This document shows positions 1 through 64,000 of a DNA stretch of 64,000 nucleotides, one piece after another (within the stretch, counting starts at the first letter, position 1; each line of letters opens with the position of its first letter). The position numbers and the translations under genes are program-made. The notes beneath the pieces are model-generated. The model was given only the letters and a program-made list of their open reading frames with translations. It made no database searches and was not told the origin of the DNA. Source of the DNA: an uncultured Spirochaetia bacterium (GTDB taxonomy: Bacteria > Spirochaetota > Spirochaetia > JABEVK01); contig CALGPJ010000009.1 in the NCBI GenBank assembly GCA_937960645.1, positions 4,522 to 68,521 of the forward strand, in the 5' to 3' direction.

Positions 1-737
1 ACTACGCGGTGGGTTTTTGTGAGGACATCCTGTTGATCCAGGGGAAAAAAGATGGAAAAACCTTTTGCCATGTCCCCCTGGGAATACCCACCTGGAGGCA
101 GATCGATCATATTCTCCAGCATGTGGATTTCTTGAAAAACCTCTCGGAGGAGCAGGCAGCCCTGCTCGAGCCCCAGGCCCCGGCCCACGGACTTCGGGTG
201 GTTCCGGACCGTGATAACTGGGACTACCTCTACGACACCGTCGAGATGGCGGAACTCGCAGGCAAGCGCTTTCATAAAAAAAGAAATCTGGTCCACCAAT
301 TCTACCATCTGTACACCGACCTGGAGATGTTTCCCCTGGATGAATCCAACCTCCCGCAGGCCTTCACGATATTGAAGACCTGGGTAGATCTTCATCCCGA
401 CAACAACGACTACGAAGCCGCCGCCGAAGCCCTGCAGCGACATCGGGAACTGGGGCTCTCCGGGGCCGTTTTTTTTGTCGATTCGAAGCCCGTTGGCTAC
501 ACCCTGGGTGAACCCTCTTCCCAGGCGGGCGATTACATCATCCATTTTGAAAAGGCCGATCCCTCCTACAAGGGAGTCTATCAGGCAATCTTTCAACGTT
601 TCGCTCGAAGCCTTGTTTCGGCCTACTCCCGTATCAACCGCGAGCAGGACCTTGGCGACCAGGGACTTCGTCAGGCCAAGGAAACGTATCGCCCCACCGC
701 TTTTATCAAAAAGTACCGTTTGGAACGTGCGGAATAA
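1..737 (+). CDS. DUF2156-like (FemAB/GNAT-fold, lysyl-PG synthase C-terminal domain-like) protein, 5'-partial at window edge
   Basis: ORF 9..737 runs in frame from the window start; weak family-level resemblance to DUF2156 proteins; no start codon inside window. Confidence 0.4.
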   Translation, partial: YAVGFCEDILLIQGKKDGKTFCHVPLGIPTWRQIDHILQHVDFLKNLSEEQAALLEPQAPAHGLRVVPDRDNWDYLYDTVEMAELAGKRFHKKRNLVHQFYHLYTDLEMFPLDESNLPQAFTILKTWVDLHPDNNDYEAAAEALQRHRELGLSGAVFFVDSKPVGYTLGEPSSQAGDYIIHFEKADPSYKGVYQAIFQRFARSLVSAYSRINREQDLGDQGLRQAKETYRPTAFIKKYRLERAE

Positions 738-948
738 AAAAGGCAAAAAATTCCTACGCTTTCGTAGTTTTTTAAGGCCAAAGTTACTGAGTCGTAGTGC
801 AGACTCTCGATCCAGGGAGGGTGCTTTCTGTCCCGTAGTGGCGGAGTTGCTCAGGTACCTAAAAAAAAGAGCGCGATCATCGACCAAAAAGGGGGTTGAC
901 GCAGATTCGGTGTCAATCCGGGGATATTTCGCTTAAATATCGATATTT

Positions 949-964
949 TGGCACGAATTGTGCT
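949..964 (+). promoter_or_regulatory. sigma-54 (-24/-12) promoter TGGCACgaattGTGCT upstream of glnN
   Basis: TGGCAC-N5-(T)TGC spacing matches RpoN consensus (GG and GC separated by 10 nt); lies 23 nt upstream of glnN ATG with GGAGG at 977-981. Confidence 0.5.
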
Positions 965-986
965 ATACCATTTCAGGAGGTTTTCA

Positions 987-3101
987 ATGATAAAAGCCAC
1001 AGATTCCAATCTGGATCAACACTTCGGGTCGTTGTGCTTCAGCGATGCCCTGATGAAGGAGAGGCTTCCCAAAGAAATCTATCGGGAACTCAAAAAGGTT
1101 CAGATGGGGGAGAAAAAACTCTCTCAGGAGGTCGCAAACGTCGTCGCCAATGCCATGAAGGATTGGGCCATCGAACATGGTGCCACCCATTTTACCCATT
1201 GGTTCCAACCCTTGACCGGCATTACGGCGGAGAAGCACGACAGTTTCATCAGCCCCACCGGAGACGGACGGATCATCATGGAGTTTTCCGGTAAGGAGCT
1301 CATTCGGGGAGAACCCGACGCGTCCAGCTTTCCTTCGGGCGGTCTGCGCGCGACCTTCGAGGCACGGGGTTACACCGCCTGGGATACCCTGAGCCCGGCC
1401 TTTCTCAAGCGGGACGGTAAGGCCCTGACACTCTGCATCCCCACAGCCTTCGTCGGTTACAAGGGGGAAGCTCTCGACAAAAAGACCCCGCTCCTGCGGA
1501 GCATGGAGGCCCTCAACACCCAGGCAATTCGCATCCTTCGAGCCCTGGGCAACCACTCCTCCCGTTTGGTGAACACCACTGTCGGACCCGAGCAGGAATA
1601 TTTCCTGGTGGCCAGGGAGTTCTTCGAACAGAGGCCGGACCTCGTCCTCACCGGTCGTACCCTAATCGGGGCCAAACCCCCCAAGGGCCAGGAAATGGAG
1701 GACCACTACTTTGGCAGTCTTTCCGAGCGGGTGGCAAGCTTCATGAAAGACTTCAACAACGAGCTCTGGGCGATGGGAGTGAATGCAAAAACTCAGCACA
1801 AGGAAGTCGCGCCGAACCAGTTCGAAATCGCGTGTATCTACTCCGTCAGCAATGTTGCCCTGGACCACAACCAACTGGTGATGGAAACCATGCGCAAGGT
1901 TGCCCTGAGGCACGATTTGGTCGCACTTCTGCACGAAAAGCCCTTTGCCGGCGTCAACGGATCGGGAAAACACAACAACTGGTCCATGGGCACCGATGAC
2001 GGCCTGAACTTGCTGGAACCCGGCAAGACCCCCGCGGAGAACAGCCAGTTCCTGCTGTTCTGTACGGCGGTCATCGAAGCGGTCGACGAGTACGCCGACA
2101 TCCTGCGCATGAGTGCCGCCAACAGCGGAAACGACCACCGACTCGGCGCCAACGAGGCTCCTCCCGCCATCGTCTCCATCTTCCTGGGAGCCGTCGAGGA
2201 CATACTGGAAAAGCTCTCCAAGGGCGAGAAAGTCACTTCCAAGGAAGGTGAGGTTCTGAAACTCGGCCACAACTCTTTGCCCGAACTGCCCAAAGACCTG
2301 ACCGATCGCAACCGCACCTCGCCCTTCGCCTTTACCGGGAACAAGTTCGAGTTCCGCATGATGCCCTCAAGCGACTCGATTGCTGGTCCCAACGTGGTCC
2401 TCAACACCGCCGTCGCCGAGGTCCTCAGCCGCTACACCGAACGCCTCGAAAAAGCGGTCGACAAAAATGCCGAAATCCTCAAGATCGTTCAGGAGAGCTA
2501 CTCTAAACACAAAAAGGTGGTGTTCAACGGCAACAACTATAGTAAAGAGTGGGAAGAGGAAGCCGCTCGCCGGGGTCTGCCCAACATCAAGAATACGGTG
2601 GACGCCATTCCCGTCATTCTCTCCGAAAAAAGCGTCAAGCTCTTTACCCGACATCAAGTATTCTCCAAGGACGAGCTGGAAAGCCGCTACAACATCTACC
2701 TGGAAAAGTACGCCAAGCAGATCAACATCGAGGCCAACACCCTCCGATCGATGATCCTCACGGGTGTCCTGCCGAACGCGGTCGAGTACGCCGGTGCTCT
2801 GGCCGGTCAACTGAGTTCCGTAAAAGAGCTTCTGGGGGATGGGGCCATCGCCACCCAAAAGGCGACACTCACCCAGGTGCTCAAACTGAGCGATGCGCTG
2901 AAAAGCGGCATCGAAAAACTCGATAAGGCCCTGGAACTGGCGCACCATAAGGAGGATGTGCTCGATCACGCCAGGGCATTCCGCGATGCCGTCATCCCGG
3001 TGATGTCCGAAATTCGCCAGGCGGCGGACGAGCTGGAAACCATCCTCCCCGCCGAATACTATCCCTTCCCCACCTACACCGACCTGTTGTTCCGCCACTG
3101 A
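987..3101 (+). CDS. glnN: glutamine synthetase type III
   Basis: 704 aa; N-terminal MIKATD..LDQHFGSLCFSD.. and overall length typical of GSIII (GlnN); GGAGG 6 nt upstream of ATG at 987. Confidence 0.9.
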   Translation: MIKATDSNLDQHFGSLCFSDALMKERLPKEIYRELKKVQMGEKKLSQEVANVVANAMKDWAIEHGATHFTHWFQPLTGITAEKHDSFISPTGDGRIIMEFSGKELIRGEPDASSFPSGGLRATFEARGYTAWDTLSPAFLKRDGKALTLCIPTAFVGYKGEALDKKTPLLRSMEALNTQAIRILRALGNHSSRLVNTTVGPEQEYFLVAREFFEQRPDLVLTGRTLIGAKPPKGQEMEDHYFGSLSERVASFMKDFNNELWAMGVNAKTQHKEVAPNQFEIACIYSVSNVALDHNQLVMETMRKVALRHDLVALLHEKPFAGVNGSGKHNNWSMGTDDGLNLLEPGKTPAENSQFLLFCTAVIEAVDEYADILRMSAANSGNDHRLGANEAPPAIVSIFLGAVEDILEKLSKGEKVTSKEGEVLKLGHNSLPELPKDLTDRNRTSPFAFTGNKFEFRMMPSSDSIAGPNVVLNTAVAEVLSRYTERLEKAVDKNAEILKIVQESYSKHKKVVFNGNNYSKEWEEEAARRGLPNIKNTVDAIPVILSEKSVKLFTRHQVFSKDELESRYNIYLEKYAKQINIEANTLRSMILTGVLPNAVEYAGALAGQLSSVKELLGDGAIATQKATLTQVLKLSDALKSGIEKLDKALELAHHKEDVLDHARAFRDAVIPVMSEIRQAADELETILPAEYYPFPTYTDLLFRH

Positions 3102-3123
3102 TCCGAAGGGATGCGGATTCCGA

Positions 3124-3147
3124 GCCACCCTTCGGGGTGGCTTTTTC
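3124..3147. terminator. rho-independent terminator hairpin GCCACCC-ttcg-GGGTGGC followed by TTTTT (between convergent glnN and miaB)
   Basis: perfect 7-bp stem, tetraloop, T-run seen directly in sequence. Confidence 0.55.
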
Positions 3148-3154
3148 GTGTGAA

Positions 3155-4513
3155 CTACCCGGCCATTTTCCCCAACACGGCTTTGGTTTCTTCCCCGACC
3201 AGCTCCCCTTCCAAACTGAGATCTGCGGCCTTGACGATACGCACTTTGGCAAAGCTGCCTACCAGATCTTTGGGGCCCAGGAATCGGATAGGAATCCTCC
3301 CTTCCGTCCTGGCCGTCAAATATTCACCTTTTCGATCGATTCCATCGACGAGCACCGTCGTTACCCGTCCAATTTGTTCGCGGTTGTAATCCCCGCTGGT
3401 CTTTCGCAGCACCTCGGTGAGTTCGGCAAGCCGGGATTTTTTTTCGGCCTGGGGAACATCGTCGGGCCAACGCGAGCTGGCAGCGCCCGGGCGGGGGCTG
3501 TAGAGCGCGATGTAGGCCATGTTGTATCGAAATTCCTCCATGGCACGTTTGGTGTTTTCGAACTGCTCGCGGGTCTCGCCGGTAAAACCCACGATGATGT
3601 CCGTGAACAGGGTGGACGTGGGGAGGATGCTGCGGATCTGTCCCACGAGCTGGCGGTAACGCTCCATGCCATGGTTACGGTTCATGCGAATCAACACCTT
3701 GTCGTCGCCGGATTGAAGCGGCAGGTGAATCTGTTTCGCGAGGACGGAATACTCGGCGATGGTTTGAAGGACCTCCAGGGACATATCCCGGGGATGCGGC
3801 GAGGTGAAGTAGACCCAAAAAGGGGGCCTGCCCCGCCCCAGCTCGGCCACCGAGCGCAAAAGCCGGGCAAAGCTCATCTCCTTGCCCTGGCGGTCCAACC
3901 CGTAGCTGTTGACGTTTTGGCCCAACAGGGTGATGCTTTTCATCCCACGGTTCAAAAGCCCCTCCACCTCCTGAAGGATGTCATCGCTGGGACGGGAGAT
4001 TTCTCTTCCCCGGGTGTAGGGGACGGCACAAAAGGTACAAAACTTATCACAGCCGTTTTGAATGGGGACATAGGCCTCGAAGCCCGAGGAGTAGGAGGGC
4101 CGCACCTTCCAGAACCCCCCCAGGGGATCGGCCAGATGCTGAAAAGAATCGGCGTAGAGGCTGGCCGGGGTCACCACTCCGTATTGCCGGATCATATCGG
4201 GCAATTTTCCGATTTCGTGAATTCGGAAAAGCAAATCGAAGCGCTTGAGGAACTTGGGTTCATCTGCCGGGAGGATACAGCCCGAAACGAACGTGACCAG
4301 GTTGGAACGATCCTTGCGCGCGTTCCATTCTTCGATTTTGGTGTACACCCGATCGATCGATTTCTGGCGAACCGAGCAGCTCACGATCCCCAGGATATTG
4401 GCCTCGGCCTCGTCCTCGGTACGCTCGAATCCCATACCCTCCAGGACGGCGATGATCCTCTCGGCATCGCTTTGGTTCATCTGACAACCCAGATGAATGA
4501 TGTGAAACTTCAA
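3155..4513 (-). CDS. miaB: tRNA-2-methylthio-N6-dimethylallyladenosine synthase (radical SAM methylthiotransferase MiaB)
   Basis: N-term KFHIIHLGCQMNQSD (MTTase GCQMN motif), CxxxCxxC radical SAM (CDKFCTFC), TRAM-like C-term; TTG start at 4513 preceded by GGAGG; the longer ORF to 4723 lacks homology. Confidence 0.85.
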   Translation of the reverse strand: MKFHIIHLGCQMNQSDAERIIAVLEGMGFERTEDEAEANILGIVSCSVRQKSIDRVYTKIEEWNARKDRSNLVTFVSGCILPADEPKFLKRFDLLFRIHEIGKLPDMIRQYGVVTPASLYADSFQHLADPLGGFWKVRPSYSSGFEAYVPIQNGCDKFCTFCAVPYTRGREISRPSDDILQEVEGLLNRGMKSITLLGQNVNSYGLDRQGKEMSFARLLRSVAELGRGRPPFWVYFTSPHPRDMSLEVLQTIAEYSVLAKQIHLPLQSGDDKVLIRMNRNHGMERYRQLVGQIRSILPTSTLFTDIIVGFTGETREQFENTKRAMEEFRYNMAYIALYSPRPGAASSRWPDDVPQAEKKSRLAELTEVLRKTSGDYNREQIGRVTTVLVDGIDRKGEYLTARTEGRIPIRFLGPKDLVGSFAKVRIVKAADLSLEGELVGEETKAVLGKMAG

Positions 4514-5199
4514 AAATAGACCTCCGTATGGATTCTTTCGGGATGAACACCGGCCCCTGTCAGGAGGTCCCATCCCTCCTGAATCATGACCGAGTTGCCG
4601 CACAGCCACCACTGGGCATCGGGAATGTCGCACACAGCGCGTGCCATCCAATCGGTGACACGCCCCTGAATGTCCCCACCCGACTCCCGCGAAACGCAGC
4701 GAACGTACCGGCAAGGGTGCCAATCGTGAAACCAGTGTGTCTCGTTCAGGAATCTGACCCCGTGCGCCAGGGCAGCCCCCTGCACCAAACCGCTGCGAAC
4801 GAAGCTCCGAAACGGTGCCACCCCCGTCCCCGTAGCCACCAAAACCTTCATACCCGGATCACTATTCGGGGTAAAAAAGCCGCAGGGACCGGAAACTTCC
4901 ACCTCCTGGCCGGGTCTCAAACGCGCCAACCTTGGGCTGAAGGCCCCTCCCTTCACGACCCGGATCAGGACATCGAGCCAGGGATCATCTGTACCGCTGG
5001 CGATGCTGTATTCACGGGCCAGGGCCGAACCGGGTAGGGACAACAGCAGGTGCTGCCCCGCCTGAAAGATCAACCCCTCGCGGCTGAGCCTCAACAAGAC
5101 GACACCCGGGGAAAGCTCACACACCTCTAAAACCCGATGGATCACACGAATGATTCTAAATATCCTGTCGATTTGGTCAACCATCGAAGGGTATCCCAT
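4510..5199 (-). CDS. FAD/NAD(P)-binding oxidoreductase, ferredoxin-NADP reductase-like
   Basis: RxYSxxS FAD-binding motif (REYSIASG), GTGVAP NAD-binding motif; overlaps miaB start by 4 nt (operon). Confidence 0.6.
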   Translation of the reverse strand: MGYPSMVDQIDRIFRIIRVIHRVLEVCELSPGVVLLRLSREGLIFQAGQHLLLSLPGSALAREYSIASGTDDPWLDVLIRVVKGGAFSPRLARLRPGQEVEVSGPCGFFTPNSDPGMKVLVATGTGVAPFRSFVRSGLVQGAALAHGVRFLNETHWFHDWHPCRYVRCVSRESGGDIQGRVTDWMARAVCDIPDAQWWLCGNSVMIQEGWDLLTGAGVHPERIHTEVYF

Positions 5200-5240
5200 C
5201 AGAAATACCTCTTGACAGAATACATCGACCCGATTACGTT

Positions 5241-6305
5241 GTGGCCATGATAAAAAGTGATTATCCTCATACGATATGCTTGGTCGGCAGTCCCGATTGG
5301 CAGGAAAAAGCCCGTTTGGTTCTGTCCCCGTATTGCGAAGTTTTTGGGTTTGAACATCCCGCAGGAACGCCTCCGGAAGTCTATCTAATCGAAGACATTC
5401 ACCCGCGCACCCAGGTCGATCAAGTGATCCAGCGGCTGGGAGCGGCGGCCATCAAAACTTGCTCCCGCAAAGATCTCGATGTCATCATTCAGGCCAAGAA
5501 AAATCCGATCTACTATTTCAACCTTGCGCACCGTGCCCTGGGACTGACCATTCCCGCTTCGAGGCCCGATAATCGGCCCCCACCCGAAGCCCTGGATCGA
5601 ATCATCGGTTCCTCCCCGGCGATCATGTCCTTAAAAAACAAATTGCTCCGCTACGCCCGAAGCGACAAACCCATCCTGATTTTGGGCGAGACCGGCGTGG
5701 GGAAGGACCTGGCTGCCCAAATCATCCATGAGCTGAGCCCTTTTTGCCAGGGACCCTTTGTCGCTGTGAACTGTGCCGCCATCCCGACCGGCCTGGCGGA
5801 ATCCGAACTCATGGGTAGTGTTCGGGGCGCTTTCACGAACGCGGTGGATAAAGTCGGGCTCATCAAGCAGGCCGACGGCGGCACCTTGTTTCTCGACGAG
5901 ATCGGCGACCTGGATCCCTCCGTTCAGACGAAGCTTTTGCGCATCCTCGAGACCGGCGAGTACCGACGCCTGGGGGATGCCCGCATCGATCACGCACGAT
6001 TTCGACTGATCTCGGCTACCAACAAGGACCCGGAGGCTTTGATCGCTTCAGGAAAATTTCGAGAGGATTTTTACTTTCGCATTCAGACCCTGACCCTGAG
6101 GGTCCCGCCGTTGCGGGAGCGGGGCGACGATGTGGGGGTTATGATCCGAAAACTGTATCCCCATCATCACTTCACCTCGACTGCCTGGACCTGGCTGCTC
6201 AACAATCCCTGGAAAGGCAACGTCCGAGAACTCAAGGCCGTGATCGACCGGGCCGCCATCGAGGCAGATGGGTCTCCCATTGACTGGCAACACCTGGCGG
6301 ATTAA
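5241..6305 (+). CDS. sigma-54-dependent transcriptional activator (AAA+ EBP) lacking REC and C-terminal HTH domains
   Basis: Walker A GETGVGKDLAAQ, GAFTNA (GAFTGA-like sigma-54 contact loop), Walker B LFLDEIGDL, GNVRELK at C-terminus; protein ends ~20 aa after GNVREL, so no Fis-type HTH. Confidence 0.8.
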   Translation: MAMIKSDYPHTICLVGSPDWQEKARLVLSPYCEVFGFEHPAGTPPEVYLIEDIHPRTQVDQVIQRLGAAAIKTCSRKDLDVIIQAKKNPIYYFNLAHRALGLTIPASRPDNRPPPEALDRIIGSSPAIMSLKNKLLRYARSDKPILILGETGVGKDLAAQIIHELSPFCQGPFVAVNCAAIPTGLAESELMGSVRGAFTNAVDKVGLIKQADGGTLFLDEIGDLDPSVQTKLLRILETGEYRRLGDARIDHARFRLISATNKDPEALIASGKFREDFYFRIQTLTLRVPPLRERGDDVGVMIRKLYPHHHFTSTAWTWLLNNPWKGNVRELKAVIDRAAIEADGSPIDWQHLAD

Positions 6306-7279
6306 AGCCGCAATCGCCCATCCTGGAGCTGCCCCAAAAACCACCGATAGGTTTTTTCGACCCCCTCCTGGAGGGAGGTCTTGGCCTTCCATCCTAATTT
6401 CTCGATCCGGCTGACATCCATCACCTTTCGGGGGGTGCCATCCGGTTTGGAGGTGTTGAAGCTGAAATCGCAACTCCAACCGGGGACGGGCTCAACGTTT
6501 TGCACGACGTGGTAAACAAGTTCTGCAAGCTCGCGAATCGTCAAATCGACCCCCGACCCCACGTTGATGAACTCCCCCACGGAGTCCGCGGTCTGGGTTT
6601 CCATGAGGAAAACACAGGCCTCGGCAAGGTCGTCGGCGAAGAGAAATTCCCGAAGGGGCTTGCCCGTACCCCAGATCTCCACGGCAGGCGCCCCGTTGAC
6701 CTTGGCCTGGTGAAACTTGCGAATCAGGGCGGGCAAAACGTGGCTGTTTTGAAGGTCGAAATTGTCCCCGTAGCCATAGAGGTTGGTGGGCATGGCGCTC
6801 ATGAAGTCACAGCCGTACTGGTTGTGGTAGTACTTGCACAGCTTGATGGCCGCGATCTTGGCGATGGCGTAGGCCTCGTTGGTGCTCTCCAGGGGGCCGC
6901 TCAACAGGTACTCCTCTTTCAGCGGTTGGGGCGCGAGCTTGGGATAGATGCACGAGCTGCCGAGGTTGAGGAGTTTTTTCACCCCATGCCGCCACGCGGC
7001 GTGAATCACGTTGGTGGCGATCATGAGGTTGTCGTAGATGAACTGGGCAGGGTAGGTGTTGTTAGCGTGGATGCCCCCCACCCTGGCCGCAGCCAGAAAC
7101 ACATACTCGGGCCTCTCTGCCTGGAAGAAGTCTTCGACGGCCTGCTGGTTGGTCAGGTCCAATTCCTGATGCGTTCGAAGCAACAGGTTTTTGTAACCGC
7201 GCTTTTCGAGCTCCCGGACCAGGGCGCTGCCCACCAACCCGCGGTGCCCGGCGACCCAGACCCGCGAACTGGGAGTCAT
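6302..7279 (-). CDS. fcl: GDP-L-fucose synthase (GDP-4-keto-6-deoxy-D-mannose 3,5-epimerase/4-reductase)
   Basis: [14 protein letters not shown] Rossmann motif, YxxxK, strong family-level similarity to Fcl/WcaG. Confidence 0.85.
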
Positions 7280-8433
7280 TTACCGACCTTGGACCGAAGT
7301 TCTTCCACCTTTTGGGTCTGTTCCCAGGGGAAGTGCTCGCGGCCAAAATGTCCGTAGACGGCGGTTTCAGCGTAGATGGGGCGTAAAAGATCGAGCCCGG
7401 TGATAATGCCCCGCGGTGTCAGGTCAAATACCTCGCGGACGGCCCTTTCGAGCTTTTCCTCCTCCACGCTTCCCGTGCCAAAGGTGGTCACGTAGAGCGA
7501 AACAGGCTCGGCCACCCCGATGGCGTAGGCGAGCTGGACCTCGCACTCCTCGGCATAGCCCGCGGCGACGATGGTCTTGGCCACCCAACGAGCCGCGTAC
7601 GCGGCGCTGCGGTCCACCTTGGAGGGATCCTTTCCGGAAAAAGCTCCACCGCCGTGCCGCCCCATCCCGCCGTAGGTGTCCACGATGATTTTCCGTCCCG
7701 TCAGGCCTGCATCGCCCTGGGGACCACCGATCACGAAGCGGCCCGTGGGGTTGATCAGGTAGCGAGTCTTGTCGGACAGCAGGTGGGAGGGCAAGGCGGG
7801 TTTGATCACTTCGGCGATCAGGCGCTTTTCGATCTCGGCATGAGGAACATCGTCCGTCTGGTGGCTGAGGACCACGGTATGGATGTGGTAGGGCTTGCCC
7901 CCGCGGTATTCCACCGTAACCTGGCCCTTGGCATCGGGGCGAAGGAAGGGAATGAGTTTGGCGTGGCGAACCTCACTGGCCCGCCGCATGATCTGGTGAG
8001 CAAACTGAATCGGCGCCGGCATGAGCTCCGGGGTGTCTTTCCGGGCATAGCCGAACATCATTCCTTGATCGCCAGCGCCTTGCGCATGATTGGCGCTTTC
8101 GTTCACCCCCATGGCGATGTCGGGACTCTGGTCGTTCACCGTGGACAGGATGGCGGCGCTGTCGTAATCGATGCCGTACTCGGGATTGTCGTACCCGATC
8201 TTTTTCAAGACTTCCATGGCGACCTTTCGGAAATCGATGTACCCGCTGGTGGTGATTTCACCGCCGATGAGCACCAGGCCAGTGGTGGTATAGACCTCAC
8301 AGGCAACCCGGCTTTTGGGATCGATGCTCAGTGCCGCGTCGAGTACCCCATCGCTGATCTGATCGCAAAGCTTGTCGGGGTGGCCTTCTCCCACACTCTC
8401 CGACGTGAACACGAAATCTTTTCGAAAACTCAT
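7276..8433 (-). CDS. metK: S-adenosylmethionine synthetase
   Basis: [39 protein letters not shown] signature motifs. Confidence 0.95.
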
Positions 8434-9386
8434 CTCTCCTCCTTTTCAAGCCATCTTGCGTAAAGCACCAATCCCTCTTCCAAATCCACCCTGGGCGCGT
8501 AGCCCAGGACCGAACGCGACTTGGAAATATCCGCGCAGGTCCGGGGGACATCCCCCGGTTGCAACTCGCGGTAATCGCGAATCGCCCCTCTGCCAAGAAC
8601 CTTTTCCAAAGCCGTGATCATTGCCGAAAGACTGACCATGCGGCTTTCTCCAAGGTTAAAAACATCATAATGACCCTCCGCCGCGTTGACAACCCATTCC
8701 GCAGCCTTACTCACCCCATCGACAATGTCCGAAATGTAGGTGTAATCCCTTTCGGTGCTGCCATCGCCATAGACGGGAATGGGCTGTCCGGCAAGGATAC
8801 GTCGAGAAAAGGAAGCGATGGCCAGATCCGGACGCTGACGGGGACCATAGACGGTGAAGAATCGTAAAATCGCCGACTTGATCCCATAAAGCCGCGCATA
8901 GGTGCCGGCAATCAGCTCGCAGGCAATTTTGGAGGCGGCATAGGGAGATTGCGGACTGGTCACCGGCTCGTCCTCCCGGAAGGGGACATGGTTGCGACTG
9001 CCGTAGACCGAGCTGGAGCTGGCCAGGACCACCGACTTCACCCCAAACCTTTGGCAGCATTCATAGACATGGGTGGAGGCTTCCACGTTGTGCCTCATGT
9101 ACAGGGCCGGCTCCTGGATGCTGGGACGGACCCCCGCCCGGGCAGCGATGTGGAGTACGAGGTCGGGGCGAAACTCCTGAAAAGTTCTTTCCAGGGCCCG
9201 AAGATCGAGGAGGTCCACCTCAACCACCCTGTCTGCCAGCCCCGTCTCCCTAACGTTGCGGTTTTTGACCTCTCGCGGGTAAAATGCATCGTAATTGTCC
9301 AGACCGAGCACTGTATGTTGCGCACCAAAATATTGAAGCAGGTGGGAACCAATGAAACCGGCGGCCCCGGTGATCAGGACTTTCAA
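8430..9386 (-). CDS. NAD-dependent nucleotide-sugar epimerase/dehydratase (UDP-glucuronate 4-epimerase-like SDR)
   Basis: [12 protein letters not shown], YxxxK; TTG start at 9386 preceded by GGAGG (the longer version to 9407 contains the RBS inside it); overlaps metK start (ATGA-type). Confidence 0.8.
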
Positions 9387-10474
9387 GAGTGGCCTCCGAC
9401 CCCACAATAGAGATTATGGTATTCTTGGGCAATCCTCCTGGGATGGAAAAGATCGAGGGCCTTTTGGCGGGTCGCCTCCAGATCCCAGCTCGGATTTAGG
9501 GCCGATTCCACTGCAAGCTCGAAGTCTTGCAGATCGTCGATGGCAAACACCGAGCCGTTTTTTTGCGGCTCCAGGTATTCGCGGACCGCAGGCAGGTCGG
9601 AACTGACCACGGGTAGGCCCAGCATCATCGCCTCGATGGGGACCAGGCCCAGCCCCTCCCAGCGCGAGGGAAAGACCACCACGTCGGCGGCGGCGTACAC
9701 GCAGGAAGGGGCACCGAATCCCGGCCAACGAACGTGGTCCTGCACCCCCAGCTCCTGGGCCATGTCCTGGAGTTGCCTTCGAAGCGGTCCATCCCCCGCA
9801 AGCACCAGGTGGGCTGTGGGGTGCCGCTTCAACAACCTTGAAAGAAGGCGCAGGGTGAGGTCCTGGCCCTTGACGGGAAGGAAGCGGCCCACCTGAACAA
9901 TCACGGGCCCTGAATCGATGCCCAGTTCTTTTCGGGCCTCTTCCCGGGTTTTGCCGCAAACCAGGCGGGTGGGATCGACGGGGTTGTAAACCACCTGGTG
10001 TGGGCTTCGAAGAAAGCCATCCCCGTAAAACGAATCGAGCACGGCCCGAGACACCCCGGTGCGGAGGCGGACCTTCTGATCCGTGGCCCGGTAGCCCCAG
10101 AGCGTCAGCGGGTGATAGTTGCGCCGCACAGAATGGAAGGTGCTGATCTGAGGAAGCTGGGCGGGTTTGGCCCAGCTGCTCACCAAATCAGCCCGACCCA
10201 GGTGACTGTGCAGGACATCGAAATGCCGGGACCGGAGAAAGCGGCCCAGACGGGCCACGGCCAGGGGCACGTTCCACGACGGCAGGTCCAAATAGTGCAG
10301 GTCAATCCCCAAACCCCGAGCGCGAGTCACGGCCGATTTGTCCTTCGGGGGTGGCTGAAGGCTCAGGATGTCGATCTTCCACCCCAGGCTCTGGAGGTAG
10401 GGGGCCAAATCCAGCAGGATATTGGGCACCGCGCCCGGGTCCATGACGGTCAAGGTGTAAAGGATTCGCGGCAT
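9383..10474 (-). CDS. glycosyltransferase family 1 (GT4-type)
   Basis: C-terminal GT1 EX7E-like region (FPSRWEGLGLVPIEAMMLGLPVV); TATAAT 8 nt upstream of ATG, no SD. Confidence 0.75.
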   Translation of the reverse strand: MPRILYTLTVMDPGAVPNILLDLAPYLQSLGWKIDILSLQPPPKDKSAVTRARGLGIDLHYLDLPSWNVPLAVARLGRFLRSRHFDVLHSHLGRADLVSSWAKPAQLPQISTFHSVRRNYHPLTLWGYRATDQKVRLRTGVSRAVLDSFYGDGFLRSPHQVVYNPVDPTRLVCGKTREEARKELGIDSGPVIVQVGRFLPVKGQDLTLRLLSRLLKRHPTAHLVLAGDGPLRRQLQDMAQELGVQDHVRWPGFGAPSCVYAAADVVVFPSRWEGLGLVPIEAMMLGLPVVSSDLPAVREYLEPQKNGSVFAIDDLQDFELAVESALNPSWDLEATRQKALDLFHPRRIAQEYHNLYCGVGGHS

Positions 10475-10513
10475 TGGTGTATATTATAGTGAAAACCTGG
10501 AGGAGGTTCCTGC

Positions 10514-11167
10514 TTGCTGTATGCTTTGCCCCGGTCTTTGGGGCTGATTTTTACGTTCTTACTGGTGGCTCCCCTGCCCGCGCAGGAATCCCTCTTTGAA
10601 AGCCTGGTCGATCAGCTTCCACAAGGTAGCGGCCCCCACCTCCTCAGTCTATCCCAGGTCGAGCAGCTGTTGGAAATCGGCGCCCAAAAACGTTGGAATG
10701 TGTTCGATCTTCTCAACGAGGGGATCCCTTATCTCATTGCCCGGCAGAAACGGGTCCGGGTTCTGGGCGCGGACCTCAGAAGCGCCGCCAAAATCTACAA
10801 GCTGGGCGATACCCGGGTCGACGCCGTTCTGCCCCTGCCAAAAATTGTCGAGATCCAGATCGGCTACCCCTTGAACGCTCAAAGCGGGGCGGCCGATATC
10901 GTCCTCAGTGAACCCCACACCCAATTTTTGGAATTGGGCGAGTTCAGCCTGCAGACCCGGTACGGCTTCCGACAGGTGCGCGGCCGCTCCCTCGCCGATG
11001 CCTACGGGATTGCGGTCCGCAATGGCCTCTTCTCTTTCGAAATGAGCCACATCGAGAGGGTGCCCGACCCCACTGGCGGTAACAACCCCAACTTCATCGC
11101 CATTCACCTGCACCTCTTCTTCCGCCCCAAACGCTGGCACATCGATCCGATTAGAAAAATCTCCTAG
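10514..11167 (+). CDS. hypothetical secreted protein (signal peptide)
   Basis: TTG start with GGAGGAGG upstream; N-terminal hydrophobic signal-like segment; no recognisable domain. Confidence 0.45.
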   Translation: MLYALPRSLGLIFTFLLVAPLPAQESLFESLVDQLPQGSGPHLLSLSQVEQLLEIGAQKRWNVFDLLNEGIPYLIARQKRVRVLGADLRSAAKIYKLGDTRVDAVLPLPKIVEIQIGYPLNAQSGAADIVLSEPHTQFLELGEFSLQTRYGFRQVRGRSLADAYGIAVRNGLFSFEMSHIERVPDPTGGNNPNFIAIHLHLFFRPKRWHIDPIRKIS

Positions 11168-11187
11168 GGCTGTGCTATAGTTAACCC

Positions 11188-12561
11188 ATGACGAACCTGA
11201 TTCTTTGTGGAGGAGCCGGAACCCGGCTTTGGCCCATCAGCCGCAGCTCCGTCCCCAAGCAGTACTTCCAGCTTTTTGGGAAGGACAGCCTTTTTCAGCG
11301 CACCGTCCGCCGCAACAAAAAGCTCTGCCACGACTTTTTTATCGCCTCCAGCCTGGACACGGCCTTCATTGCCGAACAGCAGCTCGAAGTGGAGGGGGTG
11401 ACAACCTGTCGCTTCCTGTTGGAGCCGACGGGCCGGAACACCGCCCCGGCCCTGACCCTGGCCGCCCTGGCCTCGGACCCCGACACCATCTTCCTGGTGA
11501 CTCCCAGCGATCATGTGATCAACGACGAGGAGGCCCTGGCCCGGGCAGTTCAACGCGCCGAGGAGCTGGCCCGTCAGGATTATCTGGTCACCTTTGGCAT
11601 TCACCCCGAGTACCCGGAAACAGGGTTTGGCTACATCGAAGCAAGCGGCGAGGAGGTGTTGAGTTTTCGAGAAAAGCCCGACCGGGAAACGGCCGAGGGC
11701 TACCTTCGGGCGGGGAATTATTTCTGGAACAGCGGGATGTTCTGTTACCGCGGCCGTGTCCTCCTCGAGGAAATGGAAAAGCACGCCCCCAAGGTACTGG
11801 AGCATTCCCGTTTGGCCCTCCAGGGCCTATCAGGAAACAAAATCACCCCCAGCATGGAAAACATGGAGCGCATCCCCAGCATCAGCATCGACTACGCGGT
11901 GATGGAGAAAAGCCACCTTATCCGAGTGGTGCCTGTCAGCATGGGATGGAGCGACCTGGGCAGCTTCGACGGCATCTGGGAGCAGGGAAAGCAAGACCCC
12001 CTGGGCAACGTCTTCCTCGGCTCACGCGCACCGGAAACCTTCTCGTCCTCCAACAACCTGGTGATCAGCGCCGAGCGTGACATTGCCCTGGTGGATGTGG
12101 ACAACCTCCTGGTGGTGGACACCGCGGATGCCCTCTTGCTCTGCTCTCGAGGGAACAGCCAGAAGGTCCGAGAGGTGGTCCAGTCCTACCGGCAAAAGAA
12201 TCCCGCCCTCCTGGAAAACCATGTCACCGTTCCGCGGCCCTGGGGGCAGTTCACCGTCCTTCTGGACACAGCTAGCTTCAAGGTCAAACGGATCGACGTG
12301 ATCCCGGGACGGAGGCTGAGCCTGCAGAAACACCGCCACCGGGAAGAGCACTGGACCGTGGTGGAGGGCAAGGCCAAGGTCACCATCGGCCAAAACGTGA
12401 TCGAACTCAGCCGCGGCGGCCGAGCCTTCATCCCGCGTGGCGAGGTGCACCGATTGGAAAACATCGGGCCGGACTTGCTTTCCATTGTAGAAGTTCAGAT
12501 CGGCGATTACTTTGGGGAGGACGACATCATCCGCATCGAAGACGATTACAGCCGCCGATAG
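11188..12561 (+). CDS. manC: mannose-1-phosphate guanylyltransferase / mannose-6-phosphate isomerase (bifunctional, cupin C-term)
   Basis: N-term LILCGGAGTRLWPISR nucleotidyltransferase motif; C-terminal cupin (EHWTVVEGKAKV...GEVHRLEN). Confidence 0.85.
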   Translation: MTNLILCGGAGTRLWPISRSSVPKQYFQLFGKDSLFQRTVRRNKKLCHDFFIASSLDTAFIAEQQLEVEGVTTCRFLLEPTGRNTAPALTLAALASDPDTIFLVTPSDHVINDEEALARAVQRAEELARQDYLVTFGIHPEYPETGFGYIEASGEEVLSFREKPDRETAEGYLRAGNYFWNSGMFCYRGRVLLEEMEKHAPKVLEHSRLALQGLSGNKITPSMENMERIPSISIDYAVMEKSHLIRVVPVSMGWSDLGSFDGIWEQGKQDPLGNVFLGSRAPETFSSSNNLVISAERDIALVDVDNLLVVDTADALLLCSRGNSQKVREVVQSYRQKNPALLENHVTVPRPWGQFTVLLDTASFKVKRIDVIPGRRLSLQKHRHREEHWTVVEGKAKVTIGQNVIELSRGGRAFIPRGEVHRLENIGPDLLSIVEVQIGDYFGEDDIIRIEDDYSRR

Positions 12562-12619
12562 CCAGATACGCTTGGCAAAAGAAGGATCGATAAATTATAA
12601 TTTCGAGGAGGTCTTTGAG

Positions 12620-13567
12620 ATGAAAAGTTTCTATTGTTTTGTCTGTCTGCTTCTCGTCACCGCTTGTGGGCCATCTGATCAGGGGGCGGTGTCCCATAAC
12701 GCTTCCTCTCAGGGCCAGGCATCGGAAAGAAGTTCACCCCAAATTCGTGAAGCCGTGGTCGTGCTCCATAACCTGGGCTTCGCTACTCAGGTAGATGCCA
12801 ACAACGTCATCACCAAATGGGGGACTCCGCATCGTATCCTTGAGAAGGTTGTTTTCCTCGAGGAGGAAAAAGAACTCTCCAACAATAACCGCAAGGCACT
12901 CTACGTTAAAATCCGCCGAGCCAGTGGCGATGAGGGCTGGGCTAACAAGAACTACGTCATTCCGGATGCGTTGCCCGCCGTGGTGATCAGCGAGAAAGCC
13001 ACCTTTTACCGCCAGCCAGACAACCTGAATCCGGGAACCCAATACCTCGTTCAAGGTGACCTGATCGCGATCCTGAATGACGCGGTAGCGAACAATTTCG
13101 TGAAGGTGGTTTACGCCAATCCCGTCACTTCCGCACTGATTGCTAACCAATTTTTGAAAGGGGAGACGGTTACCACGACGTCTGAGGACATTGAAGCCGC
13201 CGTGCTTCTCTTCCTCGCCCTTCGGGAGAACAACCGGAACCGTCGAAACGAACTGTTAAAAAACGCTGCCTCGACCCCCTCGAATATATTTTCTGACAAG
13301 ATTCAATCGGAGATCCAAATCTCGGAGGCCGGTTTCAATCAGGAAGTCCTGACCCAAAACAACCAGCTGGAAGTTCTGGCAATGGGCGACGTCTTGAACG
13401 CTCCCATGGATTATGGGGCCGTCGTCGGACGGGTGGAACCAGGGAAAAAGGTTATCGCCTTGCGCAAGCTCACCAAAGATTCTCAGGTTTGGTACCAAAT
13501 CCAGGATCCTTCGGGTTTCATCCTCGCGGACTTTCTATCCCCGCCCGCGGCCGCAACATCCAACTGA
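12620..13567 (+). CDS. hypothetical lipoprotein
   Basis: AGGAGG RBS, MKSFYCFVCLLLVTAC|G lipobox; the longer ORF from 12512 overlaps manC and was trimmed. Confidence 0.55.
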   Translation: MKSFYCFVCLLLVTACGPSDQGAVSHNASSQGQASERSSPQIREAVVVLHNLGFATQVDANNVITKWGTPHRILEKVVFLEEEKELSNNNRKALYVKIRRASGDEGWANKNYVIPDALPAVVISEKATFYRQPDNLNPGTQYLVQGDLIAILNDAVANNFVKVVYANPVTSALIANQFLKGETVTTTSEDIEAAVLLFLALRENNRNRRNELLKNAASTPSNIFSDKIQSEIQISEAGFNQEVLTQNNQLEVLAMGDVLNAPMDYGAVVGRVEPGKKVIALRKLTKDSQVWYQIQDPSGFILADFLSPPAAATSN

Positions 13568-13587
13568 GATCCCGTTCCTGCCAGGAT

Positions 13588-13615
13588 GGGGCAGCTAGGT
13601 CTGCCCCTTTTTTTT
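13588..13615 (+). terminator. rho-independent terminator GGGGCAG-ctaggt-CTGCCCC + T8
   Basis: perfect stem plus 8 T; overlaps 3' end of convergent gene, whose KSKKK tail is encoded by the T-run. Confidence 0.55.
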
Positions 13616-14764
13616 CGATTTTAGCGGGAGGAAACGCCTTCGGAGGCTGGTCAGGGTAAGCGGCTTTTCCAGGGTACCTTCAAACAAGTTCGTATCAACC
13701 GGTTTTGGATCATCACGAGTTTTCAGCAAAAAAAGCTTGACACCCGTCTTTTTTTCTTCGTGGACCCGGCGAAGTGTTTTGGCAAGCTCGGCGGCACTCA
13801 ACCCCGGCAAGTCATCGTCAATCACGACTATAGTCCCATTCTCAGGCTGGTAATTTTCCAGGAGTTTTTCGCCACTCAGAAACAGCTGTGGCTGCAGATC
13901 GATCTTCGCCAGGAGCTTCTCGAACTGCAACCGGGTGTTGAGGTTGGGCCCAACAAAAACGATTCGCCCCGCCGAGGACTCGCTTGGGGAACTCAATTCC
14001 ACCCTATCGTTGACGATGATCAGCGCCCTGCTCGTGTTTTCGTACGGGATGACGGTCACCTGAAAGGAGGCAAGAGTCCTGTTTTCGGCTCGAGGGCCGT
14101 CGTTTTTGATCTCGACCTTGAATACCTCGGTCGCTGTCCCAGGGGACGTCAAAATGGATTGCAGCTTCTCTCTGTCTTCGTTGCGGATACGATCCAGGAG
14201 CCTGAACCCGAAGACCTGGGCCGGGGATTCCTTTTCCAGAAAGTGGGCCCCGTTTTGATTTGTTTCGATGATATGAAACTTTTCATCGCAAAGAAAGATG
14301 GGGATGGGTGCTGTGGTGAAGATGCTCATCATCAGCTGATATTGGCGCTGAAGACCTTCTTCGGCCAATTTTTCGGTGGTGATGTCCTTGAACGACCCAA
14401 AAATTAGATTCCCGGCACGCCGGGCCGCCACCCGCATGATCGCCGAGAAGCTTTTCGAAGGCTTGAGCCGACATTCCAGTTCGAAAACCCTGTTCGAATC
14501 GGGCAGACTCAGGAAAAAGCGACGGATTCTCTCGTGCTCCTCGTCCCCTAAAAACTCCCGCCACGTGTCGAAGTGCCAAAAATCGTCGGGTTTTTTGTTG
14601 AAAAATCTCTGGACACCGGGCGAAAAGCGCGTCAGCTGCGGGACCCCGTCTTCGAGGGTGACCAAAAACAACCACGAAACTCCGGACTCGGCTGCCTCAA
14701 CCAGGTCGTCCAGGTGCCATTCGGGTGGTTCGAATTCGATTAATTCCTTGACATCCTCGTCCAC
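13595..14764 (-). CDS. PAS-domain signalling protein with C-terminal receiver (REC)-like domain
   Basis: two PAS-like segments, C-terminal IVVIDDDLPGLSAAELAKTLRR...KLFLL resembles a CheY-like REC; GTG start. Confidence 0.55.
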   Translation of the reverse strand: MDEDVKELIEFEPPEWHLDDLVEAAESGVSWLFLVTLEDGVPQLTRFSPGVQRFFNKKPDDFWHFDTWREFLGDEEHERIRRFFLSLPDSNRVFELECRLKPSKSFSAIMRVAARRAGNLIFGSFKDITTEKLAEEGLQRQYQLMMSIFTTAPIPIFLCDEKFHIIETNQNGAHFLEKESPAQVFGFRLLDRIRNEDREKLQSILTSPGTATEVFKVEIKNDGPRAENRTLASFQVTVIPYENTSRALIIVNDRVELSSPSESSAGRIVFVGPNLNTRLQFEKLLAKIDLQPQLFLSGEKLLENYQPENGTIVVIDDDLPGLSAAELAKTLRRVHEEKKTGVKLFLLKTRDDPKPVDTNLFEGTLEKPLTLTSLRRRFLPLKSKKKGQT

Positions 14765-15087
14765 AACTTAGTTTTCGACAAAATTTGATCAATTGTAAAG
14801 CTAACGTAGTGCCTCAGCAATTGTCCCCCAGAATTAACGACTTTTGGGCCAAAAATTAGTAAAAATGTTCGCAAAAGCCACGATCCTCGAACACATTCCC
14901 CAAATAATGGAAACAAATATCGCCCGCAAAAACCCGGAATTTCCCAATTAGGCGAAAACCACAAGCCACATGGGCCCATTTTGTGGCTGACAGGCAAAAC
15001 TTGAGCACAATCAACGCGGCACTAAGTAAAGCTAAAGAGGAAGATTGCAATTGTAGAGAACCTGACAAGGACTTATAATCATTGCAG

Positions 15088-16866
15088 ATGATGAACAATA
15101 ATACCATAAAAGGCGATCTCGTCATTTTTGCCCTGTCCGTGTTCGCGGCCACGATGATAGCCTTCCTGATTCCGCCCATCACTCCCTGGGAATACTTTTG
15201 GAAGGACAGGATCCTGCGCCACACGCGCCTGTCATCGGCTGCTGAATCTGCACCCGAAAACCGCCTCCTCATCGTGGGCATCGACGAAACCTCCTTCGAG
15301 GAGATTCAGCGCCGCTGGCCCTGGCCCCGGGACCTTCTTGCGGAAGGTATCCGCAAAATCGTGGAAGGCCGCCCCGCTCTGATCGCCCTGGATGTAGGAC
15401 TCTGGGACAAAGGATTCTCGCCACGAGAAGACAGAGAGCTGGCCGAGGCCTTGAGTCCGGTCCCCCACGTCCTCCCGATCAAGTTCGGGGTTCAGTACCT
15501 CGAAGGAATGGAGGTCAGCCGACTTTTTCTTCCGCTGAGGGAGTTTCGCCAGGTCAACACCCGCCTGGGCTTCGTGAATCTGGCTCCAGACAGCGACGGA
15601 TTTATTCGAGATCTTCCCCTCACGGAGACCTTCAACGACGAAACCTGGCCCAGCTTTGCCCTGGCCATCGTGCGGGAGGCCTTTCCCGAAGCCCTGGAAC
15701 GCATCCCGCAAAGCAACGTCGTCCCCACGCGCTGGGTAGGACCGCCGGGAAGTATTCCCATGGTCAGTTTTTCCGATGCTCTGTACGGCAACGTTGCGGA
15801 AGGGACCTTTCAAAACAAGGTGGTGCTCATCGGAGCGATGTACCCCGAATCCAAAGACAGCTTTCCCACGGCCTTCTACAATGAAGGAGAGATGTACGGG
15901 GTCGAAGTCCACGCCCAATGGGTCGAAGCCCTGCGCCGTGGGGCCTTTCTGCAAGAGCCGCACTTTTTGGTGCTTTTATCGATGACTCTGCTGATGTTCC
16001 TACTCCTCGGTTCAGCCGTCTTCTTCCTGCCGATTCGTTTTTTCTTCCTGAGTTTAACCGTCGGTCTCGTAATCTACGGCGGCTTCCTGGAGTGGCAAAC
16101 TTACACCGGCGTTCTTTGGGCGGCCACACCCCTGTTGGTGGGTTTCGTCGTGCTGACGCAATCGGCTCTATGGTCTCGGTACCTCAGAGAAATCCGCAAT
16201 CGCCAACGCCTCATCGCCCAGTTTTCCCGCTACGTCTCACCCAAAATCGTCCGGTCGATTTTGGATACCGAACAAGATCTCAAACTGGGAGGCGATCGCA
16301 AACAGGTGGCCATCCTATTTACCGATATCCGCAACTTCACCACGCTCTCGGAGAAATGGCAACCCGAAAAGGTGGTGGAGATGCTGAACCAGTACTTCAA
16401 GGAGATGTGTGATGCCGTGTTCGAATTCGACGGCACGGTCAACAAGTTCATCGGCGATGCCGTGATGGCCCTCTTCAATGCCCCGCTCCATCAAAATGAC
16501 GCCCCGGAAAGGGCTGTTCGCACCGCCCTCTCCATGCGCCGGCGTTTGGGAGCGATGAATTCGATCCGCATCAAAAACGGCGAACAACCCATCGCCATCG
16601 GTGTCGGAATTCATTATGGGGAGGTCATCTCGGGAAACATCGGATCGCCCAACCAGATGGAGTACACGGTGATCGGAGATGCGGTCAACACCGCCAGCCG
16701 CATCGAATCGCTGTGCAAGGAATTAAAATCGGATATACTGATTAGTGACGAGGTGTATCGACACGTCCAAGATCGGCTGGAAGTGGTATCCCATCCGCCT
16801 GTCCAAGTCAAGGGCCGCTCGATTCCGGTTGTCGTGCATTCGGTAAAGGAATGGAGGGGAGGCTGA
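15088..16866 (+). CDS. CHASE2 sensor domain-containing class III adenylate/guanylate cyclase
   Basis: N-term TM + CHASE2-like periplasmic region, 3-4 TM helices, C-terminal cyclase domain (ILFTDIRNFTTLSE...FIGDAVMALFNAP...GIHYGEVISGNIGS...YTVIGDAVNTASRIESL); TATAAT 8 nt upstream of ATG 15088. Confidence 0.8.
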   Translation: MMNNNTIKGDLVIFALSVFAATMIAFLIPPITPWEYFWKDRILRHTRLSSAAESAPENRLLIVGIDETSFEEIQRRWPWPRDLLAEGIRKIVEGRPALIALDVGLWDKGFSPREDRELAEALSPVPHVLPIKFGVQYLEGMEVSRLFLPLREFRQVNTRLGFVNLAPDSDGFIRDLPLTETFNDETWPSFALAIVREAFPEALERIPQSNVVPTRWVGPPGSIPMVSFSDALYGNVAEGTFQNKVVLIGAMYPESKDSFPTAFYNEGEMYGVEVHAQWVEALRRGAFLQEPHFLVLLSMTLLMFLLLGSAVFFLPIRFFFLSLTVGLVIYGGFLEWQTYTGVLWAATPLLVGFVVLTQSALWSRYLREIRNRQRLIAQFSRYVSPKIVRSILDTEQDLKLGGDRKQVAILFTDIRNFTTLSEKWQPEKVVEMLNQYFKEMCDAVFEFDGTVNKFIGDAVMALFNAPLHQNDAPERAVRTALSMRRRLGAMNSIRIKNGEQPIAIGVGIHYGEVISGNIGSPNQMEYTVIGDAVNTASRIESLCKELKSDILISDEVYRHVQDRLEVVSHPPVQVKGRSIPVVVHSVKEWRGG

Positions 16867-16867
16867 G

Positions 16868-17500
16868 ATGAAAGTTCTGGTTTTGCTGATTCTTTGCTCT
16901 CAAATCCCTGCCCAAATGACGCTCTTGTCGCAGGAGGGGCAGGTCTATGTTCGCATCCAGGGGAGCAACGCCTTCCGGCAGGTTCAGCCGGGTGAGGTCC
17001 TGCCTGCTCAGGCAGTGGTGATGACCCGGGACGAGAGCTCTGCCGTTCTGGTTGCGCGTTCGGGCACGGTTCGCAGGCTTCGCCCCAACAGCCGGCTGAC
17101 GGTCCCCGTGGAGCCAAGCGACCAGGATTCGCCCCTGTACACCTCGGCCCTGGCCAAGAGCCAGAGCCGGGAGCGCAGCCGGCTGAGCATGACCCAGGTC
17201 GGGGCCACCCGGGCTCAGGACAACGCGGCTCCCCTGGCGGACACGCCGATGAGTGCCGCACAGCGGCAAAAACTGCAGGAAGCCGAGGTCGGTCTGGAAG
17301 CCTTGGACCTTGACCCCATCTCCCTGGCCCTGGTACGGGGAGCTCTTCGGGAGGAATATGCCCAGTGGGCTTCGGCCGAAAAAATTTACAAGGCGGCCCT
17401 GGCAACTCAGCCCGATCACGCTCTACTGCGGGATAGCCTTGCCGATCTCTACTTCAAACAGGGAAAACTGCGCCTGGCCCAGGAGTTTCGGCGACCATAA
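16868..17500 (+). CDS. FecR-domain protein with C-terminal TPR-like region
   Basis: GQVYVRIQGSNAFRQVQPGEVLPAQAVVMTRDESSAVLV...PNSRLTV fits FecR (PF04773) pattern; start 1 nt after cyclase stop; GGAGG RBS. Confidence 0.6.
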   Translation: MKVLVLLILCSQIPAQMTLLSQEGQVYVRIQGSNAFRQVQPGEVLPAQAVVMTRDESSAVLVARSGTVRRLRPNSRLTVPVEPSDQDSPLYTSALAKSQSRERSRLSMTQVGATRAQDNAAPLADTPMSAAQRQKLQEAEVGLEALDLDPISLALVRGALREEYAQWASAEKIYKAALATQPDHALLRDSLADLYFKQGKLRLAQEFRRP

Positions 17501-17560
17501 CCGGTTTTATTCTTGACTTTACTTTTAAATCAGTCTAAATAATGATCATTGGGGGTGTTG

Positions 17561-19225
17561 ATGTTTCAGGCTAGACACCTGAAGTTCTTGGTTATGGTAC
17601 CCCTTTTTCTGCTGGGACCTCGTACTGAGGGCCAGGAGGGAATGCGCATTGCCCTGGTGGTCGGGGTCAACCGCTACGACCGCCTCTCGCCCCTCAAAGC
17701 CGCCGTCAACGATGCCCAAAACATTGCCGCACACTTCCAATTATCCGGCTATGACCAGGTTTGGACCCTGACCGACAACGCCGAACAGCCCACCGCACGC
17801 GCCAGTATGGTGAACTTCCAGATCATGCTCGAGAATATCGAAAAGTTGGCCCAGACCGAGGCGATCTCCGAGCTCGTGGTGTTCTTCGCCGGCCACGGGG
17901 TTCAGGTGCAGGGCGAAAACTACCTTTGCTTTCCTGAGGCTGACCTCGCCGGCCGACGCGGTATCATCTCGGTGGACCGCGAGCTCATCCCCTGGCTGCG
18001 GCGCGTTCCGTCCCGGCTCTCCCTCACCTTCCTCGATGCCTGCCGCGAGGACCTGGGCCCGACCCGATCGGCTGGGGTTACCCGGGGTCTGGTCCTGCCG
18101 GCCAACATCGGTGGGGAATCTTCCCGCAATATTCTGGTTGCCTACTCGGCCCGACCGGGAGAATACGCCTACGAAAAACCTGACGGGTCGGGAGGCTTCT
18201 TCACCGATGTACTGCTCGAGGCCCTGCGCAAATCGGAAAAGATCAACCTGGGCCAGCTGGTACAGTACCTGCGGAGTCAGCTTCCCCAGCGCACCCAGCA
18301 GGTGTTCGGCAAACTCCAGATCCCCAGCTTCGGCGGCGATTTCGACCTGGACGCCTCGCTGACCAGCACCACCCGAATCAACCGAGCACTGCTCGCCAGC
18401 CTGCGTTTCCGATCCGAGATTCCCGTGAGCGCGGTTTACCTCAACGAGGAAAAGATCCCCATTCAGCCGGATGGGACGGTCGCCCTGAACCCGGGAGACT
18501 ACCTGCTGCGGGCGGTTTCCGGCAACAATTTCTGGGAAGCCAACATTTCGATTAAGGGTACGGGGGCCGTCACGGTCCTGCCAGATTGGAAGCCTGCTGG
18601 AACGCTCGATTTCCATCTGCCCCCGGCGGCCGCATTGGAACTTACGAACACTGGCTCAGGAACCGCCCTCCTGGTGGAGCGCGCCGGGGTGGTGCCCTAC
18701 ATCGAGGCAGGGACCTGGAAGGTCCAAACCGTGGGCAAGGCCTATCTCCCCTGGCAGGGCGAGTTGGTGATCACACCCGGCCAGACCACCCGCCTCAGCC
18801 CCCCGCTCCAGCCAGCTCCCGACCAGGAGCTCACCATTCGCCGGGCCGCCCTTGCCTGGGAACGCGATCGACTGGAGTCCCGCATCCCCGAAGCAGCCCG
18901 CCGGCGGCAGGAGTCGGCCCTCGTCCCCTGGTTGGCCGCTACCGGGGGCATCTCGCTGACCGCAGCGGGGGCCGGCCTATGGGTCTGGAGCGAGCTGGCC
19001 TACGCCGAGTACCAGGCGGCCACCAACAGTTTTGATGCTCAGAGCCGGCGGGAGCTGGTACAGGCCCTCGATATTTGGAAGTGGGTGGGACTGGGATTGG
19101 GCGCAGCCGGACTGGCAGCCTGGGCGGGGTACGAAGTTGCCCATCCCCACCCCGACCGGCTTCAAGACGCCATCCGGCGCCTGGACGAACAATTGAATGC
19201 CCTGGGTCCAAAGGAGGAACCATGA
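17561..19225 (+). CDS. caspase-family (peptidase C14) protein with signal peptide and C-terminal transmembrane segments
   Basis: caspase His/Cys dyad context FFAGHGVQ ... LTFLDACRED; N-terminal signal peptide; two hydrophobic helices near C-terminus. Confidence 0.7.
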   Translation: MFQARHLKFLVMVPLFLLGPRTEGQEGMRIALVVGVNRYDRLSPLKAAVNDAQNIAAHFQLSGYDQVWTLTDNAEQPTARASMVNFQIMLENIEKLAQTEAISELVVFFAGHGVQVQGENYLCFPEADLAGRRGIISVDRELIPWLRRVPSRLSLTFLDACREDLGPTRSAGVTRGLVLPANIGGESSRNILVAYSARPGEYAYEKPDGSGGFFTDVLLEALRKSEKINLGQLVQYLRSQLPQRTQQVFGKLQIPSFGGDFDLDASLTSTTRINRALLASLRFRSEIPVSAVYLNEEKIPIQPDGTVALNPGDYLLRAVSGNNFWEANISIKGTGAVTVLPDWKPAGTLDFHLPPAAALELTNTGSGTALLVERAGVVPYIEAGTWKVQTVGKAYLPWQGELVITPGQTTRLSPPLQPAPDQELTIRRAALAWERDRLESRIPEAARRRQESALVPWLAATGGISLTAAGAGLWVWSELAYAEYQAATNSFDAQSRRELVQALDIWKWVGLGLGAAGLAAWAGYEVAHPHPDRLQDAIRRLDEQLNALGPKEEP

Positions 19226-20981
19226 AACTACGGTACGTCGGATATGGCCTTTGCATTTTGGCCTTGGCCTCCTGCCAGCGGGTCTTTGACAACCCCTACG
19301 ACCCCCTCAATTCCCTGCGAAACTCGAATCCATCCAATCCTGCCACTTGGACGGTGACCTACACCGCACCCGATGCCCAAGGGGGTTCCGTTCCCATCGA
19401 CCCGATGTCGTACCTCACCGCGCAGACGGCCACTGTCCTGGGCAATCCGGGCGGTCTGGCCCGCAGCGGGTTGACCCTGTCTGCCTGGAGGCAGGGTACC
19501 ACCGATTATGTCCCCGGGGACAGCCTGATCATGACCTCCTCCCTGACCTTGACAGCCCAATGGACCAGCTCCGCAGGAGGGCTCACGACCCTCAGCGCCA
19601 GCGCTGCCCCCAACAGCAGCTATTTCCACGACGTTGCTGTGGCCCCGGACGGTTCGGTATACCTGGTAGGTTCGGTTTACGGCACAGGTAGCTTTACCTT
19701 TAATTCTAAAAGCGTTTCAGGGATTTACGGCTCAGGTCACAACGCCCTCATCATCAAGCGAAACCCTGATGGAACGGTGGCCTGGGCCAAATCGGTGAGC
19801 GCTGGTGGCAACACCTCGGTGTTTCGTGGGGTGGCGGTGGACAGTGCGGGAAACGCCTACGCCGCCGGCTACCAGACCGGAACGGGTAGCTTTACCTATG
19901 ACACCGGCAAGTCCGCCAGCGGTCCCTCGACCTCCTACAACGCCGTCCTGGTAAAGTACACCCCCAGCGGAGCCGTCGAATGGGTCAAGACGGCCAGTTC
20001 CGGGGGCCCCTCGAACTCGTGGAACGGTGTGGCTGTCGTGGGTTCCCAGGTGGTTGCTGTTGGAGAACAAGCAAGCTCAGCCACCCTCAACTGGGGGGAG
20101 TTTCCACTACATCCTCGAGCAGCTCAGGAGCCGGGCTGGTGGTGGCCTTTCAAACCACGAATGGCACACCGCTGTGGGGTCACTGTCTCGGGGGATCCGC
20201 TTATAGCACCCTTGAGAGAGCCACACCCTCCCCCGATGGTCAGAAGATCGCCGTGATCGGCTTCACGGGAGGCAACACGTCTTACGCTTCCACGGACTTT
20301 ACGGTTCCCGGCAAGAGCGTGCTGGTACTTCAACTGGATAGCTCGGGCAGCCTGCTCTGGGGCCGCACGGCCTCAGGCACCAGCACAGCGCCCAGCGAGG
20401 GCAAGGGTGTGGCCTACACTCGGGAGGGAAGGCTGTGGATCACCGGATATTACACCAAATCCACTGGTGGTAACAGCTTCGATTTGGGAAGTCAAAGCCT
20501 GAGCGTCGGACCAGCCTCTGGAAAGAACACCTTGTACGTAGCCAAGCTCGAACCCGACGGCACCGTCACGCAACTTGTCAGCTGGAATAACCCCGTCAGC
20601 GCCTCGGAAGGGCACGATATCGATGTCGATGTCTGGGGAAACGTGTTTGTAGCGGGCAGTGTCCAAAAGGATAGTTTTACTTTTTCCGGCATCTTGAGCA
20701 ACCAGACGCTTAATTACACCGACGGCAACGCCACCGGAAATTTCTTTCTTTTAAAACTCAATCCTCTAGGCAACGCTGAATGGGTCCGAGGTCACAACCG
20801 AACTTCTTCTCCCAATTCGACGTATTTTGGGGACGTGGCCGTTTCCTCGGAAAAGGTCTATGTCACGGGGTATACCAAGGGAAATCTCTCCTACCCCTTG
20901 CCGGCCCACCCCAGCGGGACCTTGAACGTTCAGGGGGTTTATAGCCTGTTCAACGCCGCCCTGGTGGTATTCCAGCGCTGA
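19222..20981 (+). pseudogene. SBBP (beta-propeller repeat) surface lipoprotein, interrupted by +1 frameshift at G6 tract 20093-20098
   Basis: AAGGAGG RBS, lipobox LALASC|Q; repeated ~50-aa units (G.VAVD..GN.Y.AG...G...F.........VKY..DGT..W) continue seamlessly from frame of 19222 into frame of ORF 19980..20981 if one G is added to the G6 run. Confidence 0.6.
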
Positions 20982-20988
20982 ATACTCC

Positions 20989-21336
20989 TCAGTCCAGAAG
21001 TTTCAGCAGTTCGTCCTTTTCGAAGGGCTTGATTAACCATGCCTTGGCCCCGGCCTTGAGCCCTTCCTCCACCATCGCCTTGTCGCTTTCGGTGGTGATC
21101 ACGATGATCGGAGTCTTTGCATACTCCGGAATCTTGCGGACCTCTCCGATAAACTGGATGCCGTTCATCCGAGGCATGTTGACATCCACCACGAAATAAT
21201 CGATGTGGGGCCGCCCCTCGAGCTTCCGGAGTGCATCCTCGCCGTTTTCCGCCTCGAGGAAATCGCCCTTTTCCTGAACGGCCATATGAACGATTTTGCG
21301 CATGGTGATGGAATCGTCAATTCCCATGATGGTCAT
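20989..21336 (-). CDS. cheY: CheY-like single-domain response regulator
   Basis: DDS...D(VVD)...NMPRMNG...T...K(WLIKP) receiver residues. Confidence 0.75.
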   Translation of the reverse strand: MTIMGIDDSITMRKIVHMAVQEKGDFLEAENGEDALRKLEGRPHIDYFVVDVNMPRMNGIQFIGEVRKIPEYAKTPIIVITTESDKAMVEEGLKAGAKAWLIKPFEKDELLKLLD

Positions 21337-22037
21337 GCCTTTTCTCCTTTGAGCACTTTTGTCAGGATCTCTTTTTCGGATTTTGTCTTTAGCGAGGGAG
21401 CGACAGCTTCGCGGAAGCGTTGTTGGCCCTCCGCGGATGGCTTGTCGAGGTCGTATCCGTAAACGGAGAGCAGCCCCTTCACGGTACTCAGTTCTGCCTC
21501 CTCACTCTGCAACAGGGACACCACGGTCTGAATTTGCTGCTGGGCGGCATCCTCGTGCTGAAGCTGCTCCAAAATCTGGTCCAGGACTTGTTGCTGCCGA
21601 GATTCGCTTAGCTTCTGCCGCAAACTTCCCAAAAGATCGAGGATGGCATGGACCGCCTGATTGATCTGCCGCGCCGTACTCACCAGCGACAGGCGCCAGA
21701 ACCTCAACCGTACCCGTGCAAGGGCCAGGTGGTCGGCGGCGCCTCCAGCCGATCGCAGGAGGGGAATCAAAACATTTTTCACGAGCTTTTTGGGGGAGAG
21801 GCGCTGCCACTCGGCGGGGATGTCCTCGGCTTTGAGGTAAAGCTCGTAGACGACGTCCCGTTTTTTCTGATGCCGGCGGCCCCACCGCAGTTTTCGGCTA
21901 GAGGCGAGGAGAAAAAGCAGGAGGACAAAAGCCCCGGTATAAGCCACCAGCACGGCCCATGTCGGCAACCGATCGGAAACCAAACCCACCGAGGCTGCCA
22001 GAAACAGGGATGATGCCAGGATCAATAGCACGACCAT
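21333..22037 (-). CDS. hypothetical membrane protein (2 TM, coiled-coil C-terminal region)
   Basis: ORF only; overlaps cheY start by 4 nt (co-transcribed). Confidence 0.4.
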   Translation of the reverse strand: MVVLLILASSLFLAASVGLVSDRLPTWAVLVAYTGAFVLLLFLLASSRKLRWGRRHQKKRDVVYELYLKAEDIPAEWQRLSPKKLVKNVLIPLLRSAGGAADHLALARVRLRFWRLSLVSTARQINQAVHAILDLLGSLRQKLSESRQQQVLDQILEQLQHEDAAQQQIQTVVSLLQSEEAELSTVKGLLSVYGYDLDKPSAEGQQRFREAVAPSLKTKSEKEILTKVLKGEKA

Positions 22038-22072
22038 GTTACTAGCTTAACCGAGGAATTGGGTTTCGACAA

Positions 22073-22098
22073 TAAAAAACCGCCCCTTTCGGAGCGGT
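22073..22098 (-). terminator. rho-independent terminator downstream of groEL: CCGCTCC-gaaa-GGGGCGG + T6 (minus strand)
   Basis: 7-bp stem (one G-U), GAAA tetraloop, TTTTTT run, immediately after groEL stop. Confidence 0.65.
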
Positions 22099-22119
22099 TG
22101 AAACAGCGAGGGCGCCAAA

Positions 22120-23811
<1,692 letters not shown>

Positions 23812-23910
23812 TCAAATGTTTAGTAAATGGCAAGAGGTCGGGGGGGAAATGTTTGGCCATGGCGCGGCTTTCCAGCAAGAGACGCATCTTCTACATTCAT
23901 TCTTCGCCGC

Positions 23911-24046
23911 GCGCGAAGCACCCATCAAAAATTGCCTTAACCTGCGCAGCCCGTTCCGCGAAGCGGAATGGCGCGGTTCTTGCGCAAACGAGCGAAGCGA
24001 GTAGCGAGAACCGTGACAAAGGGCAAGTCAGGTTGAAGCAGTTGTC
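23911..24046. repeat. left copy of ~130-bp degenerate direct repeat bracketing vapBC
   Basis: shares gcgcgaagc...ATGGCGCGGTTcTTGC...GAGCgAAGCG...GTGACAaAG...GTTGAAGCaGTTGT with 24714-24829 (~65-70% identity by eye). Confidence 0.5.
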
Positions 24047-24055
24047 CGCTTTCTC

Positions 24056-24457
24056 TTATTCATAGATTTTAAGGTCCTCTGCAACTTTTTGAATGTGATC
24101 AAAATCGGCATCATTATGTAAAAGATATAAATTGTTTTCTAAGGCTGTTTGAACTATCAAAAGATCAATTGTACTTCTAATAGTGATTCCCAATTTTCTA
24201 CATTTTAAATTGAGTCGAGCAGCTTCAGTGTGTGATTCTAATCCATTCCGCAACTGATAGATTGGAATAGTTTCTAAATATTCTTTTAACACGTCAAATT
24301 CTTTCTGATCTTTCGAGCCTTGTAGTATCTCCTGATAAATAAGAGGACTAATCCCAAATGGTATTTTCCTTTTAATTATTTCATCAAGCAGTTTAACTTT
24401 AATATTATCAGTGCCTTTCAAATAATCAATCAAAACAGATGTATCAACAAGAATCAT
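24056..24457 (-). CDS. vapC: type II toxin VapC (PIN-domain ribonuclease)
   Basis: MILVDTSVLIDYL... PIN acidic residues (D5, E, D, D), low GC (~30%), 4-nt overlap with upstream antitoxin gene. Confidence 0.85.
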   Translation of the reverse strand: MILVDTSVLIDYLKGTDNIKVKLLDEIIKRKIPFGISPLIYQEILQGSKDQKEFDVLKEYLETIPIYQLRNGLESHTEAARLNLKCRKLGITIRSTIDLLIVQTALENNLYLLHNDADFDHIQKVAEDLKIYE

Positions 24458-24663
24458 GAGTCATTTCTCATTTTTTTATAATCATACTCATCAGAAAAAT
24501 GAATTAACCCTTTTAGTTCATTAAGATTTTTAACTCGATGATTTCTTACAAATTCTATTAAGGCTAACTCAACAAGATCTTTTTTTGTACGGATGTTTCC
24601 AGCATACTTAAAAGCTTCCTTAACTAAGTTATCATCCAGGACAATATTTGTACGCATATACAC
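24454..24663 (-). CDS. vapB: type II antitoxin VapB
   Basis: 69 aa, MRTNIVLDDNLVKEA N-terminus typical of VapB antitoxins; translationally coupled to vapC. Confidence 0.7.
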   Translation of the reverse strand: MYMRTNIVLDDNLVKEAFKYAGNIRTKKDLVELALIEFVRNHRVKNLNELKGLIHFSDEYDYKKMRNDS

Positions 24664-24670
24664 CTCTCAA

Positions 24671-24688
24671 TGTGTATAATAGTACACA
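24671..24688. promoter_or_regulatory. palindrome TGTGTAtaatagTACACA upstream of vapB (candidate vapBC promoter/autoregulatory operator)
   Basis: perfect 6-bp inverted repeat flanking a TATAAT-like core, 8 nt upstream of vapB start on minus strand. Confidence 0.4.
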
Positions 24689-24713
24689 TACAAAGAAACG
24701 TCAATATCTTGTT

Positions 24714-24829
24714 TGCGCGAAGCGTCAACCGTACATTTGCTGAACTTGCAACGCGTCTATGGCGCGGTTTTTGCCGAGCAAAGCGTCAACAAAAGTGTGA
24801 CAGAGAAGAGTTTAGTTGAAGCGGTTGTT
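24714..24829. repeat. right copy of degenerate direct repeat bracketing vapBC
   Basis: see left copy 23911-24046. Confidence 0.5.
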
Positions 24830-24943
24830 ATACGTGTTTTACATATGTTTAAGAAATTCTATAAATGTTACACATCTATACGGAGGTATTTGAGCTGCAA
24901 TCCAATTCGTTCCTCTTTTAACACTTTTTGTTCTATCCTTTTT

Positions 24944-25690
24944 TTATGTAGTTTTTAGTTTTAAAGGATCATCTAAAAAGAAATACGTAAATTCCTTATC
25001 TTCATTATCCAATTTTGTTCCATCTATCCATTTTTTTACTAGTGACTCGTTATTATCTGCGAATTCCATTAAATCATCTTTGAATGATTCTACTTCACCA
25101 GGTTTACATGAAATAATTCCTAATATTTTGGAGATGAAAGAAATACCTTCTTCTTCACCAGATTTTTTTGTGAAATATGGTGCGAAATATAAAGGATTAC
25201 TGGAAATAACATCACGCCGATAAATATTATAATCAAAATATTTTTTTAATTCTAATTCAACACTTAAATCTTGAACTAGTATTTCTTTTTTATTTCTCAA
25301 TTTATATCCCCTATGTATGAAAGTTTTAAAGTCCTTAATTAATTTCTCTTTATTTTTTGGTAAATTCTTATCATCAATTAATTCATCAATATCAGACCAA
25401 TAAATATTTTTAACAATTATGTCTTTTTTGTAATCATTGATTTGTGTGATGAAGCACAATACTTTCTGCGACTCATCTTGAAATGATTCTAAGTATTGTG
25501 TTCTTTGTTCGTCTACTTTATTTTTACCAATTTTTGCTTCAATTATTACATGAAAATTATCTCTCAATCGTATTTCAACATCGGTTCTACCTTCTTTACG
25601 TTTCTTTTCAATAATAATTTCAATATTTCTATAGTTTTCTTCTGTATTCTTATTTGTAATTCCTAAATATCGTAAAAACTTAAAAAGCAT
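24944..25690 (-). CDS. PD-(D/E)xK nuclease-like protein, low-GC, probably 5'-frameshifted (true start likely ATG 25815)
   Basis: motif D(VEIRLRDNFHVII)EAK resembles restriction-endonuclease-fold catalytic core; reading frame stays open upstream of ATG 25690 to 25801 without any start codon, while a GGAGG-aaaaa-ATG at 25815 opens a 14-codon ORF in the adjacent frame. Confidence 0.45.
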   Translation of the reverse strand: MLFKFLRYLGITNKNTEENYRNIEIIIEKKRKEGRTDVEIRLRDNFHVIIEAKIGKNKVDEQRTQYLESFQDESQKVLCFITQINDYKKDIIVKNIYWSDIDELIDDKNLPKNKEKLIKDFKTFIHRGYKLRNKKEILVQDLSVELELKKYFDYNIYRRDVISSNPLYFAPYFTKKSGEEEGISFISKILGIISCKPGEVESFKDDLMEFADNNESLVKKWIDGTKLDNEDKEFTYFFLDDPLKLKTT

Positions 25691-26211
25691 TGTTGAATCT
25701 TTTGATAGAATAAAAGCAAATGCTTTTGCTAAACCAGTTTCATCAAAACCATATAAGTAAAACGGATTTATTGAGTAATTTGTAATATAATACCACTTGG
25801 TTTAATGATCATTTTTTCCTCCGCCCGAAGGGCCCTTATAACACCATTTCGACCGTTCCGTGAATAATAACTCTGGCCTGTTCTTTTTTCCTGATAAAAC
25901 CAGATTCTCAAAGAATTATTACATCCCAAATATGCCAACAAAACTTTGTCAAGTTCCTAAGAAGTCCCAACGTACAAATTTCAGACCACGAAGGAGGTCC
26001 ACGAAAAGGCGGGAAGTTGGGTGGCCAGGCCCAGGGATACCGATGCCACCGGCAGGAAAGACAAAGGTCTCCGACACACCGTAAACGGCCATCGATTCCT
26101 CTTTGCCTTTACGCCGGCCAATCTCCTGGACTCAGTAGGGTAAGATTATTAACCCCAGAGAAAATGACCACCACACCAGCGAAAATTTTTCTAATTTTTC
26201 CTCCCCCGGAC

Positions 26212-26238
26212 TAAAGTTTTCACCCATCCTGCCGATAA
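26212..26238 (+). promoter_or_regulatory. sigma-28 (FliA) promoter TAAA-N15-GCCGATAA upstream of flaB1
   Basis: exact match to the class III flagellar promoter consensus TAAA N15 GCCGATAA, ~90 nt upstream of the flaB1 ATG. Confidence 0.6.
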
Positions 26239-26326
26239 TGACAAAGGAGGTCTAAACGGAATTAGGCCCCCGCCGGATGTTATCCGGTACCCCCATCATG
26301 ATTCTGAGTATTCACGGAGGAATACG

Positions 26327-27187
26327 ATGATCATCAACCACAACCTGAGCGCCATGTTCGCTCAGCGCCAACTCAAGGTCACCAACGGTGACGTCACCAA
26401 GGACATGGAGAAGCTGTCCAGCGGCTTCCGGATCAACCGGGCCGGCGACGACGCCTCCGGTCTGGCCGTTTCAGAAAAGATGCGGGCTCAAATCCGCGGT
26501 CTGAACCAGGCCAGCCAGAACGCCAGCAACGGCATCAGCTTCATCCAGGCCACGGAAGGATACCTCCAGGAAACCCAGGACATCCTCCAGCGCATTCGTG
26601 AGCTGGCCGTCCAGGCTTCCAACGGTATTTACACCGACGAAGACCGGATGCAAATCCAGGTCGAAGTCAGCCAACTCATCGACGAGGTGGACCGCGTCGC
26701 CTTCCATGCCCAGTTCAACGGCATGAACATGCTGACCGGCTCCTTCGCCCGAGACATTGGCGAAAACGTGCCCACCGCCAGCATGTGGTTCCACATCGGC
26801 GCCAACGTAGACCAGAGGATTCGGGTCTACATCCAGACCATGACCGCCGCGGCCCTGAGCATGCGCGGTCTCACCGACAACTCGATGCTGAGCCTTCGGA
26901 CCCCCGAATCGGCCAACCAGGCGATCATGATCCTGGACAATGCCCTGCAGATTGTCTCCAAACAGCGGGCTGACCTGGGTGCCTACCAGAACCGCCTGGA
27001 ATTCGCCGTGAAAGGTCTGGACATCGGCGCCGAGAACCTCCAGGCTGCCGAAAGCCGTATCCGCGACGCGGACATGGCCAAGCAGATGGTGGACTACACC
27101 AAGAACCAGATTCTCGTGCAGAGCGGTACCGCCATGCTCGCGCAGGCAAACACCCGCTCGCAGAGTGTCTTGCAACTTCTCCGATAA
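26327..27187 (+). CDS. flaB: flagellar filament core protein FlaB (spirochete-type flagellin)
   Basis: 286 aa, [15 protein letters not shown]...[27 protein letters not shown]..., conserved flagellin N and C termini, GGAGG RBS. Confidence 0.95.
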
Positions 27188-27197
27188 GGAGTTACTA

Positions 27198-27225
27198 TTC
27201 AGGGTGGGGGTCACTCCACCCTGAA
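27198..27225 (+). terminator. hairpin TTCAGGGTGG-gggtcact-CCACCCTGAA after flaB1
   Basis: perfect 10-bp inverted repeat 10 nt after stop; weak T-tract (tatgttcttt). Confidence 0.5.
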
Positions 27226-27402
27226 TATGTTCTTTGACATTCGTACCCTTCATCTTGCTCCCCAAGGGGGTTTTGACTGCCCGAACAGCCATTTCCCCCT
27301 TGGGCTGTGGCATTTGGTCTTCTTCCTGACGCGGAGGAAAGGGCGGTGCCGCTGAGCAAGAGGAGGCAAGGGATTGCCTCTCAAAAACAAAGGAGGGTAC
27401 AT

Positions 27403-28254
27403 ATGGTTATTAATCACAACATGAGCGCCATCAACGCCAACCGGGTTTTAGGGAATGTCCAGCTGGACCTCACCAAGAACCTGGAAAAGTTGTCCAGCGG
27501 GTTGCGGATCAACCGCGCCGGCGATGACGCTTCCGGTCTCGCGGTCTCGGAAAAGATGCGGGCGCAGATCCGCGGTCTCAACCAGGCCGAGAAAAACATT
27601 CAAAACGGCGTGAGCTTCATTCAGGCCACCGAGGGCTACCTTCAGTCCACCACCGACATCCTGCAAAGGGTGCGCGAACTGGCTGTACAGGCTGCCAACG
27701 GGATCTACAGCGCCGAGGACCGGATGCAGATTCAGGTCGAGGTGAGTCAGCTCGTGGACGAGATCAACCGTATTGCGGATCATGCCCAGTTCAACGGCAT
27801 GAATATGCTCACCGGCAGTTTCGCCCGCGGTGACGACGCTCAGGCTTCGGGTCTGCAACTGCAGGTCGGTGCCAACGTCGACCAAAACCGCCGCATCTAC
27901 ATCGGCAACATGAGGGCGGACGCTCTGGGAGTGGACAAGCTGCTCGAGCAGGAGTCGGCGCTGACCAGTGCGGAAGGGGCCAACAGGGCCATCATGCTGA
28001 TCGACGGCGCTCTCAAAGAGGTCAACAAGCAGCGTGCCGATCTCGGCGCCTACCAGAACCGCTTCGAGATGGCCGCCAAGGGCGTCGCCATCGCTGCGGA
28101 AAACCTGACCGCTGCCGAATCCCGCATCCGGGATGTCAACATGGCCACCGAGATGGTCGAGTACACCAAGAACTCGATCCTCAGCCAGTCGGGCACCGCG
28201 ATGCTGGCTCAGGCCAATGTCAGAAGCCGCTCGGTCATGCAGCTCTTGGGCTAA
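27403..28254 (+). CDS. flaB: flagellar filament core protein FlaB paralog
   Basis: 284 aa, [15 protein letters not shown]..., ~75-80% identical to upstream flaB; AAAGGAGGG RBS; the longer ORF from 27307 was trimmed. Confidence 0.95.
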
Positions 28255-28344
28255 ACCGTTAGAGATTTCTGGACGTTATTTCTAACGGAAGAACGAAGAA
28301 TTGGGGGGCCGCGTCACCCTCAATTTCTTTCATAAGGAGGCAGT

Positions 28345-28698
28345 ATGTCGATTGAAACCATCGGACTCACCAGCTCCCAGCTCTTCGCTAACCCGCGGCC
28401 GGCCAACGTCAAAGCCGCGGTGCCGGAAGCTGAGGTGGCACGCACCAACACGAGCGCGGAGGAGGCCGCAAAATTGAAGGCGGAAATGCGCCAGATCGTC
28501 GACGAACTTGCCAGGATGGCCAGGAGCTTCAATCGCCGTCTCGAATTTAGCATCAACGAAGACATTAACCAGGTCATCGTCAAGATCGTCGACCAGGATT
28601 CCGGGGAGGTCGTCAAGCAGATTCCTCCCGAAGACGTCGTCCGAGTGCACGCGCGCATCCGCGAGGCTATCGGTCTCCTGTTTGACCAAAAGATCTGA
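28345..28698 (+). CDS. flaG: flagellar protein FlaG
   Basis: 117 aa, position between flagellin and fliD, C-terminal ...INQVIVKIVDQDSGEVVKQIPPE typical of FlaG; AAGGAGG RBS. Confidence 0.65.
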   Translation: MSIETIGLTSSQLFANPRPANVKAAVPEAEVARTNTSAEEAAKLKAEMRQIVDELARMARSFNRRLEFSINEDINQVIVKIVDQDSGEVVKQIPPEDVVRVHARIREAIGLLFDQKI

Positions 28699-28700
28699 GC

Positions 28701-30704
28701 ATGGGCGACATCAGCATCCCGGGTGTCTCCAGCCGCTACAACACCCAAAAACTCATCCAGGATTTGCTCGATGTCGAAAAACGCAAACTCACCCGACTCG
28801 AAACCCAAAAAGCCGACCTGGAGGACACCAAACAGATTTGGCAGTCCTACAGCCGCCGCATGTCGGTGCTCCGGGATGCCGCGCGAAATCTTTTTGGATT
28901 TGAATCCCCCTTCGCCAACCGAATCGGCGAGTCCAGCCAGGCCAATGCAGTCAGCCTCAACCCCAACCGTTCAGCTGCCGAGGGCCAGTGGCGGATTAAG
29001 GTCCTCCAAATCGCGACGGCCGACCGGCTTTTGAGCGACGAGCTTCCTCTCGACGCCACAGCCCCGGCGGGCGATTACCGCTTCAAAGTGGGCGATCAGG
29101 AGGTAACGGTCAACTTTCGAGGCGGACGGTTATCGAACCTGGTGGAAGCCATCAACCAGCGCGGCCGGGACCTGATCCGGGCCAGCCTGATCCGCACCAC
29201 AGCCGACCGTCAAGTTTTAAGTATCGAGGCACAAAAGACCGGATCCCAAAACCGGCTGGAATTTTTTGGCGCGGCCCGGGACTTCGTTACCCAGGCAGGA
29301 TTAATGCGCCCCTCTCGGACCACCGATCAAACCATCCCCCTCACCGCTGAAACGACACGGACCCGCACGGCCCCGGAGTCGGTTACCCTTTCCGAAAATC
29401 AGCTCACGCTCCAGCCCCGTGCGCGTGCCGAGGTGCTCCTCAACCGGGATGTTAGCCGCGGCCTGGTGCTGGAGGTGGACATTCAGGCCGAGCGGCTGAG
29501 CCAGGAAGAAGTTCCCGCCCCCCCGCCGGGCCTGAACCTGGAGCCGCCGGGCGTGGCAGAATTCCAGGACATTCGCATTCGTAGCAACCCCCTGCGGACG
29601 GGTCTGCCGCGGTTCGAACCGCCGACCCCCCAACAGCCAACCAATGACCCGCGCGTGGGTCAGCTGCGCACCGCCGAACGGCAGATCGATCTGCCCAATT
29701 TTCCCCTGGAGGGCGGCTCGACGACGCTCAAGGTCCCTCTGGAGGGCATCGCCCGCCTGGACCAGCTGATCCTCGACAACCGTAACACCCACATGCGCTA
29801 CACCCTCACGCAGATCCGTCTGGTCGATCCGAACGCCCGCGGCGATCTCGAGCCAAAAAATGCGCAGACCACCGCCCAGGACGCGGTGTTCGAGATCGAC
29901 GGCGTGCGGGTAACCCGCCCCACCAATTCGATCAACGACGTGATTCCCAACGTCACCATCAACCTCTCCGATACGACACCGGCCCCGGCCACGGTCAAGG
30001 TCACCCCCGACTACGAATCCATCAAAAACGGCATCATCAACTTCGTGGGAAATTACAACCGTTTCATGCTGGAAACCCTGGTGCTGACCAGTCGCAACGA
30101 AGCCATCCTGAACGAGGCAAACTACCTCAGCGATGCCGAGCGGGAAGCCCTGAGAAAAAACATGGGGAAGTTCCAGGGGGATACCTCCCTGAACCAGCTG
30201 CGATCCAGTCTTCAGCGTTTCATGATGGAGCCCTACCCCTCGGGAGTTCCCAACATCAGCCTCCTGCAACAGGTGGGCATCAGTACCAACACCTCGGGGC
30301 GAACGAGCGGCTCCACCCCCGAGGCAGCCCGGTTACGGGGCTACCTGGAAATCAACGAGGGCCAGCTGGACCAGGCGATCCGGGAAAACCTTGTGGCCGT
30401 GAAAAATCTGTTCGGCATGGATACCAACGGGGATCTGGTCATCGATAGCGGGGCAGCCTTCCGGGTGGATGAATACATTCGCCCCTACGTCCAGACCGGC
30501 GGTTTCATCGCCAACCGCGTCAACACCCTGAACTCCCAGATCGATCGTCAAAACAGGGAAATCCGCAACTTCAACGATTATCTGGTTCGATACGAGCAGG
30601 ACCTCAAACGGCGATACGGGCAGATGGAAGGGGCCCTCAATCGTATGCAGGAAACCGGCCGAGCGATCGATAATTTTAGTAGACAAAACTCAGGCGGTAA
30701 TTGA
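28701..30704 (+). CDS. fliD: flagellar filament capping protein FliD (HAP2)
   Basis: 667 aa; conserved FliD N-terminal (ISIPGVSSRYNTQKLIQDL) and C-terminal (IRNFNDYLVRYEQDLKRRYGQMEGALNRMQ) coiled-coil regions. Confidence 0.85.
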   Translation: MGDISIPGVSSRYNTQKLIQDLLDVEKRKLTRLETQKADLEDTKQIWQSYSRRMSVLRDAARNLFGFESPFANRIGESSQANAVSLNPNRSAAEGQWRIKVLQIATADRLLSDELPLDATAPAGDYRFKVGDQEVTVNFRGGRLSNLVEAINQRGRDLIRASLIRTTADRQVLSIEAQKTGSQNRLEFFGAARDFVTQAGLMRPSRTTDQTIPLTAETTRTRTAPESVTLSENQLTLQPRARAEVLLNRDVSRGLVLEVDIQAERLSQEEVPAPPPGLNLEPPGVAEFQDIRIRSNPLRTGLPRFEPPTPQQPTNDPRVGQLRTAERQIDLPNFPLEGGSTTLKVPLEGIARLDQLILDNRNTHMRYTLTQIRLVDPNARGDLEPKNAQTTAQDAVFEIDGVRVTRPTNSINDVIPNVTINLSDTTPAPATVKVTPDYESIKNGIINFVGNYNRFMLETLVLTSRNEAILNEANYLSDAEREALRKNMGKFQGDTSLNQLRSSLQRFMMEPYPSGVPNISLLQQVGISTNTSGRTSGSTPEAARLRGYLEINEGQLDQAIRENLVAVKNLFGMDTNGDLVIDSGAAFRVDEYIRPYVQTGGFIANRVNTLNSQIDRQNREIRNFNDYLVRYEQDLKRRYGQMEGALNRMQETGRAIDNFSRQNSGGN

Positions 30705-30707
30705 ACC

Positions 30708-31562
30708 ATGATCTTGAAAATCAACGGGGAGGAAGTCTCCTGGTCCGATATGGAGGCTTCGAGCTTCGACGAGGCCCTGAAGGAGATCCAAAACTGGCTG
30801 CTAGCTCAGGGATGGAGACTGGTTTCCTACAGGATTCACCCGGAATCGGCCTCCCGCGGAGCGCCGGCCCTGTCCGAAATCGACGTGTTGGATATCGAGG
30901 CCGAGGTTTTGAATCAGACAACTCTCACCCACCTCGATATTTTAATCCTTTGGTTGGACAGCCTCGGTCACGGCCTTATATCCCGTAACGAGACTGTCCG
31001 GCAAAATTGCCGGGAAGCGGCGGATCAGATCATCAAAAGTGCGGACCTGCTTTTTCATAACGGCATCAACATCCCCGTGAACCTGATCCGAAACCTGGTT
31101 CACGAAGTCGATTCCGGCTGGACCGAACTCCAGAAAAATCGGCTGGAGATCGACCAGCTTCAATCCCAGCTGGAACGCCTGAAAACCATGCTCCTGTACC
31201 CCCGCGAATCCATTCAAAAACTAGTGGATTTGATCAGCTACAGCTTATTTCAGACGGATGGACTTCCCCAACTCGTCTACGCGCAGCGTTACTCCGAAGC
31301 CATGGGTCTGATCGTCTCCATCCTGGACCACTACTCCCTTCTTGTGTTCGGTCTTGCCCAAATCACGACTCCTGACGAGATGAAACAACTGCAAACCGAG
31401 TGCCTCCCCTTTTTCAACGAACTCAGCGAGGCCATGGAGCGGATGGACTGGACCTATATCAGCGACCTCTGGGAATACGAAATTCATCCCAGGCTGACAA
31501 GGCTGGTAGAATTGATTAAATTACAGGCGGGGATAGAACAAAATGCGTCTCAAGGGTCTTGA
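30708..31562 (+). CDS. hypothetical protein in flagellar fliD operon (position where fliS is found in many bacteria)
   Basis: ATG 4 nt after fliD stop; 284 aa, helical, no recognisable FliS signature. Confidence 0.45.
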   Translation: MILKINGEEVSWSDMEASSFDEALKEIQNWLLAQGWRLVSYRIHPESASRGAPALSEIDVLDIEAEVLNQTTLTHLDILILWLDSLGHGLISRNETVRQNCREAADQIIKSADLLFHNGINIPVNLIRNLVHEVDSGWTELQKNRLEIDQLQSQLERLKTMLLYPRESIQKLVDLISYSLFQTDGLPQLVYAQRYSEAMGLIVSILDHYSLLVFGLAQITTPDEMKQLQTECLPFFNELSEAMERMDWTYISDLWEYEIHPRLTRLVELIKLQAGIEQNASQGS

Positions 31563-31809
31563 TCAGGTCAACAAAAACATCGACGGTCATATCTTTTACC
31601 GCAACGATTACACCGCCATCGCGCGCTTGATCGGGTTGGACGGCCGGGAATCTGCCAAAAAGATCAAGTTCAGCATCGAGATGGCCCCCACCGGAAAGAA
31701 AGACATCAAGGTCGAATTCCTCGAAAAGCCTGACTTTCCCGTTCTCCATCTCCTCAAAAGCATCCGGGAGGAGATCCAGGAACTCGACCGCCGGGGTGCC
31801 TTGCTCTGA
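31543..31809 (+). CDS. hypothetical small protein (88 aa), overlaps preceding gene by 20 nt
   Basis: ORF only. Confidence 0.3.
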   Translation: MRLKGLDQVNKNIDGHIFYRNDYTAIARLIGLDGRESAKKIKFSIEMAPTGKKDIKVEFLEKPDFPVLHLLKSIREEIQELDRRGALL

Positions 31810-31835
31810 ACGTCGAATTTCGCTCGCTCGAGGAT

Positions 31836-32210
31836 ATGCAAAATTGGGCCGATTCCTGGTCCTGGAGGCTCCTGGGCGGTGGGGTGGTCGGACTGTCCGG
31901 CCCGCTGGGAGCCGGAAAAACCACCCTTGTCGGGTATCTGGCCCGGGCGCTTGGGTCGCAGGACCTGGTGAGCAGCCCCACCTTCGCCCTGGTTCACGAA
32001 TACGAGGGCAAACTCCCCATCGTGCACATGGACCTCTATAGGCTGGGAAGCCCCGAAGAGTTTTTGGAACTCGAGGAGACCTACATCCGACCGAAAGCCC
32101 TGGTTCTCATCGAGTGGCCGCAGCGGGCCGGTCCCTACCTGCCCCCCCTCCTCTACCGCTTGGAGCTTTCGTTTCACCATCAGGGAAGGCGGCTGGAGAT
32201 CCTGCCGTGA
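31836..32210 (+). CDS. tsaE: tRNA threonylcarbamoyladenosine biosynthesis ATPase TsaE (YjeE)
   Basis: P-loop GPLGAGKTT, ~125 aa, followed by tsaB. Confidence 0.8.
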   Translation: MQNWADSWSWRLLGGGVVGLSGPLGAGKTTLVGYLARALGSQDLVSSPTFALVHEYEGKLPIVHMDLYRLGSPEEFLELEETYIRPKALVLIEWPQRAGPYLPPLLYRLELSFHHQGRRLEILP

Positions 32211-32821
32211 CGCTTCTGGCCATCGACACCGCCACGCCGCGATTGATTCTCGGTTTGTCCCACCGCGGAGCAACGCACTCCCGACTTGTCACCCCTGCCA
32301 TGACACACGGAGAGGTGGCCCTTCAGGAGGTTGCGATTCTTTTTGAAGCCGCGGGTTTGGATTTGCGCTGTCTCGAGGGGGTGGTGATCGGCAGCGGACC
32401 GGGTTCCTTCACCGGCACGCGGGTCGGGTGGGCCAGCGCCCTGGGCCTGGCCGAGGGTCTGGGGATACCGGCCGTGGCAGTCAGCAGCCTGGACGCCCTG
32501 GGATGGTGCGACCGGTCCAGCGGCCAGCGCGGTTGGGCCATCATCGATGCTCGTCGCGGGCGCTACTACGCGGCCTTGTATCAGAACTCCCGACGCCTGG
32601 GAAACTACCGGGATAGCCATCTCGGCGGGCTCTTCGCCGAATGCCCCCGATTTTTCGGCCCCGAATTGCCGAGCGCCCTTCCCCCTGGCGCTATATTTGA
32701 CCGTTGGGAGAACTGGGCCGAGGGACTATTGGCCCTCGGCCGGGAAAAGTTCCAACACGGAGAGGTCATTCAACCCGGCCAGGGGCCACTCTACCTCCGG
32801 CCCGGGGTCGACTCACCTTAG
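32207..32821 (+). CDS. tsaB: tRNA threonylcarbamoyladenosine biosynthesis protein TsaB (YeaZ)
   Basis: LLAIDTATPRLILGL...GSGPGSFTGTRVG motifs; GTG start overlapping tsaE stop (GTGA). Confidence 0.75.
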   Translation: MTLLAIDTATPRLILGLSHRGATHSRLVTPAMTHGEVALQEVAILFEAAGLDLRCLEGVVIGSGPGSFTGTRVGWASALGLAEGLGIPAVAVSSLDALGWCDRSSGQRGWAIIDARRGRYYAALYQNSRRLGNYRDSHLGGLFAECPRFFGPELPSALPPGAIFDRWENWAEGLLALGREKFQHGEVIQPGQGPLYLRPGVDSP

Positions 32822-33802
32822 GTTGAATTGCCCCTCCTCGTTGAATTGTAAGGGGAGGGGCTTGTCCAGCACATCGCGTGGCAGCTGGAGCGAGGAAGAA
32901 CCCGTGATCCGGAAGGTCCCCGTGCCCCGCTGGAAGGCGTTTCGGATCGATTCATTCAAACTCTTGGAGGAAAAGGTGTTGGTGACCCGCGTGACAGTCT
33001 TGGTACCCGAGGTGTTGACCTGGCTCGAGCGGCCGCTCACGAGGGCGGTTCCATCCACGATCAGCGTAAACTCGAGGGAGGGGAAGCTGATCGCCGCCCT
33101 GGACTGGTTCTCTAGCTCGATATCGAAACTCACCCGGAAGGGCAGGTCGAGGTCTTCGGGACGGATGACCGGTTCCGCAGGTCGGCCAGTCAAGATGTTG
33201 TTGAGCATGTTGACCACGCGCTGGGGGGCCGCCGAGATGCTGGCCCGCTGGAGCGCCTGGGTCACCTCCTGCTGGCTGGGGGGCTCCACCTTGAAGCCCA
33301 CAATGGCGACCCGCGGCTTGATGGCGGGGATGCGTACGTCGAACCTGGCGTCAAAGTCGAAGGTGGCGGGCACCCCGGGGAGCCTCGGGAGGGGGATGGA
33401 AGCCCGGATATCCGCTTTGGTGTTAAGGTAGTCCTTTTCGACGTAATTGCGTACCGTGTTGATCAGGGCCTCGTAGGGCAGCACCACCTTGAAGGTGTTG
33501 GTGGATTGACCGTTGGCAGGCACCTCGAAGCGTTCCGTTGTCCGGGCCTCGAACACCTGGGTCCCCTCCACGCTGTAATTGACCCGGATCGACTCTAGGG
33601 GAAGCTTGGCGGGATAGGGGTTGCGGATGGCGACATCCATGTCGAAGGTGATGTCCCGCAGGCTGATACTGACCGGCACGAAGCGGGTCACGCTGGCCGT
33701 CGGCAAGGGGGGAGCACCGAGATTGAGCTGACCGTGGACGGAAGTGACCGCCACGAAAAGCAACATCAAAAAGGTCCAAAACCTGATTTTTCGCGAATTC
33801 AT
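32813..33802 (-). CDS. hypothetical secreted protein (signal peptide; tentatively LEA_2/WHy-like beta-sandwich repeats)
   Basis: ATG 33802 with GGAGG RBS, MNSRKIRFWTFLMLLFVAVTSVHG signal peptide; domain call is tentative. Confidence 0.45.
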   Translation of the reverse strand: MNSRKIRFWTFLMLLFVAVTSVHGQLNLGAPPLPTASVTRFVPVSISLRDITFDMDVAIRNPYPAKLPLESIRVNYSVEGTQVFEARTTERFEVPANGQSTNTFKVVLPYEALINTVRNYVEKDYLNTKADIRASIPLPRLPGVPATFDFDARFDVRIPAIKPRVAIVGFKVEPPSQQEVTQALQRASISAAPQRVVNMLNNILTGRPAEPVIRPEDLDLPFRVSFDIELENQSRAAISFPSLEFTLIVDGTALVSGRSSQVNTSGTKTVTRVTNTFSSKSLNESIRNAFQRGTGTFRITGSSSLQLPRDVLDKPLPLQFNEEGQFNLR

Positions 33803-33846
33803 AAAACCTCCACTGGTGGGAATATACCACGATTTTACGGGATATT

Positions 33847-35307
33847 CTACTTTTGAACCAATGGGGAAATGAAAAGATCGGCCGGTTCTGCCGACCATGT
33901 CGTGGATTCCTGATTTGACCGGAACAGGGCCCAGTTGTGATGTTCGGTGTACCCCTCGAGTTCTTGACTGTCCAGGGGGTCGTAGGAGCCCTCAGGATTG
34001 ATCCAAATTGCGCCGCCCTGTTTGCGGATGGGCAGAAAATGGGGGCGGTGGCTTTGGCCCTGGTAAAAACGGAACCCCACACCGGATCCTTGCTGAGACA
34101 AACGCAGGGCCAGACACCGGGCGACTGCGGGCATTTCGGTGATGTTTTGCCAGCCATCCTCGTTCAGGGCTCGGATCTCATATTTTTCGAATAGACCGAA
34201 TCTTCCCAGGGGCAGTTCCCAGGGCGCCCAGCCGGTGATTCTTACCGCGCGACGAAACACGGGCCAGCGAATGCTGAGACTGACGCTGAGCTCATCCGTA
34301 CGGTCCGTCAGAAGATAATCGACCACCAACCTTCCGGGCTGCAAAAAGAGGGGGGATTCCGCCACCAGCGATTCACGCAACCCCCACTCGTGGTCGCCCT
34401 CGATGGCCACACTGCTCACACCCACGAAAAAGATCTTCCGCCCCTCGATTTCGATCCAACTCTGGACCCTGCCCGTTTTTTGATTTTTTGCCGGTCCCCA
34501 GGAAAATTCGGCAAGCCGGCCCTGTTGAAAGCGATACACCAGGTCTTTCACGGCCAATTGTGCCTCGCCCTGCATGCTTGCAGCCAGGTTTCTCTTCGCC
34601 ACCCCCTTGATCGAGGAGATGTAGGCATCCTCGAAGCAGTGGGAATGGGATGTCGTGACCGGCGGGGACTTCAACAAGTCCTGGGCGGCCTGGGGCTGGC
34701 AGCGTCGATAACCGAGTTCAACGGACTCTTTTTTTTGACTGAGTTGTAAGGTAGGCAGAACCTCCTCGAGAATATCGGCGGACTGTCTGTTGGCCTTCAG
34801 CTCCTCCCAACCGATCCACTCGATGCCGGAAAAAGTTTTCTCGTCCCAATAACCACCCTGCCAGTGGCAGAAGAAGACAGCTACTCCCCGGTTTCCCGGC
34901 AGCGGGGGTGGCGTGCTGATGTGACGTTGAAGGGAGTTTTGCCGAAACGGGTTCAGGTCGCGAGCCTCGAGTTTGAAATAAAGCCCGCTCTTCCTCCCTA
35001 CGAGAAAGTGTCGATCGCCCCGAGAAACGAGGGTGATAAAATCGGCCTGGACCAGTGCTGGGGAAATACCACTCAAGGGCGGCGGCAGGTAGATCACGCC
35101 GCCAGGGACCGCACAATCGCGCTCGATTTCTTCCTGAAACAGATAACCATGGGCGAGTCCCAACCTTCCGGGTGGGACCTGGAGCCATCCCTGGGGAATT
35201 CCGTCCCCATTCCCCACCATGATCCCCCGGGGGATGAACCGCAAAGATTCGGGAAAGGTTGGAGAATCCTGAGCAAAAACCACGCACAGAGCCTGTTGCC
35301 GAAGCAT
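33847..35307 (-). CDS. hypothetical protein (possible metallophosphoesterase-like); start uncertain
   Basis: ORF only; weak GDHEWG / GNGDG phosphoesterase-like motifs. Confidence 0.35.
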   Translation of the reverse strand: MLRQQALCVVFAQDSPTFPESLRFIPRGIMVGNGDGIPQGWLQVPPGRLGLAHGYLFQEEIERDCAVPGGVIYLPPPLSGISPALVQADFITLVSRGDRHFLVGRKSGLYFKLEARDLNPFRQNSLQRHISTPPPLPGNRGVAVFFCHWQGGYWDEKTFSGIEWIGWEELKANRQSADILEEVLPTLQLSQKKESVELGYRRCQPQAAQDLLKSPPVTTSHSHCFEDAYISSIKGVAKRNLAASMQGEAQLAVKDLVYRFQQGRLAEFSWGPAKNQKTGRVQSWIEIEGRKIFFVGVSSVAIEGDHEWGLRESLVAESPLFLQPGRLVVDYLLTDRTDELSVSLSIRWPVFRRAVRITGWAPWELPLGRFGLFEKYEIRALNEDGWQNITEMPAVARCLALRLSQQGSGVGFRFYQGQSHRPHFLPIRKQGGAIWINPEGSYDPLDSQELEGYTEHHNWALFRSNQESTTWSAEPADLFISPLVQK

Positions 35308-35357
35308 GCCTTATTTTTTCTCTAATTTCTCTGAGTGTCAAGCAAAAAATCCGGCCT

Positions 35358-36446
35358 TTACCGGGGATGGATCGTCACTCTGGGGCAGTGCGTTTTAGGA
35401 TCGACTTTCTGATCTTTCCGGTAGACGACCAGGTCCCCCCAGGCCGCCTGCCCTGCGCCGCCCACCAATAGCCCCTCGCGGGAGCAAAGGTAGCAGCCGA
35501 CTCCATCATTCAATGGGATCTCGCCGCTGATGATGCGGGCCAGTGAGGGAGGATGGGGTCGAGGGAGGCCGCGCTGAACATAGAGGTAGCTCAACGTGTT
35601 GGATTGTTTTTCCGTTCCAAGCTCACGGGCCAGGTCGCGCATCCAGGCCGGGAGGTCCGCGGGGGCGGGGAAATGGCAGAATCGATCGGAAGACGTGCGG
35701 CCTGGGGCCGGGCAGTTTCCCGAGTGCGGGCAGGGAGCCAGGGGCCAGGCCTCGGAAGCGATCAGGTGGGCACGCAGCTGGACCAGGCGCCGGACAGCCA
35801 GACGGGTCCCGGGTTCCACGACCAGAATCCGGGCCTGGGGTTGGGCATCCCGAAGCAAAAACCTGGCCACGGCCTCCTCGGATTCGGACCATTCGTTCAG
35901 AGCGTGCGAGCTCACCACCAGATCGGCCTTGCGGCGGATGGCCGTACCCAACCGTTCCGGGATTTGGGTAAACTTCCACTCGGTGTGCGGGTCGGCGGCG
36001 GCGATGACTTCAAAGATTTTTCGGCCGGCCCTCAGGGCCGCGGCTTGGGGTTCCACCAGGGTCCATCCCAGGGGCGCTCGGCGCCAATCCGGATAGAGGA
36101 GCCATGCCGCCAGCGGAAGGGTCCAGGGACCGCAACCGTAGTCGGTTATTTGGGCGGGGATGGGGCCAGGTAAGCCCGGCAGGAGACCGGAGAGCTTCAG
36201 AAGGTTGAGCGGCAGGTACCACCAGAGGTAGCCCTCCAGCATCTCGGGGTGGCCCAGGTATCCTCGAAGACGCTGAGATTTTTCTACGGTAAATCCCTCC
36301 ATCAATCGAGCCAGGTTGGCCAGAAGCCGCCCCCGGTCCGAATGGCTCAAACCCGATCGTTTCAATAGCTCGGGCCATCGATCCAAAACCTGAGTCAACG
36401 TCGGGGGCTGGTCAAACAGGGGACTTGAGGCTATTGTAGAAGGCAA
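35358..36446 (-). CDS. Rsm22-family class I SAM-dependent methyltransferase (start uncertain)
   Basis: ITDYGCGPWT SAM-binding motif, C-terminal Cys-rich region; the listed start is TTG and overlaps the divergent Dabb start. Confidence 0.55.
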   Translation of the reverse strand: MPSTIASSPLFDQPPTLTQVLDRWPELLKRSGLSHSDRGRLLANLARLMEGFTVEKSQRLRGYLGHPEMLEGYLWWYLPLNLLKLSGLLPGLPGPIPAQITDYGCGPWTLPLAAWLLYPDWRRAPLGWTLVEPQAAALRAGRKIFEVIAAADPHTEWKFTQIPERLGTAIRRKADLVVSSHALNEWSESEEAVARFLLRDAQPQARILVVEPGTRLAVRRLVQLRAHLIASEAWPLAPCPHSGNCPAPGRTSSDRFCHFPAPADLPAWMRDLARELGTEKQSNTLSYLYVQRGLPRPHPPSLARIISGEIPLNDGVGCYLCSREGLLVGGAGQAAWGDLVVYRKDQKVDPKTHCPRVTIHPR

Positions 36447-36733
36447 TGTTCTACCACCTCGTATTTTGGAAATTTCGCGACGAGTACCGGGAAGACCTCC
36501 CCGAAGCCGTTCGAATCCTCAAAGAGATGCGCCAGAGCATCGATGTGATTCGGGACCTGCGAACGGGAATCGACGTCCTTCACAGCTCGCGAAGTTGGGA
36601 CCTGGGTTTGATGGTCACCCTCGATTCCCCCAGGGACCTGGACACCTACGACCAACACCCGGCCCATCTGCCCGTGAAGGAATGGATGCGGCAGCGAGCC
36701 GAAGCCGGCGCCTCGGTGGACTTCGAAGACTGA
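36446..36733 (+). CDS. Dabb-family stress-responsive alpha/beta-barrel protein
   Basis: 95 aa, MFYHLVFWKF...DLDTYDQHPAH matches Dabb domain. Confidence 0.7.
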   Translation: MFYHLVFWKFRDEYREDLPEAVRILKEMRQSIDVIRDLRTGIDVLHSSRSWDLGLMVTLDSPRDLDTYDQHPAHLPVKEWMRQRAEAGASVDFED

Positions 36734-36737
36734 GCGG

Positions 36738-37499
36738 TCACACCGCACCCTGCTTTTTCAAGGTGTTCTGGTTCCAGAGCTTCGTGACCAGGTCACGCCC
36801 GAGCCTGCCCTGGATCTTGATCCAGAGGAGGGGGCGCGTGGCCTGAAACTTCAGCAAGGTTTCCCGGGACCACTCCCTGACCACGACGGCGTCGGTCACT
36901 CGGACATCGGCCGATGCCGGCTGCCCCGTGAGGAGGCTCATCTCCCCGACGAAATGCCCTGACTCCATCCGGGCAATTTTTTGGCCATCACGAAAAACCT
37001 CGGCCCCGCCGCTATAGAGAAACCAAAGGCACTCGGGAACCTTCCCCTGGGTGATGATGGACTCTCCCGGACTGAATGATTTTTCTCGTCCAGAAAACCA
37101 GAGGAGCTGAAACTCGTGCCGGCTGAAGGTCGGAAAGTGGGTTTGAAAAATCGCTTCGACTTCGGGGGAAAACCGGATCTCGCGCCGTTCCCAGAGGACC
37201 ATGATGGTCCTGACCAGGTTGATGGCGATGAAAAGGGTTTGCCAGAGCACGATGGTCATGTTGGCGCGACTGATCCCTACCAACAAAAAAGTGGTTTGAG
37301 AACCCAGGGCAAGAAACCGGAGCTGCAGGATGTCCTTCATGAACAAGGATAAAAAGTTGAGTCCGAAAGCCAGATGGAGAAAGTCGAAGCCCCTGGTAAG
37401 CTCAAAGAAGTCCATGACCTCATCATACTGACCGAGGCCGGCTTTGTCCAAATCACTTGACGGTATTACCAGTACATATGATTTTTGATATATGGACAT
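36738..37499 (-). CDS. membrane protein with C-terminal cyclic nucleotide-binding (cNMP) domain
   Basis: 3-4 N-terminal TM helices; cNMP phosphate-binding cassette GHFVGEMSLLTGQPASADVRV. Confidence 0.6.
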   Translation of the reverse strand: MSIYQKSYVLVIPSSDLDKAGLGQYDEVMDFFELTRGFDFLHLAFGLNFLSLFMKDILQLRFLALGSQTTFLLVGISRANMTIVLWQTLFIAINLVRTIMVLWERREIRFSPEVEAIFQTHFPTFSRHEFQLLWFSGREKSFSPGESIITQGKVPECLWFLYSGGAEVFRDGQKIARMESGHFVGEMSLLTGQPASADVRVTDAVVVREWSRETLLKFQATRPLLWIKIQGRLGRDLVTKLWNQNTLKKQGAV

Positions 37500-38070
37500 C
37501 CTTTCGAATATTCGAAAACGCCGATCCCGAAGAGCCTACGACGCCGTGCAAGGTGTGGAACGATCCACGTTGAGCCGCCTTGCCGAGGCCGCACACCTGG
37601 CCCCATCCTGGTCCAACTCCCAATCCTGGCGCTGGATCATGGTGGACGAGTCTCCGGTCCTGGATGAGGTTCGCGGGGCCCTGGCCGAGGGAAACTACTG
37701 GGCCCACAAGGCTCCGGCCCTGGCCGTTCTGGTGAGTGCCGAAAAGCTCAGCCCCACCCAATCGCACAACCGGCCGTACTGGGCCTTCAACGCGGGACTC
37801 TCCGCGATGAACCTCATGCTCCAGGCCGTGGAGGAAGGGTTGATCGCTCATCCCATGGCAGGATTTGACCCCCCGTCGGTGCGGCGGGCCCTGGGAATTC
37901 CCGAGGACTACACCGTTTTGGTGGTGATCAGCCTGGGGTACCCGGGGGATCCTGCCCAGCTGCGGCCCCACCACCAAGAATTGGAAGGCCAGGACCGCGT
38001 CCGGCTCCCCCTGGAGAGGGTGCTGGCGTTCAACGGGTTCGCCCCTTCCCTCAATCCTGACGATCAATAG
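37492..38070 (+). CDS. nitroreductase family protein
   Basis: RRSRRAY...S..N.Q.W nitroreductase N-terminal motif. Confidence 0.8.
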   Translation: MDILSNIRKRRSRRAYDAVQGVERSTLSRLAEAAHLAPSWSNSQSWRWIMVDESPVLDEVRGALAEGNYWAHKAPALAVLVSAEKLSPTQSHNRPYWAFNAGLSAMNLMLQAVEEGLIAHPMAGFDPPSVRRALGIPEDYTVLVVISLGYPGDPAQLRPHHQELEGQDRVRLPLERVLAFNGFAPSLNPDDQ

Positions 38071-38085
38071 GTACCCCTCAGGGAT

Positions 38086-39165
38086 CTATTCGGGAAAACC
38101 GGCGATACGGCCGCTGCCCAGGCATTGCTCTTCCTGGTAGAAAACACAAAACTGTCCGACGGCCAGACCGGTATCGTAACCGTCGAGGACGACCAGAGCC
38201 TGCCGCGGACTTCCCTCCGGGCTCGTGGCGGTATGGCGAACTTTGGCGGGGTAAAGGTGGGGACCATGGCGAACCTTAACCGTGCAGGAGCCTTCCGGAA
38301 TCGGTCCGCTCAACCCGTGCAGGTCCTCCACGATCAGGGCGTTGCGCCGCGCGAGGTCGATGTCCGCCGCATGGCTGAGCCACAACACGTTTTCTTCGAG
38401 GTTTTTTCCCGCCACATACCACGGGCCGCCGGACAGACCCAGCCCGCTGCGCTGCCCGAGGGTATAAAACCACAGACCGCGATGCCTCCCCACGATTTGC
38501 CCCGTACTCAAATTGACCATGGGCCCCGGATTCGTCCCCAGGTAGTGCTCCACGAACTTCCGATACGGAATCTTGCCCAAAAAACAGATGCCCTGACTGT
38601 CGGGCCTGTCCTTGTTGGGTAAATCCCACTCGTGCGCGAGCCGGCGAACCTCGGCCTTGGTGTAAGGGCCCAGCGGAAACTCGGCCATTTGCAACTGTTC
38701 CCGGGTCATCCGGCTCAAAAAATAGGTCTGGTCCTTGACCGGATCGCGGTTTCGATACAGCTTGGCCCCATCCGCCTCATGACGGACCACCGCATAATGT
38801 CCGGAAGCGACCCGGTCCCACCCCTCCGAAACTTTTTCGAGGAAGGCACCGAATTTGATGAGACGATTGCAAAAAAGATCGGGGCTGGGTGTGCCGCCCC
38901 GGCGTAGCTCCTGAACGGCGTACTCCACCACCCTTTCATGGTATTCCTTTTGCAGCGGAACGATCTGAAGGGGGACGTCGAGTCGGTCACAGACGGCCCG
39001 GGCATAGTAGAGGTCCTCTTCCCAGGGACAGGACCCCAGGTAGGAGACCTCGTCTTCCAGCCATATTTTCAGGTAAAAGGCGGTTACCGGGCGCCGCTCG
39101 CGAGCCAGAAGGCTCAAGGCCACGGAGCTGTCCACCCCGCCGCTGAGCAGGTGGGCTGTCTTCAT
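38086..39165 (-). CDS. mnmA: tRNA-specific 2-thiouridylase MnmA
   Basis: PP-loop SGGVDSSVA, conserved catalytic Cys region; start taken at ATG 39165 (MKTAHLLSGGVDSS). Confidence 0.9.
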   Translation of the reverse strand: MKTAHLLSGGVDSSVALSLLARERRPVTAFYLKIWLEDEVSYLGSCPWEEDLYYARAVCDRLDVPLQIVPLQKEYHERVVEYAVQELRRGGTPSPDLFCNRLIKFGAFLEKVSEGWDRVASGHYAVVRHEADGAKLYRNRDPVKDQTYFLSRMTREQLQMAEFPLGPYTKAEVRRLAHEWDLPNKDRPDSQGICFLGKIPYRKFVEHYLGTNPGPMVNLSTGQIVGRHRGLWFYTLGQRSGLGLSGGPWYVAGKNLEENVLWLSHAADIDLARRNALIVEDLHGLSGPIPEGSCTVKVRHGPHLYPAKVRHTATSPEGSPRQALVVLDGYDTGLAVGQFCVFYQEEQCLGSGRIAGFPE

Positions 39166-39325
39166 CGCCCTAAACAAAAACACAGCCCGACTTTTTTTTC
39201 AATCGTGGCTTGCCGCGAACATGGTTTCCGATTAACTTTATATATCGTCCGATACGGAGATGTTGGCGGCGCCGATTCTGGGCCACTTTTTTCAACGATT
39301 ACGTAGAGTTTCAGAGAGGTGGAAC

Positions 39326-40600
39326 ATGAATACTGATACCATCGGTCTTAGCGACATCGCCCTGCACTTGCCGGAGCCGCACATCGAACTGGAAAAAATC
39401 GTTTCGGAACGGGTGAAACAGGACCCCTCTCTCGAGAGGCACCTGGAACGGGCCCTCAAAGTCACGGGCCAGCGCGGGCTAAGGTTCACTCAAATCTTCG
39501 AGGACACCGCTACCATGGCGGCCCAGGCTTGTTTGAACCTCACCCAACGCGGCCAACTGAAACGAGACCATGTGCGCTTTTTGACCATCGGCACCGAGAC
39601 CGGTCTGGACATGAGCAAGGCCGCCTCCAGCTACGTTCTCGGTATGATGGAGAAGGCAGGTCTCCCCTTCCCCAAAAACCTCAGCACCTTCCAGGTTCAG
39701 CACGCGTGTGCGGGCGGAACCCTCAGCATGATCACCGTGGCCGGCTTCCTCCAGGCCGCCAGCCTGAACGGGGACACTGCCGTGATACTGACGAGCGACA
39801 TTGCCCGCTACCCGACCCCCAGTACCGCCGAAATCACCCAGGGAGCCGGAGCGACGGCCCTCATGATCAAACGCAATCCGGACCTCATCCGCTTCGATCT
39901 GGGGAGCGTGGGCTTTTTCAGCAAGGACACGGATGACTTTTTCCGCCCTCTCGGGAGCCCCGTCGCCATGGTCAAGGGCGGCTACTCGGTCCAGTGTTAT
40001 CACGAGAGCCTCATCGCTGCCTTCGAAGACCACTGCGATCGGCTGGGTGTCTCCCCCTCCGAGGAGTTAGCCTCGATCGATATCTTCGCCCTGCATGTGC
40101 CCTATTCGCTCCTGCCCGTCGGTGCCATGGAAAAGCTGCTGGCGAAGTATCTGGGAATGGACAAGGACACGGCCGATGCCTACCTCAAAGAAAAAGGATT
40201 TTTCCAGAGCGTGTATCCCACCAGCGAGGTCGGCAACATCTACACGGGTTCCCTGTTCCTGGGTCTGGCATGGACCTTAAAAGATCGCCACCAGTACTTT
40301 GGAGAATCGATCGTCGGCAAAAAGGTCATGATGGCCAGCTACGGCAGCGGCAACACCATGGCGGTCCTAACGGGAACGGTTGCCCCCAACGCACCAAACG
40401 TCATTCAGTCCTGGGACCTCGAGGGGGTAATGCGCCAGAGCTACGAGGCCAGCTTCGAGGAGTATGTGGAATGGACGCAGGCGTATCAAAGTCGACCCAT
40501 CCTGGCCGAGGCCATCGAAAAGAATCAACTCAAGCCCGGGAGTTTTTACCTGAAAAACCTGCGCGAAGACGGCTATCGTGAGTACGACTTCCGACAATAG
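39326..40600 (+). CDS. mvaS: hydroxymethylglutaryl-CoA synthase
   Basis: thiolase-fold condensing enzyme, active-site region HACAGGT, first gene of mevalonate operon; ATG 39326 with AGGTGG RBS. Confidence 0.8.
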   Translation: MNTDTIGLSDIALHLPEPHIELEKIVSERVKQDPSLERHLERALKVTGQRGLRFTQIFEDTATMAAQACLNLTQRGQLKRDHVRFLTIGTETGLDMSKAASSYVLGMMEKAGLPFPKNLSTFQVQHACAGGTLSMITVAGFLQAASLNGDTAVILTSDIARYPTPSTAEITQGAGATALMIKRNPDLIRFDLGSVGFFSKDTDDFFRPLGSPVAMVKGGYSVQCYHESLIAAFEDHCDRLGVSPSEELASIDIFALHVPYSLLPVGAMEKLLAKYLGMDKDTADAYLKEKGFFQSVYPTSEVGNIYTGSLFLGLAWTLKDRHQYFGESIVGKKVMMASYGSGNTMAVLTGTVAPNAPNVIQSWDLEGVMRQSYEASFEEYVEWTQAYQSRPILAEAIEKNQLKPGSFYLKNLREDGYREYDFRQ

Positions 40601-41627
40601 CACAGGGATTTCGCGGCGCAAGGCTCGTCACATCGAGGTCTGCGTCGCACGCACAGACCGAACCATCGAGTCCGGCAGTACCGGATTCGAGAGCATCAAA
40701 CTTCCCCATCGTGCCCTTCCGGAGATATCCTTCGACGAAATCGATCTCGATACTTTTTTTATTGATCGGATGGTCAAGCTCCCGATTTTCATCTCCTGCA
40801 TGACCGGCGGTTCGAGCGAAGGCCACCGAGCCAACAAGGAACTGGCCCGCGCGGCGCAGGAGCTGCGAATCCCCGTGGGAATGGGCTCCCACCGCATCCT
40901 GTTCGAACATCCCGAGTTGTTCGAGCATTTTTACCTGCGACCCCTGGCTCCCGATGTCCCCATCCTCAGCAACATTGGAGCGGTGCAGGTTCGGGACATC
41001 CCGCACGCCGACCTCATCGAAATGAATAAGCGCCTGGAGGTGGACGCGCAGGTTATCCATCTGAATCCCGCACAGGAACTGTTTCAGGAGAGCGGCGACC
41101 GCGACTTTCGGAAGCTGCGCGAGGCCATCGCCCGATTCATCGAAGCCTCCCCCCTACCCGTCATCGTGAAGGAAACCGGTTGCGGGCTCAGCCCCCAGGA
41201 GGCCCTGGATCTGGCCGGCCTGGGTGCCGCCTACGTGGACGTCGCCGGCCACGGTGGAACGAGCTGGATCCTGGTGGAGGCGGCCCGAGGCGAGGAGCAG
41301 GAATGGCAGGAGGCCCAGGATTTCCGGGACTGGGGCTGGCCCACGGCGGAGATCCTGCTCCATCTCCGGGGAGAGCCTCGCCTCGAGGGGCGGCTTCTGG
41401 CCAGCGGCGGCATCCGTACTGCCATGGATGTCGCTAAGGCCCTGTCCCTGGGGGCTTCACTGGCCGGCATGGCCCTTCCCCTGATTCGAGCAGTGATCGA
41501 AGGGGGATCCGCAGCGGTGGTCAGCCTGATTCGGCAAATCGAAAAAAACCTTCGGCGCGTCCTGCTCCTGACGGGATCGCGCACTCCCGGGGACCTTCGC
41601 CGGCTACCGATCCGCATTGTGAAGTGA
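40578..41627 (+). CDS. fni: isopentenyl-diphosphate delta-isomerase type 2 (FMN-dependent)
   Basis: RKARHIEVC N-terminal motif, CMTGGS, TIM-barrel FMN enzyme pattern; GTG start. Confidence 0.85.
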   Translation: MSTTSDNSTGISRRKARHIEVCVARTDRTIESGSTGFESIKLPHRALPEISFDEIDLDTFFIDRMVKLPIFISCMTGGSSEGHRANKELARAAQELRIPVGMGSHRILFEHPELFEHFYLRPLAPDVPILSNIGAVQVRDIPHADLIEMNKRLEVDAQVIHLNPAQELFQESGDRDFRKLREAIARFIEASPLPVIVKETGCGLSPQEALDLAGLGAAYVDVAGHGGTSWILVEAARGEEQEWQEAQDFRDWGWPTAEILLHLRGEPRLEGRLLASGGIRTAMDVAKALSLGASLAGMALPLIRAVIEGGSAAVVSLIRQIEKNLRRVLLLTGSRTPGDLRRLPIRIVK

Positions 41628-41634
41628 GTTGCCC

Positions 41635-42768
41635 ATGGCAGGAGAACTCCCCCCGTCGTTTCGAAAGATGCCGGCCCAACGGCGGCGCGAGGTCCTGCTT
41701 CAGCTTTACCCTCAGTCCGATACCGAGCCTACCCAAGACCTCGATTGGGCGGACCGCCTCGTCGAAAACGCCTTCGGTTGGCGCCCCCTGCCCCTCGGCC
41801 TGGTCCCCGACTTCCCGGTAAACGGCAAAACCTACCACCTTCCTCTTGCCACCGAGGAGCCCTCGGTCATCGCCGCCGCGAGCTTCAGCGGCCGCATGCT
41901 GGCCCGCCACGGCGGTATTCGCGCCGAGGCCACACCGGCCATCCTTCGCGGCCAACTCTTTCTCGAGGGGGCCGATTTCGGCCGCTGGCCCGAGGTCCGT
42001 GTTCGGATCCAGGACCTGGCCGCCGAGGGGCTTGTCAGCATGAGCCGGCGCGGCGGCGGGCTTCGGAAGGTGGAGGGCGAACAGCTGGCCAACGGTTTGA
42101 CCCTCCTGACCTTTTGGGTCGATGTGTGCGACGCCCAGGGGGCCAACGTCGTGAACACGCTTTTAGAGGGGCTCGTGCCCAAAACAGAAGAACTTCTGGG
42201 TGGGAAGCGGCTCATGGCCATCCTGTCCAACAACAGCCCCGAGCGCCTGGGTCGCGCCGAGTTCTCGATTCCTATCGAGCACCTGGCCCGTTCCGGCTTC
42301 AGCGGCCCGGAAATGGCCCGCCGCCTCTGCCTTGCCAGCGAGGCCGCCCAACTGAGCACCGACCGGGCCGTCACCCACAACAAGGGCATCATGAACGGCG
42401 TCACGGCCCTGGCCCTGGCCACCGGCAACGACACGCGGGCCCTCGAGGCGGCCGTCCACGCCTACGCCGCCAGGAACGGGGGCTACCAGCCACTCAGCCG
42501 CTACCGCTCTGAAAACGGCCAATTGATCGGCATGCTGGAAATGCCCCTTCCCCTGGCCACAGTGGGCGGTGGTACCCGATCGCTGCCGCAAAGCGGACTG
42601 ATCTGGGATATCCTGGGAATCACGCGGGCGACCGAGCTCATGGAAGTGGCCGCTGCCCTCGGCCTGGCCCAAAACTTCGCGGCCCTGATGGCCCTCTGTG
42701 CCGAAGGCATCCAGAGCGGCCACATGAAACTTCACCAACGCCGGTTGACCGGGGACGAGAAACCATGA
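41635..42768 (+). CDS. mvaA: hydroxymethylglutaryl-CoA reductase (class II)
   Basis: ENAFGWRPLPLGLVPDFPVNGKTYHLPLATEEPSVIAAAS matches class II HMGR core. Confidence 0.85.
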   Translation: MAGELPPSFRKMPAQRRREVLLQLYPQSDTEPTQDLDWADRLVENAFGWRPLPLGLVPDFPVNGKTYHLPLATEEPSVIAAASFSGRMLARHGGIRAEATPAILRGQLFLEGADFGRWPEVRVRIQDLAAEGLVSMSRRGGGLRKVEGEQLANGLTLLTFWVDVCDAQGANVVNTLLEGLVPKTEELLGGKRLMAILSNNSPERLGRAEFSIPIEHLARSGFSGPEMARRLCLASEAAQLSTDRAVTHNKGIMNGVTALALATGNDTRALEAAVHAYAARNGGYQPLSRYRSENGQLIGMLEMPLPLATVGGGTRSLPQSGLIWDILGITRATELMEVAAALGLAQNFAALMALCAEGIQSGHMKLHQRRLTGDEKP

Positions 42769-43724
42769 CGGGGGTCCGAGCCATCGCCCATCCCAGCCTG
42801 GCCCTCATCAAGTACTGGGGCAAGATCCCCGGCGGCATCAACCTGCCCGCCACCCCAAGCCTCGCCCTGACCCTCGGGGGTCTGGCAACCACCACCACCG
42901 TGACCCTGGCCGATGAGGATCGGTTCGTCCTCGACGGTATCGAACGGGAGGATGCCAAGGTGGCCGAGTTTCTGGACCGAATCCGCCGCCTCAGCGGCTT
43001 TTCGGGGCATGTTCACATCGATTCCCACAACGATTTTCCGACCGCCGCGGGACTGGCCTCGAGCGCCTCTGGTTTTGCTGCCCTGGCCGGCGCGCTCTGG
43101 GCCCTCATCCGTCAGGAAGAGCCCGACCCCGTCCAACTGAGCGAGTGGGCCAGGCTGGGAAGCGGCAGCGCTTGCCGTTCGGTCTATGGCGGCTGGACGA
43201 CCTGGGACCAGGGGGCCACCGAGGCCCAGACGCTCGCGACAGCGGACCACTGGCCCGAGGTGCGCGTGATCCTCTTTGTTGTCTCTTCGGCTGCCAAGCC
43301 CCTGGGCAGCCGGGAAGCCATGAACCGGACGCGGGATACCAGCCCCTACTACCCGGCATGGATCGAGGACGCACCCCGGCTCTACGCGGAAGCCAAAACG
43401 CACCTCCTGCAGAAAAACTGGCAGGGTCTGGGCGAGGCCATGCGGCTCAGCTACCTGCGCATGTTTGCCAGCATGTTTGCAGCCCGTCCACCGGTGGTTT
43501 ACTGGCTGCCCACCTCGGTGGCCCTCCTCCATCTGGCCCAGGAGTTACGGGAACAGGGTCTGGGCGTCTACGAGACCATGGACGCCGGGCCTCAGGTCAA
43601 GTTCTTCTGCCGGCAGTCCGAGGTGGAAACCGTGGTTCAGTCCGTCCACGAGCGCCTGGGTCCGCTGCCCTACCTCGTGAGCTCAGCGGGTGAAGGGCTG
43701 AGGGTCCAGGCATGGTCCGGCTAA
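42765..43724 (+). CDS. mvaD: diphosphomevalonate decarboxylase
   Basis: LALIKYWGK N-terminal motif, GHMP-kinase fold; ATGA overlap with mvaA. Confidence 0.85.
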   Translation: MTGVRAIAHPSLALIKYWGKIPGGINLPATPSLALTLGGLATTTTVTLADEDRFVLDGIEREDAKVAEFLDRIRRLSGFSGHVHIDSHNDFPTAAGLASSASGFAALAGALWALIRQEEPDPVQLSEWARLGSGSACRSVYGGWTTWDQGATEAQTLATADHWPEVRVILFVVSSAAKPLGSREAMNRTRDTSPYYPAWIEDAPRLYAEAKTHLLQKNWQGLGEAMRLSYLRMFASMFAARPPVVYWLPTSVALLHLAQELREQGLGVYETMDAGPQVKFFCRQSEVETVVQSVHERLGPLPYLVSSAGEGLRVQAWSG

Positions 43725-44614
43725 GCGCCCCGGGCAACCTTCTCCTTGCTGGAGAATACGCGGTCCTCGAAGAGGGCGGCCTGGGGCTATGCCTTGCCCC
43801 CGAGGTTCGGGCCACCCTGGCGATCGAACCGGCGCCGGACTGGGAAGTCGAATTCCGTTACGAGGCCCGCTGCGATGTCTGGCGGGGCGAGGGTCCCCTG
43901 CCCCCGCTTCTGCAAGCCCTCGCCTCGGTGCTGGGTGAACTCCCCAGGGCTCGACTTGTCCTGGATACCACCGCTTTCAGCCCAAACGGACAAAAAACCG
44001 GCCTGGGCTCCAGTGCCGCGGCCGCCCTGCTATTGACCGCAGGCTTTGACCACATACTTCACGGCGAGCGTGCGGATGTGGATGTCCTGGCCCCCCTGGC
44101 GGTGCGCACTCACCGCCACTTTCAGGGCGGCCGGGGGAGCGGCTACGACGTGATGTGCAGCGCCTGGGGGGGCTTGACCCTGTTCCGGGGAGGCGAAACC
44201 CCTTCGGCCCGCCGCCTCGATCTGGGCTGGCTACCGGGGCCGGCCCTCGTTTCCGGCCTCGATCCTGTCAGCACCCCCGCCGCCGTCCTCTCTTACCGGG
44301 AATGGAAAGAAGGGCATCCGCAACAGGCTGCCCACTACCTGGAGCGCAACAACACCCTGATCTCCCAGCTGGCCAATGCCGATTCGTTGGAGGCGGCCCT
44401 TCCCCTGCTGCGCGATCTATCCGAGCTGTCCCGCCAATTGGGCCGCCAGCTGGGCCGGCCCGCCGAGGTGCCGCCGCAACTGAAAACCTTTCTATTCGCC
44501 AAGGCCCTGGGAGCTGGGGACGAGCTGTTCTGGGTTCTGGATCAACCGGAGAGGCTACAAGCCTTCGGACTCGGATCCTTGGACATCGCCTGGGAGGGGC
44601 TGCGGTGGGAATAG
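43712..44614 (+). CDS. mvaK2: phosphomevalonate kinase (GHMP kinase)
   Basis: SAPGNLLLAGEYAVLE (PMK APGK..L.GEY.VL motif), GLGSSAA ATP-binding motif. Confidence 0.8.
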   Translation: MVRLSAPGNLLLAGEYAVLEEGGLGLCLAPEVRATLAIEPAPDWEVEFRYEARCDVWRGEGPLPPLLQALASVLGELPRARLVLDTTAFSPNGQKTGLGSSAAAALLLTAGFDHILHGERADVDVLAPLAVRTHRHFQGGRGSGYDVMCSAWGGLTLFRGGETPSARRLDLGWLPGPALVSGLDPVSTPAAVLSYREWKEGHPQQAAHYLERNNTLISQLANADSLEAALPLLRDLSELSRQLGRQLGRPAEVPPQLKTFLFAKALGAGDELFWVLDQPERLQAFGLGSLDIAWEGLRWE

Positions 44615-45504
44615 CTCACGCCAAGCTCCTGCTCTTCGGGGAACACGCCGTGGTTCAGGGCTACCCGGCCCTCGGCCTGGGTCTTCCCCTGAGGCTGAGG
44701 GCCGCCTATCGGGGGCCGGCTCAGGACTGGTCGGTCGAGGGGCTGCCCCCGGAGTTTCAGGAGCAGGTGCTGGGGGCCGTTCGGCGCCTGATCGAGGCCT
44801 ATCCCCCTGACTGCTCCCCGGGTGTGCTGTGTTTCCAAAGTGAGATTCCGCCGGCAAGCGGACTGGGATCGAGTGCGGCCCTGTGCAGCGCCCTGGTGGC
44901 CCAATTCTATCCCGAACTCTCCCCCACGGAACATTGGCGGCGGGCCCTGCACGCGGAAAACTACTTTCATGGCAAATCGAGCGGGGTCGACGTGGCCCTC
45001 GCCATGCGTGAAGGGCTGTGGTTGTTCGAGCCCAGATCGGAAGGACCGCTGTTGACCGAGGTAACCTGTCCGCCCCTGGCCCTGGTGATCGGCAGCCTTC
45101 GCCGACGGGCCGAGGCCAAATCTCTGATCCTGGACATCCATGGCAGGGCTCAGGCAAAGGAGGGCCGTGTTCTTTCTCTGTTGCAATTCCTGGGACAATC
45201 AGCGAGCAGGGCCGCAGAACTGTTGCAAAGATCCCCACCCGCCATCGAGGAAGTCGGCCGGCTTGCCACTGAAAATCAGAAAATCCTGGAGAGCCTCGGA
45301 CTGGGGCACCCATCCTGGGAAGAACTGCAATCGACGGCAATCAGAGCGGGGACCGTCGGCGGCAAATGGAGCGGGGCGGGAGGTGGTGGTGCCTTTTGGT
45401 TTCTCTACACCGACCCGGGAACCGCTCGCAGGGCCGCCTCAAAGCTGCGCCGAGCTCGTCACATCGAATGGCTTTTGGAACCCCGAGAGCTCATTCTCGA
45501 ATAG
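44605..45504 (+). CDS. mvaK1: mevalonate kinase (GHMP kinase)
   Basis: AKLLLFGEHAVVQG (MVK K.ILFGEHAVV motif), GLGSSAA; GTG start overlapping PMK stop. Confidence 0.8.
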   Translation: MGIAHAKLLLFGEHAVVQGYPALGLGLPLRLRAAYRGPAQDWSVEGLPPEFQEQVLGAVRRLIEAYPPDCSPGVLCFQSEIPPASGLGSSAALCSALVAQFYPELSPTEHWRRALHAENYFHGKSSGVDVALAMREGLWLFEPRSEGPLLTEVTCPPLALVIGSLRRRAEAKSLILDIHGRAQAKEGRVLSLLQFLGQSASRAAELLQRSPPAIEEVGRLATENQKILESLGLGHPSWEELQSTAIRAGTVGGKWSGAGGGGAFWFLYTDPGTARRAASKLRRARHIEWLLEPRELILE

Positions 45505-45805
45505 CAAAGGAAATGAAGGTGGTCGGCCCCTGTTCCTGCAGCTCGATGAAGGCCATCAAGCCCAGCGAGCCCTTTTTCCCTTCGGTATTGAAATAGAAGG
45601 GGCGACTGGTGGCATGATCCAGGGCACTGGCCTTTTCGATGAAATCGACCCAGAGAAGGCCTGGTTCGTTCATGGCTTCGAGCACCTTGTCCTCCACCAG
45701 AACTTCCATGTTCCCGTCGGGGTGTTCGAATCGGGGAAGGTACACGAGATAGTTGGATTCTATGGCGCGTTTTCTGTTTCTTTTCATCATTCCCCCCTTC
45801 TTCAT
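45491..45805 (-). CDS. hypothetical small protein (104 aa)
   Basis: ORF only; the longer 201-aa version overlaps the next gene and its N-terminal half looks non-coding. Confidence 0.3.
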   Translation of the reverse strand: MKKGGMMKRNRKRAIESNYLVYLPRFEHPDGNMEVLVEDKVLEAMNEPGLLWVDFIEKASALDHATSRPFYFNTEGKKGSLGLMAFIELQEQGPTTFISFAIRE

Positions 45806-45922
45806 GATAACCACATCGCCGACAATTGACCAGTCTTTACGAACGGCATTCAACCTACCTCCAAAACCGATCGGGCGATTTGCCAAACTGGAAAACACCC
45901 GAAGCGATACTATAATAAACGC

Positions 45923-47893
45923 ATGAAAACAGCTTTTTTGGGAATGTTGGTCCTTGGCGGAATGTCCGCCCTCCTTGCCCAGGAAAACCTGCCGGTTACC
46001 AGGGTGGTGCTGTTCACCAACGGCGTCGCCTACGTCGAGCACAGCGGGGCGGTTCAAGGTGACGCCAATCTCAGTCTCAGCTTCAAGGTCAGTCAAATCA
46101 ACGACCTTCTCAAAAGCCTCGTCCTCATCGACGAGGGCGGAACAGTCGATGGGGTGCGCTACCCTTCCCAGGAGCCCCTGAGCCGGGTTCTGGGGAGTTT
46201 TTCGATCAACCTTCAGGGAGTCTCCGACATTGCCGGCCTTTTGGAGCGTCTGCGCGGCGCCGAAGTCACCCTCAGCTCTCCGAGTGCGATCACCGGCCGC
46301 ATCGTGGGCGTGGAGAGTCGCCAGACGGCCCGAGAGGGCGTGGCGGTCTCCGAGTTCTACGTCAATTTATGGACATCCACCGGACTGCAAAGCCTTCCCC
46401 TGCGTACCGTCACGGCCATCCAACCCACCGACCCCCGTTTAAGAGAAGAGTTCCAGAACGCCCTGCAGCTCATCTCCCAATCGCGCAACGACGACAAGAA
46501 AACCATCGAAATTGGCTTCCGTGGCCGGGGAAGACGCAACGTTCGCATCGGTTACATCACCGAAGCTCCAGTTTGGAAAACATCCTACCGGCTGGACCTC
46601 GGTGCCAACAAAGCTTATCTTCAGGCCTGGGCCATCGTAGAAAACGTCACCGAACAAGACTGGATCAACGTCAAACTCAGTTTGGTGAGCGGCCGCCCCA
46701 ACAGCTTCATCCAGGATCTCTATTCGCCGGTGTACAGTCCCCGTCCCGTCATCCGACCCCAAACAGCCCAAAACCTGGCGCCCCTCGCCCCGCCCCCCGG
46801 CATGGAGGCAGATAGAAATATGGTGGCGGAAAGCGCCCCGATGTCCGCGCCGGCACCTGCGCCGTCCACCACTCGCGGTCGAGAACCCGCCCCCCTCCGT
46901 CTGCAGGACAGCGGCGTGACGGCCCAGGCAACCGGGGAGATCAGCGGTGAGCTTTTTCAGTTTACCGTCGCCAACCCTGTCCAACTGCCCCGCCGCCAGA
47001 GCGCCTTGATTCCCCTGTTCACCGGGGACATTCAGGCGGAAAAGGTCAGTTACTACAACCCCTCGCGCCATGCCAACACCTTCAATGCGGTCCTGCTCAC
47101 CAATTCCACGAACACCGATTTTCCCGGCGGGGCCTTCACCGTGCTCGAGGGCGGCTCCTACGCCGGCGATGCCCTGGTGGAGAACCTGCCCCGGCAGCAA
47201 AAACGGATTCTGACCTACGGGATCGATCTGAAACTCCGGGTGCAATCCGAGGAAACCCAGGAATCCCTCATCACGAGTGTCAAAATCGTTCAGGGGGTTA
47301 TGAGCATCCAGCGGCGGCAATCCTTCACCCGGCTGTATCGACTGGCCAACTCCGGCGAGGGCAGGCGGGTCCTCCTGCTCGACCACCCCATCCGGGGTGG
47401 AAGCACGCTCCGCCAGCCTGCTCAATTCGAGCAAAAAACGGCAACCGATTACCGATTCCGAATCGATGTCCCCAAAACCGAGGGAGAAACCTTCAAAGTC
47501 GTCGAAGAGATGCCCGTCGCCGAGAACTTCACTCTCCTGAACTTTTCCCGGGGCCAGTTCCTGAGCTATACCTCCAATCAGGAAATCAGCCCGAGGGTAC
47601 GCGAGGCCCTGCAGCGGGCTGCCGACATCAGGGGCCGCATCGAGACCCTGGCCCAGGACATCCGGGAGCTCGAGCGGCAGCGCAACCAGGTCATCGCCAA
47701 CCAGCAGCGGACGCGGGACAATCTGGCCTCCGTTGGCCGCGAGACCTCCCAGGGCCGCCGCTTTCTGGACCAGCTGATGCAGCAGGAGGACCAGATCGAA
47801 AACTTCGGAAAACAGATCAACGACAAAAATGAATCGCAAAAATCGACCCAGCAGGAACTGGAGCGCTACCTGAGCACCCTGAACGTGGAATAA
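45923..47893 (+). CDS. DUF4139/DUF4140 (mucoidy-inhibitor MuiA-like) secreted protein
   Basis: signal peptide, 656 aa, family-level similarity to DUF4139 proteins, C-terminal coiled coil; TATAAT 6 nt upstream of ATG. Confidence 0.55.
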   Translation: MKTAFLGMLVLGGMSALLAQENLPVTRVVLFTNGVAYVEHSGAVQGDANLSLSFKVSQINDLLKSLVLIDEGGTVDGVRYPSQEPLSRVLGSFSINLQGVSDIAGLLERLRGAEVTLSSPSAITGRIVGVESRQTAREGVAVSEFYVNLWTSTGLQSLPLRTVTAIQPTDPRLREEFQNALQLISQSRNDDKKTIEIGFRGRGRRNVRIGYITEAPVWKTSYRLDLGANKAYLQAWAIVENVTEQDWINVKLSLVSGRPNSFIQDLYSPVYSPRPVIRPQTAQNLAPLAPPPGMEADRNMVAESAPMSAPAPAPSTTRGREPAPLRLQDSGVTAQATGEISGELFQFTVANPVQLPRRQSALIPLFTGDIQAEKVSYYNPSRHANTFNAVLLTNSTNTDFPGGAFTVLEGGSYAGDALVENLPRQQKRILTYGIDLKLRVQSEETQESLITSVKIVQGVMSIQRRQSFTRLYRLANSGEGRRVLLLDHPIRGGSTLRQPAQFEQKTATDYRFRIDVPKTEGETFKVVEEMPVAENFTLLNFSRGQFLSYTSNQEISPRVREALQRAADIRGRIETLAQDIRELERQRNQVIANQQRTRDNLASVGRETSQGRRFLDQLMQQEDQIENFGKQINDKNESQKSTQQELERYLSTLNVE

Positions 47894-48531
47894 TGTGTTA
47901 CAACCTGGCCGTAGAAGCCACCCGACACCGCTTCCAGCAAGACTTCGGTTGGGATCCGGGTGAGGGCTTTTTGTCGGCTGCACGGTTGAGCGCCTTCGAT
48001 CATCCGCTTATCCCCGCCCTTCGCCTCGAGGGCAGCGCCCGTCGGTGGCAGCTGGCACGCTGGGGTCTGCCCGCACTCCCCGCGGGTTCCGCTGGCAGCA
48101 AGGACCTTTACAATGCCCGATGGGAGACCGCACACCAGAAACCCAGCTTTCGGGATGCCTACCATCGGGGACGAATGGTCCTGGTGGTAACCGGATTTTG
48201 GGAATGGAGGTCTGTCCCTGGACGGAGCACAAAGCAGCTGGTGCAGATCACGCCCCCAACCCATTGGCTGTTTCTGGCAGCCCTCGGGTCAACATCGGCC
48301 CCCGGTGTCTCCCCCAATTTTACCCTCCTCACCGTTGCAGCCTTCGGACCCATGGCAGACTTTCACGACCGCATGCCCCTGGCCCTGAATCCCGCATCTC
48401 TGGATTCCTGGCTGGCCGAACCCGATCGTGCACAAATCGAGGAAGAGGCCCGAACCCAGGCCCGGGGTTGGAAGATCACAGCACCGGTTCGGGATGATGG
48501 CCCGCGTGGACTGTTTGATGATCCCCCCTGA
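47893..48531 (+). CDS. SOS-response-associated peptidase (SRAP/YedK, abasic-site DNA-protein crosslink enzyme)
   Basis: starts MC (Cys2 nucleophile) and family-level similarity to SRAP/DUF159; TAATG overlap with the upstream gene. Confidence 0.8.
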   Translation: MCYNLAVEATRHRFQQDFGWDPGEGFLSAARLSAFDHPLIPALRLEGSARRWQLARWGLPALPAGSAGSKDLYNARWETAHQKPSFRDAYHRGRMVLVVTGFWEWRSVPGRSTKQLVQITPPTHWLFLAALGSTSAPGVSPNFTLLTVAAFGPMADFHDRMPLALNPASLDSWLAEPDRAQIEEEARTQARGWKITAPVRDDGPRGLFDDPP

Positions 48532-49396
48532 CTTCCAGGTGGGTGATGACCTCACAATCACCGAGCTCGTGGAGGAGGTAGTTCTCCAGGGCGGTGGCCA
48601 GACTGTGTGCGTCGCGCAGGAGGATGTGGTCCTCGTAGACCAGGTGTACCTGAACCCAGATCCTGGCGCCGCTGTTACGGCACCGCAAATCGTGAAAGCC
48701 GATCCTGTTGTTTGTCGCAAATTCGGAAACATGTCCCCGAACCCGTTCGAAGAGCTGAGGACTGACCTCGTCCATCAGCCCCAAAACGCTGCGTCGAATC
48801 AGCCCAATCCCCTCCTTCAGGATGTTAAGTCCCGCAAGGGCCCCAAAAAGAGAATCGAACCAGAACTGACCGGTGAGCAGTACCAACAGCAGTCCCGCCA
48901 CGGCGCCGATGCTGGTGATCGAATCGCTCAGAACGTGTTTACCGTCCGCCTCCAGGATGAGGCTGTCGGTTTTCTTGCCGACGCGAATCAGATAAAGACC
49001 CAGAACCCCGTTCACCACCACCACCACGGCGCTGAGTGCGGTCCCCAGCCCCAATTCGTCGGGCATCCGCCGCTGAAGAAAACTCAGGACCGATTCGTAG
49101 AGGATGAACACCGCCGCCAAAAAGATCAGCGCGCCCTCGACACCGGCGGAAAAGAAGCTGATCCGATCGTAGCCGTAAGGGTAGCGCGCGGACGCCTTTT
49201 TGCGGGCAAGCCGCAGGCTGAATCCCGCGAAGGTGATCGCCACCACGTGGACCACACTCTCGGCAGCGTCGGAGAGGACGGCGGCGCTTCCGGTCAGCGC
49301 ATAGGCGACAATTTTGACCACCAGCAAGGTGTAACCGATGGCAACGCTCAGATTCATGGCAAATGATTGGCATTTTTGCTTGGTCTCGTTCCGCAT
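48476..49396 (-). CDS. cation diffusion facilitator family transporter (CzcD/FieF-like)
   Basis: 6 TM, SDAAESVVH motif in TM2, C-terminal cytoplasmic domain; start may be internal (M at 49357). Confidence 0.8.
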   Translation of the reverse strand: MRNETKQKCQSFAMNLSVAIGYTLLVVKIVAYALTGSAAVLSDAAESVVHVVAITFAGFSLRLARKKASARYPYGYDRISFFSAGVEGALIFLAAVFILYESVLSFLQRRMPDELGLGTALSAVVVVVNGVLGLYLIRVGKKTDSLILEADGKHVLSDSITSIGAVAGLLLVLLTGQFWFDSLFGALAGLNILKEGIGLIRRSVLGLMDEVSPQLFERVRGHVSEFATNNRIGFHDLRCRNSGARIWVQVHLVYEDHILLRDAHSLATALENYLLHELGDCEVITHLEVRGDHQTVHAGHHPEPVL

Positions 49397-49415
49397 GATG
49401 CTCCCTAAAATCTCG

Positions 49416-50315
49416 TCAAAATGTCAACGGCACCACTTTCCAACCCCTGTCTCGGAGAAGACTTCCCACCGACTGTGGCCCCACCAGGTGCCCCAGCCCG
49501 ACAGCCACCAAAAGCCTCTGTCCCTCTGCTGCCCGAAGGGCCACGCGCTCGGCCATGCGGCGGTTTCGAACGCCGATCACTTCCCGGCTGAAGTCGGGCT
49601 CGGTCTGCCACAGCTCGGCAAGGAGGCGGGCGATCTCTACCACCCTTCCCTGCCGGTAATGGTCGTAGAGCTCGGCCAGTTCCCGGCGTTGATTCTCCCA
49701 CTCCAGGAGGGAGCGGCGCAGGGATCGCACCTGCACCTCGGCTGGAAGGGAAGCCAGGGAAGCAAACTGCTCCTCGATCGTCTCCAAACCGGCGACCGTT
49801 TTTTGCCTTTCGCGTGCCGCCTTGAGGAGCAAAAAGTCGAGGCCCGTATCGCGGGTAAGTTCGGCCTCTTTTATCAGGATGTCTGCAAGAAATAACTCGG
49901 CGAACCAGGGCTGAAACCCGCGTACCAACGCGTAGGTCCCCCGATCCGAAACCAGGCCACGCAGCCGGGCGGCAGCGTCCTCCCCGATCGCCTCTACCAG
50001 GCTTCCCCCTCCTGACCAGAGGGCGTGGCGTTGGATGGCGGCGAACATTTCGGAGCGAGACACCGATTCGAGATCGATCTCCAGCAGAACCGTATCGACC
50101 CGATCCCAAAAATCGTTCACACGAGGCGGAAGGTCGGTGTCGGACGGCCGTTGAGCATGCAGGGTCCCGATCAGGTAATGCACTCGCCCTGCTGGATCGG
50201 TCAGTTCGTACGCCAGGGCATCGGCAGGACCATCAGCGACCTGCTCCCTCTTTCCCGAAGCGTAAGCCTGGGCCGCAACATGCAGGATGAGGAAAAACAC
50301 AACCTTGTACTGCAT
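49416..50315 (-). CDS. TraB/GumN family protein
   Basis: family-level similarity (GTLH....D motif region); start at ATG 50315 or 50330. Confidence 0.55.
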   Translation of the reverse strand: MQYKVVFFLILHVAAQAYASGKREQVADGPADALAYELTDPAGRVHYLIGTLHAQRPSDTDLPPRVNDFWDRVDTVLLEIDLESVSRSEMFAAIQRHALWSGGGSLVEAIGEDAAARLRGLVSDRGTYALVRGFQPWFAELFLADILIKEAELTRDTGLDFLLLKAARERQKTVAGLETIEEQFASLASLPAEVQVRSLRRSLLEWENQRRELAELYDHYRQGRVVEIARLLAELWQTEPDFSREVIGVRNRRMAERVALRAAEGQRLLVAVGLGHLVGPQSVGSLLRDRGWKVVPLTF

Positions 50316-50361
50316 GCCCAACCTTGACATATTCCAGCCGTTTTGTTAAGGTCTGAACGTT

Positions 50362-50434
50362 CGGGCTATAGCGCAGGGGTTAGCGTACAAGTCTGGGGGA
50401 CTTGGGGTCGTGGGTTCAAGTCCCACTAGCCCGA
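50362..50434 (+). tRNA. tRNA-Pro (anticodon GGG)
   Basis: cloverleaf folds by hand: acceptor CGGGCTA/TAGCCCG (C1:G72 typical of tRNA-Pro), anticodon loop cTGGGGg, G37, T-arm GTGGG-ttcaagt-CCCAC; no encoded CCA; followed by TTTTT. Confidence 0.85.
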
Positions 50435-50597
50435 TTTTTGAATCCTCGCCTCTTTTTCTCCTCCATTGTTTTTCATCCTCCATTGTTGGGCGCCTGCCGC
50501 TAAAGCGGCACCGGGTCGACTCCGGGCTACGCTTCGCTTCGGTCCTTCGGACGGCGCCGGGGCGCCCCCTCCGTGCCCCTGGCGCGGGACTCCCAAA

Positions 50598-50616
50598 GTG
50601 GTGAATATTTTCACAG
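50598..50616 (+). promoter_or_regulatory. putative Rex operator (GTGAA-tatt-TTCAC) upstream of rex
   Basis: gtGGTGAAtattTTCACAg resembles Rex consensus TTGTGAA-N4-TTCACAA. Confidence 0.45.
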
Positions 50617-50657
50617 ATTGCCTTGATCCGATCGCCAGGCCTCGCTACACTCCAACT

Positions 50658-51305
50658 GTGGATGGCAGGAGGTTGCCCGCCCCGACACGGCTTCGCCTGG
50701 CCCGGCTCTTCCAGCTTCTGGAGACCGAGGAATGGACCCGGCAAAGAAATCTCTCGAGCCGCCTTTTGGCACGTTGGCTGGAAGTCACGCCAGACACGCT
50801 TCGGCGCGACCTCTCCTGGCTGGAGGGGGATCACCCCGGTCGTGTCTGGGAAGCGAGCGAACTGCGGGAAAGACTGGGCCAGGTGCTCGGACTTCCAGGA
50901 GAGATCCGAACCGCCCTGGTGGGCCTGGACGATTGGGCCCTCGAGCTGGTGCTCCGGGGCAGTCTTCCCAGGGGGCTGAAGCTGGTCGCCGGTTTCGACA
51001 GCCGCCAGAACCGGCTGGAGACCCTGGACCTGGATCTGCCCCTGTACCCCTCGGTGGAGCTGCCCCAGCAGGTAGCCCGCCTGGGCATCGAGGCAGCGAT
51101 CCTGGCCGTATCGCCCCAGCAGGCGCCCAGGATAGCCGAGAGGCTGGCTCAAAGCCGGATTCGGGGCATCCTCAACTTGAGCGGCTACCCCCTCAAGTCA
51201 AGCCAACACCTCCGCGTCGTTGACGGGAGTCTGAGTACATTGTGGAGCCACCTGGCCTTGGGCCTGGTCGGGCAAAAGGAGTCGTTTCATGGGTCGAGTG
51301 TATAA
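50658..51305 (+). CDS. rex: redox-sensing transcriptional repressor Rex
   Basis: N-terminal wHTH (RLRLARLFQLL...TLRRDLSWL) and C-terminal region ILAVSPQQAPRIAERLAQSRIRGILNLSGYPL closely mirror Rex; start (GTG 50658 or TTG 50673) uncertain. Confidence 0.7.
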   Translation: MDGRRLPAPTRLRLARLFQLLETEEWTRQRNLSSRLLARWLEVTPDTLRRDLSWLEGDHPGRVWEASELRERLGQVLGLPGEIRTALVGLDDWALELVLRGSLPRGLKLVAGFDSRQNRLETLDLDLPLYPSVELPQQVARLGIEAAILAVSPQQAPRIAERLAQSRIRGILNLSGYPLKSSQHLRVVDGSLSTLWSHLALGLVGQKESFHGSSV

Positions 51306-52389
51306 TTTTTCCGCCGGTCCGAGCATGCTGCCGGAAGAGGTGCTGCAACGGGCAAGCCAGGAAATGTTGGACCACGAGGGCAGCGGGCAGAGCGTCATGG
51401 AGATGAGCCACCGTTCCAAGCAGTTCGCCAAAATCATCGAGGACGCCGAGCGCCTGGTGCGTCAGAACATGGCCATTCCCGACAGCTACGAGGTCTTGTT
51501 CCTCCAGGGCGGGGCCAGCCTGCAGTTCACCATGATCCCGATGAACTTTCTAACCGGTTCCAAAAAGGCCGACATCACCCTGACGGGAGCCTGGGCCCAG
51601 AAGGCCTACGAGGAGATCAACCGTTTGGGAACGGCGGTGGTTCAGGGCTCCTCCAAGGATAAAAAGTTCAGCTACCTCCCACCCATCCAGGGCGTGAGTC
51701 CCGATGCCGACTTTTTTCACATCACCTACAACAACACCATCGAGGGAACCCAGTACCATACCCTGCCGGACACCGGCACGGTTCCTCTGGTGGCCGACAT
51801 CAGCTCGGGAATCCTCTCCGAACCCCTGGACATCGGCCGCTTCGCACTGGCCTACGCCGGGGCGCAAAAAAACCTCGGTCCTGCCGGTGTCACCCTGGTC
51901 ATCGTGCGCAAGGACTTTCTGGCCAAGGCGCCGGATGCCAGGGACCTTCCCCCAATGCTGAGCTACAAGCTCATGGCCGAACACAAGAGCCTGTACAACA
52001 CCCCGCCTTGCTATGCCATTTACATCCTCAAGCTGGTCCAGGAGTGGATCCTCCAGATCGGCGGCGTGGAGGCGCTCTACAAGGCCAATCGCCAGAAAGC
52101 CGAACTGCTTTACGGCTACCTGGACTCGAGCGAATTTTTCTACAGCCCCGTCAACAAGGCCGATCGTAGCCTCATGAACATCCCCTTCATCACCCGGATC
52201 GAGGACGCCGAGAAGGCGGAAGAGATCAACAAGCTCTTCGTCAAAGAGGCCGAACAGGTCGGCCTGGTGAACCTTGCCGGACACCGCAGCGTGGGCGGCA
52301 TGCGGGCCAGCATCTACAACGCCATGCCCCTGGCCGGTGTCGAGAAACTTGTGTCCTTTATGAAGGACTTCGAAAAGAAACACAAATAA
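51289..52389 (+). CDS. serC: phosphoserine aminotransferase
   Basis: YNFSAGPSMLPEEVL N-terminus and PLP fold typical of SerC. Confidence 0.9.
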   Translation: MGRVYNFSAGPSMLPEEVLQRASQEMLDHEGSGQSVMEMSHRSKQFAKIIEDAERLVRQNMAIPDSYEVLFLQGGASLQFTMIPMNFLTGSKKADITLTGAWAQKAYEEINRLGTAVVQGSSKDKKFSYLPPIQGVSPDADFFHITYNNTIEGTQYHTLPDTGTVPLVADISSGILSEPLDIGRFALAYAGAQKNLGPAGVTLVIVRKDFLAKAPDARDLPPMLSYKLMAEHKSLYNTPPCYAIYILKLVQEWILQIGGVEALYKANRQKAELLYGYLDSSEFFYSPVNKADRSLMNIPFITRIEDAEKAEEINKLFVKEAEQVGLVNLAGHRSVGGMRASIYNAMPLAGVEKLVSFMKDFEKKHK

Positions 52390-52399
52390 AGGAGTGACC

Positions 52400-53575
52400 A
52401 TGTACGCCATCCAAACCTTGAACAAAATTGCAGCCTGCGGCCTGGACCGTTTGCCGCGCGATCAGTACGAAACCGCCACCGAAATCCAAAACCCCGTGGG
52501 GATCCTCGTGCGGAGCGCCGACATGCACACCATGAATCTTCCCGATTCGGTCCTGGCCATTGCCCGTGCGGGTGCGGGAACCAACAACATTCCCATTCCT
52601 CAATGTTCCGAGCGCGGCATCGTGGTGTTCAACACCCCGGGGGCCAATGCCAACGGTGTCAAAGAACTGGTGATCGCCGCCCTGCTTCTCTCGAGCCGCA
52701 AAATCGTCGAGGGGCTGAACTGGACCCAGACCCTCAAGGGCAAGGGCGATGAGGTTCCCGGCCTGGTCGAAAAGGGTAAGGCGGATTTTGCTGGGCCCGA
52801 AATCCAGGGAAAGACCCTCGGGGTGATCGGCCTGGGTGCCATCGGGGTCATGACCGCCAACGCGGGTCTGGCCCTCGGCATGCGGGTGCTCGGCTACGAT
52901 CCCTACATCAGCGTGGAGGGCGCCTGGAAACTGAGCCGTGAGGTGGTCAAGGCCGGCAGTGTCGATGCCCTCATCGCAGAGGCGGACTACATCACCGTCC
53001 ACGTCCCGCTGACTGCGGAAACCCGCGGCATCTTCAACAAGGAGCGCCTGGCCCGGCTCAAGAAGGGCGCCCGGCTCATCAACCTCAGCCGATCCGGTTT
53101 GGTGGACAACGAGGCCCTCCTGCAGGAAGTGAAGAGCGGCCACATCGCCGCCTACGTCACGGACTTTCCCGAGGATGAGCTGCTCGGTGTGCCGAATGTC
53201 TATTGTATCCCGCACCTGGGTGCGAGCACCCCCGAGAGCGAGGACAACTGCGCCATCATGGCCGTGGACCAAATCCGGGAATACCTCGAACGTGGTAACA
53301 TCAAAAACAGCGTCAACTTCCCGGACTGTGACATGGCCCCCTCGGGCAAGGACAGGATCGTCATCATCAACCGAAACATTCCCAACATGGTCGGTCAATT
53401 CACCACCGTCCTGGCCAGGCGCAACATCAACATCGAGGACATGATCAACAAACACAAGGGGGACTGGGCCTACAACATCATCGATGTTTCAGGAGACCTG
53501 AACGGGGACCTCGAAAAGGAACTGCAGTCCATCGACGGCGTGGTCAAAGTGAGGATCCTCCCCAACTGCCGATGA
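52400..53575 (+). CDS. serA: D-3-phosphoglycerate dehydrogenase (with C-terminal ACT domain)
   Basis: D-2-hydroxyacid dehydrogenase NAD motif GVIGLGAIG, catalytic R/E/H, ACT-like C-terminus; AAGGAG RBS. Confidence 0.85.
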   Translation: MYAIQTLNKIAACGLDRLPRDQYETATEIQNPVGILVRSADMHTMNLPDSVLAIARAGAGTNNIPIPQCSERGIVVFNTPGANANGVKELVIAALLLSSRKIVEGLNWTQTLKGKGDEVPGLVEKGKADFAGPEIQGKTLGVIGLGAIGVMTANAGLALGMRVLGYDPYISVEGAWKLSREVVKAGSVDALIAEADYITVHVPLTAETRGIFNKERLARLKKGARLINLSRSGLVDNEALLQEVKSGHIAAYVTDFPEDELLGVPNVYCIPHLGASTPESEDNCAIMAVDQIREYLERGNIKNSVNFPDCDMAPSGKDRIVIINRNIPNMVGQFTTVLARRNINIEDMINKHKGDWAYNIIDVSGDLNGDLEKELQSIDGVVKVRILPNCR

Positions 53576-53913
53576 ACCCGCAGATCCTCCTGGTGGATGA
53601 CGACGAGACGACACGAGACATCCTGAACCGGCTATTCGAACGGTTGGGAGTGAAGATTGCCACTGCCGCGAATCCTGAAGAAGCCCTGGCTGTCCTCAGT
53701 CAGGGCTCTTTTTCTGCGGCCATCCTCGATCATCAATTGAAGGGCAGTCTCGGAATCGATTTGGCGCATCGTTTGGCCCGGCAGTATCCCGGCCTCAAAC
53801 TCATCTCCCTGAGCGGAGACGTGGTCCCGGACCCCGTCTTCTGCCGGCACATGGTCAAGCCCGTTCGACTGGCGGACCTCCGCGAACTTCTCCTCTTCCT
53901 TGGCTTTTCATAA
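53572..53913 (+). CDS. single-domain response regulator (REC)
   Basis: ILLVDDDETTRD ... D(ILDHQL) ... S(LSG) ... K(MVKP); ATGA overlap with serA. Confidence 0.7.
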   Translation: MNPQILLVDDDETTRDILNRLFERLGVKIATAANPEEALAVLSQGSFSAAILDHQLKGSLGIDLAHRLARQYPGLKLISLSGDVVPDPVFCRHMVKPVRLADLRELLLFLGFS

Positions 53914-53949
53914 CCTCGACATTATGGTAAAACCGTTGCGGAGGTGAGG

Positions 53950-54999
53950 ATGCGCAAAACTTGCTTTTTCCTGCTGGGAGTGATGCTCCTTTCGTGCGGC
54001 AACACCCAGGCGCAAAGCCCCGATAGGAGTCAAACGATGGAATTCGTGAAACAGCAGGGTGATGGCCTTTTCGCCATCATGCAAACCAACCGTGGGGACA
54101 TCGTCCTCCGCCTGGAATATGAGAAGGCCCCGATGACCGTGGCGAATTTCGTCGGGCTTGCCGAGGGCACCCTGGAACCCCTCGTCCGCCGAGGGCAGCC
54201 CTACTACGACGGGCTCACCTTTCACCGCGTGGTGGCCGACTTCGTGATCCAGGGGGGCGATCCTCAGGGCAATGGCCGGGGCGGCCCGGGCTACACCTTT
54301 CCGGATGAAATCACCGATTTGAAACACGACAGCGCCGGCATCCTGTCCATGGCCAACGCAGGGCCGAACACCAACGGCAGCCAGTTTTTTATCACGCACC
54401 GGCCGACGCCGCACCTCGACGGAAAACACAGCGTGTTCGGCAGGGTGATTCGCGGCATGGAGGTGGTGAACGCCATCCAACAGGGGGACAGCTTGATAAC
54501 CCTGACCATCGTCCGCAACGGCGAAAAGGCGGGCAATTTCCGCCCGACCCAGGCCACATTCACTCAGATGATTCAACAGGCCACCCGGCGCCAGCAGGAG
54601 CAGGCGGAACAGAGAAAGCAGGCGGACCTCGCCACGGTGAGCCAGCGCTGGCCCAACGCCCGGATCACCGCGAGCGGGCTTCGTTACCTGGTGCGTTCCG
54701 CCGGAAACGGCCCCAAGCCCAACCGGGGCCAAAACATCAGTGTCCACTACGAGGGGCGTCTCTTGAACGATCAGGTGTTCGATTCCAGCCTTCGACGCAA
54801 CGAGCCTATCCAGTTTCCCGTGGGCACCGGACGCGTCATCCCTGGCTGGGACGAGGGGCTCCTGGATATGCGGGTCGGCGAGAAGCGGACCCTGATCATT
54901 CCCCCAAACCTGGCCTACGGTTCCGAGGGTGCGGGGGGTGTCATCCCACCGGATGCCTGGCTGGTCTTCGATGTGGAGCTGGTGGCAATCAGTCCCTGA
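53950..54999 (+). CDS. dual-family peptidyl-prolyl cis-trans isomerase lipoprotein (cyclophilin domain + FKBP domain)
   Basis: lipobox LLSC|G; cyclophilin motifs ([32 protein letters not shown]); FKBP motifs ([16 protein letters not shown]...[15 protein letters not shown]...YGSEG...[14 protein letters not shown]). Confidence 0.8.
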
Positions 55000-56098
55000 G
55001 CTGTTGCTTTAACTGTTCGATGGTCCCGAGGATCTTGTCCAGGGAAAAAGGCTTCACGAAGTAGCCGTCGGCCTGGTTTTTGAACGCCAGCTTGACGAAC
55101 TCGTAGCCGTCCACCGCCGTGTTGATATAGATCTTCGTGGACAGCTTCGGCGGCACGCCCCGGCGCGACTCTTCGTCCCGAATCCGCACAAGAAGCTCCT
55201 GACCGCTCAAACCCGGGATCATTTGGTCCAGGATCATGACCTGATAGGGTTGTTGGCGGTCCAGAGCCTGCAACCACCGGTTCCAGGCGGCCACGCCGTC
55301 GGGGGCCTCCTCCACCTCGTTGTTTTTGGCCAGCACCCGGGTTAGAACCATTCGGGTCAGAGCATCGTCCTCCACCACCAGGATTTTCAACGGAGTGGCG
55401 GCATTTTCTGCCGAAAGCGGCCGTTGTGCAGCTCGGGCGGGTAACCTGGCCGGCAGCACCGGATCGTAAAAGAGACGGCTCAGGGCCGGTTGTTCCTCGG
55501 CGCTGCTGAACAAAAAAGAAACGACGACCTCGGGCTGGCTTCGATCCCAGTCCGCAATGTCCGGATGCAGGCTGTAGAGGCAGCCGACCTTTGCTAAATT
55601 GTTGAAGAGGGGTAAACGAGCCCAGGCGGCTTTATCGAGACTGGTTTTGAACGTTTTTTGAAGCACCCAGAGTCGGGCCCCTTCCTCCAGAGAGCGATGT
55701 ATCGTTGCCAGAGTCTCCCTGGATAGAGGCGATTTCCACTCGAGGAAATTGACCGGATCGGCTGGCCTCGCTTTTTGTTTGGCGGGCTGCAATTCATCTT
55801 GCTCCGGAAGGTCCTGGCCGCCTAGAACGCTCTTACGGAGGTGGTCGATCAGCCTGAACAGGGGATCGAGATCCAAACCCTGACAATTTCCGGATTTCCG
55901 GGCAGTATCGAGGCGATCTTCCATCCGATGAACAGCCCGGGAGGCGTGAGCGAAACCCGCCAGGGCCAGGGTCCCCTTCAGACTGTGCGCCTTTTGAAAG
56001 GCCAGGTGCACGTCAGCGATTTCGCACCGTTGTTCGACTTTCAGAAGAACTTTTTCCCAATCTTCCAACAGGCCGACGATTTCCTCGAGGTCTTTCAT
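54989..56098 (-). CDS. HPt domain - linker - receiver (REC) domain signalling protein
   Basis: N-terminal HPt ([19 protein letters not shown], phospho-His in H.LKG context), C-terminal REC (ILVVEDD...[12 protein letters not shown]...YFVKPF); start ATG 56098 or TTG 56125. Confidence 0.6.
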
Positions 56099-56207
56099 CT
56101 TTTTTAGCTTACCATGTTTTTTCAATTTGTACGTTTTTTCAATTTGATTGAGATCGAGTTTCCTTCCCGGTATTTTCTTATTAAATTATCAAGACAAAGG
56201 AGGTAGC

Positions 56208-56819
56208 ATGCCATTCACTCTCGATCCCTTACCCTATCCCTACGAGGCCCTGGAACCGCACATCGACACGATGACCATGCAGATTCACCACGACAAGCAC
56301 CACCAGGCGTACGTCAACAATCTGAATGCCGCCCTTGCCGGTCACGAGGCCGACACCTGGGACATCGAAAAGATTCTGACCCAACTCGACAAAATCCCCG
56401 AGGACAAAAGGACCGCGGTCCGCAACAACGGCGGTGGACACCACAACCACAGTCTGTTTTGGGAAATTCTGACGCCCGGTGGGAGTAACGTTCCTGGCGG
56501 AGATCTCAAAGACGCGATCGACAAGTCCTTCGGATCTTTCGACAACCTGAAGGCGGAGTTGACCAAGGCCGGCAGCACCCGTTTCGGTTCCGGCTGGGCC
56601 TGGCTGGTGCTCAAATCGGACAAGAGTTTGAGCGTCATCAGCACGCCCAATCAGGACAGTCCCCTGATGGACGGCCTGCGTCCGATTTTGGGCATCGATG
56701 TTTGGGAACACGCCTACTACCTGAAGTATCAAAACCGCCGGCCCGACTACCTGGCAGCAATTTTTAACGTGATCAACTGGGACAAGGTCGGGGAGCTTTA
56801 CGCAAAGTATTCGAAATAG
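56208..56819 (+). CDS. sod: Fe/Mn superoxide dismutase
   Basis: [13 protein letters not shown]...HHDKHH...; DVWEHAYY C-terminal metal-binding motif; AAAGGAGG RBS. Confidence 0.9.
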
Positions 56820-56842
56820 AGCGCATCGCCGATACCCCGGAG

Positions 56843-56868
56843 GAAGGAGGTCCCACCCTCCTTCTTTT
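56843..56868 (+). terminator. rho-independent terminator GAAGGAGG-tcccac-CCTCCTTC + TTTT after sod
   Basis: perfect 8-bp stem plus T-run. Confidence 0.55.
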
Positions 56869-56884
56869 GGGTGTACAATGATTC

Positions 56885-58570
56885 ATGAAAACTCTTGTTT
56901 CCTGCCTCATCCTGGGGTTTCTGTTTCTGAGCTGTGCCGGCCAGGGACAAAGTGCCCCCAATCCGAGTCGCTCACAGGGCAGCCCTCGAACGCCGATCGC
57001 ACCCCTGCCACCCACCTCGGACCCCTCCCCGGCTGCCGAAACATTTCGTGATCTGAAGCCCCTCCAACCCGATCCCGCACAGAGCCTGGGAGCGGAGGCC
57101 GCCGACTGGTACGCCGATGCCGTGGGGTACCATATCTGGGTCAACGCCTTTTACGACTCGGACGGGTCGGGGGTCGGTGACCTGAGGGGGATCACGCAAA
57201 AACTGGACTACCTGGCCGATTTGGGTGCGGACCTCGTGTGGCTGTCTCCCTTTTTTGAATCGAGCAGCGAGGCCATCAACCTCCACATGTACGACACCAC
57301 CGATCATTACCGTGTCGACCCGCGCTTCGGGAAAAACGAGGACGTCGACGAGCTGTTGCGCGAAGCTCACCGCCGGGGTATCCGGGTGATTTTCGACTGG
57401 GTTCCCAACCACGTTTCCAACAAGCATCCCTGGTTCCTGCAGAGCTCCCAATCACAAAACGATTACCGCGATTGGTTCGTGTGGCGGGAACGCGCGGGAT
57501 CCCAGCAGGGTCCCTGGGGGCAGCAGGTTTGGCACCGCCACTCCAGCGGCTTTTATTATGGGGTCTTCTGGTCCGGTATGCCGGACATCAATTGGCGTCA
57601 TCAACCTGCCAAGGACGCCATGGTCAACGTGGTGATCCACTGGCTAAACCGGGGCTTCGACGGCATGCGTGTCGATGCGGTCAAATACCTCTACGAGGAC
57701 CCCGCCTCGGTGGCTGGTGGCTATGCCGACCAGCCCGAGACCAAGGCCCTTTTTCAGGCCCTCCGTGCCCAGGTTCTGGACCGCTATGCCGACTACAAAG
57801 ATGGTCGGGGGCGGCCCTTGCACAAAATGATGGTGGCCGAAAACTGGACCAACGACCGCAGCAACCTGCTGAGCTACCTGGTCGTCGATCAAAAACCCGG
57901 TTTTCACATGACTCTGGACTTCGAGTTCGCCTATTTGGCCGATGCCCGAAACATCTTCGGGCTCAAGAGCCTGGGCCTCTGGGCCGCCACCCTACCCGCA
58001 GGGGCACGCACCGCCACCTTCCTTTCCAACCACGACAATGTGGTGGTTCGGCCCATGAGCAAGCACGGGCCGGAAATGATGATTGCCGTGGCGGCCCTTC
58101 AACTCTTGTGGATCGGGACCCCCTTCATCTATTACGGCAATGAGGTCGGCATGCCCGACGCCTCCGGATTCGCCGGTCAATCCCATGCCGACCGCCGCCA
58201 CCGGCAACCCATGGCGTGGGAGCTCGTGGACAAACAAAAGGGAACAGCCGACAGCTTATGGAGTTTCCACAAAACCCTGATCCGCCTGCGAAAAGATCGC
58301 ATCAGCCTGCGCCGCGGGGATATGGCCTTTTTGGAAGGCCCCGACAAGGTTCTCGCCTTTGTGCGCCGCCACCGGGAGCAAAGGACCTTGGTCCTGATCA
58401 ATCTGGGCTCCACGCCTGCTTCGATTTCCAGCCTGGCGCTGCCTTCCCCTGTCTCGGGAAGACAGGTGGCGAAACTGATCGGCTGGGGCAATTCAGATCT
58501 CGGGGTCCGCGGCGGTTCGCTCTTTGGCAATATGCCGGCGGGGGCGGTGGAGGTCTGGGACCTTCCCTAG
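56885..58570 (+). CDS. alpha-amylase family glycoside hydrolase (GH13) lipoprotein
   Basis: lipobox LFLSC|AG; GH13 regions [20 protein letters not shown], catalytic-region pattern. Confidence 0.8.
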
Positions 58571-59931
58571 TCCAGCCTCTCGTGCGGCATGAGCCGCCTC
58601 TTGGGACGGAAATAGATCTTGGGAGAATACTCGTACAGGTCCGAAACTCGGGTCATATAGATGCAGGCAAATTCCTCGACCTGCCCGGCATAGCGGCTTT
58701 CCTCGTTGCCTGCCCTCAGGATCTCCCCCCAATGCGCGTTGAAGTGGGAGCGGTAGAGACCGACCTTTTCGGAGATCTCCTGGTTCAACCGGTCCACCTG
58801 CTGAAAAAGCTGCTCCAACCTGCTCCGATCCACCTCCCGGCCCTCGTAGCGCCTCAGATCGATTTGGTTGATTTCATGTTCGATCTTTTCTTTTTCGGTC
58901 ATCAGGGTGTCGATCTCGGCTTGAATCGATCGGGATTTACGGATACTGGCGATTTCGCTTTCCAAATCCTCCAGAACCAGGGCCGTCCGCCAATCGCAGC
59001 GTTTCTTGATCGAGACCACATCACCGTAGATGTGGTCTCCGATGTAGAGGATTTCCCTGCCATCCAGGCCCAGATCCCGCTGCAGGGGCTGAAACCATCC
59101 CCCTTGATAAATCCCCCGAACGATTTTTCCTTCGTGGTTGGACATCAGGCCGGTTTCGGGATCGACTTTGAGGAAGCGTCCCGGATATTCAAAAAACCGG
59201 GGTTTGTCCGCCAGAGTGATGACGATATCGAAGACGTCTCTCCAGGATCGGTGCTTCTTGAGATAGGGATCGATGGTGTGCTCCAGCAGGACCTTAGTGT
59301 AAGAGTAGTCCGAGTTGGTGATGATCATCAGCTTCTTCCCGTAGTCCTTGTACCTTTCCAAAAGCCCAGCCACCTTCGGATCGGTGACGATGAACTTATC
59401 CAGGTTCGCTCGCACCACGGACTTTACCGAGTTGTTGCGGTGCACCATATCCACGGCGTACAGGGCATCGTTGGAAAGATGGCCGTAATCCGGGAGATTT
59501 TCCCCACCCTCCTTGAGTTCCACCAGCATGGAAAACAAGACCCCGGCCGAAATGGCGAAGAGGGTGTCCAGGGGCTGAAAGTTCGGATCTCCCAGATCCA
59601 CCACCACATTCTGATACACCCGCTTCAAAGTGCGAAAATCCAATTGCTTCAAACCGTGGGCAGCCTGTTTGATCTTGCCGAAACGGCTGAGCTTGAGCAG
59701 GTTTCCCCGCTCCTTATCGATCACCAGGCCCACCGTGGCCCGGTCATAATCGAACACGAAGTCCCTGACCGCCGACGGATACCCCAGCTCGTCTACCAGA
59801 TAATTTTTGGCGTGCTGGAAGGTCAGCTCCTCGAAGGCACGCGAATAGTAGCGAACCAGGGTGTAATCCATGTCGAAGCCGATCATCTGGATCTGTTTCA
59901 GGTTGAGGGACCGATTGACGTACACGCTCAT
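58567..59931 (-). CDS. HAD-superfamily 5'-nucleotidase (cN-II/HAD-IG-like)
   Basis: IGFDMDYTL (DxDxT motif), family-level similarity to cytosolic purine 5'-nucleotidase. Confidence 0.65.
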
Positions 59932-59932
59932 G

Positions 59933-60418
59933 TTATTTTCCTAGCTCCTCGAGAAGTTGGCATTCTTGCAGTCGGAGATACAGGGGCTTTTCGTGGCCCT
60001 TGACGTTGGCTGTGTCGATTTGTTTTAAGGTGTTGTAGGCCTCGTAGGTCAACCTCGCCAGTACGCCCAGGTTTCCGGCAAAGTTTTCTGCACTCATCTG
60101 GGCGATAAGCTGGTCGTTCGGCGATTTGTTGCGGTATGCGGTCTTCACCAGAACGGTGATCTGATCGGTGAGCTGGCTGCGGGCCAGGCTGATGAACAGG
60201 GCCATAGCCCAGAGCATTTTGTACAGCTCGTCCAGGTGGTAGCCCTGCTGGCGAAAGGTCTGGTTTCTCTCGGTCAGCTCTTCGATGGAATTCCAGACCT
60301 CCCGCTCGAGGTGGAGCCTGTGGAACTCCGGTTTGATGTAAGGACTGGCGACATTCTGACGGTAGTGCTGGGCCAATTTTTCCAGCTGATGAAAAAGAAC
60401 GGTATGCTGTACCAGCAT
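59933..60418 (-). CDS. hypothetical protein (161 aa) between cNMP-binding protein and 5'-nucleotidase genes
   Basis: ORF only; tight spacing suggests one operon. Confidence 0.35.
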   Translation of the reverse strand: MLVQHTVLFHQLEKLAQHYRQNVASPYIKPEFHRLHLEREVWNSIEELTERNQTFRQQGYHLDELYKMLWAMALFISLARSQLTDQITVLVKTAYRNKSPNDQLIAQMSAENFAGNLGVLARLTYEAYNTLKQIDTANVKGHEKPLYLRLQECQLLEELGK

Positions 60419-60438
60419 GATCTAGGTCCCGACGTCCA

Positions 60439-61671
60439 TCATTTGGATTTACTGACCTGTCGCGCCTGGTTGATCTTGTCCATTTTGCGATAAAATTTGA
60501 CTTGTTTTTCGATTTCCCAGGTATCTGCAATCATGATTTTGTCTTGTGAGGCCTTGATGTTTGGATCCTTGAGAAGTTCCTTCAGGGCGCTGTTTCCTTC
60601 GGCGGCACTAACACCGACCATTTTGAGCAGCTCTTGAGTCCCAAAACTCAGCTGGTGGGACTGGCCCGATCGGATGGGGATGCGGCTTTTCTCTAATTGA
60701 ATAAGAATGACGTCGTAAAGGCGCCCGGTGAGGTTTTGCATGGTGGTATTCGCCAGCTGTTTGTAGATCAGCCAGATTCGATCGGCGAGGAGGGTGGTCA
60801 ATCGCGTGATGAGCTGGGGCTGCTTTTGGATCATTTGCTGAAAGTTGGCCCTGTTGACCACCAAAAGCTCGCTGTCCTCGTAGGCATCGGCGCTGGCCGA
60901 TCGGGCCTTGTTGTCCAAAAGAGCCATCTCGCCGAAGATATCCCCGGGTTTGAGCATGGCCAAAAGAACTTCCTTGTCGTTGACAATTTTGGAAATCTTG
61001 ACGCTGCCCTTTTGAATGATGTAAAGCTCGTTGCCCGGCTGCCCTTCCGAAAAGATCATGGTATCCTTGGGATAGGTCCGGTTGAATTCGTTGGCCGGAG
61101 CATCGAGGTAGGCCACCTTGGCGTAGGGTTTGATCTTGAGCATCCGCTCCTTGGCCAGGGCCACATTGGAACCGTTGGGGACATTCTTGATATATTGGTA
61201 ATAACTGTAGAAGGCCTGGTTGTACTTGCTTTGCTTCAGGTAATACTCGGCGACCTGAAAAAGGTGGTTGGGATCCTCGGTCTCGGCGCTGTTTTTCAGG
61301 GTCAGTTCGGTGAGCGCCTTGTCAAGGTGGCGCATCCTTTTGCTGAATCCCTGGATGATTTTGAGCGCGACCGGGGCGTTGCGCTCGATGAGTAAACCGT
61401 ACTGGTCACGGTGTACCTGAATGAGGGAAACATCGGTGAGGGCCTGGGCCGTTTCGATGTGGCTATGGTTGCTCATGGTACTGACCACGCCAAAAAAGTC
61501 GCCAGGGTTGAGGATGTCGGACTCTTCCTCCTGAACGATGCTCACCTCTTTGGAAATCCTGACCTTACCGCTGCGAATAATGTAAAAATGGTCCGCATTT
61601 TGTTTCCCCTCGACGATGATATACGCGTCTTTTTTGAAATTGACCAGGGTTAACTGAAGCGGATTATCCAT
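60439..61671 (-). CDS. tandem cyclic nucleotide-binding (cNMP) domain protein
   Basis: two CAP-family cNMP cassettes (DFFGVVSTMSNHSHIETAQA; GDIFGEMALLDNKARSASADA) separated by a helical segment; GGAG RBS. Confidence 0.65.
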   Translation of the reverse strand: MDNPLQLTLVNFKKDAYIIVEGKQNADHFYIIRSGKVRISKEVSIVQEEESDILNPGDFFGVVSTMSNHSHIETAQALTDVSLIQVHRDQYGLLIERNAPVALKIIQGFSKRMRHLDKALTELTLKNSAETEDPNHLFQVAEYYLKQSKYNQAFYSYYQYIKNVPNGSNVALAKERMLKIKPYAKVAYLDAPANEFNRTYPKDTMIFSEGQPGNELYIIQKGSVKISKIVNDKEVLLAMLKPGDIFGEMALLDNKARSASADAYEDSELLVVNRANFQQMIQKQPQLITRLTTLLADRIWLIYKQLANTTMQNLTGRLYDVILIQLEKSRIPIRSGQSHQLSFGTQELLKMVGVSAAEGNSALKELLKDPNIKASQDKIMIADTWEIEKQVKFYRKMDKINQARQVSKSK

Positions 61672-61711
61672 CGAATCTCCATTTAATTATAGGCAGCCGA
61701 TTCTTGCGCCG

Positions 61712-63007
61712 TCAATTCATTATCGGATCAAGAGGAAATCTTGAACAGAGCTTTTTCACCTCCTCTCCGACATTTTTCACCACCCCAGCATCCCCTTTGG
61801 ATTTCAACACATCGAGGATGAAACGGGCAATTTGCTCCATTTCCGCCTCTTTCATCCCCCGGGTGGTAACGGCCGGTGTGCCAATTCGGACACCAGAAGT
61901 CACCGCGGGACTTTGTTGGTCAAATGGTATCGCGTTTTTATTGACGGTGATGTGGGCCTGGTCCAGCCATTCCTGAGCCTCCTTCCCGGTGACACCCAGC
62001 GGTGTCAAATCGACACAAAAGAGGTGGTTATCGGTACCGCCGCTCACGATTCGGGCTCCGCCCTCCTTCATGAACTTCGCCAAAGCGCGGGAGTTGGCAA
62101 GGACATTCTTTTGATACTCGATGAATCCGGGAGTGGTCGCCTCGTGGAAGGCCACAGCCTTGGCCGCGATGATGTGCATGAGGGGTCCGCCCTGAATGCC
62201 CGGGAAGATGGTCCCGTCCAGAATTTCGCTCCAGGTTTTTTTGCGCCCACTCTTGGGGGCGATGATTCCGAGGGTGTTCTCCCCATCCCGGCCCACCAAA
62301 ACCAGCCCGCCGCGGGGACCGCGAAGGGTTTTGTGGGTTGTTGTGGTGGTGATGTGGCTGTGTGGGACCGGCGTCGGATAGAGGCCCGCGGCGACGAGTC
62401 CGGCCACGTGGGCCATGTCGGTCAACAGGATGGCCCCCACCTCGTCAGCGATGCGGCGAAATTGCTCGAAATCCAGGACCCTGCTGTAGGAGCTGAAGCC
62501 TGCAACGATCATCCTGGGACGGTGCTGCCGGGCAAGCTGGGCGATGTTGTCGTAATTCACCTGCTCGGTTTCACGGTCCACGCCGTACGATACCACTTTA
62601 TAAAGCTTGCCCGAAAAATTGGCCGGTGATCCATGGGTGAGGTGCCCGCCCTGGGCCAGGTCCATCCCAAGAATCGTGTCACCAGGCTTCAGAAAACTGA
62701 AATACACTCCCATGTTGGCCTGGGATCCACTGTGGGGCTGGACGTTGGCATAATCGGCCTGGAAAAGGATTTTGGCACGTTCTCGGGCGAGTTCCTCCAC
62801 CTCGTCGACATACTCACAACCGCCGTAATAACGCTTGCCCGGGTATCCCTCGGCGTACTTGTTGGTCAGGACGCTGCCGGCAGCTTCGAGTACCGCCCCG
62901 CTCACGATATTCTCCGAGGCGATGAGCTCGAGGTTGTGCTCCTGACGCATCCTTTCCCGATGCATCGCCTGAAAAAGCTCCGGGTCGAGTTTTTGAATTT
63001 TTTGCAT
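61712..63007 (-). CDS. glyA: serine hydroxymethyltransferase
   Basis: canonical SHMT sequence ([32 protein letters not shown]-Lys region); ATG 63007 with AAGGGGA RBS. Confidence 0.95.
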
Positions 63008-63018
63008 GGGGTCCCCTT

Positions 63019-64000
63019 TCAATAAAAACCTGTAACCTCGACAGCATGCCAGAAGATGCCTTCTTTATCAAGACCGCCTCCATCCCCCTTCGATTCCACT
63101 CCGATGACGGCCGACTCCCCCTGACGTTCTAAGACGAGGCGCTTGCCATCGAGCTCGGCAAAATAGGATCGCAGGGGATCGGCCGGACGCTGAAATCCCT
63201 CGGGAGAATAACCGGAACCCAGGTAGGGATCGGCCCCCACCCAGCCGACCCCGGGAAGGTAGAACTCCACCCAAACGTGGGGAACGAGTTGCCGCGTGGT
63301 GAGAACGAGAAAACCCCGGACCCAGCGGGCGGGGATTTTGGACGCACGAAGCAGGGCCACCAGGGCCTGAACTCCCTGAAGAACGCTTCCACGCCCGAGC
63401 CGCAGCGCATCCAGGGCAGTCGGGGGAGCGGGCTCGTTCCAACGGAAGTTTTGAGCCAGCCAATAATAGAGACCTCGGGCCCTCTTGTAGGGGCCCCTGG
63501 TGGGAGATGGCCAGCCACCGGTGTTGGTGGAAAGGGTGCGGACAAATTCGTTGTTCCAGGGTATTTCCTCGTCCGACAGGAGATAAGGGGCAATAGCGGG
63601 AAACACGGTGACTTCCGGGGTGTCATACGATCGCAGACGAAGGCTCGACTGAAAGGTCACATAAATGGCCTCCCAGTCCGCGACAATCTGTCCTCTGAGT
63701 CGGGCGGGTACCTTCCACCAGAGAACGCCCTGTTCCAGACTGGAGGTTCCTAACTCGTTTCCCGGCTGCCGCGCAACGATGAATCCCCGTTGCATCCAAT
63801 CCTCGGCGAAACCCATCACCGGCACGAGGCGGTCCGCCGACTCCCCGACGGTCCAATTGGCCTCTATCCTTCGAGCGAGCAGATACTGACGACCGTTTTT
63901 GAGTTCGAGGCTCCCTACCTGTGTGCCAATCTCGAAAAAAACACCGGAGGAGAAGCCCTCCCGGGTCAAAACACGCAGGGTCCCCGAGGTAGCCCCGGTG
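63019..64000 (-). CDS. transglutaminase-like superfamily protein, 5'-partial (continues beyond window end)
   Basis: Cys-His-Asp transglutaminase core region ([27 protein letters not shown]...[18 protein letters not shown]); open frame continues to 64000. Confidence 0.55.

What the first reader, a model, noticed from the sequence alone, without database searches (positions are those of the whole stretch)
15088..20981. Co-oriented signalling/protease module: CHASE2 adenylate cyclase -> FecR-domain protein -> membrane caspase-like peptidase -> SBBP beta-propeller lipoprotein
Four consecutive same-strand genes with short gaps (1 nt, 60 nt, overlap). A CHASE2-sensor class III cyclase is immediately followed by a FecR-domain/TPR protein. 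FecR-like partners are a recurrent neighbour of CHASE2 proteins. Next comes a secreted/membrane-anchored peptidase C14 (caspase His-Cys dyad intact: AGHG...DACRE), then a surface beta-propeller lipoprotein. An extracytoplasmic caspase coupled to a cAMP-producing envelope sensor is not a characterised bacterial pathway. It could be a regulated proteolysis or envelope-stress/programmed-response system.
Basis: partly seen in the sequence, partly recalled or inferred. Interest (0 to 1): 0.7.

Follow-up and report, generated by a model that had tools for sequence, protein, structure and literature searches.

The report
Cyclase, adaptor, periplasmic caspase operon
A spirochaete gene cluster joins a membrane sensor that makes cAMP, and the small periplasmic partner protein that usually accompanies such sensors, to a secreted caspase-like protease and a surface lipoprotein. 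The sensor-partner pair is a known recurring pair, while the protease link looks new but rests on only a few metagenomic examples.

Summary
The four same-strand genes are real, with the stated spacing: a 1-nt gap, a 60-nt gap and an ATGA overlap. Two corrections apply.

- **Small protein.** It gives no Pfam FecR hit. It is a short FecR-like beta domain plus a TPR-like tail, and its nearest solved relative is MtxA, whose gene also neighbours a CHASE2 cyclase.
- **Lipoprotein gene.** It is split by a 1-nt frameshift in a G6 run (20093-20098). A sister assembly has it intact (584 aa).

Across ten distinct loci of the small-protein family:

- A CHASE2 cyclase lies immediately upstream in eight.
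- A signal-peptide-bearing caspase-fold protease is adjacent in five: C14 in the window's clade, TPR-CHAT in a distant lineage.
- Two close relatives keep small protein plus caspase without any cyclase.

The small protein is therefore the shared element. Generic C14 caspases (80 genome loci) almost never neighbour CHASE2 or FecR-like genes.

My best reading is an envelope module in which the periplasmic adaptor couples a CHASE2 class IIIb adenylate cyclase to a tethered, probably Arg/Lys-specific, orthocaspase. Proteolytic gating of the sensor is inferred, not shown.

Verdict: a new variant of a known kind (CHASE2 cyclase with a FecR/TPR partner), of moderate interest.

The parts
15073..15078 (+). 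Perfect TATAAT hexamer 10 nt upstream of the cyclase ATG. It lies in a 320-nt AT-rich intergenic region shared with the divergent PAS gene and is a possible operon promoter.
   Evidence: Read directly from the sequence. The consensus scan did not call it, because no -35 hexamer with 4 of 6 matches sits at 16-18 nt. Inference only.
15088..16866 (+). CHASE2-sensor class IIIb adenylate cyclase, 592 aa from ATG 15088 (alternative TTG start at 15082). Layout: N-terminal TM helix, periplasmic CHASE2, a hydrophobic block at residues 286-363 (about 3 TM helices), then a cytoplasmic cyclase domain.
   Evidence: - Domains: Pfam CHASE2 1.7e-43 and Guanylate_cyc 1e-28.
- Topology: hydropathy segments 6-34 and 286-363.
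- Catalytic motifs FTDI, NKFIGDA, EYTVIGDAVNTASR are conserved in five partner-linked homologues.
- I read these as two metal Asp residues, a Lys/Thr specificity pair and a transition-state Asn and Arg, on my recollection of Linder & Schultz's class III nomenclature.
16868..17500 (+). Secreted 210-aa adaptor, MtxA-like. It has a signal peptide (..IPA|QMT), a short FecR-like/retention-module-like beta domain (about residues 15-80), a conserved helix (89-107), a disordered linker (108-119) carrying the nearly invariant Arg115, and a TPR-like helical domain (130-208).
   Evidence: - Domain structure: AF2 model pLDDT 76.
- Sequence profile against PDB: 5ix9 E=4e-5, MtxA N-terminal region E=0.0085.
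- Family alignment A4 of 20 sequences gives the conserved positions.
- No Pfam FecR hit.
17501..17560 (+). AT-rich (33% GC) 60-nt spacer with a TTGACT ... AATAAT promoter-like pair at 19-nt spacing and a GGGGGTG Shine-Dalgarno-like run before the caspase ATG. It may be an internal promoter.
   Evidence: Read from the sequence. It was not called by the consensus scan, and no terminator was found in the gap. The equivalent gap is 19 nt in L003 and 13 nt in L005.
17561..19225 (+). Secreted peptidase C14 (orthocaspase/metacaspase-like), 554 aa. Layout: signal peptide, caspase domain (28-258; His112, Cys161), two beta-sandwich domains (279-339, 344-412), then a C-terminal helical hairpin with uncharged Gly/Ala-rich stretches (455-477, 508-525), a probable membrane tether.
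   Evidence: - Caspase identity: Pfam C14 9e-24; catalytic dyad invariant in alignment A3.
- Structure: AF2 pLDDT 80.
- Structural and sequence neighbours: Foldseek MALT1 caspase-Ig3 6e-13, Yca1 and other metacaspases; PDB sequence hit Yca1 2e-7.
- Secretion: signal-peptide-like N-termini with small residues at -3/-1 before Q or G in all 7 homologues.
19222..20981 (+). SBBP beta-propeller lipoprotein gene (lipobox LALAS|C). It is translationally coupled to the caspase gene by an ATGA overlap and is interrupted in this window by a 1-nt frameshift.
   Evidence: - Frameshift: the two-frame tblastn match to the 569-aa L003 orthologue and the reconstruction to a 586-aa ORF.
- Intact sister copy: 584-aa P0245.
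- SBBP assignment: 28.5 bits against a cut-off of 20.5 on P0245; homologues carry PF06739 and PF09479.
20093..20098 (+). G6 homopolymer at which the lipoprotein reading frame breaks. G7 would restore it.
   Evidence: P0205 and P0245 read ..NWGGV.. straight through this point.

Best explanation
The locus is an operon-like envelope signalling set in a spirochaete, built around a small secreted adaptor protein.

**Shown**
- The cyclase is a CHASE2-sensor class III enzyme with the full set of catalytic motifs.
- The 210-aa protein belongs to a family of secreted proteins (short FecR-like beta domain plus TPR-like domain, MtxA-like). Its gene almost always sits directly behind a CHASE2 cyclase, often overlapping it.
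- In the window's clade the same small gene is followed, closely or with translational coupling, by a signal-peptide-bearing C14 caspase homologue with an intact His/Cys dyad, and then by an SBBP lipoprotein.
- A distant lineage has a secreted TPR-CHAT protease in the same three-gene set.

**Inferred**
- The adaptor binds the periplasmic CHASE2 domain and sets cyclase activity, as proposed for FecR/TPR partners of CHASE2 sensors elsewhere.
- The caspase is tethered to the inner membrane by its C-terminal helical hairpin, with the catalytic domain in the periplasm. The metacaspase-type acidic S1 residues (VND, DAC) suggest it cuts after Arg or Lys.
- The caspase acts on the adaptor, possibly at the nearly invariant Arg115 in the disordered linker, or on the lipoprotein. 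A surface or periplasmic event would then be turned into an irreversible change in cAMP synthesis.
- The lipoprotein is a likely surface-exposed input or substrate.

Because cAMP is cytoplasmic and the protease is periplasmic, any coupling must run through the periplasmic side of the sensor or through transcription.
For: **Gene structure and domains**
-.

**Cyclase directly upstream of the small gene in 8 of 10 distinct family loci**
- Window, L004, L094, L086, L087, L088-91, L092/93, L095.
- The cyclases in these loci are close homologues with conserved catalytic motifs.

**Caspase-fold protease adjacent in 5 of 10 loci**
- C14 in the window, L003, L004 and L005.
- Secreted TPR-CHAT in L088-91.
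- L003 and L005 keep small protein plus caspase 13-19 nt apart with no cyclase, so the small protein travels with either partner.
- An independent secreted FecR-like plus secreted caspase pair occurs in Rhodoferax L047.

**Specificity of the association**
- 40 upstream neighbours of generic caspases are heterogeneous.
- Only L066 and L040 have a CHASE2 cyclase within 10 kb.

**Adaptor identity and compartment**
- Adaptor fold and relation to MtxA: with PMC4439547 for the mtxA/CHASE2-cyclase neighbourhood.
- Caspase fold and dyad.
- Signal peptides on the adaptor, the caspase, the CHAT protein and the lipoprotein.

**Co-transcription**
- No intergenic terminators; an ATGA overlap and a 1-nt gap.

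**Published background**
- CHASE2 removal makes S. meliloti CyaD1 constitutive (figure legend in PMC5498481), so CHASE2 can act as an inhibitory input domain.
Against: - The protease link rests on few independent events: one C14 clade, one CHAT lineage and one Rhodoferax pair. All come from short metagenomic contigs of unknown organisms.
- Family loci L086 and L095 have cyclase plus small protein with no protease next to them.
- The closest other spirochaete caspase relatives (L006-L008, L001/2) lack both the cyclase and the small protein, and sit beside unrelated lipoproteins.
- In the window, a 60-nt AT-rich spacer with promoter-like hexamers separates the small and caspase genes. L004 has a 262-nt gap.
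- In L004 the cyclase and small genes carry stop codons, and in L094 the cyclase is frameshifted. The cyclase may therefore be dispensable in this clade.
- No interaction, cleavage or cAMP measurement exists.
- The TM tether is weak by hydropathy, and the positive charges before the first hydrophobic stretch do not fit the positive-inside rule well.
- Deleting mtxA gave no phenotype in Magnetospirillum (PMC4439547).
Confidence: 0.45

Rival explanations
1. Two separate pairs happen to sit side by side. One is a CHASE2 cyclase with its periplasmic partner, a sensor pair. The other is a secreted caspase with a lipoprotein, a surface-protein processing or shedding pair. There is no functional link between them.
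For: - Spirochaete caspase relatives L006, L007 and L001/2 sit next to lipoprotein genes and lack the cyclase and small protein.
- The caspase and lipoprotein genes overlap by ATGA.
- A 60-nt AT-rich promoter-like spacer lies between the small and caspase genes.
- L086 and L095 have cyclase plus small protein without a protease.
Against: - L003 and L005 keep the small gene 13-19 nt upstream of the caspase although no cyclase is present. The small protein therefore does not simply follow the cyclase.
- A secreted CHAT protease overlaps the CHASE2 cyclase gene in L088-91.
- A secreted FecR-like protein pairs with a caspase in L047.
Confidence: 0.25
2. The selected unit is adaptor plus caspase plus lipoprotein, a periplasmic proteolysis or surface-remodelling system. 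The TPR/beta-domain protein would be the caspase's regulator or substrate adaptor. The cyclase would be an ancestral neighbour that is being lost, so cAMP plays no part.
For: - The cyclase is absent in L003 and L005.
- It is interrupted by two stop codons in L004 and broken into several frames in L094.
- The caspase is intact in all four loci.
- The lipoprotein is conserved in L003.
Against: - The window's cyclase is intact, with all catalytic motifs.
- The small gene in L004 also has a stop codon, so that contig may simply be decaying or of poor quality.
- Across the wider family the cyclase is the most constant neighbour, at 8 of 10 loci.
Confidence: 0.2
3. The cluster is an anti-phage or programmed-death system: a Pycsar-like cyclase, or a caspase/CHAT effector as in conflict systems.
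For: - The cyclase domain hits PADLOC PycC models (best 8.7e-30).
- The caspase hits a PADLOC 'caspase' model at 2e-10.
- Caspase-CHASE2 fusions occur in conflict-type architectures (PMC8195603).
Against: - The PycC hits reflect generic class III cyclase homology.
- No cNMP-binding effector, NTPase, TIR or pore-forming partner is present.
- The specificity residues are the Lys/Thr adenylate type.
- The protease, adaptor and lipoprotein all carry export signals, whereas known defence caspases and CHAT proteases act in the cytoplasm (my own knowledge).
Confidence: 0.03
4. The cluster is a FecR-type cell-surface signalling system: an anti-sigma factor processed by regulated proteolysis.
For: - The beta domain has remote FecR-like sequence features.
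- A protease is encoded next door.
Against: - No ECF sigma gene or TonB-dependent transducer is in the cluster or its flanks.
- The small protein has only a signal peptide. It has no cytoplasmic anti-sigma domain and no TM helix.
- It gives no Pfam FecR hit.
Confidence: 0.02

Closest known systems
MtxA (MGR_0208) of Magnetospirillum gryphiswaldense and its neighbouring CHASE2 adenylate cyclase (PMC4439547; PDB 4z29)
   Same: - Both are secreted proteins with an N-terminal beta region and a C-terminal TPR-like domain.
- Both are encoded next to a CHASE2 cyclase.
- The family profile hits the MtxA N-terminal region at E=0.0085.
   Different: - MtxA is 313 aa and has a central Ig-like (Big) domain, which is absent here.
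- Its gene precedes the cyclase rather than following it.
- No caspase is reported nearby.
- Sequence similarity is marginal.
- The function of MtxA is unknown, and its deletion gave no phenotype.
Campylobacterota cAMP cluster: CHASE2 adenylate cyclase + cAMP phosphodiesterase + FecR-domain outer-membrane protein + TPR protein (PMC9239204)
   Same: A CHASE2 cyclase is clustered with FecR-type and TPR-type extracytoplasmic proteins. The authors interpret the cluster as one signalling pathway.
   Different: - Here the FecR-like and TPR parts are fused in one 210-aa protein.
- There is no phosphodiesterase here.
- A caspase and a lipoprotein are present here instead.
S. meliloti CyaD1 (CHASE2 adenylate cyclase) and SMc02177 (FecR-domain protein) (PMC5498481); Burkholderia BiofilmReg operon, RR / LysM-FecR / CHASE2 histidine kinase (PMC5192318)
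   Same: A FecR-type periplasmic protein is encoded with, or regulated alongside, a CHASE2 sensor. CHASE2 acts as a regulatory input, since CyaD1 without CHASE2 is constitutive.
   Different: - Those partners have full Pfam FecR domains, in Burkholderia with LysM as well. The window protein does not.
- No protease is in those clusters.
- The gene adjacency of cyaD1 and smc02177 is from my memory of the locus tags. I did not check it here.
Caspase-CHASE2 fusion proteins (Trichodesmium metacaspase-CHASE2, PMC3501461 and PMC2853523; EACC2-caspase-CHASE2, PMC8195603)
   Same: A caspase-fold protease and a CHASE2 sensor are linked in one system.
   Different: In the fusions the caspase is predicted to be cytoplasmic and serves as the output of the CHASE2 sensor. 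Here the caspase is a separate, exported protein and the output domain is a cyclase.
Lap system (LapD-LapG-LapA) of Pseudomonas. This is a functional analogy drawn from my own knowledge.
   Same: - A periplasmic cysteine protease is linked to cyclic-nucleotide signalling across the inner membrane.
   Different: - The protease family differs: LapG is a transglutaminase-like cysteine protease, not C14.
- The nucleotide differs: c-di-GMP receptor against cAMP synthase.
- There is no T1SS adhesin here.
- In Lap the signal runs inside-out.
Orthocaspases / metacaspases (e.g. yeast Yca1, PDB 4f6o; cyanobacterial orthocaspases, PMC6426788)
   Same: - Caspase-haemoglobinase fold.
- His/Cys dyad.
- Acidic residues at the positions I take to line the S1 pocket (VND, DAC), suggesting cleavage after basic residues.
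   Different: - This one is exported via an N-terminal signal peptide.
- It is followed by two beta-sandwich domains and a C-terminal helical hairpin.
- No characterised orthocaspase is periplasmic, as far as the papers searched show.

Membership tests
CHASE2-sensor class III adenylate cyclase | CHASE2 domain above the Pfam gathering score, flanked by TM segments (one before, about three after) | tested here: met
   CHASE2 scores 149.5 bits against a cut-off of 26.3. Hydrophobic segments lie at 6-34 and 286-363.
CHASE2-sensor class III adenylate cyclase | Class III cyclase domain with two metal Asp residues, a substrate-specifying Lys plus Asp/Thr, and a transition-state Asn and Arg | tested here: met
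   Guanylate_cyc scores 100.7 bits. The motifs FTDI, NKFIGDA and EYTVIGDAVNTASR are conserved in five homologues. I assigned the residues to the class IIIb Lys/Thr type from my own knowledge of the family.
CHASE2-sensor class III adenylate cyclase | cAMP synthesis | not testable with these tools
   This needs an enzyme assay or complementation of a cya mutant.
FecR domain protein (PF04773) | Match to the Pfam FecR model at or above the gathering score, over most of its 97 positions | tested here: not met
   The window protein gives no hit at E<=10. Distant family members give E=0.002-0.05 over profile positions 1-40 only. The family domain overlaps only the start of true FecR repeats in P0095.
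FecR-type anti-sigma / cell-surface signalling | Cytoplasmic anti-sigma domain plus a TM helix; an adjacent ECF sigma factor and TonB-dependent transducer | tested here: not met
   The small protein has only a signal peptide. The neighbours are PAS, REC, GroEL and sugar-nucleotide genes.
MtxA-like periplasmic partner of CHASE2 cyclases | Signal peptide, N-terminal beta region, C-terminal TPR-like domain, and a gene adjacent to a CHASE2 cyclase | tested here: met
   The adjacency is shown. MtxA's own features are described in PMC4439547.
MtxA-like periplasmic partner of CHASE2 cyclases | Significant sequence homology to MtxA, and a central Ig-like (Big) domain | tested here: inconclusive
   The profile against the 4z29 sequence gives E=0.0085 over the N-terminal region only. 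The Big domain is absent from the 210-aa model.
Peptidase C14 (orthocaspase/metacaspase-like) | Caspase domain above the Pfam threshold, a conserved catalytic His and Cys, and a caspase fold | tested here: met
   Peptidase_C14 scores 84.8 bits against a cut-off of 21.4. H112 and C161 are invariant. The His region aligns to that of Yca1. Foldseek hits MALT1, Yca1 and other metacaspases.
Peptidase C14 (orthocaspase/metacaspase-like) | Proteolytic activity and P1 Arg/Lys specificity | not testable with these tools
   The acidic residues D51 (VND) and D159 (DAC) are invariant in A3. Reading them as S1 pocket residues is my inference by analogy with metacaspases.
SBBP beta-propeller lipoprotein | Lipobox with Cys, and SBBP repeats above the Pfam threshold | tested here: met
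   The lipobox is LALAS|C. SBBP scores 28.5 bits against a cut-off of 20.5 on the intact sister orthologue P0245. PF06739 is annotated on most homologues. The window fragments alone fall below threshold. NCBIfam LipL53-family hits are far below their cut-off, so this is not a LipL53 equivalog.
SBBP beta-propeller lipoprotein | Intact open reading frame in this window | tested here: not met
   There is a 1-nt frameshift at the G6 run 20093-20098.
Pycsar (pyrimidine cyclase defence system) | A PycC cyclase with an adjacent effector that carries a cyclic-nucleotide-binding domain | tested here: not met
   PycC models hit the cyclase domain. None of the four genes, and none of the flanking genes, has a cNMP-binding domain.
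Lap-type adhesin release system | A LapG-family protease, a LapD c-di-GMP receptor, and a T1SS adhesin with a retention module | tested here: not met
   The protease is C14, and there is no GGDEF/EAL receptor or RTX adhesin. Only the fold and weak sequence similarity of the beta domain to the retention module are shared.

The most novel reading that the evidence does not exclude
A previously undescribed envelope switch. An exported, membrane-tethered caspase-fold protease (C14, or CHAT in other lineages) cleaves the MtxA-like/FecR-like partner of a CHASE2 sensor, possibly at the conserved linker arginine. This irreversibly gates cAMP synthesis in response to a cue sensed at the cell surface, for example through the variable beta-propeller lipoprotein. 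It would give both CHASE2, whose ligand is unknown, and periplasmic bacterial caspases their first mechanistic role.
Probability: 0.15. Interest if true: 0.8.

Novelty: new variant of a known kind. Interest (0 to 1): 0.5.

Why it matters
- **Open questions it bears on.** CHASE2 is a widespread sensor domain with no known ligand or activation mechanism. Bacterial caspase homologues, especially exported ones, have almost no assigned function.
- **What the locus adds.** A small adaptor family is faithfully attached to CHASE2 adenylate cyclases. In at least two unrelated lineages it is also attached to exported caspase-fold proteases. This points to regulated periplasmic proteolysis as an input to cAMP signalling.
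- **Why it is testable.** All the pieces are small, soluble or single-pass, and could be reconstituted in an E. coli cya reporter strain.
- **A separate point of interest.** The fast-evolving lipoprotein, which carries a homopolymer frameshift, is a candidate phase- or antigen-variable surface protein.
- **If the protease link is fortuitous.** The locus is then an ordinary CHASE2-cyclase/partner pair next to a caspase-lipoprotein pair.

Tried and rejected
**Searches that gave nothing or could not be run**
- Exact-sequence look-ups of the window's caspase and small protein found no contig on record. The source organism could therefore not be named. A FlaB-type flagellin and the nearest caspase relatives point to Spirochaetota.
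- Alignments A4 and A5 of the small family were too divergent to seed a metagenome scan.
- The scan with A6 found no relatives.
- The scan with A1 found one locus, L094.
- The representative-library search could not take L003/L005 proteins.
- The afdb50 fold library was unavailable.
- Rfam found only a tRNA in the window.
- The repeat scan showed nothing beyond chance-level short matches.
- The terminator scan was at background, 7 found against 7.5 expected.

**Readings rejected**
- Pycsar or another defence system: only generic cyclase and caspase homology, and no effector.
- FecIR cell-surface signalling: no sigma factor, transducer or anti-sigma domain.
- LipL53 equivalog: 30-40 bits against a cut-off of 400.
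- EACC1-type caspase: 45.7 bits against a cut-off of 140.
- A general association of C14 caspases with CHASE2 or FecR: 40 upstream neighbours were heterogeneous.

**Left uninterpreted**
- A weak YaxA hit of the caspase C-terminal region (E=0.0067) is probably coiled-coil or helical-hairpin similarity.

Full report
**1. What is in the sequence**

Window 15082-20981 carries four co-oriented genes.

- The first gene (ATG 15088, or TTG 15082, to 16866) has a CHASE2 domain (E=1.7e-43) and a class III cyclase domain (E=1e-28).
  - Hydrophobic segments at residues 6-34 and 286-363 bracket CHASE2. This is the usual topology: CHASE2 outside, cyclase inside.
  - The motifs FTDI, NKFIGDA and EYTVIGDAVNTASR are conserved in five homologues.
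  - From my knowledge of class III cyclases, these supply the two metal-binding Asp, the Lys/Thr pair typical of class IIIb adenylate cyclases, and the transition-state Asn and Arg.
- The second gene starts 1 nt after the cyclase stop (16868-17500), behind a GGAGG motif.
- After a 60-nt AT-rich spacer comes the caspase gene (17561-19225). It scores Peptidase_C14 E=9e-24.
- The lipoprotein ATG (19222) overlaps the caspase stop as ATGA.
- The cluster is bounded by a divergent PAS-domain gene and a convergent single-domain response-regulator gene.
- No terminator-like site above background lies between the genes.
- A FlaB-type flagellin ([14 protein letters not shown]...) at 26327-27187 indicates a spirochaete. 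So does the fact that the nearest caspase relatives come from Spirochaetaceae and Treponema MAGs.

**2. Two corrections to the observation**

*The small protein is not a Pfam FecR-domain protein.*

- It gives no hit at E<=10 and only sub-threshold TPR models.
- A profile search of 1.8 billion representatives found a family of secreted 210-260-aa proteins. Family members have a signal peptide, a roughly 65-residue beta domain, a conserved helix, a linker and a TPR-like tail.
- Distant members give sub-threshold FecR hits restricted to profile positions 1-40 of 97, plus DUF7354 hits.
- The family domain aligns with the beginning of genuine FecR repeats in a three-repeat FecR protein.
- The family profile hits the 5ix9 sequence at E=4e-5 and the unsolved N-terminal beta region of MtxA at E=0.0085.
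- MtxA is a periplasmic protein of magnetospirilla whose gene is followed by a CHASE2 adenylate cyclase. Its deletion has no known phenotype (PMC4439547).

*The lipoprotein gene is frameshifted in this window.*

- The 569-aa L003 orthologue aligns in two frames, with the break between 20094 and 20127.
- The break coincides with a G6 run at 20093-20098, and one extra G restores a 586-aa ORF.
- The protein collection holds the source contig's calls as two pieces (344 and 242 aa). It also holds an intact 584-aa protein from a sister assembly and a 97%-identical protein that reads NWGGV through the site.
- SBBP passes the Pfam threshold on the intact protein.

**3. The caspase**

- His112 and Cys161 are invariant in seven homologues.
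- The profile aligns to yeast metacaspase Yca1 through the catalytic His region.
- The AF2 model (pLDDT 80) shows a caspase domain (28-258), two beta-sandwich domains, and a C-terminal set of long helices. These form a hairpin carrying two uncharged Gly/Ala-rich stretches (455-477 and 508-525).
- Foldseek returns MALT1 caspase-Ig3, Yca1 and other metacaspases.
- All seven homologues begin with a short basic/hydrophobic segment ending in small residues before Q or G. This is the form of a Sec signal peptide, so the catalytic domain is most likely periplasmic.
- The membrane tether is only a prediction: no window reaches KD 1.4.
- Asp51 (VND) and Asp159 (DAC) sit where metacaspases have their acidic S1 residues. 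I therefore infer Arg/Lys specificity, in line with orthocaspases in general (abstract of PMC6426788).

**4. Conservation of the neighbourhood**

Ten distinct loci of the small-protein family could be read.

| Locus | Arrangement |
|---|---|
| Window | cyclase > small > C14 > lipoprotein |
| L004 | same order; two in-frame stops in the cyclase and one in the small gene; caspase intact |
| L094 | cyclase in several frames > small, then the contig ends |
| L003 | helicase, 129 aa > small > C14 > lipoprotein |
| L005 | divergent RNR; small > C14 |
| L086 | MCP > cyclase > small > hydrolase-like |
| L087 | cyclase > small |
| L088-91 | TPR-CHAT > cyclase > small > MgtC |
| L092/93 | 242 aa > cyclase > small > secreted TPR protein (truncated) |
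| L095 | cyclase C-terminus > small |

- The cyclase is immediately upstream in 8 of 10 loci, often with a 4-nt overlap.
- A caspase-fold protease is adjacent in 5 of 10.
- The TPR-CHAT protein has a signal peptide. It is therefore a second, non-orthologous, exported clan-CD protease in the same trio.
- Relatives of the caspase itself tell a different story.
  - The closest ones outside the window's clade (33-43% identity; L001/2, L006-L008) have neither the cyclase nor the small protein, and lie beside unrelated lipoproteins.
  - Among 80 genome loci with C14 relatives, home-made HMMs found a CHASE2 cyclase within 10 kb in only two.
  - They found one FecR-like neighbour: Rhodoferax L047, a secreted 428-aa protein 16 nt upstream of a secreted caspase-MORN protein.
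  - Forty upstream neighbours were otherwise heterogeneous.

**5. Interpretation**

- The cyclase-adaptor pair is a member of a known, recurrent but mechanistically uncharacterised arrangement. Published cases are MtxA (PMC4439547), the Campylobacterota clusters (PMC9239204), S. meliloti (PMC5498481) and Burkholderia (PMC5192318).
- The new element is the exported caspase-fold protease.
- The adaptor travels with the cyclase, with the protease, or with both. It shares the periplasm with CHASE2 and with the caspase domain. It is therefore the natural physical link.
- I favour a model in which it binds CHASE2 and is bound or cut by the caspase.
  - The nearly invariant Arg115 lies in the segment modelled as disordered (108-119) between the helix and the TPR domain.
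  - That makes it a candidate site for an Arg/Lys-specific protease.
  - This step is inference. Nothing here shows interaction or cleavage.
- Two rival readings remain substantial.
  - The two pairs may be functionally independent.
  - The core may be adaptor-caspase-lipoprotein, with a cyclase that is being lost in this clade: absent in L003 and L005, disrupted in L004 and L094.
- A defence-system reading is unlikely. The PADLOC hits are generic, no effector is present, and three of the four products are exported.

**6. Comparison with known systems and novelty**

- The parts are ordinary family members: a CHASE2 class III cyclase, a C14 peptidase and an SBBP lipoprotein.
- The adaptor is best described as MtxA-like, not as a FecR-domain protein.
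- Caspase-CHASE2 links are known only as fusions with a cytoplasmic caspase (PMC3501461, PMC2853523, PMC8195603).
- The Lap system is a loose functional analogue: a periplasmic Cys protease, a cyclic-nucleotide link and a retention-module-like domain. It fails every membership feature except the fold of the beta domain.
- Full-text searches found no description of an exported caspase or CHAT protease with a CHASE2 cyclase and a FecR/TPR partner.
- I rate it a new variant of a known kind. Interest is moderate (0.5), because the evidence for the protease link is real but thin: two or three independent lineages, on short contigs.

**7. Side observations**

- Between the window and its sister assembly the caspase differs at 2 of 554 residues and the adaptor at 2 of 210. 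The lipoprotein differs at 24 of 584 residues plus a 2-residue indel, with changes clustered at 414-416 and 494-506.
- Together with the homopolymer frameshift, this suggests a surface protein under diversifying selection or phase variation. An assembly error at the G run cannot be excluded.

Noticed in passing
window 20093-20098 (within 19222-20981): The lipoprotein gene is broken by a 1-nt deletion in a G run (G6 where G7 is needed). A sister assembly has it intact. This is either a homopolymer assembly error or slipped-strand phase variation of a surface lipoprotein.
   Followed up: partly
window 19222-20981 compared with P0245: The lipoprotein is 96% identical between sister assemblies, against 99.6% for the caspase and 99% for the adaptor. 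The substitutions cluster at residues 414-416 and 494-506, a pattern expected of exposed, diversifying loops.
   Followed up: partly
L004 positions 239, 518, 2149; L094 1-1724: In L004 the cyclase (TAA, TAG) and the adaptor gene (TAG) carry substitutions to stop codons at conserved positions, while the caspase is intact. In L094 the cyclase is split over several frames. This may be decay of the cyclase in the window's clade, or the contigs may be of poor quality.
   Followed up: partly
window 24050-25900: A low-GC islet (0.24-0.37 against about 0.58) lies between GroEL and a flagellin gene. It holds a PIN/VapC-like toxin (24056-24457, minus strand), an overlapping 69-aa antitoxin-like ORF (24454-24663) and an AT-rich 248-aa ORF (24944-25690) with no Pfam hit. 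It is probably horizontally acquired.
   Followed up: no
window 26327-27187: A flagellin with the N-terminus [15 protein letters not shown] matches the spirochaetal FlaB core-flagellin signature as I recall it. This supports a spirochaete origin for the window.
   Followed up: no
L006 9989-11983: The caspase relative in a Spirochaetaceae MAG ends in an aromatic-rich, outer-membrane-barrel-like C-terminus (...GVKLWF) instead of the helical hairpin. A small lipoprotein gene follows it. Exported caspases appear to be anchored in different ways.
   Followed up: no
L047 518-3733: In a Rhodoferax MAG, a secreted 428-aa FecR-like protein (sub-threshold PF04773, E=0.0024) lies 16 nt upstream of a secreted caspase with C-terminal repeats that I read by eye as MORN-type.
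   Followed up: partly
L088 2444-8696 (also L089-L091): The order is a signal-peptide TPR-CHAT protein (1231 aa), a CHASE2 adenylate cyclase overlapping its end, a small adaptor-family protein, then MgtC. The same trio logic appears with a different clan-CD protease.
   Followed up: partly
window 17561-19225, residues about 367-500: The caspase family profile weakly hits the pore-forming toxin subunit YaxA (6ek7, E=0.0067) over the last beta-sandwich and the helical hairpin. This is probably non-specific helical similarity.
   Followed up: no
window 13595-14764 (minus strand) and 20989-21336 (minus strand): The cluster is flanked by a PAS-domain protein (divergent, sharing a 320-nt AT-rich intergenic region) and a stand-alone receiver-domain protein (convergent, 7 nt away). 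It is a signalling-rich neighbourhood, and any relation to the cluster is unknown.
   Followed up: no

Follow-up and report, generated by a model that had tools for sequence, protein, structure and literature searches.

The two open reading frames at window positions 19222–20981 are parts of one SBBP lipoprotein gene, interrupted at a run of six G on the + strand (context CAACTGGGGGGAGTT). The window is the whole stretch of DNA that was analysed, 64,000 nucleotides long. The preliminary description had proposed that a single lipoprotein gene is split at this run and restored by a seventh G, and translation, homologues and relatives all bore this out. With one G inserted, the restored protein was a single lipoprotein as described, and its exact length was 586 aa rather than the earlier estimate of about 585 aa. 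An ordinary slippage null allele, recent, confined to one strain and lying in an accessory, fast-evolving lipoprotein gene, fits the observations best and is probably the correct reading. The features of the gene around the G run are:

19212..19225, + strand: Shine-Dalgarno sequence AGGAGG (19212–17) and ATGA, in which the SBBP start codon overlaps the stop codon of the caspase-like gene upstream (sequence, ORF list)
19222..20097, + strand: 5' portion of the SBBP lipoprotein gene, read in the true frame, with signal peptide, lipobox, InlB-B-like region, blades 1 and 2 and half of blade 3 (ORF translation, Pfam)
20093..20098, + strand: G6 homopolymer, the frameshift site, one G fewer than the G7 of both relatives (sequence, relatives)
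20097..20981, + strand: 3' portion of the gene, its codon phase shifted by −1, with the rest of blade 3, blades 4–7 and the stop codon at 20979–81 (translation, AlphaFold2)
20098..20256, + strand: 52 codons read out of frame at the end of the truncated product (EFPLHPRAAQEPGWWW...RRSP), with the stop codon (translation)

Frame A started at ATG 19222 and ended at the stop codon 20254–56, giving a product of 344 aa with the N-terminus MKLRYVGYGLCILALASC. Frame B was open from 19902 to the stop codon at 20979–81. Because both frames were open over 19902–20253 (352 nt), the switch point is not fixed by the sequence alone. Homology sets it, as relatives at 99.4–99.5% nucleotide identity differed there by exactly one extra G (G7). 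After restoration, the segment ..ATLNWGGVSTTSSSSSGAGLVVAF.. matched the repeat consensus ..TYTYGxxSxxGxxxxNxVLVKY.. without gaps in an alignment with 16 distant homologues (19–31% identity), and distant SBBP homologues at 25–31% identity were also gap-free across ..LNWGGV... The 52-codon tail of the truncated product had no counterpart in the relatives or in these homologues. Downstream of the tract, about 294 codons were still open, without a secondary lesion. The downstream frame had been labelled the +1 frame in the preliminary description; adding one G does restore the gene, but the shift in codon phase is −1 (19222 = 1 mod 3, 19980 = 0 mod 3).

A run of six G is in itself unremarkable in this DNA, and the window holds 9 G6 and 14 C6 runs. 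The non-random aspect is the coincidence of a G6 run with the frame switch. At the 5' end of the gene, the ATGA overlap together with the Shine-Dalgarno sequence suggests translational coupling inside an operon.

The tract was compared in three assemblies over an aligned span of window 9222–33765; exact-protein look-ups for the remainder gave no match. The close protein cluster (90%) had four members from three contigs. Two of them, P0043 (344 aa) and P0042 (242 aa), both on a 134.5-kb contig, were the window's own two pieces. The third, P0041, was an intact protein of 584 aa from a 96.6-kb contig (ERZ6863697, locus L007), and the product of 19222..20097 was 97% identical to its N-terminal part. 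The fourth, P0001, had 395 aa and came from a 50.7-kb contig (ERZ6864144, locus L001) that starts inside the gene. L007 was syntenic with the window and 99.48% identical over window 9222–30983; L001 was syntenic and 99.4% identical over window 19734–30976. Private differences were spread nearly evenly across the three lineages (36, 24, and 25).

Both L007 and L001 have GGGGGGG at the tract and read through in frame, and the complete protein is present only in L007. The comparison with orthologues that had been proposed as a check thus gave a clear answer: both close relatives were G7, so tract length differs between assemblies. G7 yields proteins of 584–586 aa, G6 yields the truncated 344-aa product, and the repeat number sets the frame. 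G7 therefore appears to be the working state, and the window lineage would have lost one G, because an intact frame needs G7. A fixed pseudogene shared by the whole lineage was excluded, as the orthologues read through with G7 and the downstream frame of the window has no stop. With the restored protein as query, no further near-identical copies were found in GTDB species representatives or JGI metagenomes, where the best match had at most 43% identity.

The restored protein carries a lipobox, L-A-S-C (LALASC), after a basic N-terminus and a hydrophobic stretch, and the codon of Cys18 lies at 19273–75. Pfam analysis gave an SBBP match (PF06739) of 27.2 bits against a cut-off of 20.5, and a weak InlB-B-repeat (Flg_new) match at residues 44–113. 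Seven repeat units of about 60 residues each are legible in the sequence, and the G tract lies inside the third. The alignment served as input for an AlphaFold2 model, which had a pTM of 0.75 and placed residues 121–586 in one all-beta domain. Its pLDDT was mostly 85–97 up to residue 350, with 86–87 at residues 281–300, and the model was continuous over the junction. In a Foldseek comparison, the model aligned with the CylK propeller over 466–481 columns (E 5e-18). Residues 121–586 are thus predicted to form a single seven-bladed SBBP beta-propeller. The score above the gathering threshold, the seven repeat units and the modeled propeller fold all place the protein among the SBBP beta-propellers.

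The protein shares SBBP repeats, a lipobox and the propeller fold with the Leptospira LipL53 family (NF047494) and with CylK-type propellers. Membership in the LipL53 equivalog family was rejected, since the score was 57.7 bits against a curated cut-off of 400. The protein is 18–19% identical to CylK, a similarity that implies no catalytic role.

The product of the G6 allele would have 2.5 blades, followed by 52 unrelated residues. The 3' part of the gene has neither a signal peptide nor a ribosome-binding site of its own. We infer that the G6 allele is null. The lipobox-bearing protein may be exposed on the cell surface, as judged from its sequence.

Under the preferred reading of a recent null allele, the following course is proposed. 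The Trp-Gly-Gly codons of blade 3 (TGG GGG GGA) would make the G7 run, and slipped-strand mispairing at replication would have removed one G in this strain or population. Translation would then run out of frame past residue 292, add 52 unrelated residues and stop, and the resulting product of 2.5 blades would be unable to close the propeller. The same slippage could revert the G6 allele. Slippage is the presumed mechanism, and the six-G run is presumably a true state of the DNA. The event is likely recent because the downstream 294 codons remain open. On the window branch, the part downstream of the tract had accumulated 3 synonymous and 3 nonsynonymous changes, with no stop and no decay. The tract bears no sign of shaping as a switch. 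What separates a null allele that is able to revert from a contingency locus is a matter of rate and selection.

The SBBP gene evolves fast. Between the window and L007, it differed at 24 nonsynonymous and 10 synonymous positions, whereas 18 neighbouring genes together differed at 19 and 34, respectively. Its nonsynonymous density (pN) was 12.8 times that of the neighbours (Fisher p = 1e-14), and omega was 0.81 versus 0.18. Between L007 and L001, which both carry read-through alleles, omega was 1.17 (14 nonsynonymous, 4 synonymous). On the L007 branch, 11 changes were nonsynonymous and none synonymous, and seven of these lay within 34 nt (20700–20733). Two features of this part of the gene vary among the three assemblies:

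20377..20382, + strand: in-frame indel of 6 bp (GCACCA, Ser-Thr) where GCAC..GCAC forms a short direct repeat; the window and L001 have it, L007 lacks it (alignment)
20700..20737, + strand: hypervariable patch corresponding to a low-confidence or disordered loop of the model, about residues 489–506 of the fused protein (alignment, AlphaFold2)

The loop reads SNQTLNYTDGNATGN in the window, is nearly the same in L001, and reads SDPTLDYSDGDTSEN in L007. Three N-x-T motifs became D-x-T/S in L007. Possible explanations for these changes are diversifying selection, recombination over a short tract, and loss of sequons of the glycosylation type. At the strain level, the protein evolves unusually fast, and the changes are concentrated in this one loop.

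The SBBP gene is the last of a four-gene block:

15082..20981, + strand: accessory block of a CHASE2-class III cyclase, a 210-aa TPR protein, a caspase-like C14 peptidase and the SBBP lipoprotein (Pfam, synteny)

The block was syntenic in L007 and in a further locus, L009, and absent from L008. In L008, which represents a sister lineage (GroEL 97% identical), a response-regulator gene directly adjoins a PAS-protein gene (L008 12440–13965). The block therefore appears, from synteny, to be an accessory island. As the gene is accessory, a plain loss-of-function allele is unsurprising. GroEL was 86% identical to that of Spirochaetales MAGs and 82–83% to those of Salinispira and Spirochaeta isovalerica, which identified the host as an uncultured Spirochaetales bacterium.

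Two further observations concern the upstream part of the block. The cyclase domain of the CHASE2 protein (15082–16866) matched PADLOC models of PycC, the Pycsar cyclase, at up to 1e-29. Homology among class III cyclases in general is the most likely explanation of the match, and a Pycsar effector was not seen. We rejected the block as a known defence system: PADLOC returned only this generic cyclase (PycC) similarity and a caspase similarity, and none for the SBBP protein. Separately, the first 134 positions of the L001 contig (L001 1–134, the same as L010 14034–14165) share 132 identical nt with an internal stretch of the CHASE2-cyclase gene (window 16256–16387). This stretch is joined through two filler bases (TT) to the interior of the SBBP gene at window 19734. 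The junction is either a 3.35-kb deletion, covering the 3' end of the cyclase gene, the TPR gene, the caspase-like gene and the 5' end of the SBBP gene, or a chimeric contig end. A real deletion would mean that the operon was knocked out a second time, independently.

Other variation was seen on the aligned span. The window and L007 differed by four indels: the G tract, the 6-bp in-frame indel at 20377–82, A3/A2 at 24963, and T7/T6 at 25163. The last lies in a low-GC gene (window 24944–25690, − strand, 24–28% GC) beside a VapBC pair, with a weak match to PD-(D/E)XK nucleases. With A7 on the coding strand, the window encodes a product of 248 aa; with A6, both relatives encode one of 180 aa. Residues 2–246 of the window's product could be aligned with homologues of about 330 aa, compared with which even this product lacks about 40 residues at either terminus. 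The gene seems to have been acquired horizontally and to be decaying, and its frameshift at 25163 is carried by the relatives. As the window is intact there and the relatives are truncated, gene-breaking homopolymer indels go both ways among these strains. A non-coding inverted repeat, CAGGGTGGGGGTCACTCCACCCTG (window 27201–27215), lies some 20 nt past the end of the first flagellin gene (27187); the G run within it is G5 in the window and G6 in L001.

The missing G could also be an error: the assembler or polisher may have dropped one G, in which case the organism is truly G7 and the gene intact. A homopolymer is the classic place of indel errors, both independent relatives have G7, and the downstream frame is free of decay. 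In addition, all three single-base indels between the window and L007 fall in base runs, with the window the odd one out at each. The surrounding sequence argues against an error. Over 21.7 kb, the four indels stood against 105 SNPs between the window and L007, and none was added out to window 33765. Gene tiling by codon usage showed no other same-strand frame switch and no other broken gene in the 64 kb. The three other G7/C7 runs of the aligned region had the same length in all assemblies. At 25163, it is the window's run length that keeps homology to the relatives of about 330 aa, so there is no systematic shortening of homopolymers in the window. The relatives' contig names (c_0000...) resemble those of large short-read co-assemblies reformatted with anvi'o; if the window's contig comes from the same project, G6/G7 miscalls would be rare. 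These clean local assembly statistics make an assembly error less likely, and we regard it as unlikely overall.

The tiling also brought up a candidate for a second frameshift at 43712–45504, where two ORFs on one strand, in different frames, share 460 nt. It was rejected because each ORF has its own GHMP-kinase N domain, and the two are adjacent genes.

The preliminary description offered two readings of the tract, a candidate phase-variable site, with immune evasion as the known role of such switching, and an indel error in the reference; a split gene without a switch figured there only as a refuting outcome. In its general form, the phase-variable reading makes the tract an evolved hypermutable switch, ON at G7 and OFF at G6 or G8, that allows escape from phage, predators or host recognition, and the window would represent a population dominated by the OFF state. 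Tract length does toggle the frame, and it differs between assemblies at 99.4–99.5% identity (one G6, two G7). Phase variation, too, would predict a length polymorphism of this kind in the gene of a hypervariable surface protein. The lipobox and the predicted exposed hypervariable loop are in line with a selected surface target, as is a dN/dS near 1 even between read-through alleles. L001 possibly holds a second inactivating lesion of the same operon. G7 falls within the PhasomeIt cut-off for G/C tracts of 7 or more (PMC6321876), and spirochaetes do use poly-G phase variation, as in tprL of T. pallidum (PMC7864442).

The properties of the tract itself weigh against a switch. The working tract of G7 is at the PhasomeIt minimum, where, according to the authors of that program, a tract may have a mutability of less than 1e-5, which would make reversible switching inefficient; validated tracts are mostly of at least 8 (PMC6321876). 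The tract of T. pallidum tprL has 7–11 G, with 9 the commonest, and the characterised tracts of that species lie in promoters (PMC7864442). Here, the tract is in the middle of the gene (codons 291–293 of 586), not near the 5' end, and consists of ordinary Trp-Gly-Gly codons (TGG GGG GGA). Selection for a G tract through codon choice was unsupported, as GGG makes up 25% of the Gly codons in the window and GGG-GGN 12% of its Gly-Gly pairs. The other G7/C7 tracts of the aligned region, three in number, were invariant, and a single OFF state was seen among the three assemblies.

The window as a whole pointed in the same direction. Against the expectation of a first-order Markov model of the 64-kb window, G/C runs of at least 6 were about threefold depleted (28 observed, about 91 expected). 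There were 5 runs of at least 7, with about 29 expected, and none of at least 8. The G7/C7 runs were at 23840, 44166, 4115, 29518 and 32142. Owing to the depletion of G/C runs, the 64-kb window has no phasome signature.

With a tract of minimal length when intact, depleted G/C tracts, a mid-gene position and ordinary codons, the phase-variable immune-evasion reading was left without specific support. Since GroEL identifies the organism as an uncultured Spirochaetales bacterium, the immune-evasion rationale has no basis here. We consider an evolved switch quite unlikely. A more specific version, in which a G6/G7 switch operates in a non-treponemal spirochaete, with the SBBP lipoprotein as a phage or predator target and escape through both ON/OFF slippage and loop diversification, is about as unlikely.

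Programmed recoding, that is, regulated full-length expression of the G6 allele through −1 ribosomal slippage on G GGG or through transcriptional slippage, is extremely improbable: although a −1 slip of tRNA-Gly, with GGG 20095–97 re-pairing with GGG 20094–96, would yield exactly the ..NWGGV.. encoded by G7, the frame change is not shared by the relatives, in which one continuous frame encodes the protein, the canonical slippery heptamer X XXY YYZ is absent from the zero frame, and the fold of the 92 nt downstream is no better than that of shuffled sequence (z = −0.8), leaving no stimulatory structure, so programmed frameshifting was rejected. A run of six G is short for efficient transcriptional slippage. 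Some leaky read-through of the G6 allele is plausible from its sequence.

Among known systems, strain-specific frameshift pseudogenes at short homopolymers show the same pattern: a short run in a dispensable, fast-evolving gene has lost one base, and sister strains keep the gene intact. They have no anatomical difference from this locus, and an example in the opposite direction lies 5 kb off, at 25163. Poly-G/C phase variation, as in the Campylobacter jejuni phasome and the contingency loci of Neisseria and Haemophilus, likewise involves an intragenic G tract that sets the frame of a putative surface protein. Tract lengths there also differ between near-identical genomes, and the mechanism, slipped-strand mispairing, is the same. 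Unlike in those loci, the working tract here is only G7, its position is mid-gene, and the window is depleted of such tracts. Treponema pallidum belongs to the same phylum, and its tprE/G/J, tp0126 and tprL also combine a poly-G tract with putative outer-membrane or surface targets (PMC7864442). Its characterised tracts, however, are in promoters, typically have 8–11 G and tune transcription, whereas the tract described here is intra-ORF, G6/G7, and acts by frameshift (PMC7864442). The host also differs, being an uncultured Spirochaetales bacterium and not a treponeme pathogen.

For annotation, the two ORFs should be treated as one gene whose functional allele is G7. As it stands, the finding is of minor import: it adds one homopolymer frameshift allele, in a dispensable gene for a surface protein, to a class of events that is well known. 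Were the locus truly a switch, phase variation through simple sequence repeats, known mainly from host-adapted pathogens, would also occur in an uncultured spirochaete, and at the lower limit of tract length. If tract lengths were found to be mixed within samples, the SBBP lipoprotein and the cyclase/TPR/caspase operon would be marked as a target of strong fluctuating selection.

Follow-up and report, generated by a model that had tools for sequence, protein, structure and literature searches.

The attC sites of integrons are imperfect hairpin sites, and the integrase IntI cuts and rejoins their folded bottom strand at the GTT of the R' box; cassettes leave as circles and reinsert. The described systems closest to the locus reported here are the Treponema-type 'reverse' integrons, known from T. 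denticola ATCC 35405 and from oral metagenome cassettes. Their cassettes are low in GC, have an ORF followed directly by attC, and include toxin-antitoxin (TA) cassettes with their own promoters. Longer attC sites, of 115–132 nt, are found in T. succinifaciens and T. brennaborense (PMC3607928), and the attI of oral Treponema has GTCGAAA as its S2 box and a GTTAT-type box as S1 (PMC4909258 S3). Clusters of attC sites lacking an integron integrase are called CALINs, for which integrase loss, rearrangement or insertion at secondary sites have been proposed as origins. CALINs with two cassettes are more common than those of any other size (1362 of 2961; PMC4889954 / bioRxiv 10.1101/2022.09.11.507474), and small CALINs, as well as SALINs, have been ascribed to attG insertion (bioRxiv 10.1101/2022.09.11.507474). 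In the V. cholerae superintegron, a type II TA system forms a single self-promoted cassette among promoterless ones, and a proposed role of these TA cassettes is to stabilise neighbouring DNA (PMC13108822).

The window analysed here is a stretch of 64 kb from an uncultured spirochaete whose genome otherwise has 55–65% GC. It contains a single kilobase-scale low-GC stretch, an island of 2.1 kb with 24–33% GC between groEL and flaB1 (Table 1). This island (~23840–25990) is very probably a decaying fragment of an integron cassette array, a two-cassette CALIN, in the chromosome of this high-GC spirochaete. Like the Treponema-type integrons it has low-GC cassettes, a TA cassette with its own promoter and ORFs directly followed by attC. 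The conserved arms are also shared (R''-L'' CTAACA..CGCTTCAACCTGAC and L'-R' GCAGGTTAAGC..ATGTTAG), and the hairpin architecture and the attC length of 110–131 nt agree with the published description (PMC3607928). In contrast to the Treponema-type integrons, the island has just two cassettes and mutated R boxes, and neither an intI nor a definite attI was found; its host is rich in GC, and it lies in the groEL–flagellin operon region and not at the Treponema integron locus. Each of the origins proposed for known CALINs is compatible with the island, which differs from them in that its decay is documented, by broken R boxes and a pseudogene, and in that it coincides with an inversion junction. 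The TA system is a single self-promoted cassette, as in the superintegron, but it is of the VapBC (PIN) type, in a spirochaete, and part of a two-cassette remnant and not of a large array.

Table 1. Features of the island and its borders, in window coordinates.
Feature	Position	Strand	Evidence or remark
groEL promoter-like site of the host, TTGCCA-17-TATATT	23805–23833	-	promoter scan; conserved in relative L127; marks host side of left boundary
Third-cassette stub	23837–23921	-	5' leader with GC mini-hairpin (23921 to ~23890); possible attC inner-arm fragment (23878–23859)
vapBC-cassette attC, 131-nt type, degenerate	23922–24052	-	covariance model R1, 70.2 bits, E 2.9e-17
vapC, intact PIN-domain toxin gene	24056–24457	-	PF01850, 6.5e-12; NCBIfam NF047959, 137.7 bits (cutoff 80)
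vapB, intact antitoxin gene	24454–24657	-	PF09957, 7e-17; alternative GTG start at 24663; 67 aa in public assemblies
vapBC promoter-like site TTGACG-17-TATTAT (24704–24676) and 19-nt imperfect palindrome (24645–24690)	24645–24704	-	promoter/palindrome scan
Nuclease-cassette attC, 110-nt type, degenerate	24726–24835	-	covariance model R1, 54.4 bits, E 8e-13
PD-(D/E)xK (PDDEXK_4) + PUA-like nuclease pseudogene, 324 codons	24839–25812	-	homology to intact cassette; fold evidence
Nuclease cassette 5' boundary	25836–25853	-	R'-type box GTTATAA (25842–25836), preceded by GTCGAAA (25853–25847)
Junction segment	25843–26181		AT-rich 25843–25990, GC-rich 25990–26181

In 300-nt windows the GC content is 24–38% over ~24050–25990, against 51–66% in the flanks. 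At third codon positions, vapC has a GC fraction of 0.22 and the nuclease ORF one of 0.18, compared with 0.54–0.83 in nearly all other long ORFs of the window. A first-pass annotation of this DNA had described this drop, placed the low-GC genes between groEL and flaB, considered them foreign, and proposed a search for the empty site in relatives. The drop and the position are as described, and the foreign origin is supported by the low GC and GC3 and by the cassette matches elsewhere presented below. The empty-site comparison also gave the expected picture: the relatives L123, L124 and L127 have a 160-bp spacer between a 490-aa gene and groEL, with no cassettes and no attC matches. The contig comes from a metagenome assembly and its composition changes abruptly, as it would if an integron fragment of a low-GC organism had been spliced into a high-GC contig. 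Such an artefact is extremely improbable. The same junctions are present in three other assemblies (two from ENA and one from Logan, with 99.3–99.6% identity) that were made from different samples and with different assemblers, the Logan unitig assembly spanning from the nuclease gene to flaB1. Strain differences are spread over island and flanks alike, indicating co-divergence, and the island differs by ~10% from its nearest low-GC counterpart and has private mutations of its own.

In a search of 185,579 reference species, no protein was more than 79% identical to FlaB1. Among the 80 spirochaete loci collected by the FlaB1 search, none has groEL within 10 kb and none has vapBC or the nuclease gene. 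FlaB matches at 84–89% identity were discarded, being a paralogue adjoining pgi and not orthologous loci. A lineage-specific protein of 234 aa has no match in 185,579 reference genomes, which lack the host species or have it masked; its only two homologues are on contigs of ~1.2 kb.

The two repeats flanking vapBC, including the shared motifs quoted for them in the first-pass annotation, are present as reported, with differences of a few bases from the coordinates given by the covariance model. Compared with each other they have 68% identity over just 78 nt (E ~5e-4 within the window), and no third copy exists in the 64 kb. Their significance comes from matches to sequences outside the window. 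A metagenome scan with a pattern derived from the window yielded 26 contigs, 24 of which have the same family of 111–131-nt attC sites in arrays of 30–40% GC. In L122 and L105, intI (TIGR02249, 489.9 bits for a cutoff of 265) is followed by attI, a cassette and an attC of the same family. The covariance model, R1, was built from 49 external attC sites only, leaving out the window copies. The alignment of these sites (A2) gives the canonical R''-L''/L'-R' hairpin with 35 pairs, of which 16 show compensatory changes; the central C of GCTT-C-AAC (column 18) is unpaired. Both window sites retain this extrahelical base, a G on the bottom strand. R1 has exactly two matches in the window, both of full length and on the minus strand, and no significant match in 1.19 Mb of other spirochaete DNA, where the best score is 16 bits. 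The vapBC attC has 83% identity over 148 nt with L101:191-321, and the nuclease attC 80–83% with the sites of L099, L116 and L122. Moreover, the conserved arms contain matches to SUPA3, SUPA4 and MARS2, primers published for T. denticola attC, e.g. GTCAGGTTGAAGCAGTTGT in the window. Each site begins 4 nt past the stop codon of its gene (24056 versus 24052 for vapC, 24839 versus 24835 for the nuclease gene), and the two are 674 nt apart on one strand, in agreement with the spacing and orientation of a CALIN. No additional full or half attC was detected upstream of the nuclease cassette, even with filters off. Judged by these homologies, the repeats are minus-strand integron attC sites of the family of the Treponema-type 'reverse' integrons.

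The idea that the repeats are recombination-site-type sequences moving with genes was thus correct, given the R1 matches and the cassette contexts. They do not bracket vapBC as one unit, as had been proposed: the right repeat closes the nuclease cassette as its 3' attC, and the left one does so for the vapBC cassette. A MITE or a target/att duplication had also been suggested, but these are same-strand attC sites, one per cassette, with no terminal inverted repeats or target duplication. A dispersed repeat was likewise rejected, as none of the other contigs from the same samples has a copy, and every copy found elsewhere is an attC site belonging to a cassette. Visual assignment of the attC boxes on the plus strand led to conflicting registers; it was the covariance model that fixed the minus orientation. 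Folded singly as ssDNA, each repeat gave uninformative z-scores (-1.0 to 0.1), and the structure appeared only in the family alignment. An Rfam scan of 23600–26400 gave chance-level matches only.

Both attC sites have decayed. In the vapBC attC, R'' is CGGAC in place of CTAAC and R' is TTTTTGA in place of TGTTAGA, the triplets being GAC and TTT. The nuclease attC has an intact R'' (ATAAC), and GTA in place of GTT in R'. Neither site thus has both the conserved AAC of R'', invariant in the 49 external sites, and the GTT of R'. Of the 35 stem pairs, 29 are kept in the vapBC attC and 25 in the nuclease attC; non-standard pairs number 6 and 9, respectively, while 44 intact sites have 0.8 on average and 3 at most. 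Intact sites score 84–126 bits with R1, compared to 54–70 bits in the window. With their AAC/GTT triplets mutated, the window sites are degenerate attC, recognisable by homology but lacking functional integrity, and they are probably inactive. By a strict functional definition both are ex-attC sites.

An IntI encoded elsewhere in the genome, or arriving on a mobile element, might still excise and shuffle the two cassettes. Half of CALINs are in genomes encoding IntI and integrases tolerate divergent attC (PMC4889954), and the hairpins keep most of their pairs and the unpaired C. Also, the absence of intI is a finding for the 64-kb window. However, the mutated triplets are at positions where AAC is invariant and GTT required in the 49 intact sites, the scores have dropped below the range of intact sites, three strains have an identical arrangement, and the 64 kb contain no intI. 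Continued mobility is therefore unlikely, and we favour a decaying remnant.

The two vapBC genes are intact, and the PIN toxin and VapB antitoxin of the first-pass annotation are confirmed by PF01850, NF047959 and PF09957. The two genes overlap by 4 nt (ATGA), and from their sequences they are predicted to form a type II toxin-antitoxin system. The palindrome upstream is a candidate operator, by analogy with the usual autoregulation of type II TA systems. The best relative found for VapC in an array, with 49% aa identity, belongs to L008, an oral cassette array; for the cassette as a whole, none of the other arrays yielded a close relative. Among strains, vapBC shows 0–2 differences in 608 bp, both of them non-synonymous in one strain, so that purifying selection on these genes has thin support.

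The second cassette carries a broken gene. A 248-aa ORF (24944–25690, minus strand) had been described as a PD-(D/E)xK-like protein. The ORF does exist and is related to PD-(D/E)xK nucleases, but it is only the middle part of a disrupted gene, with a 5-bp insertion that causes a frameshift after codon 8 (~25792) and an in-frame TAA at 24944–24946. The gene is disrupted in every strain compared, the other strains having extra 1-bp deletions, and no active enzyme is therefore expected. The sequence has 90.3% nucleotide identity over 1040 bp to an intact cassette from a human oral metagenome, and this homology spans exactly from R' (25842) to L'' (24815). The nearest intact homologue (P0001, 86% aa identity) sits in same-strand arrays of unrelated small genes with attC in between. 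No family had been assigned to the nuclease initially. The window fragment scores 19.2 bits with PF14281 (PDDEXK_4), below the cutoff of 22.3, but the intact homologues P0001, P0004 and P0055 pass this Pfam threshold with 24–31.5 bits, and they have a PUA-like domain at their C-terminus. Through these homologues, PDDEXK_4 is the probable family of the protein. Residues D76, E90 and K92 are invariant across 61 homologues, and the window copy retains TD...EAK. A search of PDB sequences with the nuclease-family profile found nothing. The architecture of the intact family looks like that of modification-dependent restriction enzymes. Compared with the type IV modification-dependent restriction endonucleases that have a PUA-like reader (McrB with its N-terminal EVE/YTH-like domain, VcaM4I, MspJI/AspBHI), it has no sequence-level match to solved structures, there is no PADLOC match here, and the window copy is a pseudogene.

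A TA module adjacent to a nuclease gene in low-GC, repeat-flanked DNA was first seen as a defence or addiction islet, in which both would act together and the repeats would be the ends of an element moving as a unit, MITE-like or resulting from an att duplication. The restriction enzyme architecture of the intact family would fit this reading. Nevertheless, we consider it highly unlikely. The repeats are same-orientation attC sites of two separate cassettes, with no further copies in the window and none of the inverted repeats or target duplications of such an element, and the nuclease gene is broken in all strains. The PADLOC run suggested in the first-pass annotation gave no match for VapC, VapB, the 248-aa ORF or P0001 (E up to 0.01). 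The nuclease cassette of the oral arrays sits beside different genes, for Amidase_2 and a HAD hydrolase. The TA and nuclease genes adjoin as a result of the stacking of cassettes in arrays and do not constitute a defence pair.

At the left end of the cassette-array fragment, homology with L127 stops at ~23836. The leader of the third-cassette stub resembles the (G/A)GAC + GC-hairpin motif seen after R' in most cassettes of the same attC family; the 20-nt partial repeat at 23878–23859 could be chance. The stub has no match in the loci of relatives. On the right, the 339-bp junction segment has no match in any locus compared and no similarity to IntI, and the conserved region upstream of flaB1 starts at 26182. 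Pfam annotation revealed no Phage_integrase domain within ~9–10 kb on either side of the island, nor was one present in 30 further ORFs of the window, mostly of at least 200 aa. A tblastn search of the window with the IntI of L122 gave nothing (best E 2.8). The window therefore does not hold a complete integron (intI, attI and at least one attC). The sequence GTCGAAA-TGGT-GTTATAA at 25853–25836 has a 7-mer match to an attI box and a weak local alignment with the attI of L122 (6 of 500 shuffles). It may be a remnant of an attI simple site, as its boxes suggest. A cassette-array fragment without its own integrase is a CALIN, here with two cassettes; since the repeats are attC sites, the island is an already known kind of element.

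How could this island have formed? Both cassettes would have been acquired horizontally from a low-GC cassette pool, as shown for the nuclease cassette by its 90% identity and as suggested for vapBC by its composition. On the minus strand the order is the boundary G|TTATAA, the nuclease gene, its attC, the self-promoted vapBC, its attC, a few dozen initial bases of a third cassette and the groEL promoter of the host. The cassettes may have arrived in a complete integron that later lost its platform, to which the attI-like GTCGAAA-N4-GTTATAA would be a hint, or IntI may have inserted them at a secondary site in the genome. The element would now be immobile and decaying, in view of the lack of intI in the window, the lost triplets and stem pairs, and the frameshift and nonsense mutations of the nuclease gene. 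Selection or toxin-antitoxin addiction has probably retained vapBC and would thereby also keep the remnant at its site. Compared with the nearest relatives, a 9-kb segment (26182–35307) is inverted, and the island is located at one of the two junctions. One may speculate that a distantly related high-GC spirochaete formerly had a complete Treponema-type 'reverse' integron, of which the island is the truncated stump, with its attI at 25853–25836, at one junction of the inversion that placed groEL beside the flagellin operon. Integron-associated recombination or breakage would have caused the rearrangement and removed intI, and the self-promoted vapBC would have kept the stump. We give this scenario little credit.

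An accessory island with odd repeats can now be annotated in a checkable manner, as two integron cassettes with named attC sites. By-products of this work are an alignment of 49 sequences with a covariance model for the long attC family, and a widespread cassette-borne family of nucleases with a PUA-like domain. The island leaves the current understanding of integrons unchanged. It is a natural case of CALIN decay, in which the sites and a passenger gene decay and the TA cassette survives. Finally, it indicates that the Treponema-type pool supplies cassettes to spirochaetes well beyond the low-GC lineages in which such integrons were described.

The island between groEL and flaB1 has a GC content of 24-38% over ~24050-25990, versus 51-66% in its flanks, and is the sole kb-scale bin below 50% GC in the 64-kb window. 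The GC3 values of vapC (0.22) and of the nuclease-like ORF (0.18) contrast in the same way with the 0.54-0.83 of nearly all other long ORFs. The fall in GC and its reading as foreign DNA, both proposed in the first-pass annotation, are borne out by these data. The window, itself one variant of a metagenome contig, is very unlikely to be an assembly chimera, since the same arrangement recurs at 99.3-99.6% identity in two ENA assemblies and one Logan assembly from other samples, and differences among strains are scattered across island and flanks alike. Elsewhere in the window, two overlapping long ORFs at 58216-60530 (GC3 0.54 and 0.31, local GC slightly reduced to 52-54%) have no match in Pfam.

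The two repeats of the island carry the motifs quoted in the first-pass annotation, which had regarded them as MITE-like or as the remnant of an att duplication. Their pairwise identity is only 68% over 78 nt, and no third copy is present within the 64-kb window. The gene for P0001, the closest intact homologue of the nuclease-like ORF, sits on short contigs, one labelled human oral metagenome, in arrays where small genes with no relation to one another share a strand (neighbours are an ankyrin protein, a HAD hydrolase, Amidase_2, DUF1706 and a vapBC pair). The genes there are spaced by attC sites, which take the form GTCTAAC-ACCCGCTTCAACCTGAC...AATGCAGGTTAAGCGAATGTTAGAT and whose arms are the published sequences SUPA3 CAGGTTGAAGCGGGTGTTAG, SUPA4 CCGCAAATGCAGGTTAAGCG and MARS2 GCAATGTCAGGTTGAAGC, which are T. 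denticola attC primers (PMC4909258 S1 Table). The motif GTTGAAGCrGTTGT of the window repeats is the R''-L'' attC arm in reverse complement. In one oral array (L008:82-245), the short attC is separated from the nuclease cassette by a second, different attC-like palindrome, CGTTCAACGGGGCGGCGG...CCGCCGCCCCGTTAGAT, perhaps a cassette that lacks an ORF or another type of attC within one array.

A metagenome collection was scanned with the window-derived pattern GCTTCAACN{30,60}GCAARAACCGCGCCAT. Twenty-six contigs were retrieved, and 24 of them carry one coherent attC family, 111-131 nt long, in arrays of 30-40% GC. The left window repeat is 83% identical over 148 nt to one such external site (L101:191-321); a stretch of this repeat that could be taken for an insertion is also present there. 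Alignment of 49 distinct external attC sites gave the canonical attC hairpin with 35 pairs, 16 of them with compensatory changes: TAACA pairs with TGTTA in the R''/R' stem, the unpaired C of GCTT-C-AAC in the L''/L' stem is the bottom strand's protruding G, and the inner stem is also present. A covariance model trained solely on these 49 external sites finds exactly two matches in the window, both on the minus strand and corresponding to the two repeats, versus a best score of only 16 bits in 80 other spirochaete loci (1.19 Mb). The mobility-related nature proposed for the repeats thus holds, and their kind is attC rather than MITE or att duplication.

A genuine integron accompanies this attC family. 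Two external loci, L122 and L105, encode a 350-aa protein that reaches 489.9 bits with the 'integron integrase' model TIGR02249 (cutoff 265). Behind it, in the same orientation, come an attI junction, then a glyoxalase cassette, then an attC of the family seen in the window. This layout matches the 'reverse' integron described for T. denticola (PMC4909258). The L122 element (445-2522, minus strand, identical in L105) is a complete small 'reverse' integron: next to the integrase, its attI junction reads ATTG|TTAGCC, its glyoxalase-family cassette is accompanied by a second small ORF, and it holds a single attC of the same family.

The island is best followed on the minus strand (see table). Its nuclease cassette shares 90.3% nucleotide identity over 1040 bp with the oral cassette, and the homology starts exactly at GTTATAA (25842-25836), a box of the R' type, and stops exactly in the attC's L'' arm (24815), limits which define it as one cassette. 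The right-hand repeat had been taken to bracket vapBC together with the left one. It belongs to the nuclease cassette, since each window attC starts 4 nt past a stop codon. Cassette openings in this attC family mostly show (G/A)GAC directly after the R' box, next a short hairpin that is rich in GC and has a loop of the TTCG type, and then a GGAG ribosome-binding site. The hairpin has a predicted energy of -6 kcal/mol or lower in 26 of 48 cases; such leaders were noted in L097-L122, in L007-L016 and at window positions 25835-25815, 24725-24708 and 23921-23890 (minus). This hairpin might belong to the recombination site or serve as a signal for transcription or translation. At 23859-23878 the window reads ATGGCGCGGCTTTCCAGCAA, which is similar to AACCGCGCCAT, the inner 3' arm of the attC family; this could be a piece of a third attC or a chance likeness.

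Features of the island and its flanking genes (window positions)
Feature	Position	Strand	Remarks
groEL	22120-23763/23769	minus	
Host groEL promoter			adjoins the stub; shared with relative L127 from ~23836 onward
Third-cassette stub			beyond the vapBC attC; ~30 nt like the (G/A)GAC + GC mini-hairpin leader, then ~50 nt without assignment
vapBC cassette		minus	next after the nuclease cassette; ends at its attC
vapBC-cassette attC	24052-23922	minus	70.2 bits, E 2.9e-17
vapC	24056-24457		PIN: PF01850 6.5e-12; NCBIfam VapC NF047959 137.7 bits (cutoff 80)
vapB	24454-24657		PF09957 7e-17
vapBC promoter-like site	24704-24676	minus	TTGACG-17-TATTAT, with a 19-nt palindrome
Nuclease cassette	25842-24726	minus	
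Nuclease-cassette attC	24835-24726	minus	54.4 bits, E 8e-13
Nuclease-like pseudogene	25812-24839	minus	extent from alignment to P0001
flaB1	26327-27187	plus	

The nuclease-like ORF has 142 database matches, mostly of 325-335 aa; named sources among them include Bacteroidota genera, Cloacimonetes and Ignavibacterium. Compared with P0001 (324 aa, 86% identity), the window gene has a 5-bp insertion after codon 8 that shifts the frame, and an in-frame TAA at 24944-24946 that cuts off the last 35 codons, still in frame beyond it. Other strains carry extra 1-bp deletions at 25163 and 24963. With these lesions, the window copy is a pseudogene of a well-populated family. Its relationship to nucleases, suggested in the first-pass annotation, is supported by intact members, which pass the PDDEXK_4 threshold of Pfam and in which D76, E90 and K92 are invariant. 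The AlphaFold model of P0001 (mean pLDDT 85.8) shows two domains, predicted to be a PD-(D/E)xK nuclease and a PUA-like (ASCH/EVE/YTH-like) domain. The same architecture is found in modification-dependent restriction enzymes, and a function of this kind would apply to the intact family, not to the window copy. PADLOC has no model for this family, and no solved relative was found by sequence.

The PIN-toxin/VapB-antitoxin pair is supported by its Pfam and NCBIfam matches, and is the sole intact gene content of the island. Its functional pairing with the nuclease is not sustained, given the assignment of the right-hand repeat and the decay of the nuclease gene. Persistence of vapBC may reflect selection or addiction, which would agree with the role that PMC13108822 proposes for toxin-antitoxin cassettes of chromosomal integrons; the data from the strains do not suffice as proof.

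Pfam annotations for ~9-10 kb on either side of the island include no integrase, no Phage_integrase domain occurs in 30 further window ORFs (mostly of at least 200 aa), and a tblastn search with the L122 integrase gave a best E of only 2.8. The island works like a Treponema-type integron cassette array with no integrase found, and fits the IntegronFinder definition of a CALIN, a group of clustered attC sites that has no integron integrase (PMC4889954). Intact members of the attC family have a mean of 0.8 and a maximum of 3 non-standard pairs out of 35 (84-126 bits), versus 6 in the vapBC attC and 9 in the nuclease attC. The R-box triplets are affected too: the former has GAC and TTT in place of AAC and GTT; the latter keeps AAC and has GTA in place of GTT. 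The damaged attC sites, together with the pseudogene, point to an inactive remnant. Since the island fits the CALIN definition and is neither a complete integron nor a carrier of intact AAC/GTT sites, it is best called a fossil CALIN, derived, as judged by homology, from an array of Treponema-type integron cassettes.

The reference-genome collection lacks the host species, and no entry in it exceeds 79% identity to the FlaB1 of that species. Three metagenomic relatives (L123, L124 and L127) have FlaB1 proteins 96-97% identical, with a DNA identity of only 67-78%, and share the gene order Rsm22, flaB1-flaB2-flaG-fliD-...-490aa, groEL-237aa. At the corresponding empty site they have no cassettes or attC matches, and the spacer upstream of groEL is 160 bp. 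Relative to them, the window block 26182-35307 (flaB1-flaB2-flaG-fliD-DUF8042-tsaE-tsaD-LEA_2-486aa) is inverted: in the relatives, flaB1 comes after Rsm22, and it is the 490-aa gene that faces groEL. The cassettes sit exactly at the inversion junction on the groEL side, and the other junction (35307-35358) is clean. A mevalonate-pathway cluster at 39260-45504, syntenic with these relatives, encodes HMG-CoA synthase, an FMN-dependent dehydrogenase (likely a type 2 IPP isomerase), HMG-CoA reductase, diphosphomevalonate decarboxylase and a GHMP kinase. Another large contig from the same pair of samples (L128/L129), presumably of the same organism, holds a third flaB paralogue beside pgi at 10001-10861, with 85% identity to FlaB1.

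Recognised origins of CALINs are loss of intI, array-splitting rearrangement, and IntI-catalysed insertion at secondary sites (attG, 5'-GWT-3'). The sequence directly upstream of the first cassette is GTCGAAA-TGGT-GTTATAA (25853-25836). GTCGAAA is one published S2 (L) box of oral Treponema attI, and GTTAT-type boxes are S1 (R). This 7-mer and a local alignment of the region to the L122 attI, equalled by 6 of 500 shuffles, weakly favour a lost platform. The 339-bp junction segment 25843-26181, AT-rich and then GC-rich, matches no compared sequence and has no coding similarity to integrase. The value of the island, a modest one, lies mainly in the evidence it gives that cassettes have passed into a distant high-GC spirochaete and in the natural view it offers of cassettes decaying around a toxin-antitoxin module that has survived.

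Follow-up and report, generated by a model that had tools for sequence, protein, structure and literature searches.

A decaying pseudogene of a restriction-nuclease-like gene in a putative integron-cassette remnant of an uncultured spirochaete

Why would a nuclease gene carry a strong ribosome-binding site and an ATG in the wrong reading frame? The question is raised by a locus on the minus strand of a 64-kb stretch of DNA from an uncultured spirochaete (the whole stretch analysed, termed ‘the window’). A sequence-only reading of this stretch had offered three explanations, namely a pseudogene, a homopolymer sequencing error or a programmed frameshift. The first of these stands, supported by two lesions found in all four assemblies compared, and the other two fall away. 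Our confidence is high that what remains here is a restriction-nuclease-like gene in decay, a pseudogene within an integron-cassette remnant that has no recoding device.

The odd arrangement itself is real. GGAGG lies at 25822-25818, and the ATG at 25812-25810 (first placed near 25815) opens a 14-codon ORF in the frame adjacent to that of the nuclease. Translation of the window gives a main ORF of 248 aa on the minus strand (25690..24944), and its frame is, as had been described, open upstream of Met-25690 back to a TAA at 25804-25802, with no ATG, GTG or TTG in between (TKWYYITNYSINPFYLYGFDETGLAKAFAFILSKDST). The elements of the locus are the following.

24839..25812, minus strand: the whole ancestral gene, now a pseudogene, from the ATG at 25812-25810 to the ancestral stop TAA at 24841-24839
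25818..25822, minus strand: Shine-Dalgarno (SD) sequence GGAGG, read from the sequence, 5 nt (AAAAA) before the ancestral ATG
25768..25812, minus strand: 14-codon leftover ORF (MIIKPSGIILQITQ and a stop), ending at 25768; codons 1-8 are the true N-terminus MIIKPSGI, the remainder is out of frame
25802..25804, minus strand: TAA closing the downstream frame at its 5' end, a product of the frameshift and not a lesion
24944..25690, minus strand: largest surviving ORF, 248 aa from Met-25690, with no SD before that Met and lacking the first 41 and last 34 ancestral residues
24839..24943, minus strand: stranded C-terminal coding remnant (KKDRTKSVKRGTNWIAAQIPPYRCVTFIEFLKHM and a stop), with the nearly invariant W304, I305, I309, R313 and F317; N312 is already Y

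The two frames belonged to one ancestral gene, as had been supposed, since full-length homologues span both. Some 90 intact homologues, each 324-335 aa long, align across 100% of the read-through, including the eight N-terminal codons and the 34 C-terminal residues past the internal TAA, and the fused read-through is 83% identical to an intact 324-aa orthologue (P0001) over 100% of its length. Homologue N-termini read MIIKPSGI followed by TNYS; the comparison with orthologues that had been proposed thus finds full-length, single-ORF relatives beginning at MIIKPSGI, and no homologue among those compared begins at the equivalent of Met-25690. Moreover, intact oral orthologues have the same GGCGGAG(A/G)AAAAAATG context at the SD. 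Once repaired, the gene would specify 324 aa, with a PD-(D/E)xK nuclease at the N-terminus and an ASCH/PUA-like domain at the C-terminus; this is longer than the ~290 aa first estimated, an estimate that had missed the in-frame TAA at 24946-24944.

A DNA alignment (90% identity, 1,040 aligned columns) against the intact orthologue locates the damage, with two disabling lesions and several further changes.

25783..25792, minus strand: lesion 1, a frameshifting 5-bp tandem duplication, TATTA-TATTA, where intact orthologues have a single TATTA (DNA alignment columns 111-115)
24944..24946, minus strand: lesion 2, a nonsense change, TAA for the Leu290 TTA of intact orthologues (codon 290 comparison); it forms the stop of the annotated ORF
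25421..25426, minus strand, junction between 25424 and 25423: 12 nt lost in frame (CAAATGTATGAT, codons 129-132, QMYD) compared with the intact orthologue (DNA alignment columns 480-491)
25346..25351, minus strand: 6 nt gained in frame (AAAGAG) compared with the intact orthologue (DNA alignment columns 564-569)
25163..25169, minus strand: A7 tract, which is A6, an extra frameshift, in the three other assemblies

At lesion 1 the window reads GG(TATTA)(TATTA)C (25792-25783, minus strand), i.e. TATTATATTA. The break had been sought in a 1-nt shift within ATT AAA CC, at an A-tract at 25803-25812; it is instead the 5-nt duplication. A 1-nt slip at ATTAAACC gives a fusion (MIIK-TKWYY...) that leaves a 2-residue gap relative to every homologue. 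Beyond lesion 2, the conserved sequence encoding the 34-residue C-terminus can still be read to the ancestral stop at 24841-24839. Additionally, three nearly invariant family residues have been replaced (I77V, G205S, N312Y), and the invariant E23 and the W304/I305/R313/F317 block are severed from the 248-aa ORF. The dN/dS ratio against the intact orthologue is 0.62, a value that mixes the functional and the post-inactivation periods.

Further evidence comes from comparing four assemblies, namely the window, L081 (ERR9287890), L001 (ERZ6864144) and L082 (ERZ6863697), some of which may come from one study and its related samples (the numbers of two ERZ accessions lie close together) and which differ from one another at 2-20 sites. 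The 5-bp duplication and the codon-290 TAA are common to all four, with one copy of the repeat point-mutated in L001 (CATTA-TATTA). Three of the four add frameshifts, A7 to A6 and, at ~24965, TTT to TT; these two 1-nt deletions in the sister assemblies account for the truncated gene calls P0013 and P0015, and three gene callers arrive at three different truncated proteins (248, 189 and 180 aa). In L001 the SD spacer is, in addition, longer by an insertion of 2 nt. Over 970 nt, the pseudogene copies of the window and L001 differ by eight substitutions and two frameshifting indels, and flaB1 and flaB2 differ by 1-2 substitutions per kb. None of the codon substitutions between strains is synonymous and seven are non-synonymous, a small sample (n=7). 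Two independent lesions common to four assemblies, extra frameshifts in three, replaced nearly invariant residues and the 0:7 substitution count together strongly support a pseudogene, and the long residual ORF with its intact SD and ATG shows that inactivation was fairly recent.

Among the alternatives, the one that fares best, with a slim chance at most, is that the 248-aa ORF from Met-25690 is a functional neo-truncated protein with a nuclease core. The window does offer 248 open codons that keep the equivalents of D76, E90 and K92, making some residual product conceivable. However, no SD precedes Met-25690, no homologue starts at the equivalent Met, and the product would lack the invariant E23 as well as the PUA-like domain's conserved strand and helix at the C-terminus. 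Furthermore, in three of the four assemblies the A-tract interrupts the ORF once more, leaving 180-189 aa, and all seven between-strain substitutions are non-synonymous.

It is very improbable that the organism has an intact gene and that the break stems only from sequencing or assembly error. The A7/A6 and T3/T2 differences between assemblies are homopolymer lengths and may include technical error, but the disabling lesion is a mixed-sequence 5-bp duplication and not a homopolymer, a point substitution to TAA is atypical as an assembly artefact, and both the duplication and the TAA recur unchanged, the L001 point mutation aside, in four assemblies that represent at least three accessions. Phase-variable tracts in restriction-modification (R-M) genes usually sit near the 5' end, and lesion 1, a short-unit tandem repeat, likewise sits in a defence-type gene close to its 5' end, which invites the reading that (TATTA)n is a contingency tract whose slipped-strand mispairing turns the nuclease ON or OFF. 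We give this reading just as little credence, as there are only two TATTA copies, their number is constant in all four assemblies and one is mutated to CATTA in L001; moreover, a return to one copy would not remove the codon-290 TAA or, in three strains, the two further frameshifts.

Least credible of all, and next to negligible, is programmed ribosomal frameshifting (-1 or +2) that would carry ribosomes from the MIIKPSGI start into the nuclease frame, possibly as a control on a toxic defence gene: the frame opened by the strong SD and ATG does overlap a start-less, protein-like open frame by ~30 nt, but all ~86 full-length relatives are one uninterrupted ORF, a plain insertion relative to a ~90%-identical (DNA) orthologue accounts for the break, the codon-290 TAA would demand a second recoding event, sister strains carry further frameshifts, the 25801-25771 overlap as read from the sequence has no X XXY YYZ slippery heptamer, no stable RNA structure lies around or downstream of the shift (RNA fold z -0.48), and Rfam gives no match.

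What, then, did the gene encode before it decayed? The label of a PD-(D/E)xK-like, defence-type protein that it had been given is supported by PDDEXK_4 (PF14281) matches, the D...ExK motif and the defence neighbourhoods of homologues. Against the curated PF14281 cut-off of 22.3 bits, the window read-through falls below at 20.3 bits (E 5.6e-4) and the intact orthologue P0001 lies above at 24.0 bits; across the family, 79 of the 86 members have a PDDEXK_4 match at E<=0.1, the best at 1.2e-10. Residues E23, D76, E90 and K92 are invariant across the 86 homologues, and an AF2 model places D76, E90 and K92 on consecutive strands (E74-81 and E85-91). The D...ExK motif survives in the 248-aa ORF as GRTDVEI...IIEAKIG, and E23 falls in the part removed. 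A profile search of solved-structure sequences yields a marginal Cas4-like PD-(D/E)xK match alone (E 0.3), and NCBIfam holds no meaningful match for the protein.

For the C-terminal half there is no Pfam or other sequence-profile match. Its domain-only model (pLDDT 84.9, pTM 0.79) has top structure matches that all belong to the PUA superfamily, with ZmASCH at E 1.2e-4, probability 1.0 and TM 0.53-0.57, and further fold matches to the McrB N-terminal domain (6n0s), YTH, the TRIP4 ASCH domain and EVE. Homologues are spread over many phyla in a scan of GTDB representatives, and intact ones often adjoin type I R-M or other defence genes: among 32 homologue loci no neighbour is universally conserved, about six lie beside type I hsdRMS and three beside a cluster of DUF1156 methyltransferase, DUF499 and helicase genes. 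PADLOC, which has no model of the family, returns no match other than one marginal PDC-S26 for one member. The pairing of a PD-(D/E)xK nuclease with an ASCH/PUA-like domain leads us to infer, judging by fold and architecture with TM ~0.5, that the intact family probably belongs among the type IV restriction endonucleases, whose cleavage depends on modified bases. PvuRts1I/AbaSI has the nuclease-N/reader-C order.

The surroundings of the pseudogene suggest how it arrived. Together with an adjoining vapBC module, the nuclease gene forms a 1.9-kb islet of 25-30% GC between groEL and flaB in a host of 58% GC, the sole low-GC islet in the window. Its parts are the following.

25836..25842, minus strand: 5' cassette boundary, core-site-like GTTATAA (GTTAGAT in oral arrays), exactly where homology to an oral Treponema cassette starts
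24723..24833, minus strand: putative attC1 of the nuclease cassette, degenerate, with R'' GTATAAC at 24833-24827 and R'-like GTTGACG at ~24729-24723
24056..24663, minus strand: second putative cassette, vapB (24663-24454) and vapC/PIN (24457-24056), an apparently intact toxin-antitoxin (TA) pair (Pfam VapB_antitoxin 7e-17, PIN 6.5e-12)
23922..24049, minus strand: putative attC2, degenerate, 3' of vapC, with GCTTCAACCTGAC exact at 24039 and GCAGGTTAAGG at 23945; the R' GTT is mutated to TTT

Homology to oral Treponema contigs runs from 25842 to 24815, that is, from the GTTRRRY-like core site to the attC start, and these contigs carry same-strand arrays of low-GC ORFs with attC hairpins in between. 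Lying on the same strand, attC1 and attC2 align over their full length with oral Treponema attC sites; the AAC triplet is retained in both, and GTT is retained in attC1 and has become TTT in attC2. In a scan of the 64 kb, the L'' motif GCTTCAACCTGAC has one match at <=1 mismatch against 0.15 expected. When folded as DNA, the two sites give weak hairpins (attC1 z -1.3, attC2 z -2.2) compared with z -5.8 to -9.6 for the oral attCs. The assessment combined pairwise and multiple alignment with folding, against oral reference sites that are few and of very different lengths, and by these measures attC1 and attC2 look like eroded sites.

The Pfam tables of the syntenic contigs list no PF00589 integrase within ~8 kb towards flaB or ~12 kb towards groEL, and a megablast of the islet against plasmids gives no match. 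A promoter-like site precedes vapB (24704-24676, 10 of 12 positions matching). An empty-site comparison with relatives of 97% and 91% identical GroEL (L078, L080), in which the flagellar block is rearranged, places only the groEL-promoter-proximal boundary, at roughly 23920-23840. Homology to the oral arrays, as distinct from a calibrated attC model, thus argues that the islet is the small remainder of an integron cassette array gained by horizontal transfer, similar to a CALIN, the term for attC clusters with no integrase (Cury et al. 2016, PMC4889954).

From these observations we infer a history in which the 324-aa nuclease gene would have entered the spirochaete chromosome as an integron-type cassette, along with the vapBC cassette. 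With no integron integrase and no cassette promoter near the islet, the nuclease cassette was probably silent and unselected. A slipped-strand 5-bp duplication (TATTA-TATTA) after codon 8 would then have split the SD and ATG from the gene body. Codon 290 would next have turned from TTA into the nonsense codon TAA, in-frame indels would have arisen and conserved residues been replaced, and sister strains would have gone on to two more 1-nt deletions. The attC sites would have been eroding likewise, and the still-intact vapBC module may be what has retained the islet.

For annotation, the consequence is direct: 25812..24839 is a pseudogene and neither a 248-aa ‘hypothetical protein’ nor a recoding candidate. 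The finding is ordinary and holds nothing surprising to a specialist; it offers a clean small case of a probably silent integron cassette decaying in place beside an intact toxin-antitoxin cassette, and it points to an intact, widespread and unstudied nuclease-plus-ASCH family as a candidate type IV restriction enzyme. More tentatively, and with the odds somewhat against it as a whole, the locus might join two novelties: an uncharacterised family of ~325-aa single-chain modification-dependent enzymes (PDDEXK_4 at the N-terminus, ASCH-like reader at the C-terminus), passed around as an integron cassette among oral Treponema and dispersed over many phyla, and a cassette transfer into a high-GC spirochaete maybe outside Treponema. 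If the transfer is true, an integron cassette has crossed into a lineage possibly beyond the sole spirochaete clade that, to our knowledge, has so far been reported to have integrons.

Compared with known systems, the locus follows the course of ordinary bacterial pseudogenes, a short tandem duplication plus a nonsense change, with further indels in sister strains and relaxed constraint, and nothing essential sets it apart. Modification-dependent restriction endonucleases that join a PUA-superfamily reader to a nuclease have been described (Lutz et al. 2019, PMC6765204), and the family here resembles these type IV enzymes (PMC6765204; VcaM4I, PMC7897488) in fusing PD-(D/E)xK (PF14281) to a PUA-like domain and, in its intact form, in being a small single-gene unit often found in defence neighbourhoods. 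It differs from PUA-HNH and YenY4I (PMC6765204) in that the domain order is reversed, nuclease first and reader last; its reader is nearest to ASCH and not to EVE or SRA, and its activity is predicted, the window copy being dead.

As in oral Treponema integron cassettes and CALINs, each unit of the islet comprises one ORF or TA pair, all on one strand, with an attC-like imperfect palindrome after each. The oral cassettes share the GTTRRRY-like boundary and likewise include a TA cassette, and the islet resembles CALINs in having no integrase within 4 kb, a condition with a published precedent in T. phagedenis, which has attC sites without intI (Wu et al. 2013, PMC3607928). In contrast to the oral Treponema arrays, the window has two cassettes only, set between the housekeeping genes groEL and flaB; its attCs are eroded and one cassette gene is a pseudogene, and its host is an uncultured 58% GC spirochaete, placed by GroEL no more finely than in an uncultured Spirochaetales lineage and no closer to Treponema than to Salinispira or Spirochaeta.

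The nuclease locus is very probably a pseudogene, an ordinary and fairly recent one within what is left of a small set of horizontally acquired cassettes. A sequence-only reading had reported a break in the nuclease frame with a Shine-Dalgarno sequence and ATG in the adjacent frame, and both are present in the sequence, the ATG lying about 3 nt from the position first given. The nuclease frame is open between 25690 and the upstream TAA (25804-25802), with no ATG, GTG or TTG in that interval. A homologue search with the read-through translation, including the protein-like stretch past the ORF stop, returned 96 relatives, about 90 of them 324-335 aa long with 95-100% query coverage. Since the relatives begin MIIKPSGI-TNYSINPFYLYGF, the short ORF encodes the true N-terminus in its opening eight codons, and the break falls after codon 8 instead of at the proposed slip site ATTAAACC. 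The top relative, P0001 (324 aa, 83% identity), is intact and encoded on human oral metagenome contigs, one of them a MAG carrying the label 'uncultured Treponema sp.'; across 1,040 aligned columns these contigs share 90% DNA identity with the window, and they served as the reference for its lesions.

Features of the nuclease gene (lesions and in-frame changes relative to the intact oral contigs)
25822-25818, minus strand: Shine-Dalgarno GGAGG, five A's before the ATG
25812-25810, minus strand: ATG of the short ORF MIIKPSGIILQITQ, which ends with a stop at 25768, in the frame adjacent to the nuclease frame
25812..24839, minus strand: whole ancestral gene, stop at 24841-24839
25804-25802, minus strand: TAA limiting the nuclease frame upstream
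25792-25783, minus strand: lesion 1, a 5-nt insertion forming a perfect tandem duplication, GG(TATTA)(TATTA)C
25690..24944, minus strand: largest ORF, 248 aa
~25424/25423, minus strand: 12-nt in-frame deletion
~25351-25346, minus strand: 6-nt in-frame insertion
24946-24944, minus strand: lesion 2, TTA to TAA at codon 290

The second lesion, missed in the sequence-only reading, emerged from comparison with the intact oral orthologue. Past this TAA the conserved C-terminus, ending in GTNWIAAQIPPYRCVTFIEFLKHM and a stop, remains readable down to 24841-24839, and the ancestral gene therefore spans 25812..24839.

L001 (ERZ6864144), L081 (Logan ERR9287890) and L082 (ERZ6863697), three additional assemblies of this organism, share the 5-bp duplication and the codon-290 TAA; identity to the window is 99.4% over 12 kb for L001 and 99.9% for L081. 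All three carry two additional 1-nt deletions, A7 to A6 at 25169 (A-tract 25163-25169) and TTT to TT at ~24965, and these extra frameshifts explain the truncated gene calls on sister contigs (P0015, 180 aa; P0013, 189 aa). L001 also has a 2-nt insertion between Shine-Dalgarno and ATG. Sequence comparison makes constraint on the window gene look relaxed: between window and L001 the pseudogene shows 8 substitutions and 2 frameshifting indels in 970 nt, with all seven codon substitutions non-synonymous, and the two flaB genes 1-2 substitutions per kb; comparison with the intact orthologue gives a dN/dS of 0.62. Near-invariant family residues are changed (I77V, G205S, N312Y), and the parts cut off include the invariant E23 and the W304/I305/R313/F317 block. 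L081 is otherwise near-identical to the window despite its A6 and TT, and in L082 window-like SNPs occur alongside L001-like ones, a pattern that points to mixed strains or recombination in the source metagenomes, or to a degree of homopolymer error.

The pseudogene, one of the three options originally raised for the break, is upheld by the duplication, the TAA and the sister frameshifts. Switching of the gene by phase variation through the TATTA repeat is unlikely, as there are only two copies and copy number is constant across the four assemblies; in L001 one copy reads CATTA. Nothing supports programmed recoding that joins the two frames: their 31-nt overlap, read directly, lacks an X XXY YYZ heptamer, the surrounding RNA shows no excess of structure over shuffled sequence (z -0.48), an Rfam search of the locus gave no family match, and a shifted ribosome would meet the codon-290 stop anyway.

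Low GC is confined to one stretch of the 64-kb window, and the pseudogene lies in it: a 1.9-kb minus-strand islet (~23920 to 25842, or 23922-25842) of 25-30% GC against 58% overall, between groEL and two flaB genes.

Features of the islet and its flanks
26327 onward: two flaB genes
24704-24676, minus strand: promoter-like site of vapBC, TTGACG-17-TATTAT
24663-24454, minus strand: vapB, of an apparently intact toxin-antitoxin pair
24457-24056, minus strand: vapC (PIN), of the same pair
22120-23769: groEL

A GTTRRRY-like core site, GTTATAA in the window (25842-25836) and GTTAGAT on the oral contigs, marks the exact start of the homology between the two, which stops ~27 nt beyond the ancestral stop. 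The oral contigs are integron cassette arrays, well documented in oral Treponema (PMC3607928): small same-strand ORFs of ~25% GC (Ank, HAD, Amidase_2, DUF1706, VapB-like plus PIN) alternate with spacers of higher GC, whose predicted folds are textbook attC hairpins, bulged bases included (z -5.8 to -9.6). On these contigs (L002 1-5662, L003 1-3626) the attC sites are of two types, short (~65 nt) and long (~150 nt), and the intact nuclease cassette is immediately preceded by a GC-rich, apparently ORF-less unit (L002 3623-3852).

The window spacers at 24833-24723 (attC1) and 24049-23922 (attC2) align with the oral attC sites over their whole length, with eroded hairpins (z -1.3 and -2.2) and the GTT triplet lost in attC2. 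The gene calls, covering ~8 kb on the flaB side through ~12 kb on the groEL side, include no tyrosine recombinase. With two integron-type cassettes, each trailed by a degenerate attC, the islet thus matches what is defined as a CALIN, an integrase-less cluster of attC sites (PMC4889954), in a fossil state. Only one terminator-like hairpin occurs in the region, CGCGTCTATGGCGCG with a T-run after it (24752-24766, plus strand). It lies inside attC1 beside a CGCGCCA block conserved among attC sites, and probably belongs to the attC palindrome instead of being a real terminator.

As a promoterless cassette with no integron Pc promoter upstream, the nuclease cassette would probably be silent, which may be all that is needed to explain its decay. 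The vapBC cassette (24056-24704) differs from the sister strain by only 2 substitutions; self-expressed, it may keep the islet in the genome and account for its persistence.

The host is an uncultured spirochaete whose GroEL shares 86% identity with 'Spirochaetales bacterium' MAGs and 80-83% with each of Salinispira, Spirochaeta, Gracilinema and Treponema. Compared with window 22120-31700, the relative L078 (1-7650; GroEL 97% identical) has the fliD/DUF8042/tsaE/tsaD block inverted with respect to groEL and lacks an adjacent flaB, so a rearrangement may have had its breakpoint at the groEL-flaB junction where the islet sits. Upstream of groEL (23770-23840, minus strand), a conserved element, CTTGCC(A/T)TTTACTAAACATTTGATTATATTTT, presumably the groEL promoter or operator, is common to relatives with 91-97% identical GroEL and marks where native sequence resumes after the islet.

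Across the intact family, PF14281 (PDDEXK_4) matches the N-terminal half in 79 of 86 relatives, and E23, D76, E90 and K92 are invariant. The full-length AlphaFold model (pLDDT 85.7) best matches ASCH and the McrB N-terminal domain in the PDB, with weaker nuclease matches to SfsA (E 7e-3), Cap4 (E 0.04), EcoO109I (E 0.07), NucS (E 0.5) and EndoMS (E 1.6). Modelled alone (pLDDT 84.9, pTM 0.79), the C-terminal half has exclusively PUA-superfamily domains as leading matches: Zymomonas ASCH (E 1e-4, TM 0.53-0.57), the Staphylothermus McrB N-terminal domain, YTH, TRIP4 ASCH and EVE. No neighbour is conserved across 32 loci. Even so, intact homologues from Bacteroidota, Ignavibacteria and Spirochaetia recur within operons of restriction-modification type or next to them, a context that fits a defence role: about 6 of the 32 adjoin type I hsdRMS and 3 a DUF1156 methyltransferase/DUF499/helicase cluster. 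Type I systems lie beside intact homologues at L012, L035, L041, L047 and L048, and DUF1156 methyltransferase/HEPN-DUF499/SNF2-NOV_C helicase genes beside homologues at L014, L029 and L030. PADLOC has no model for the nuclease-ASCH family. From the predicted reader-nuclease architecture and defence context, a putative type IV restriction function of the intact family can reasonably be inferred, a question moot for the dead window copy.

Besides the pseudogene, the locus offers, in a spirochaete of high GC, the fossil remnant of an integron with two cassettes, its attC sites homologous to those of the oral Treponema arrays but degenerate, and an uncharacterised nuclease-ASCH family. Fusion of a nuclease to a PUA-type reader is a hallmark of modification-dependent restriction enzymes (PMC6765204, PMC7897488); relative to the enzymes described there, the domain order in this family is reversed.
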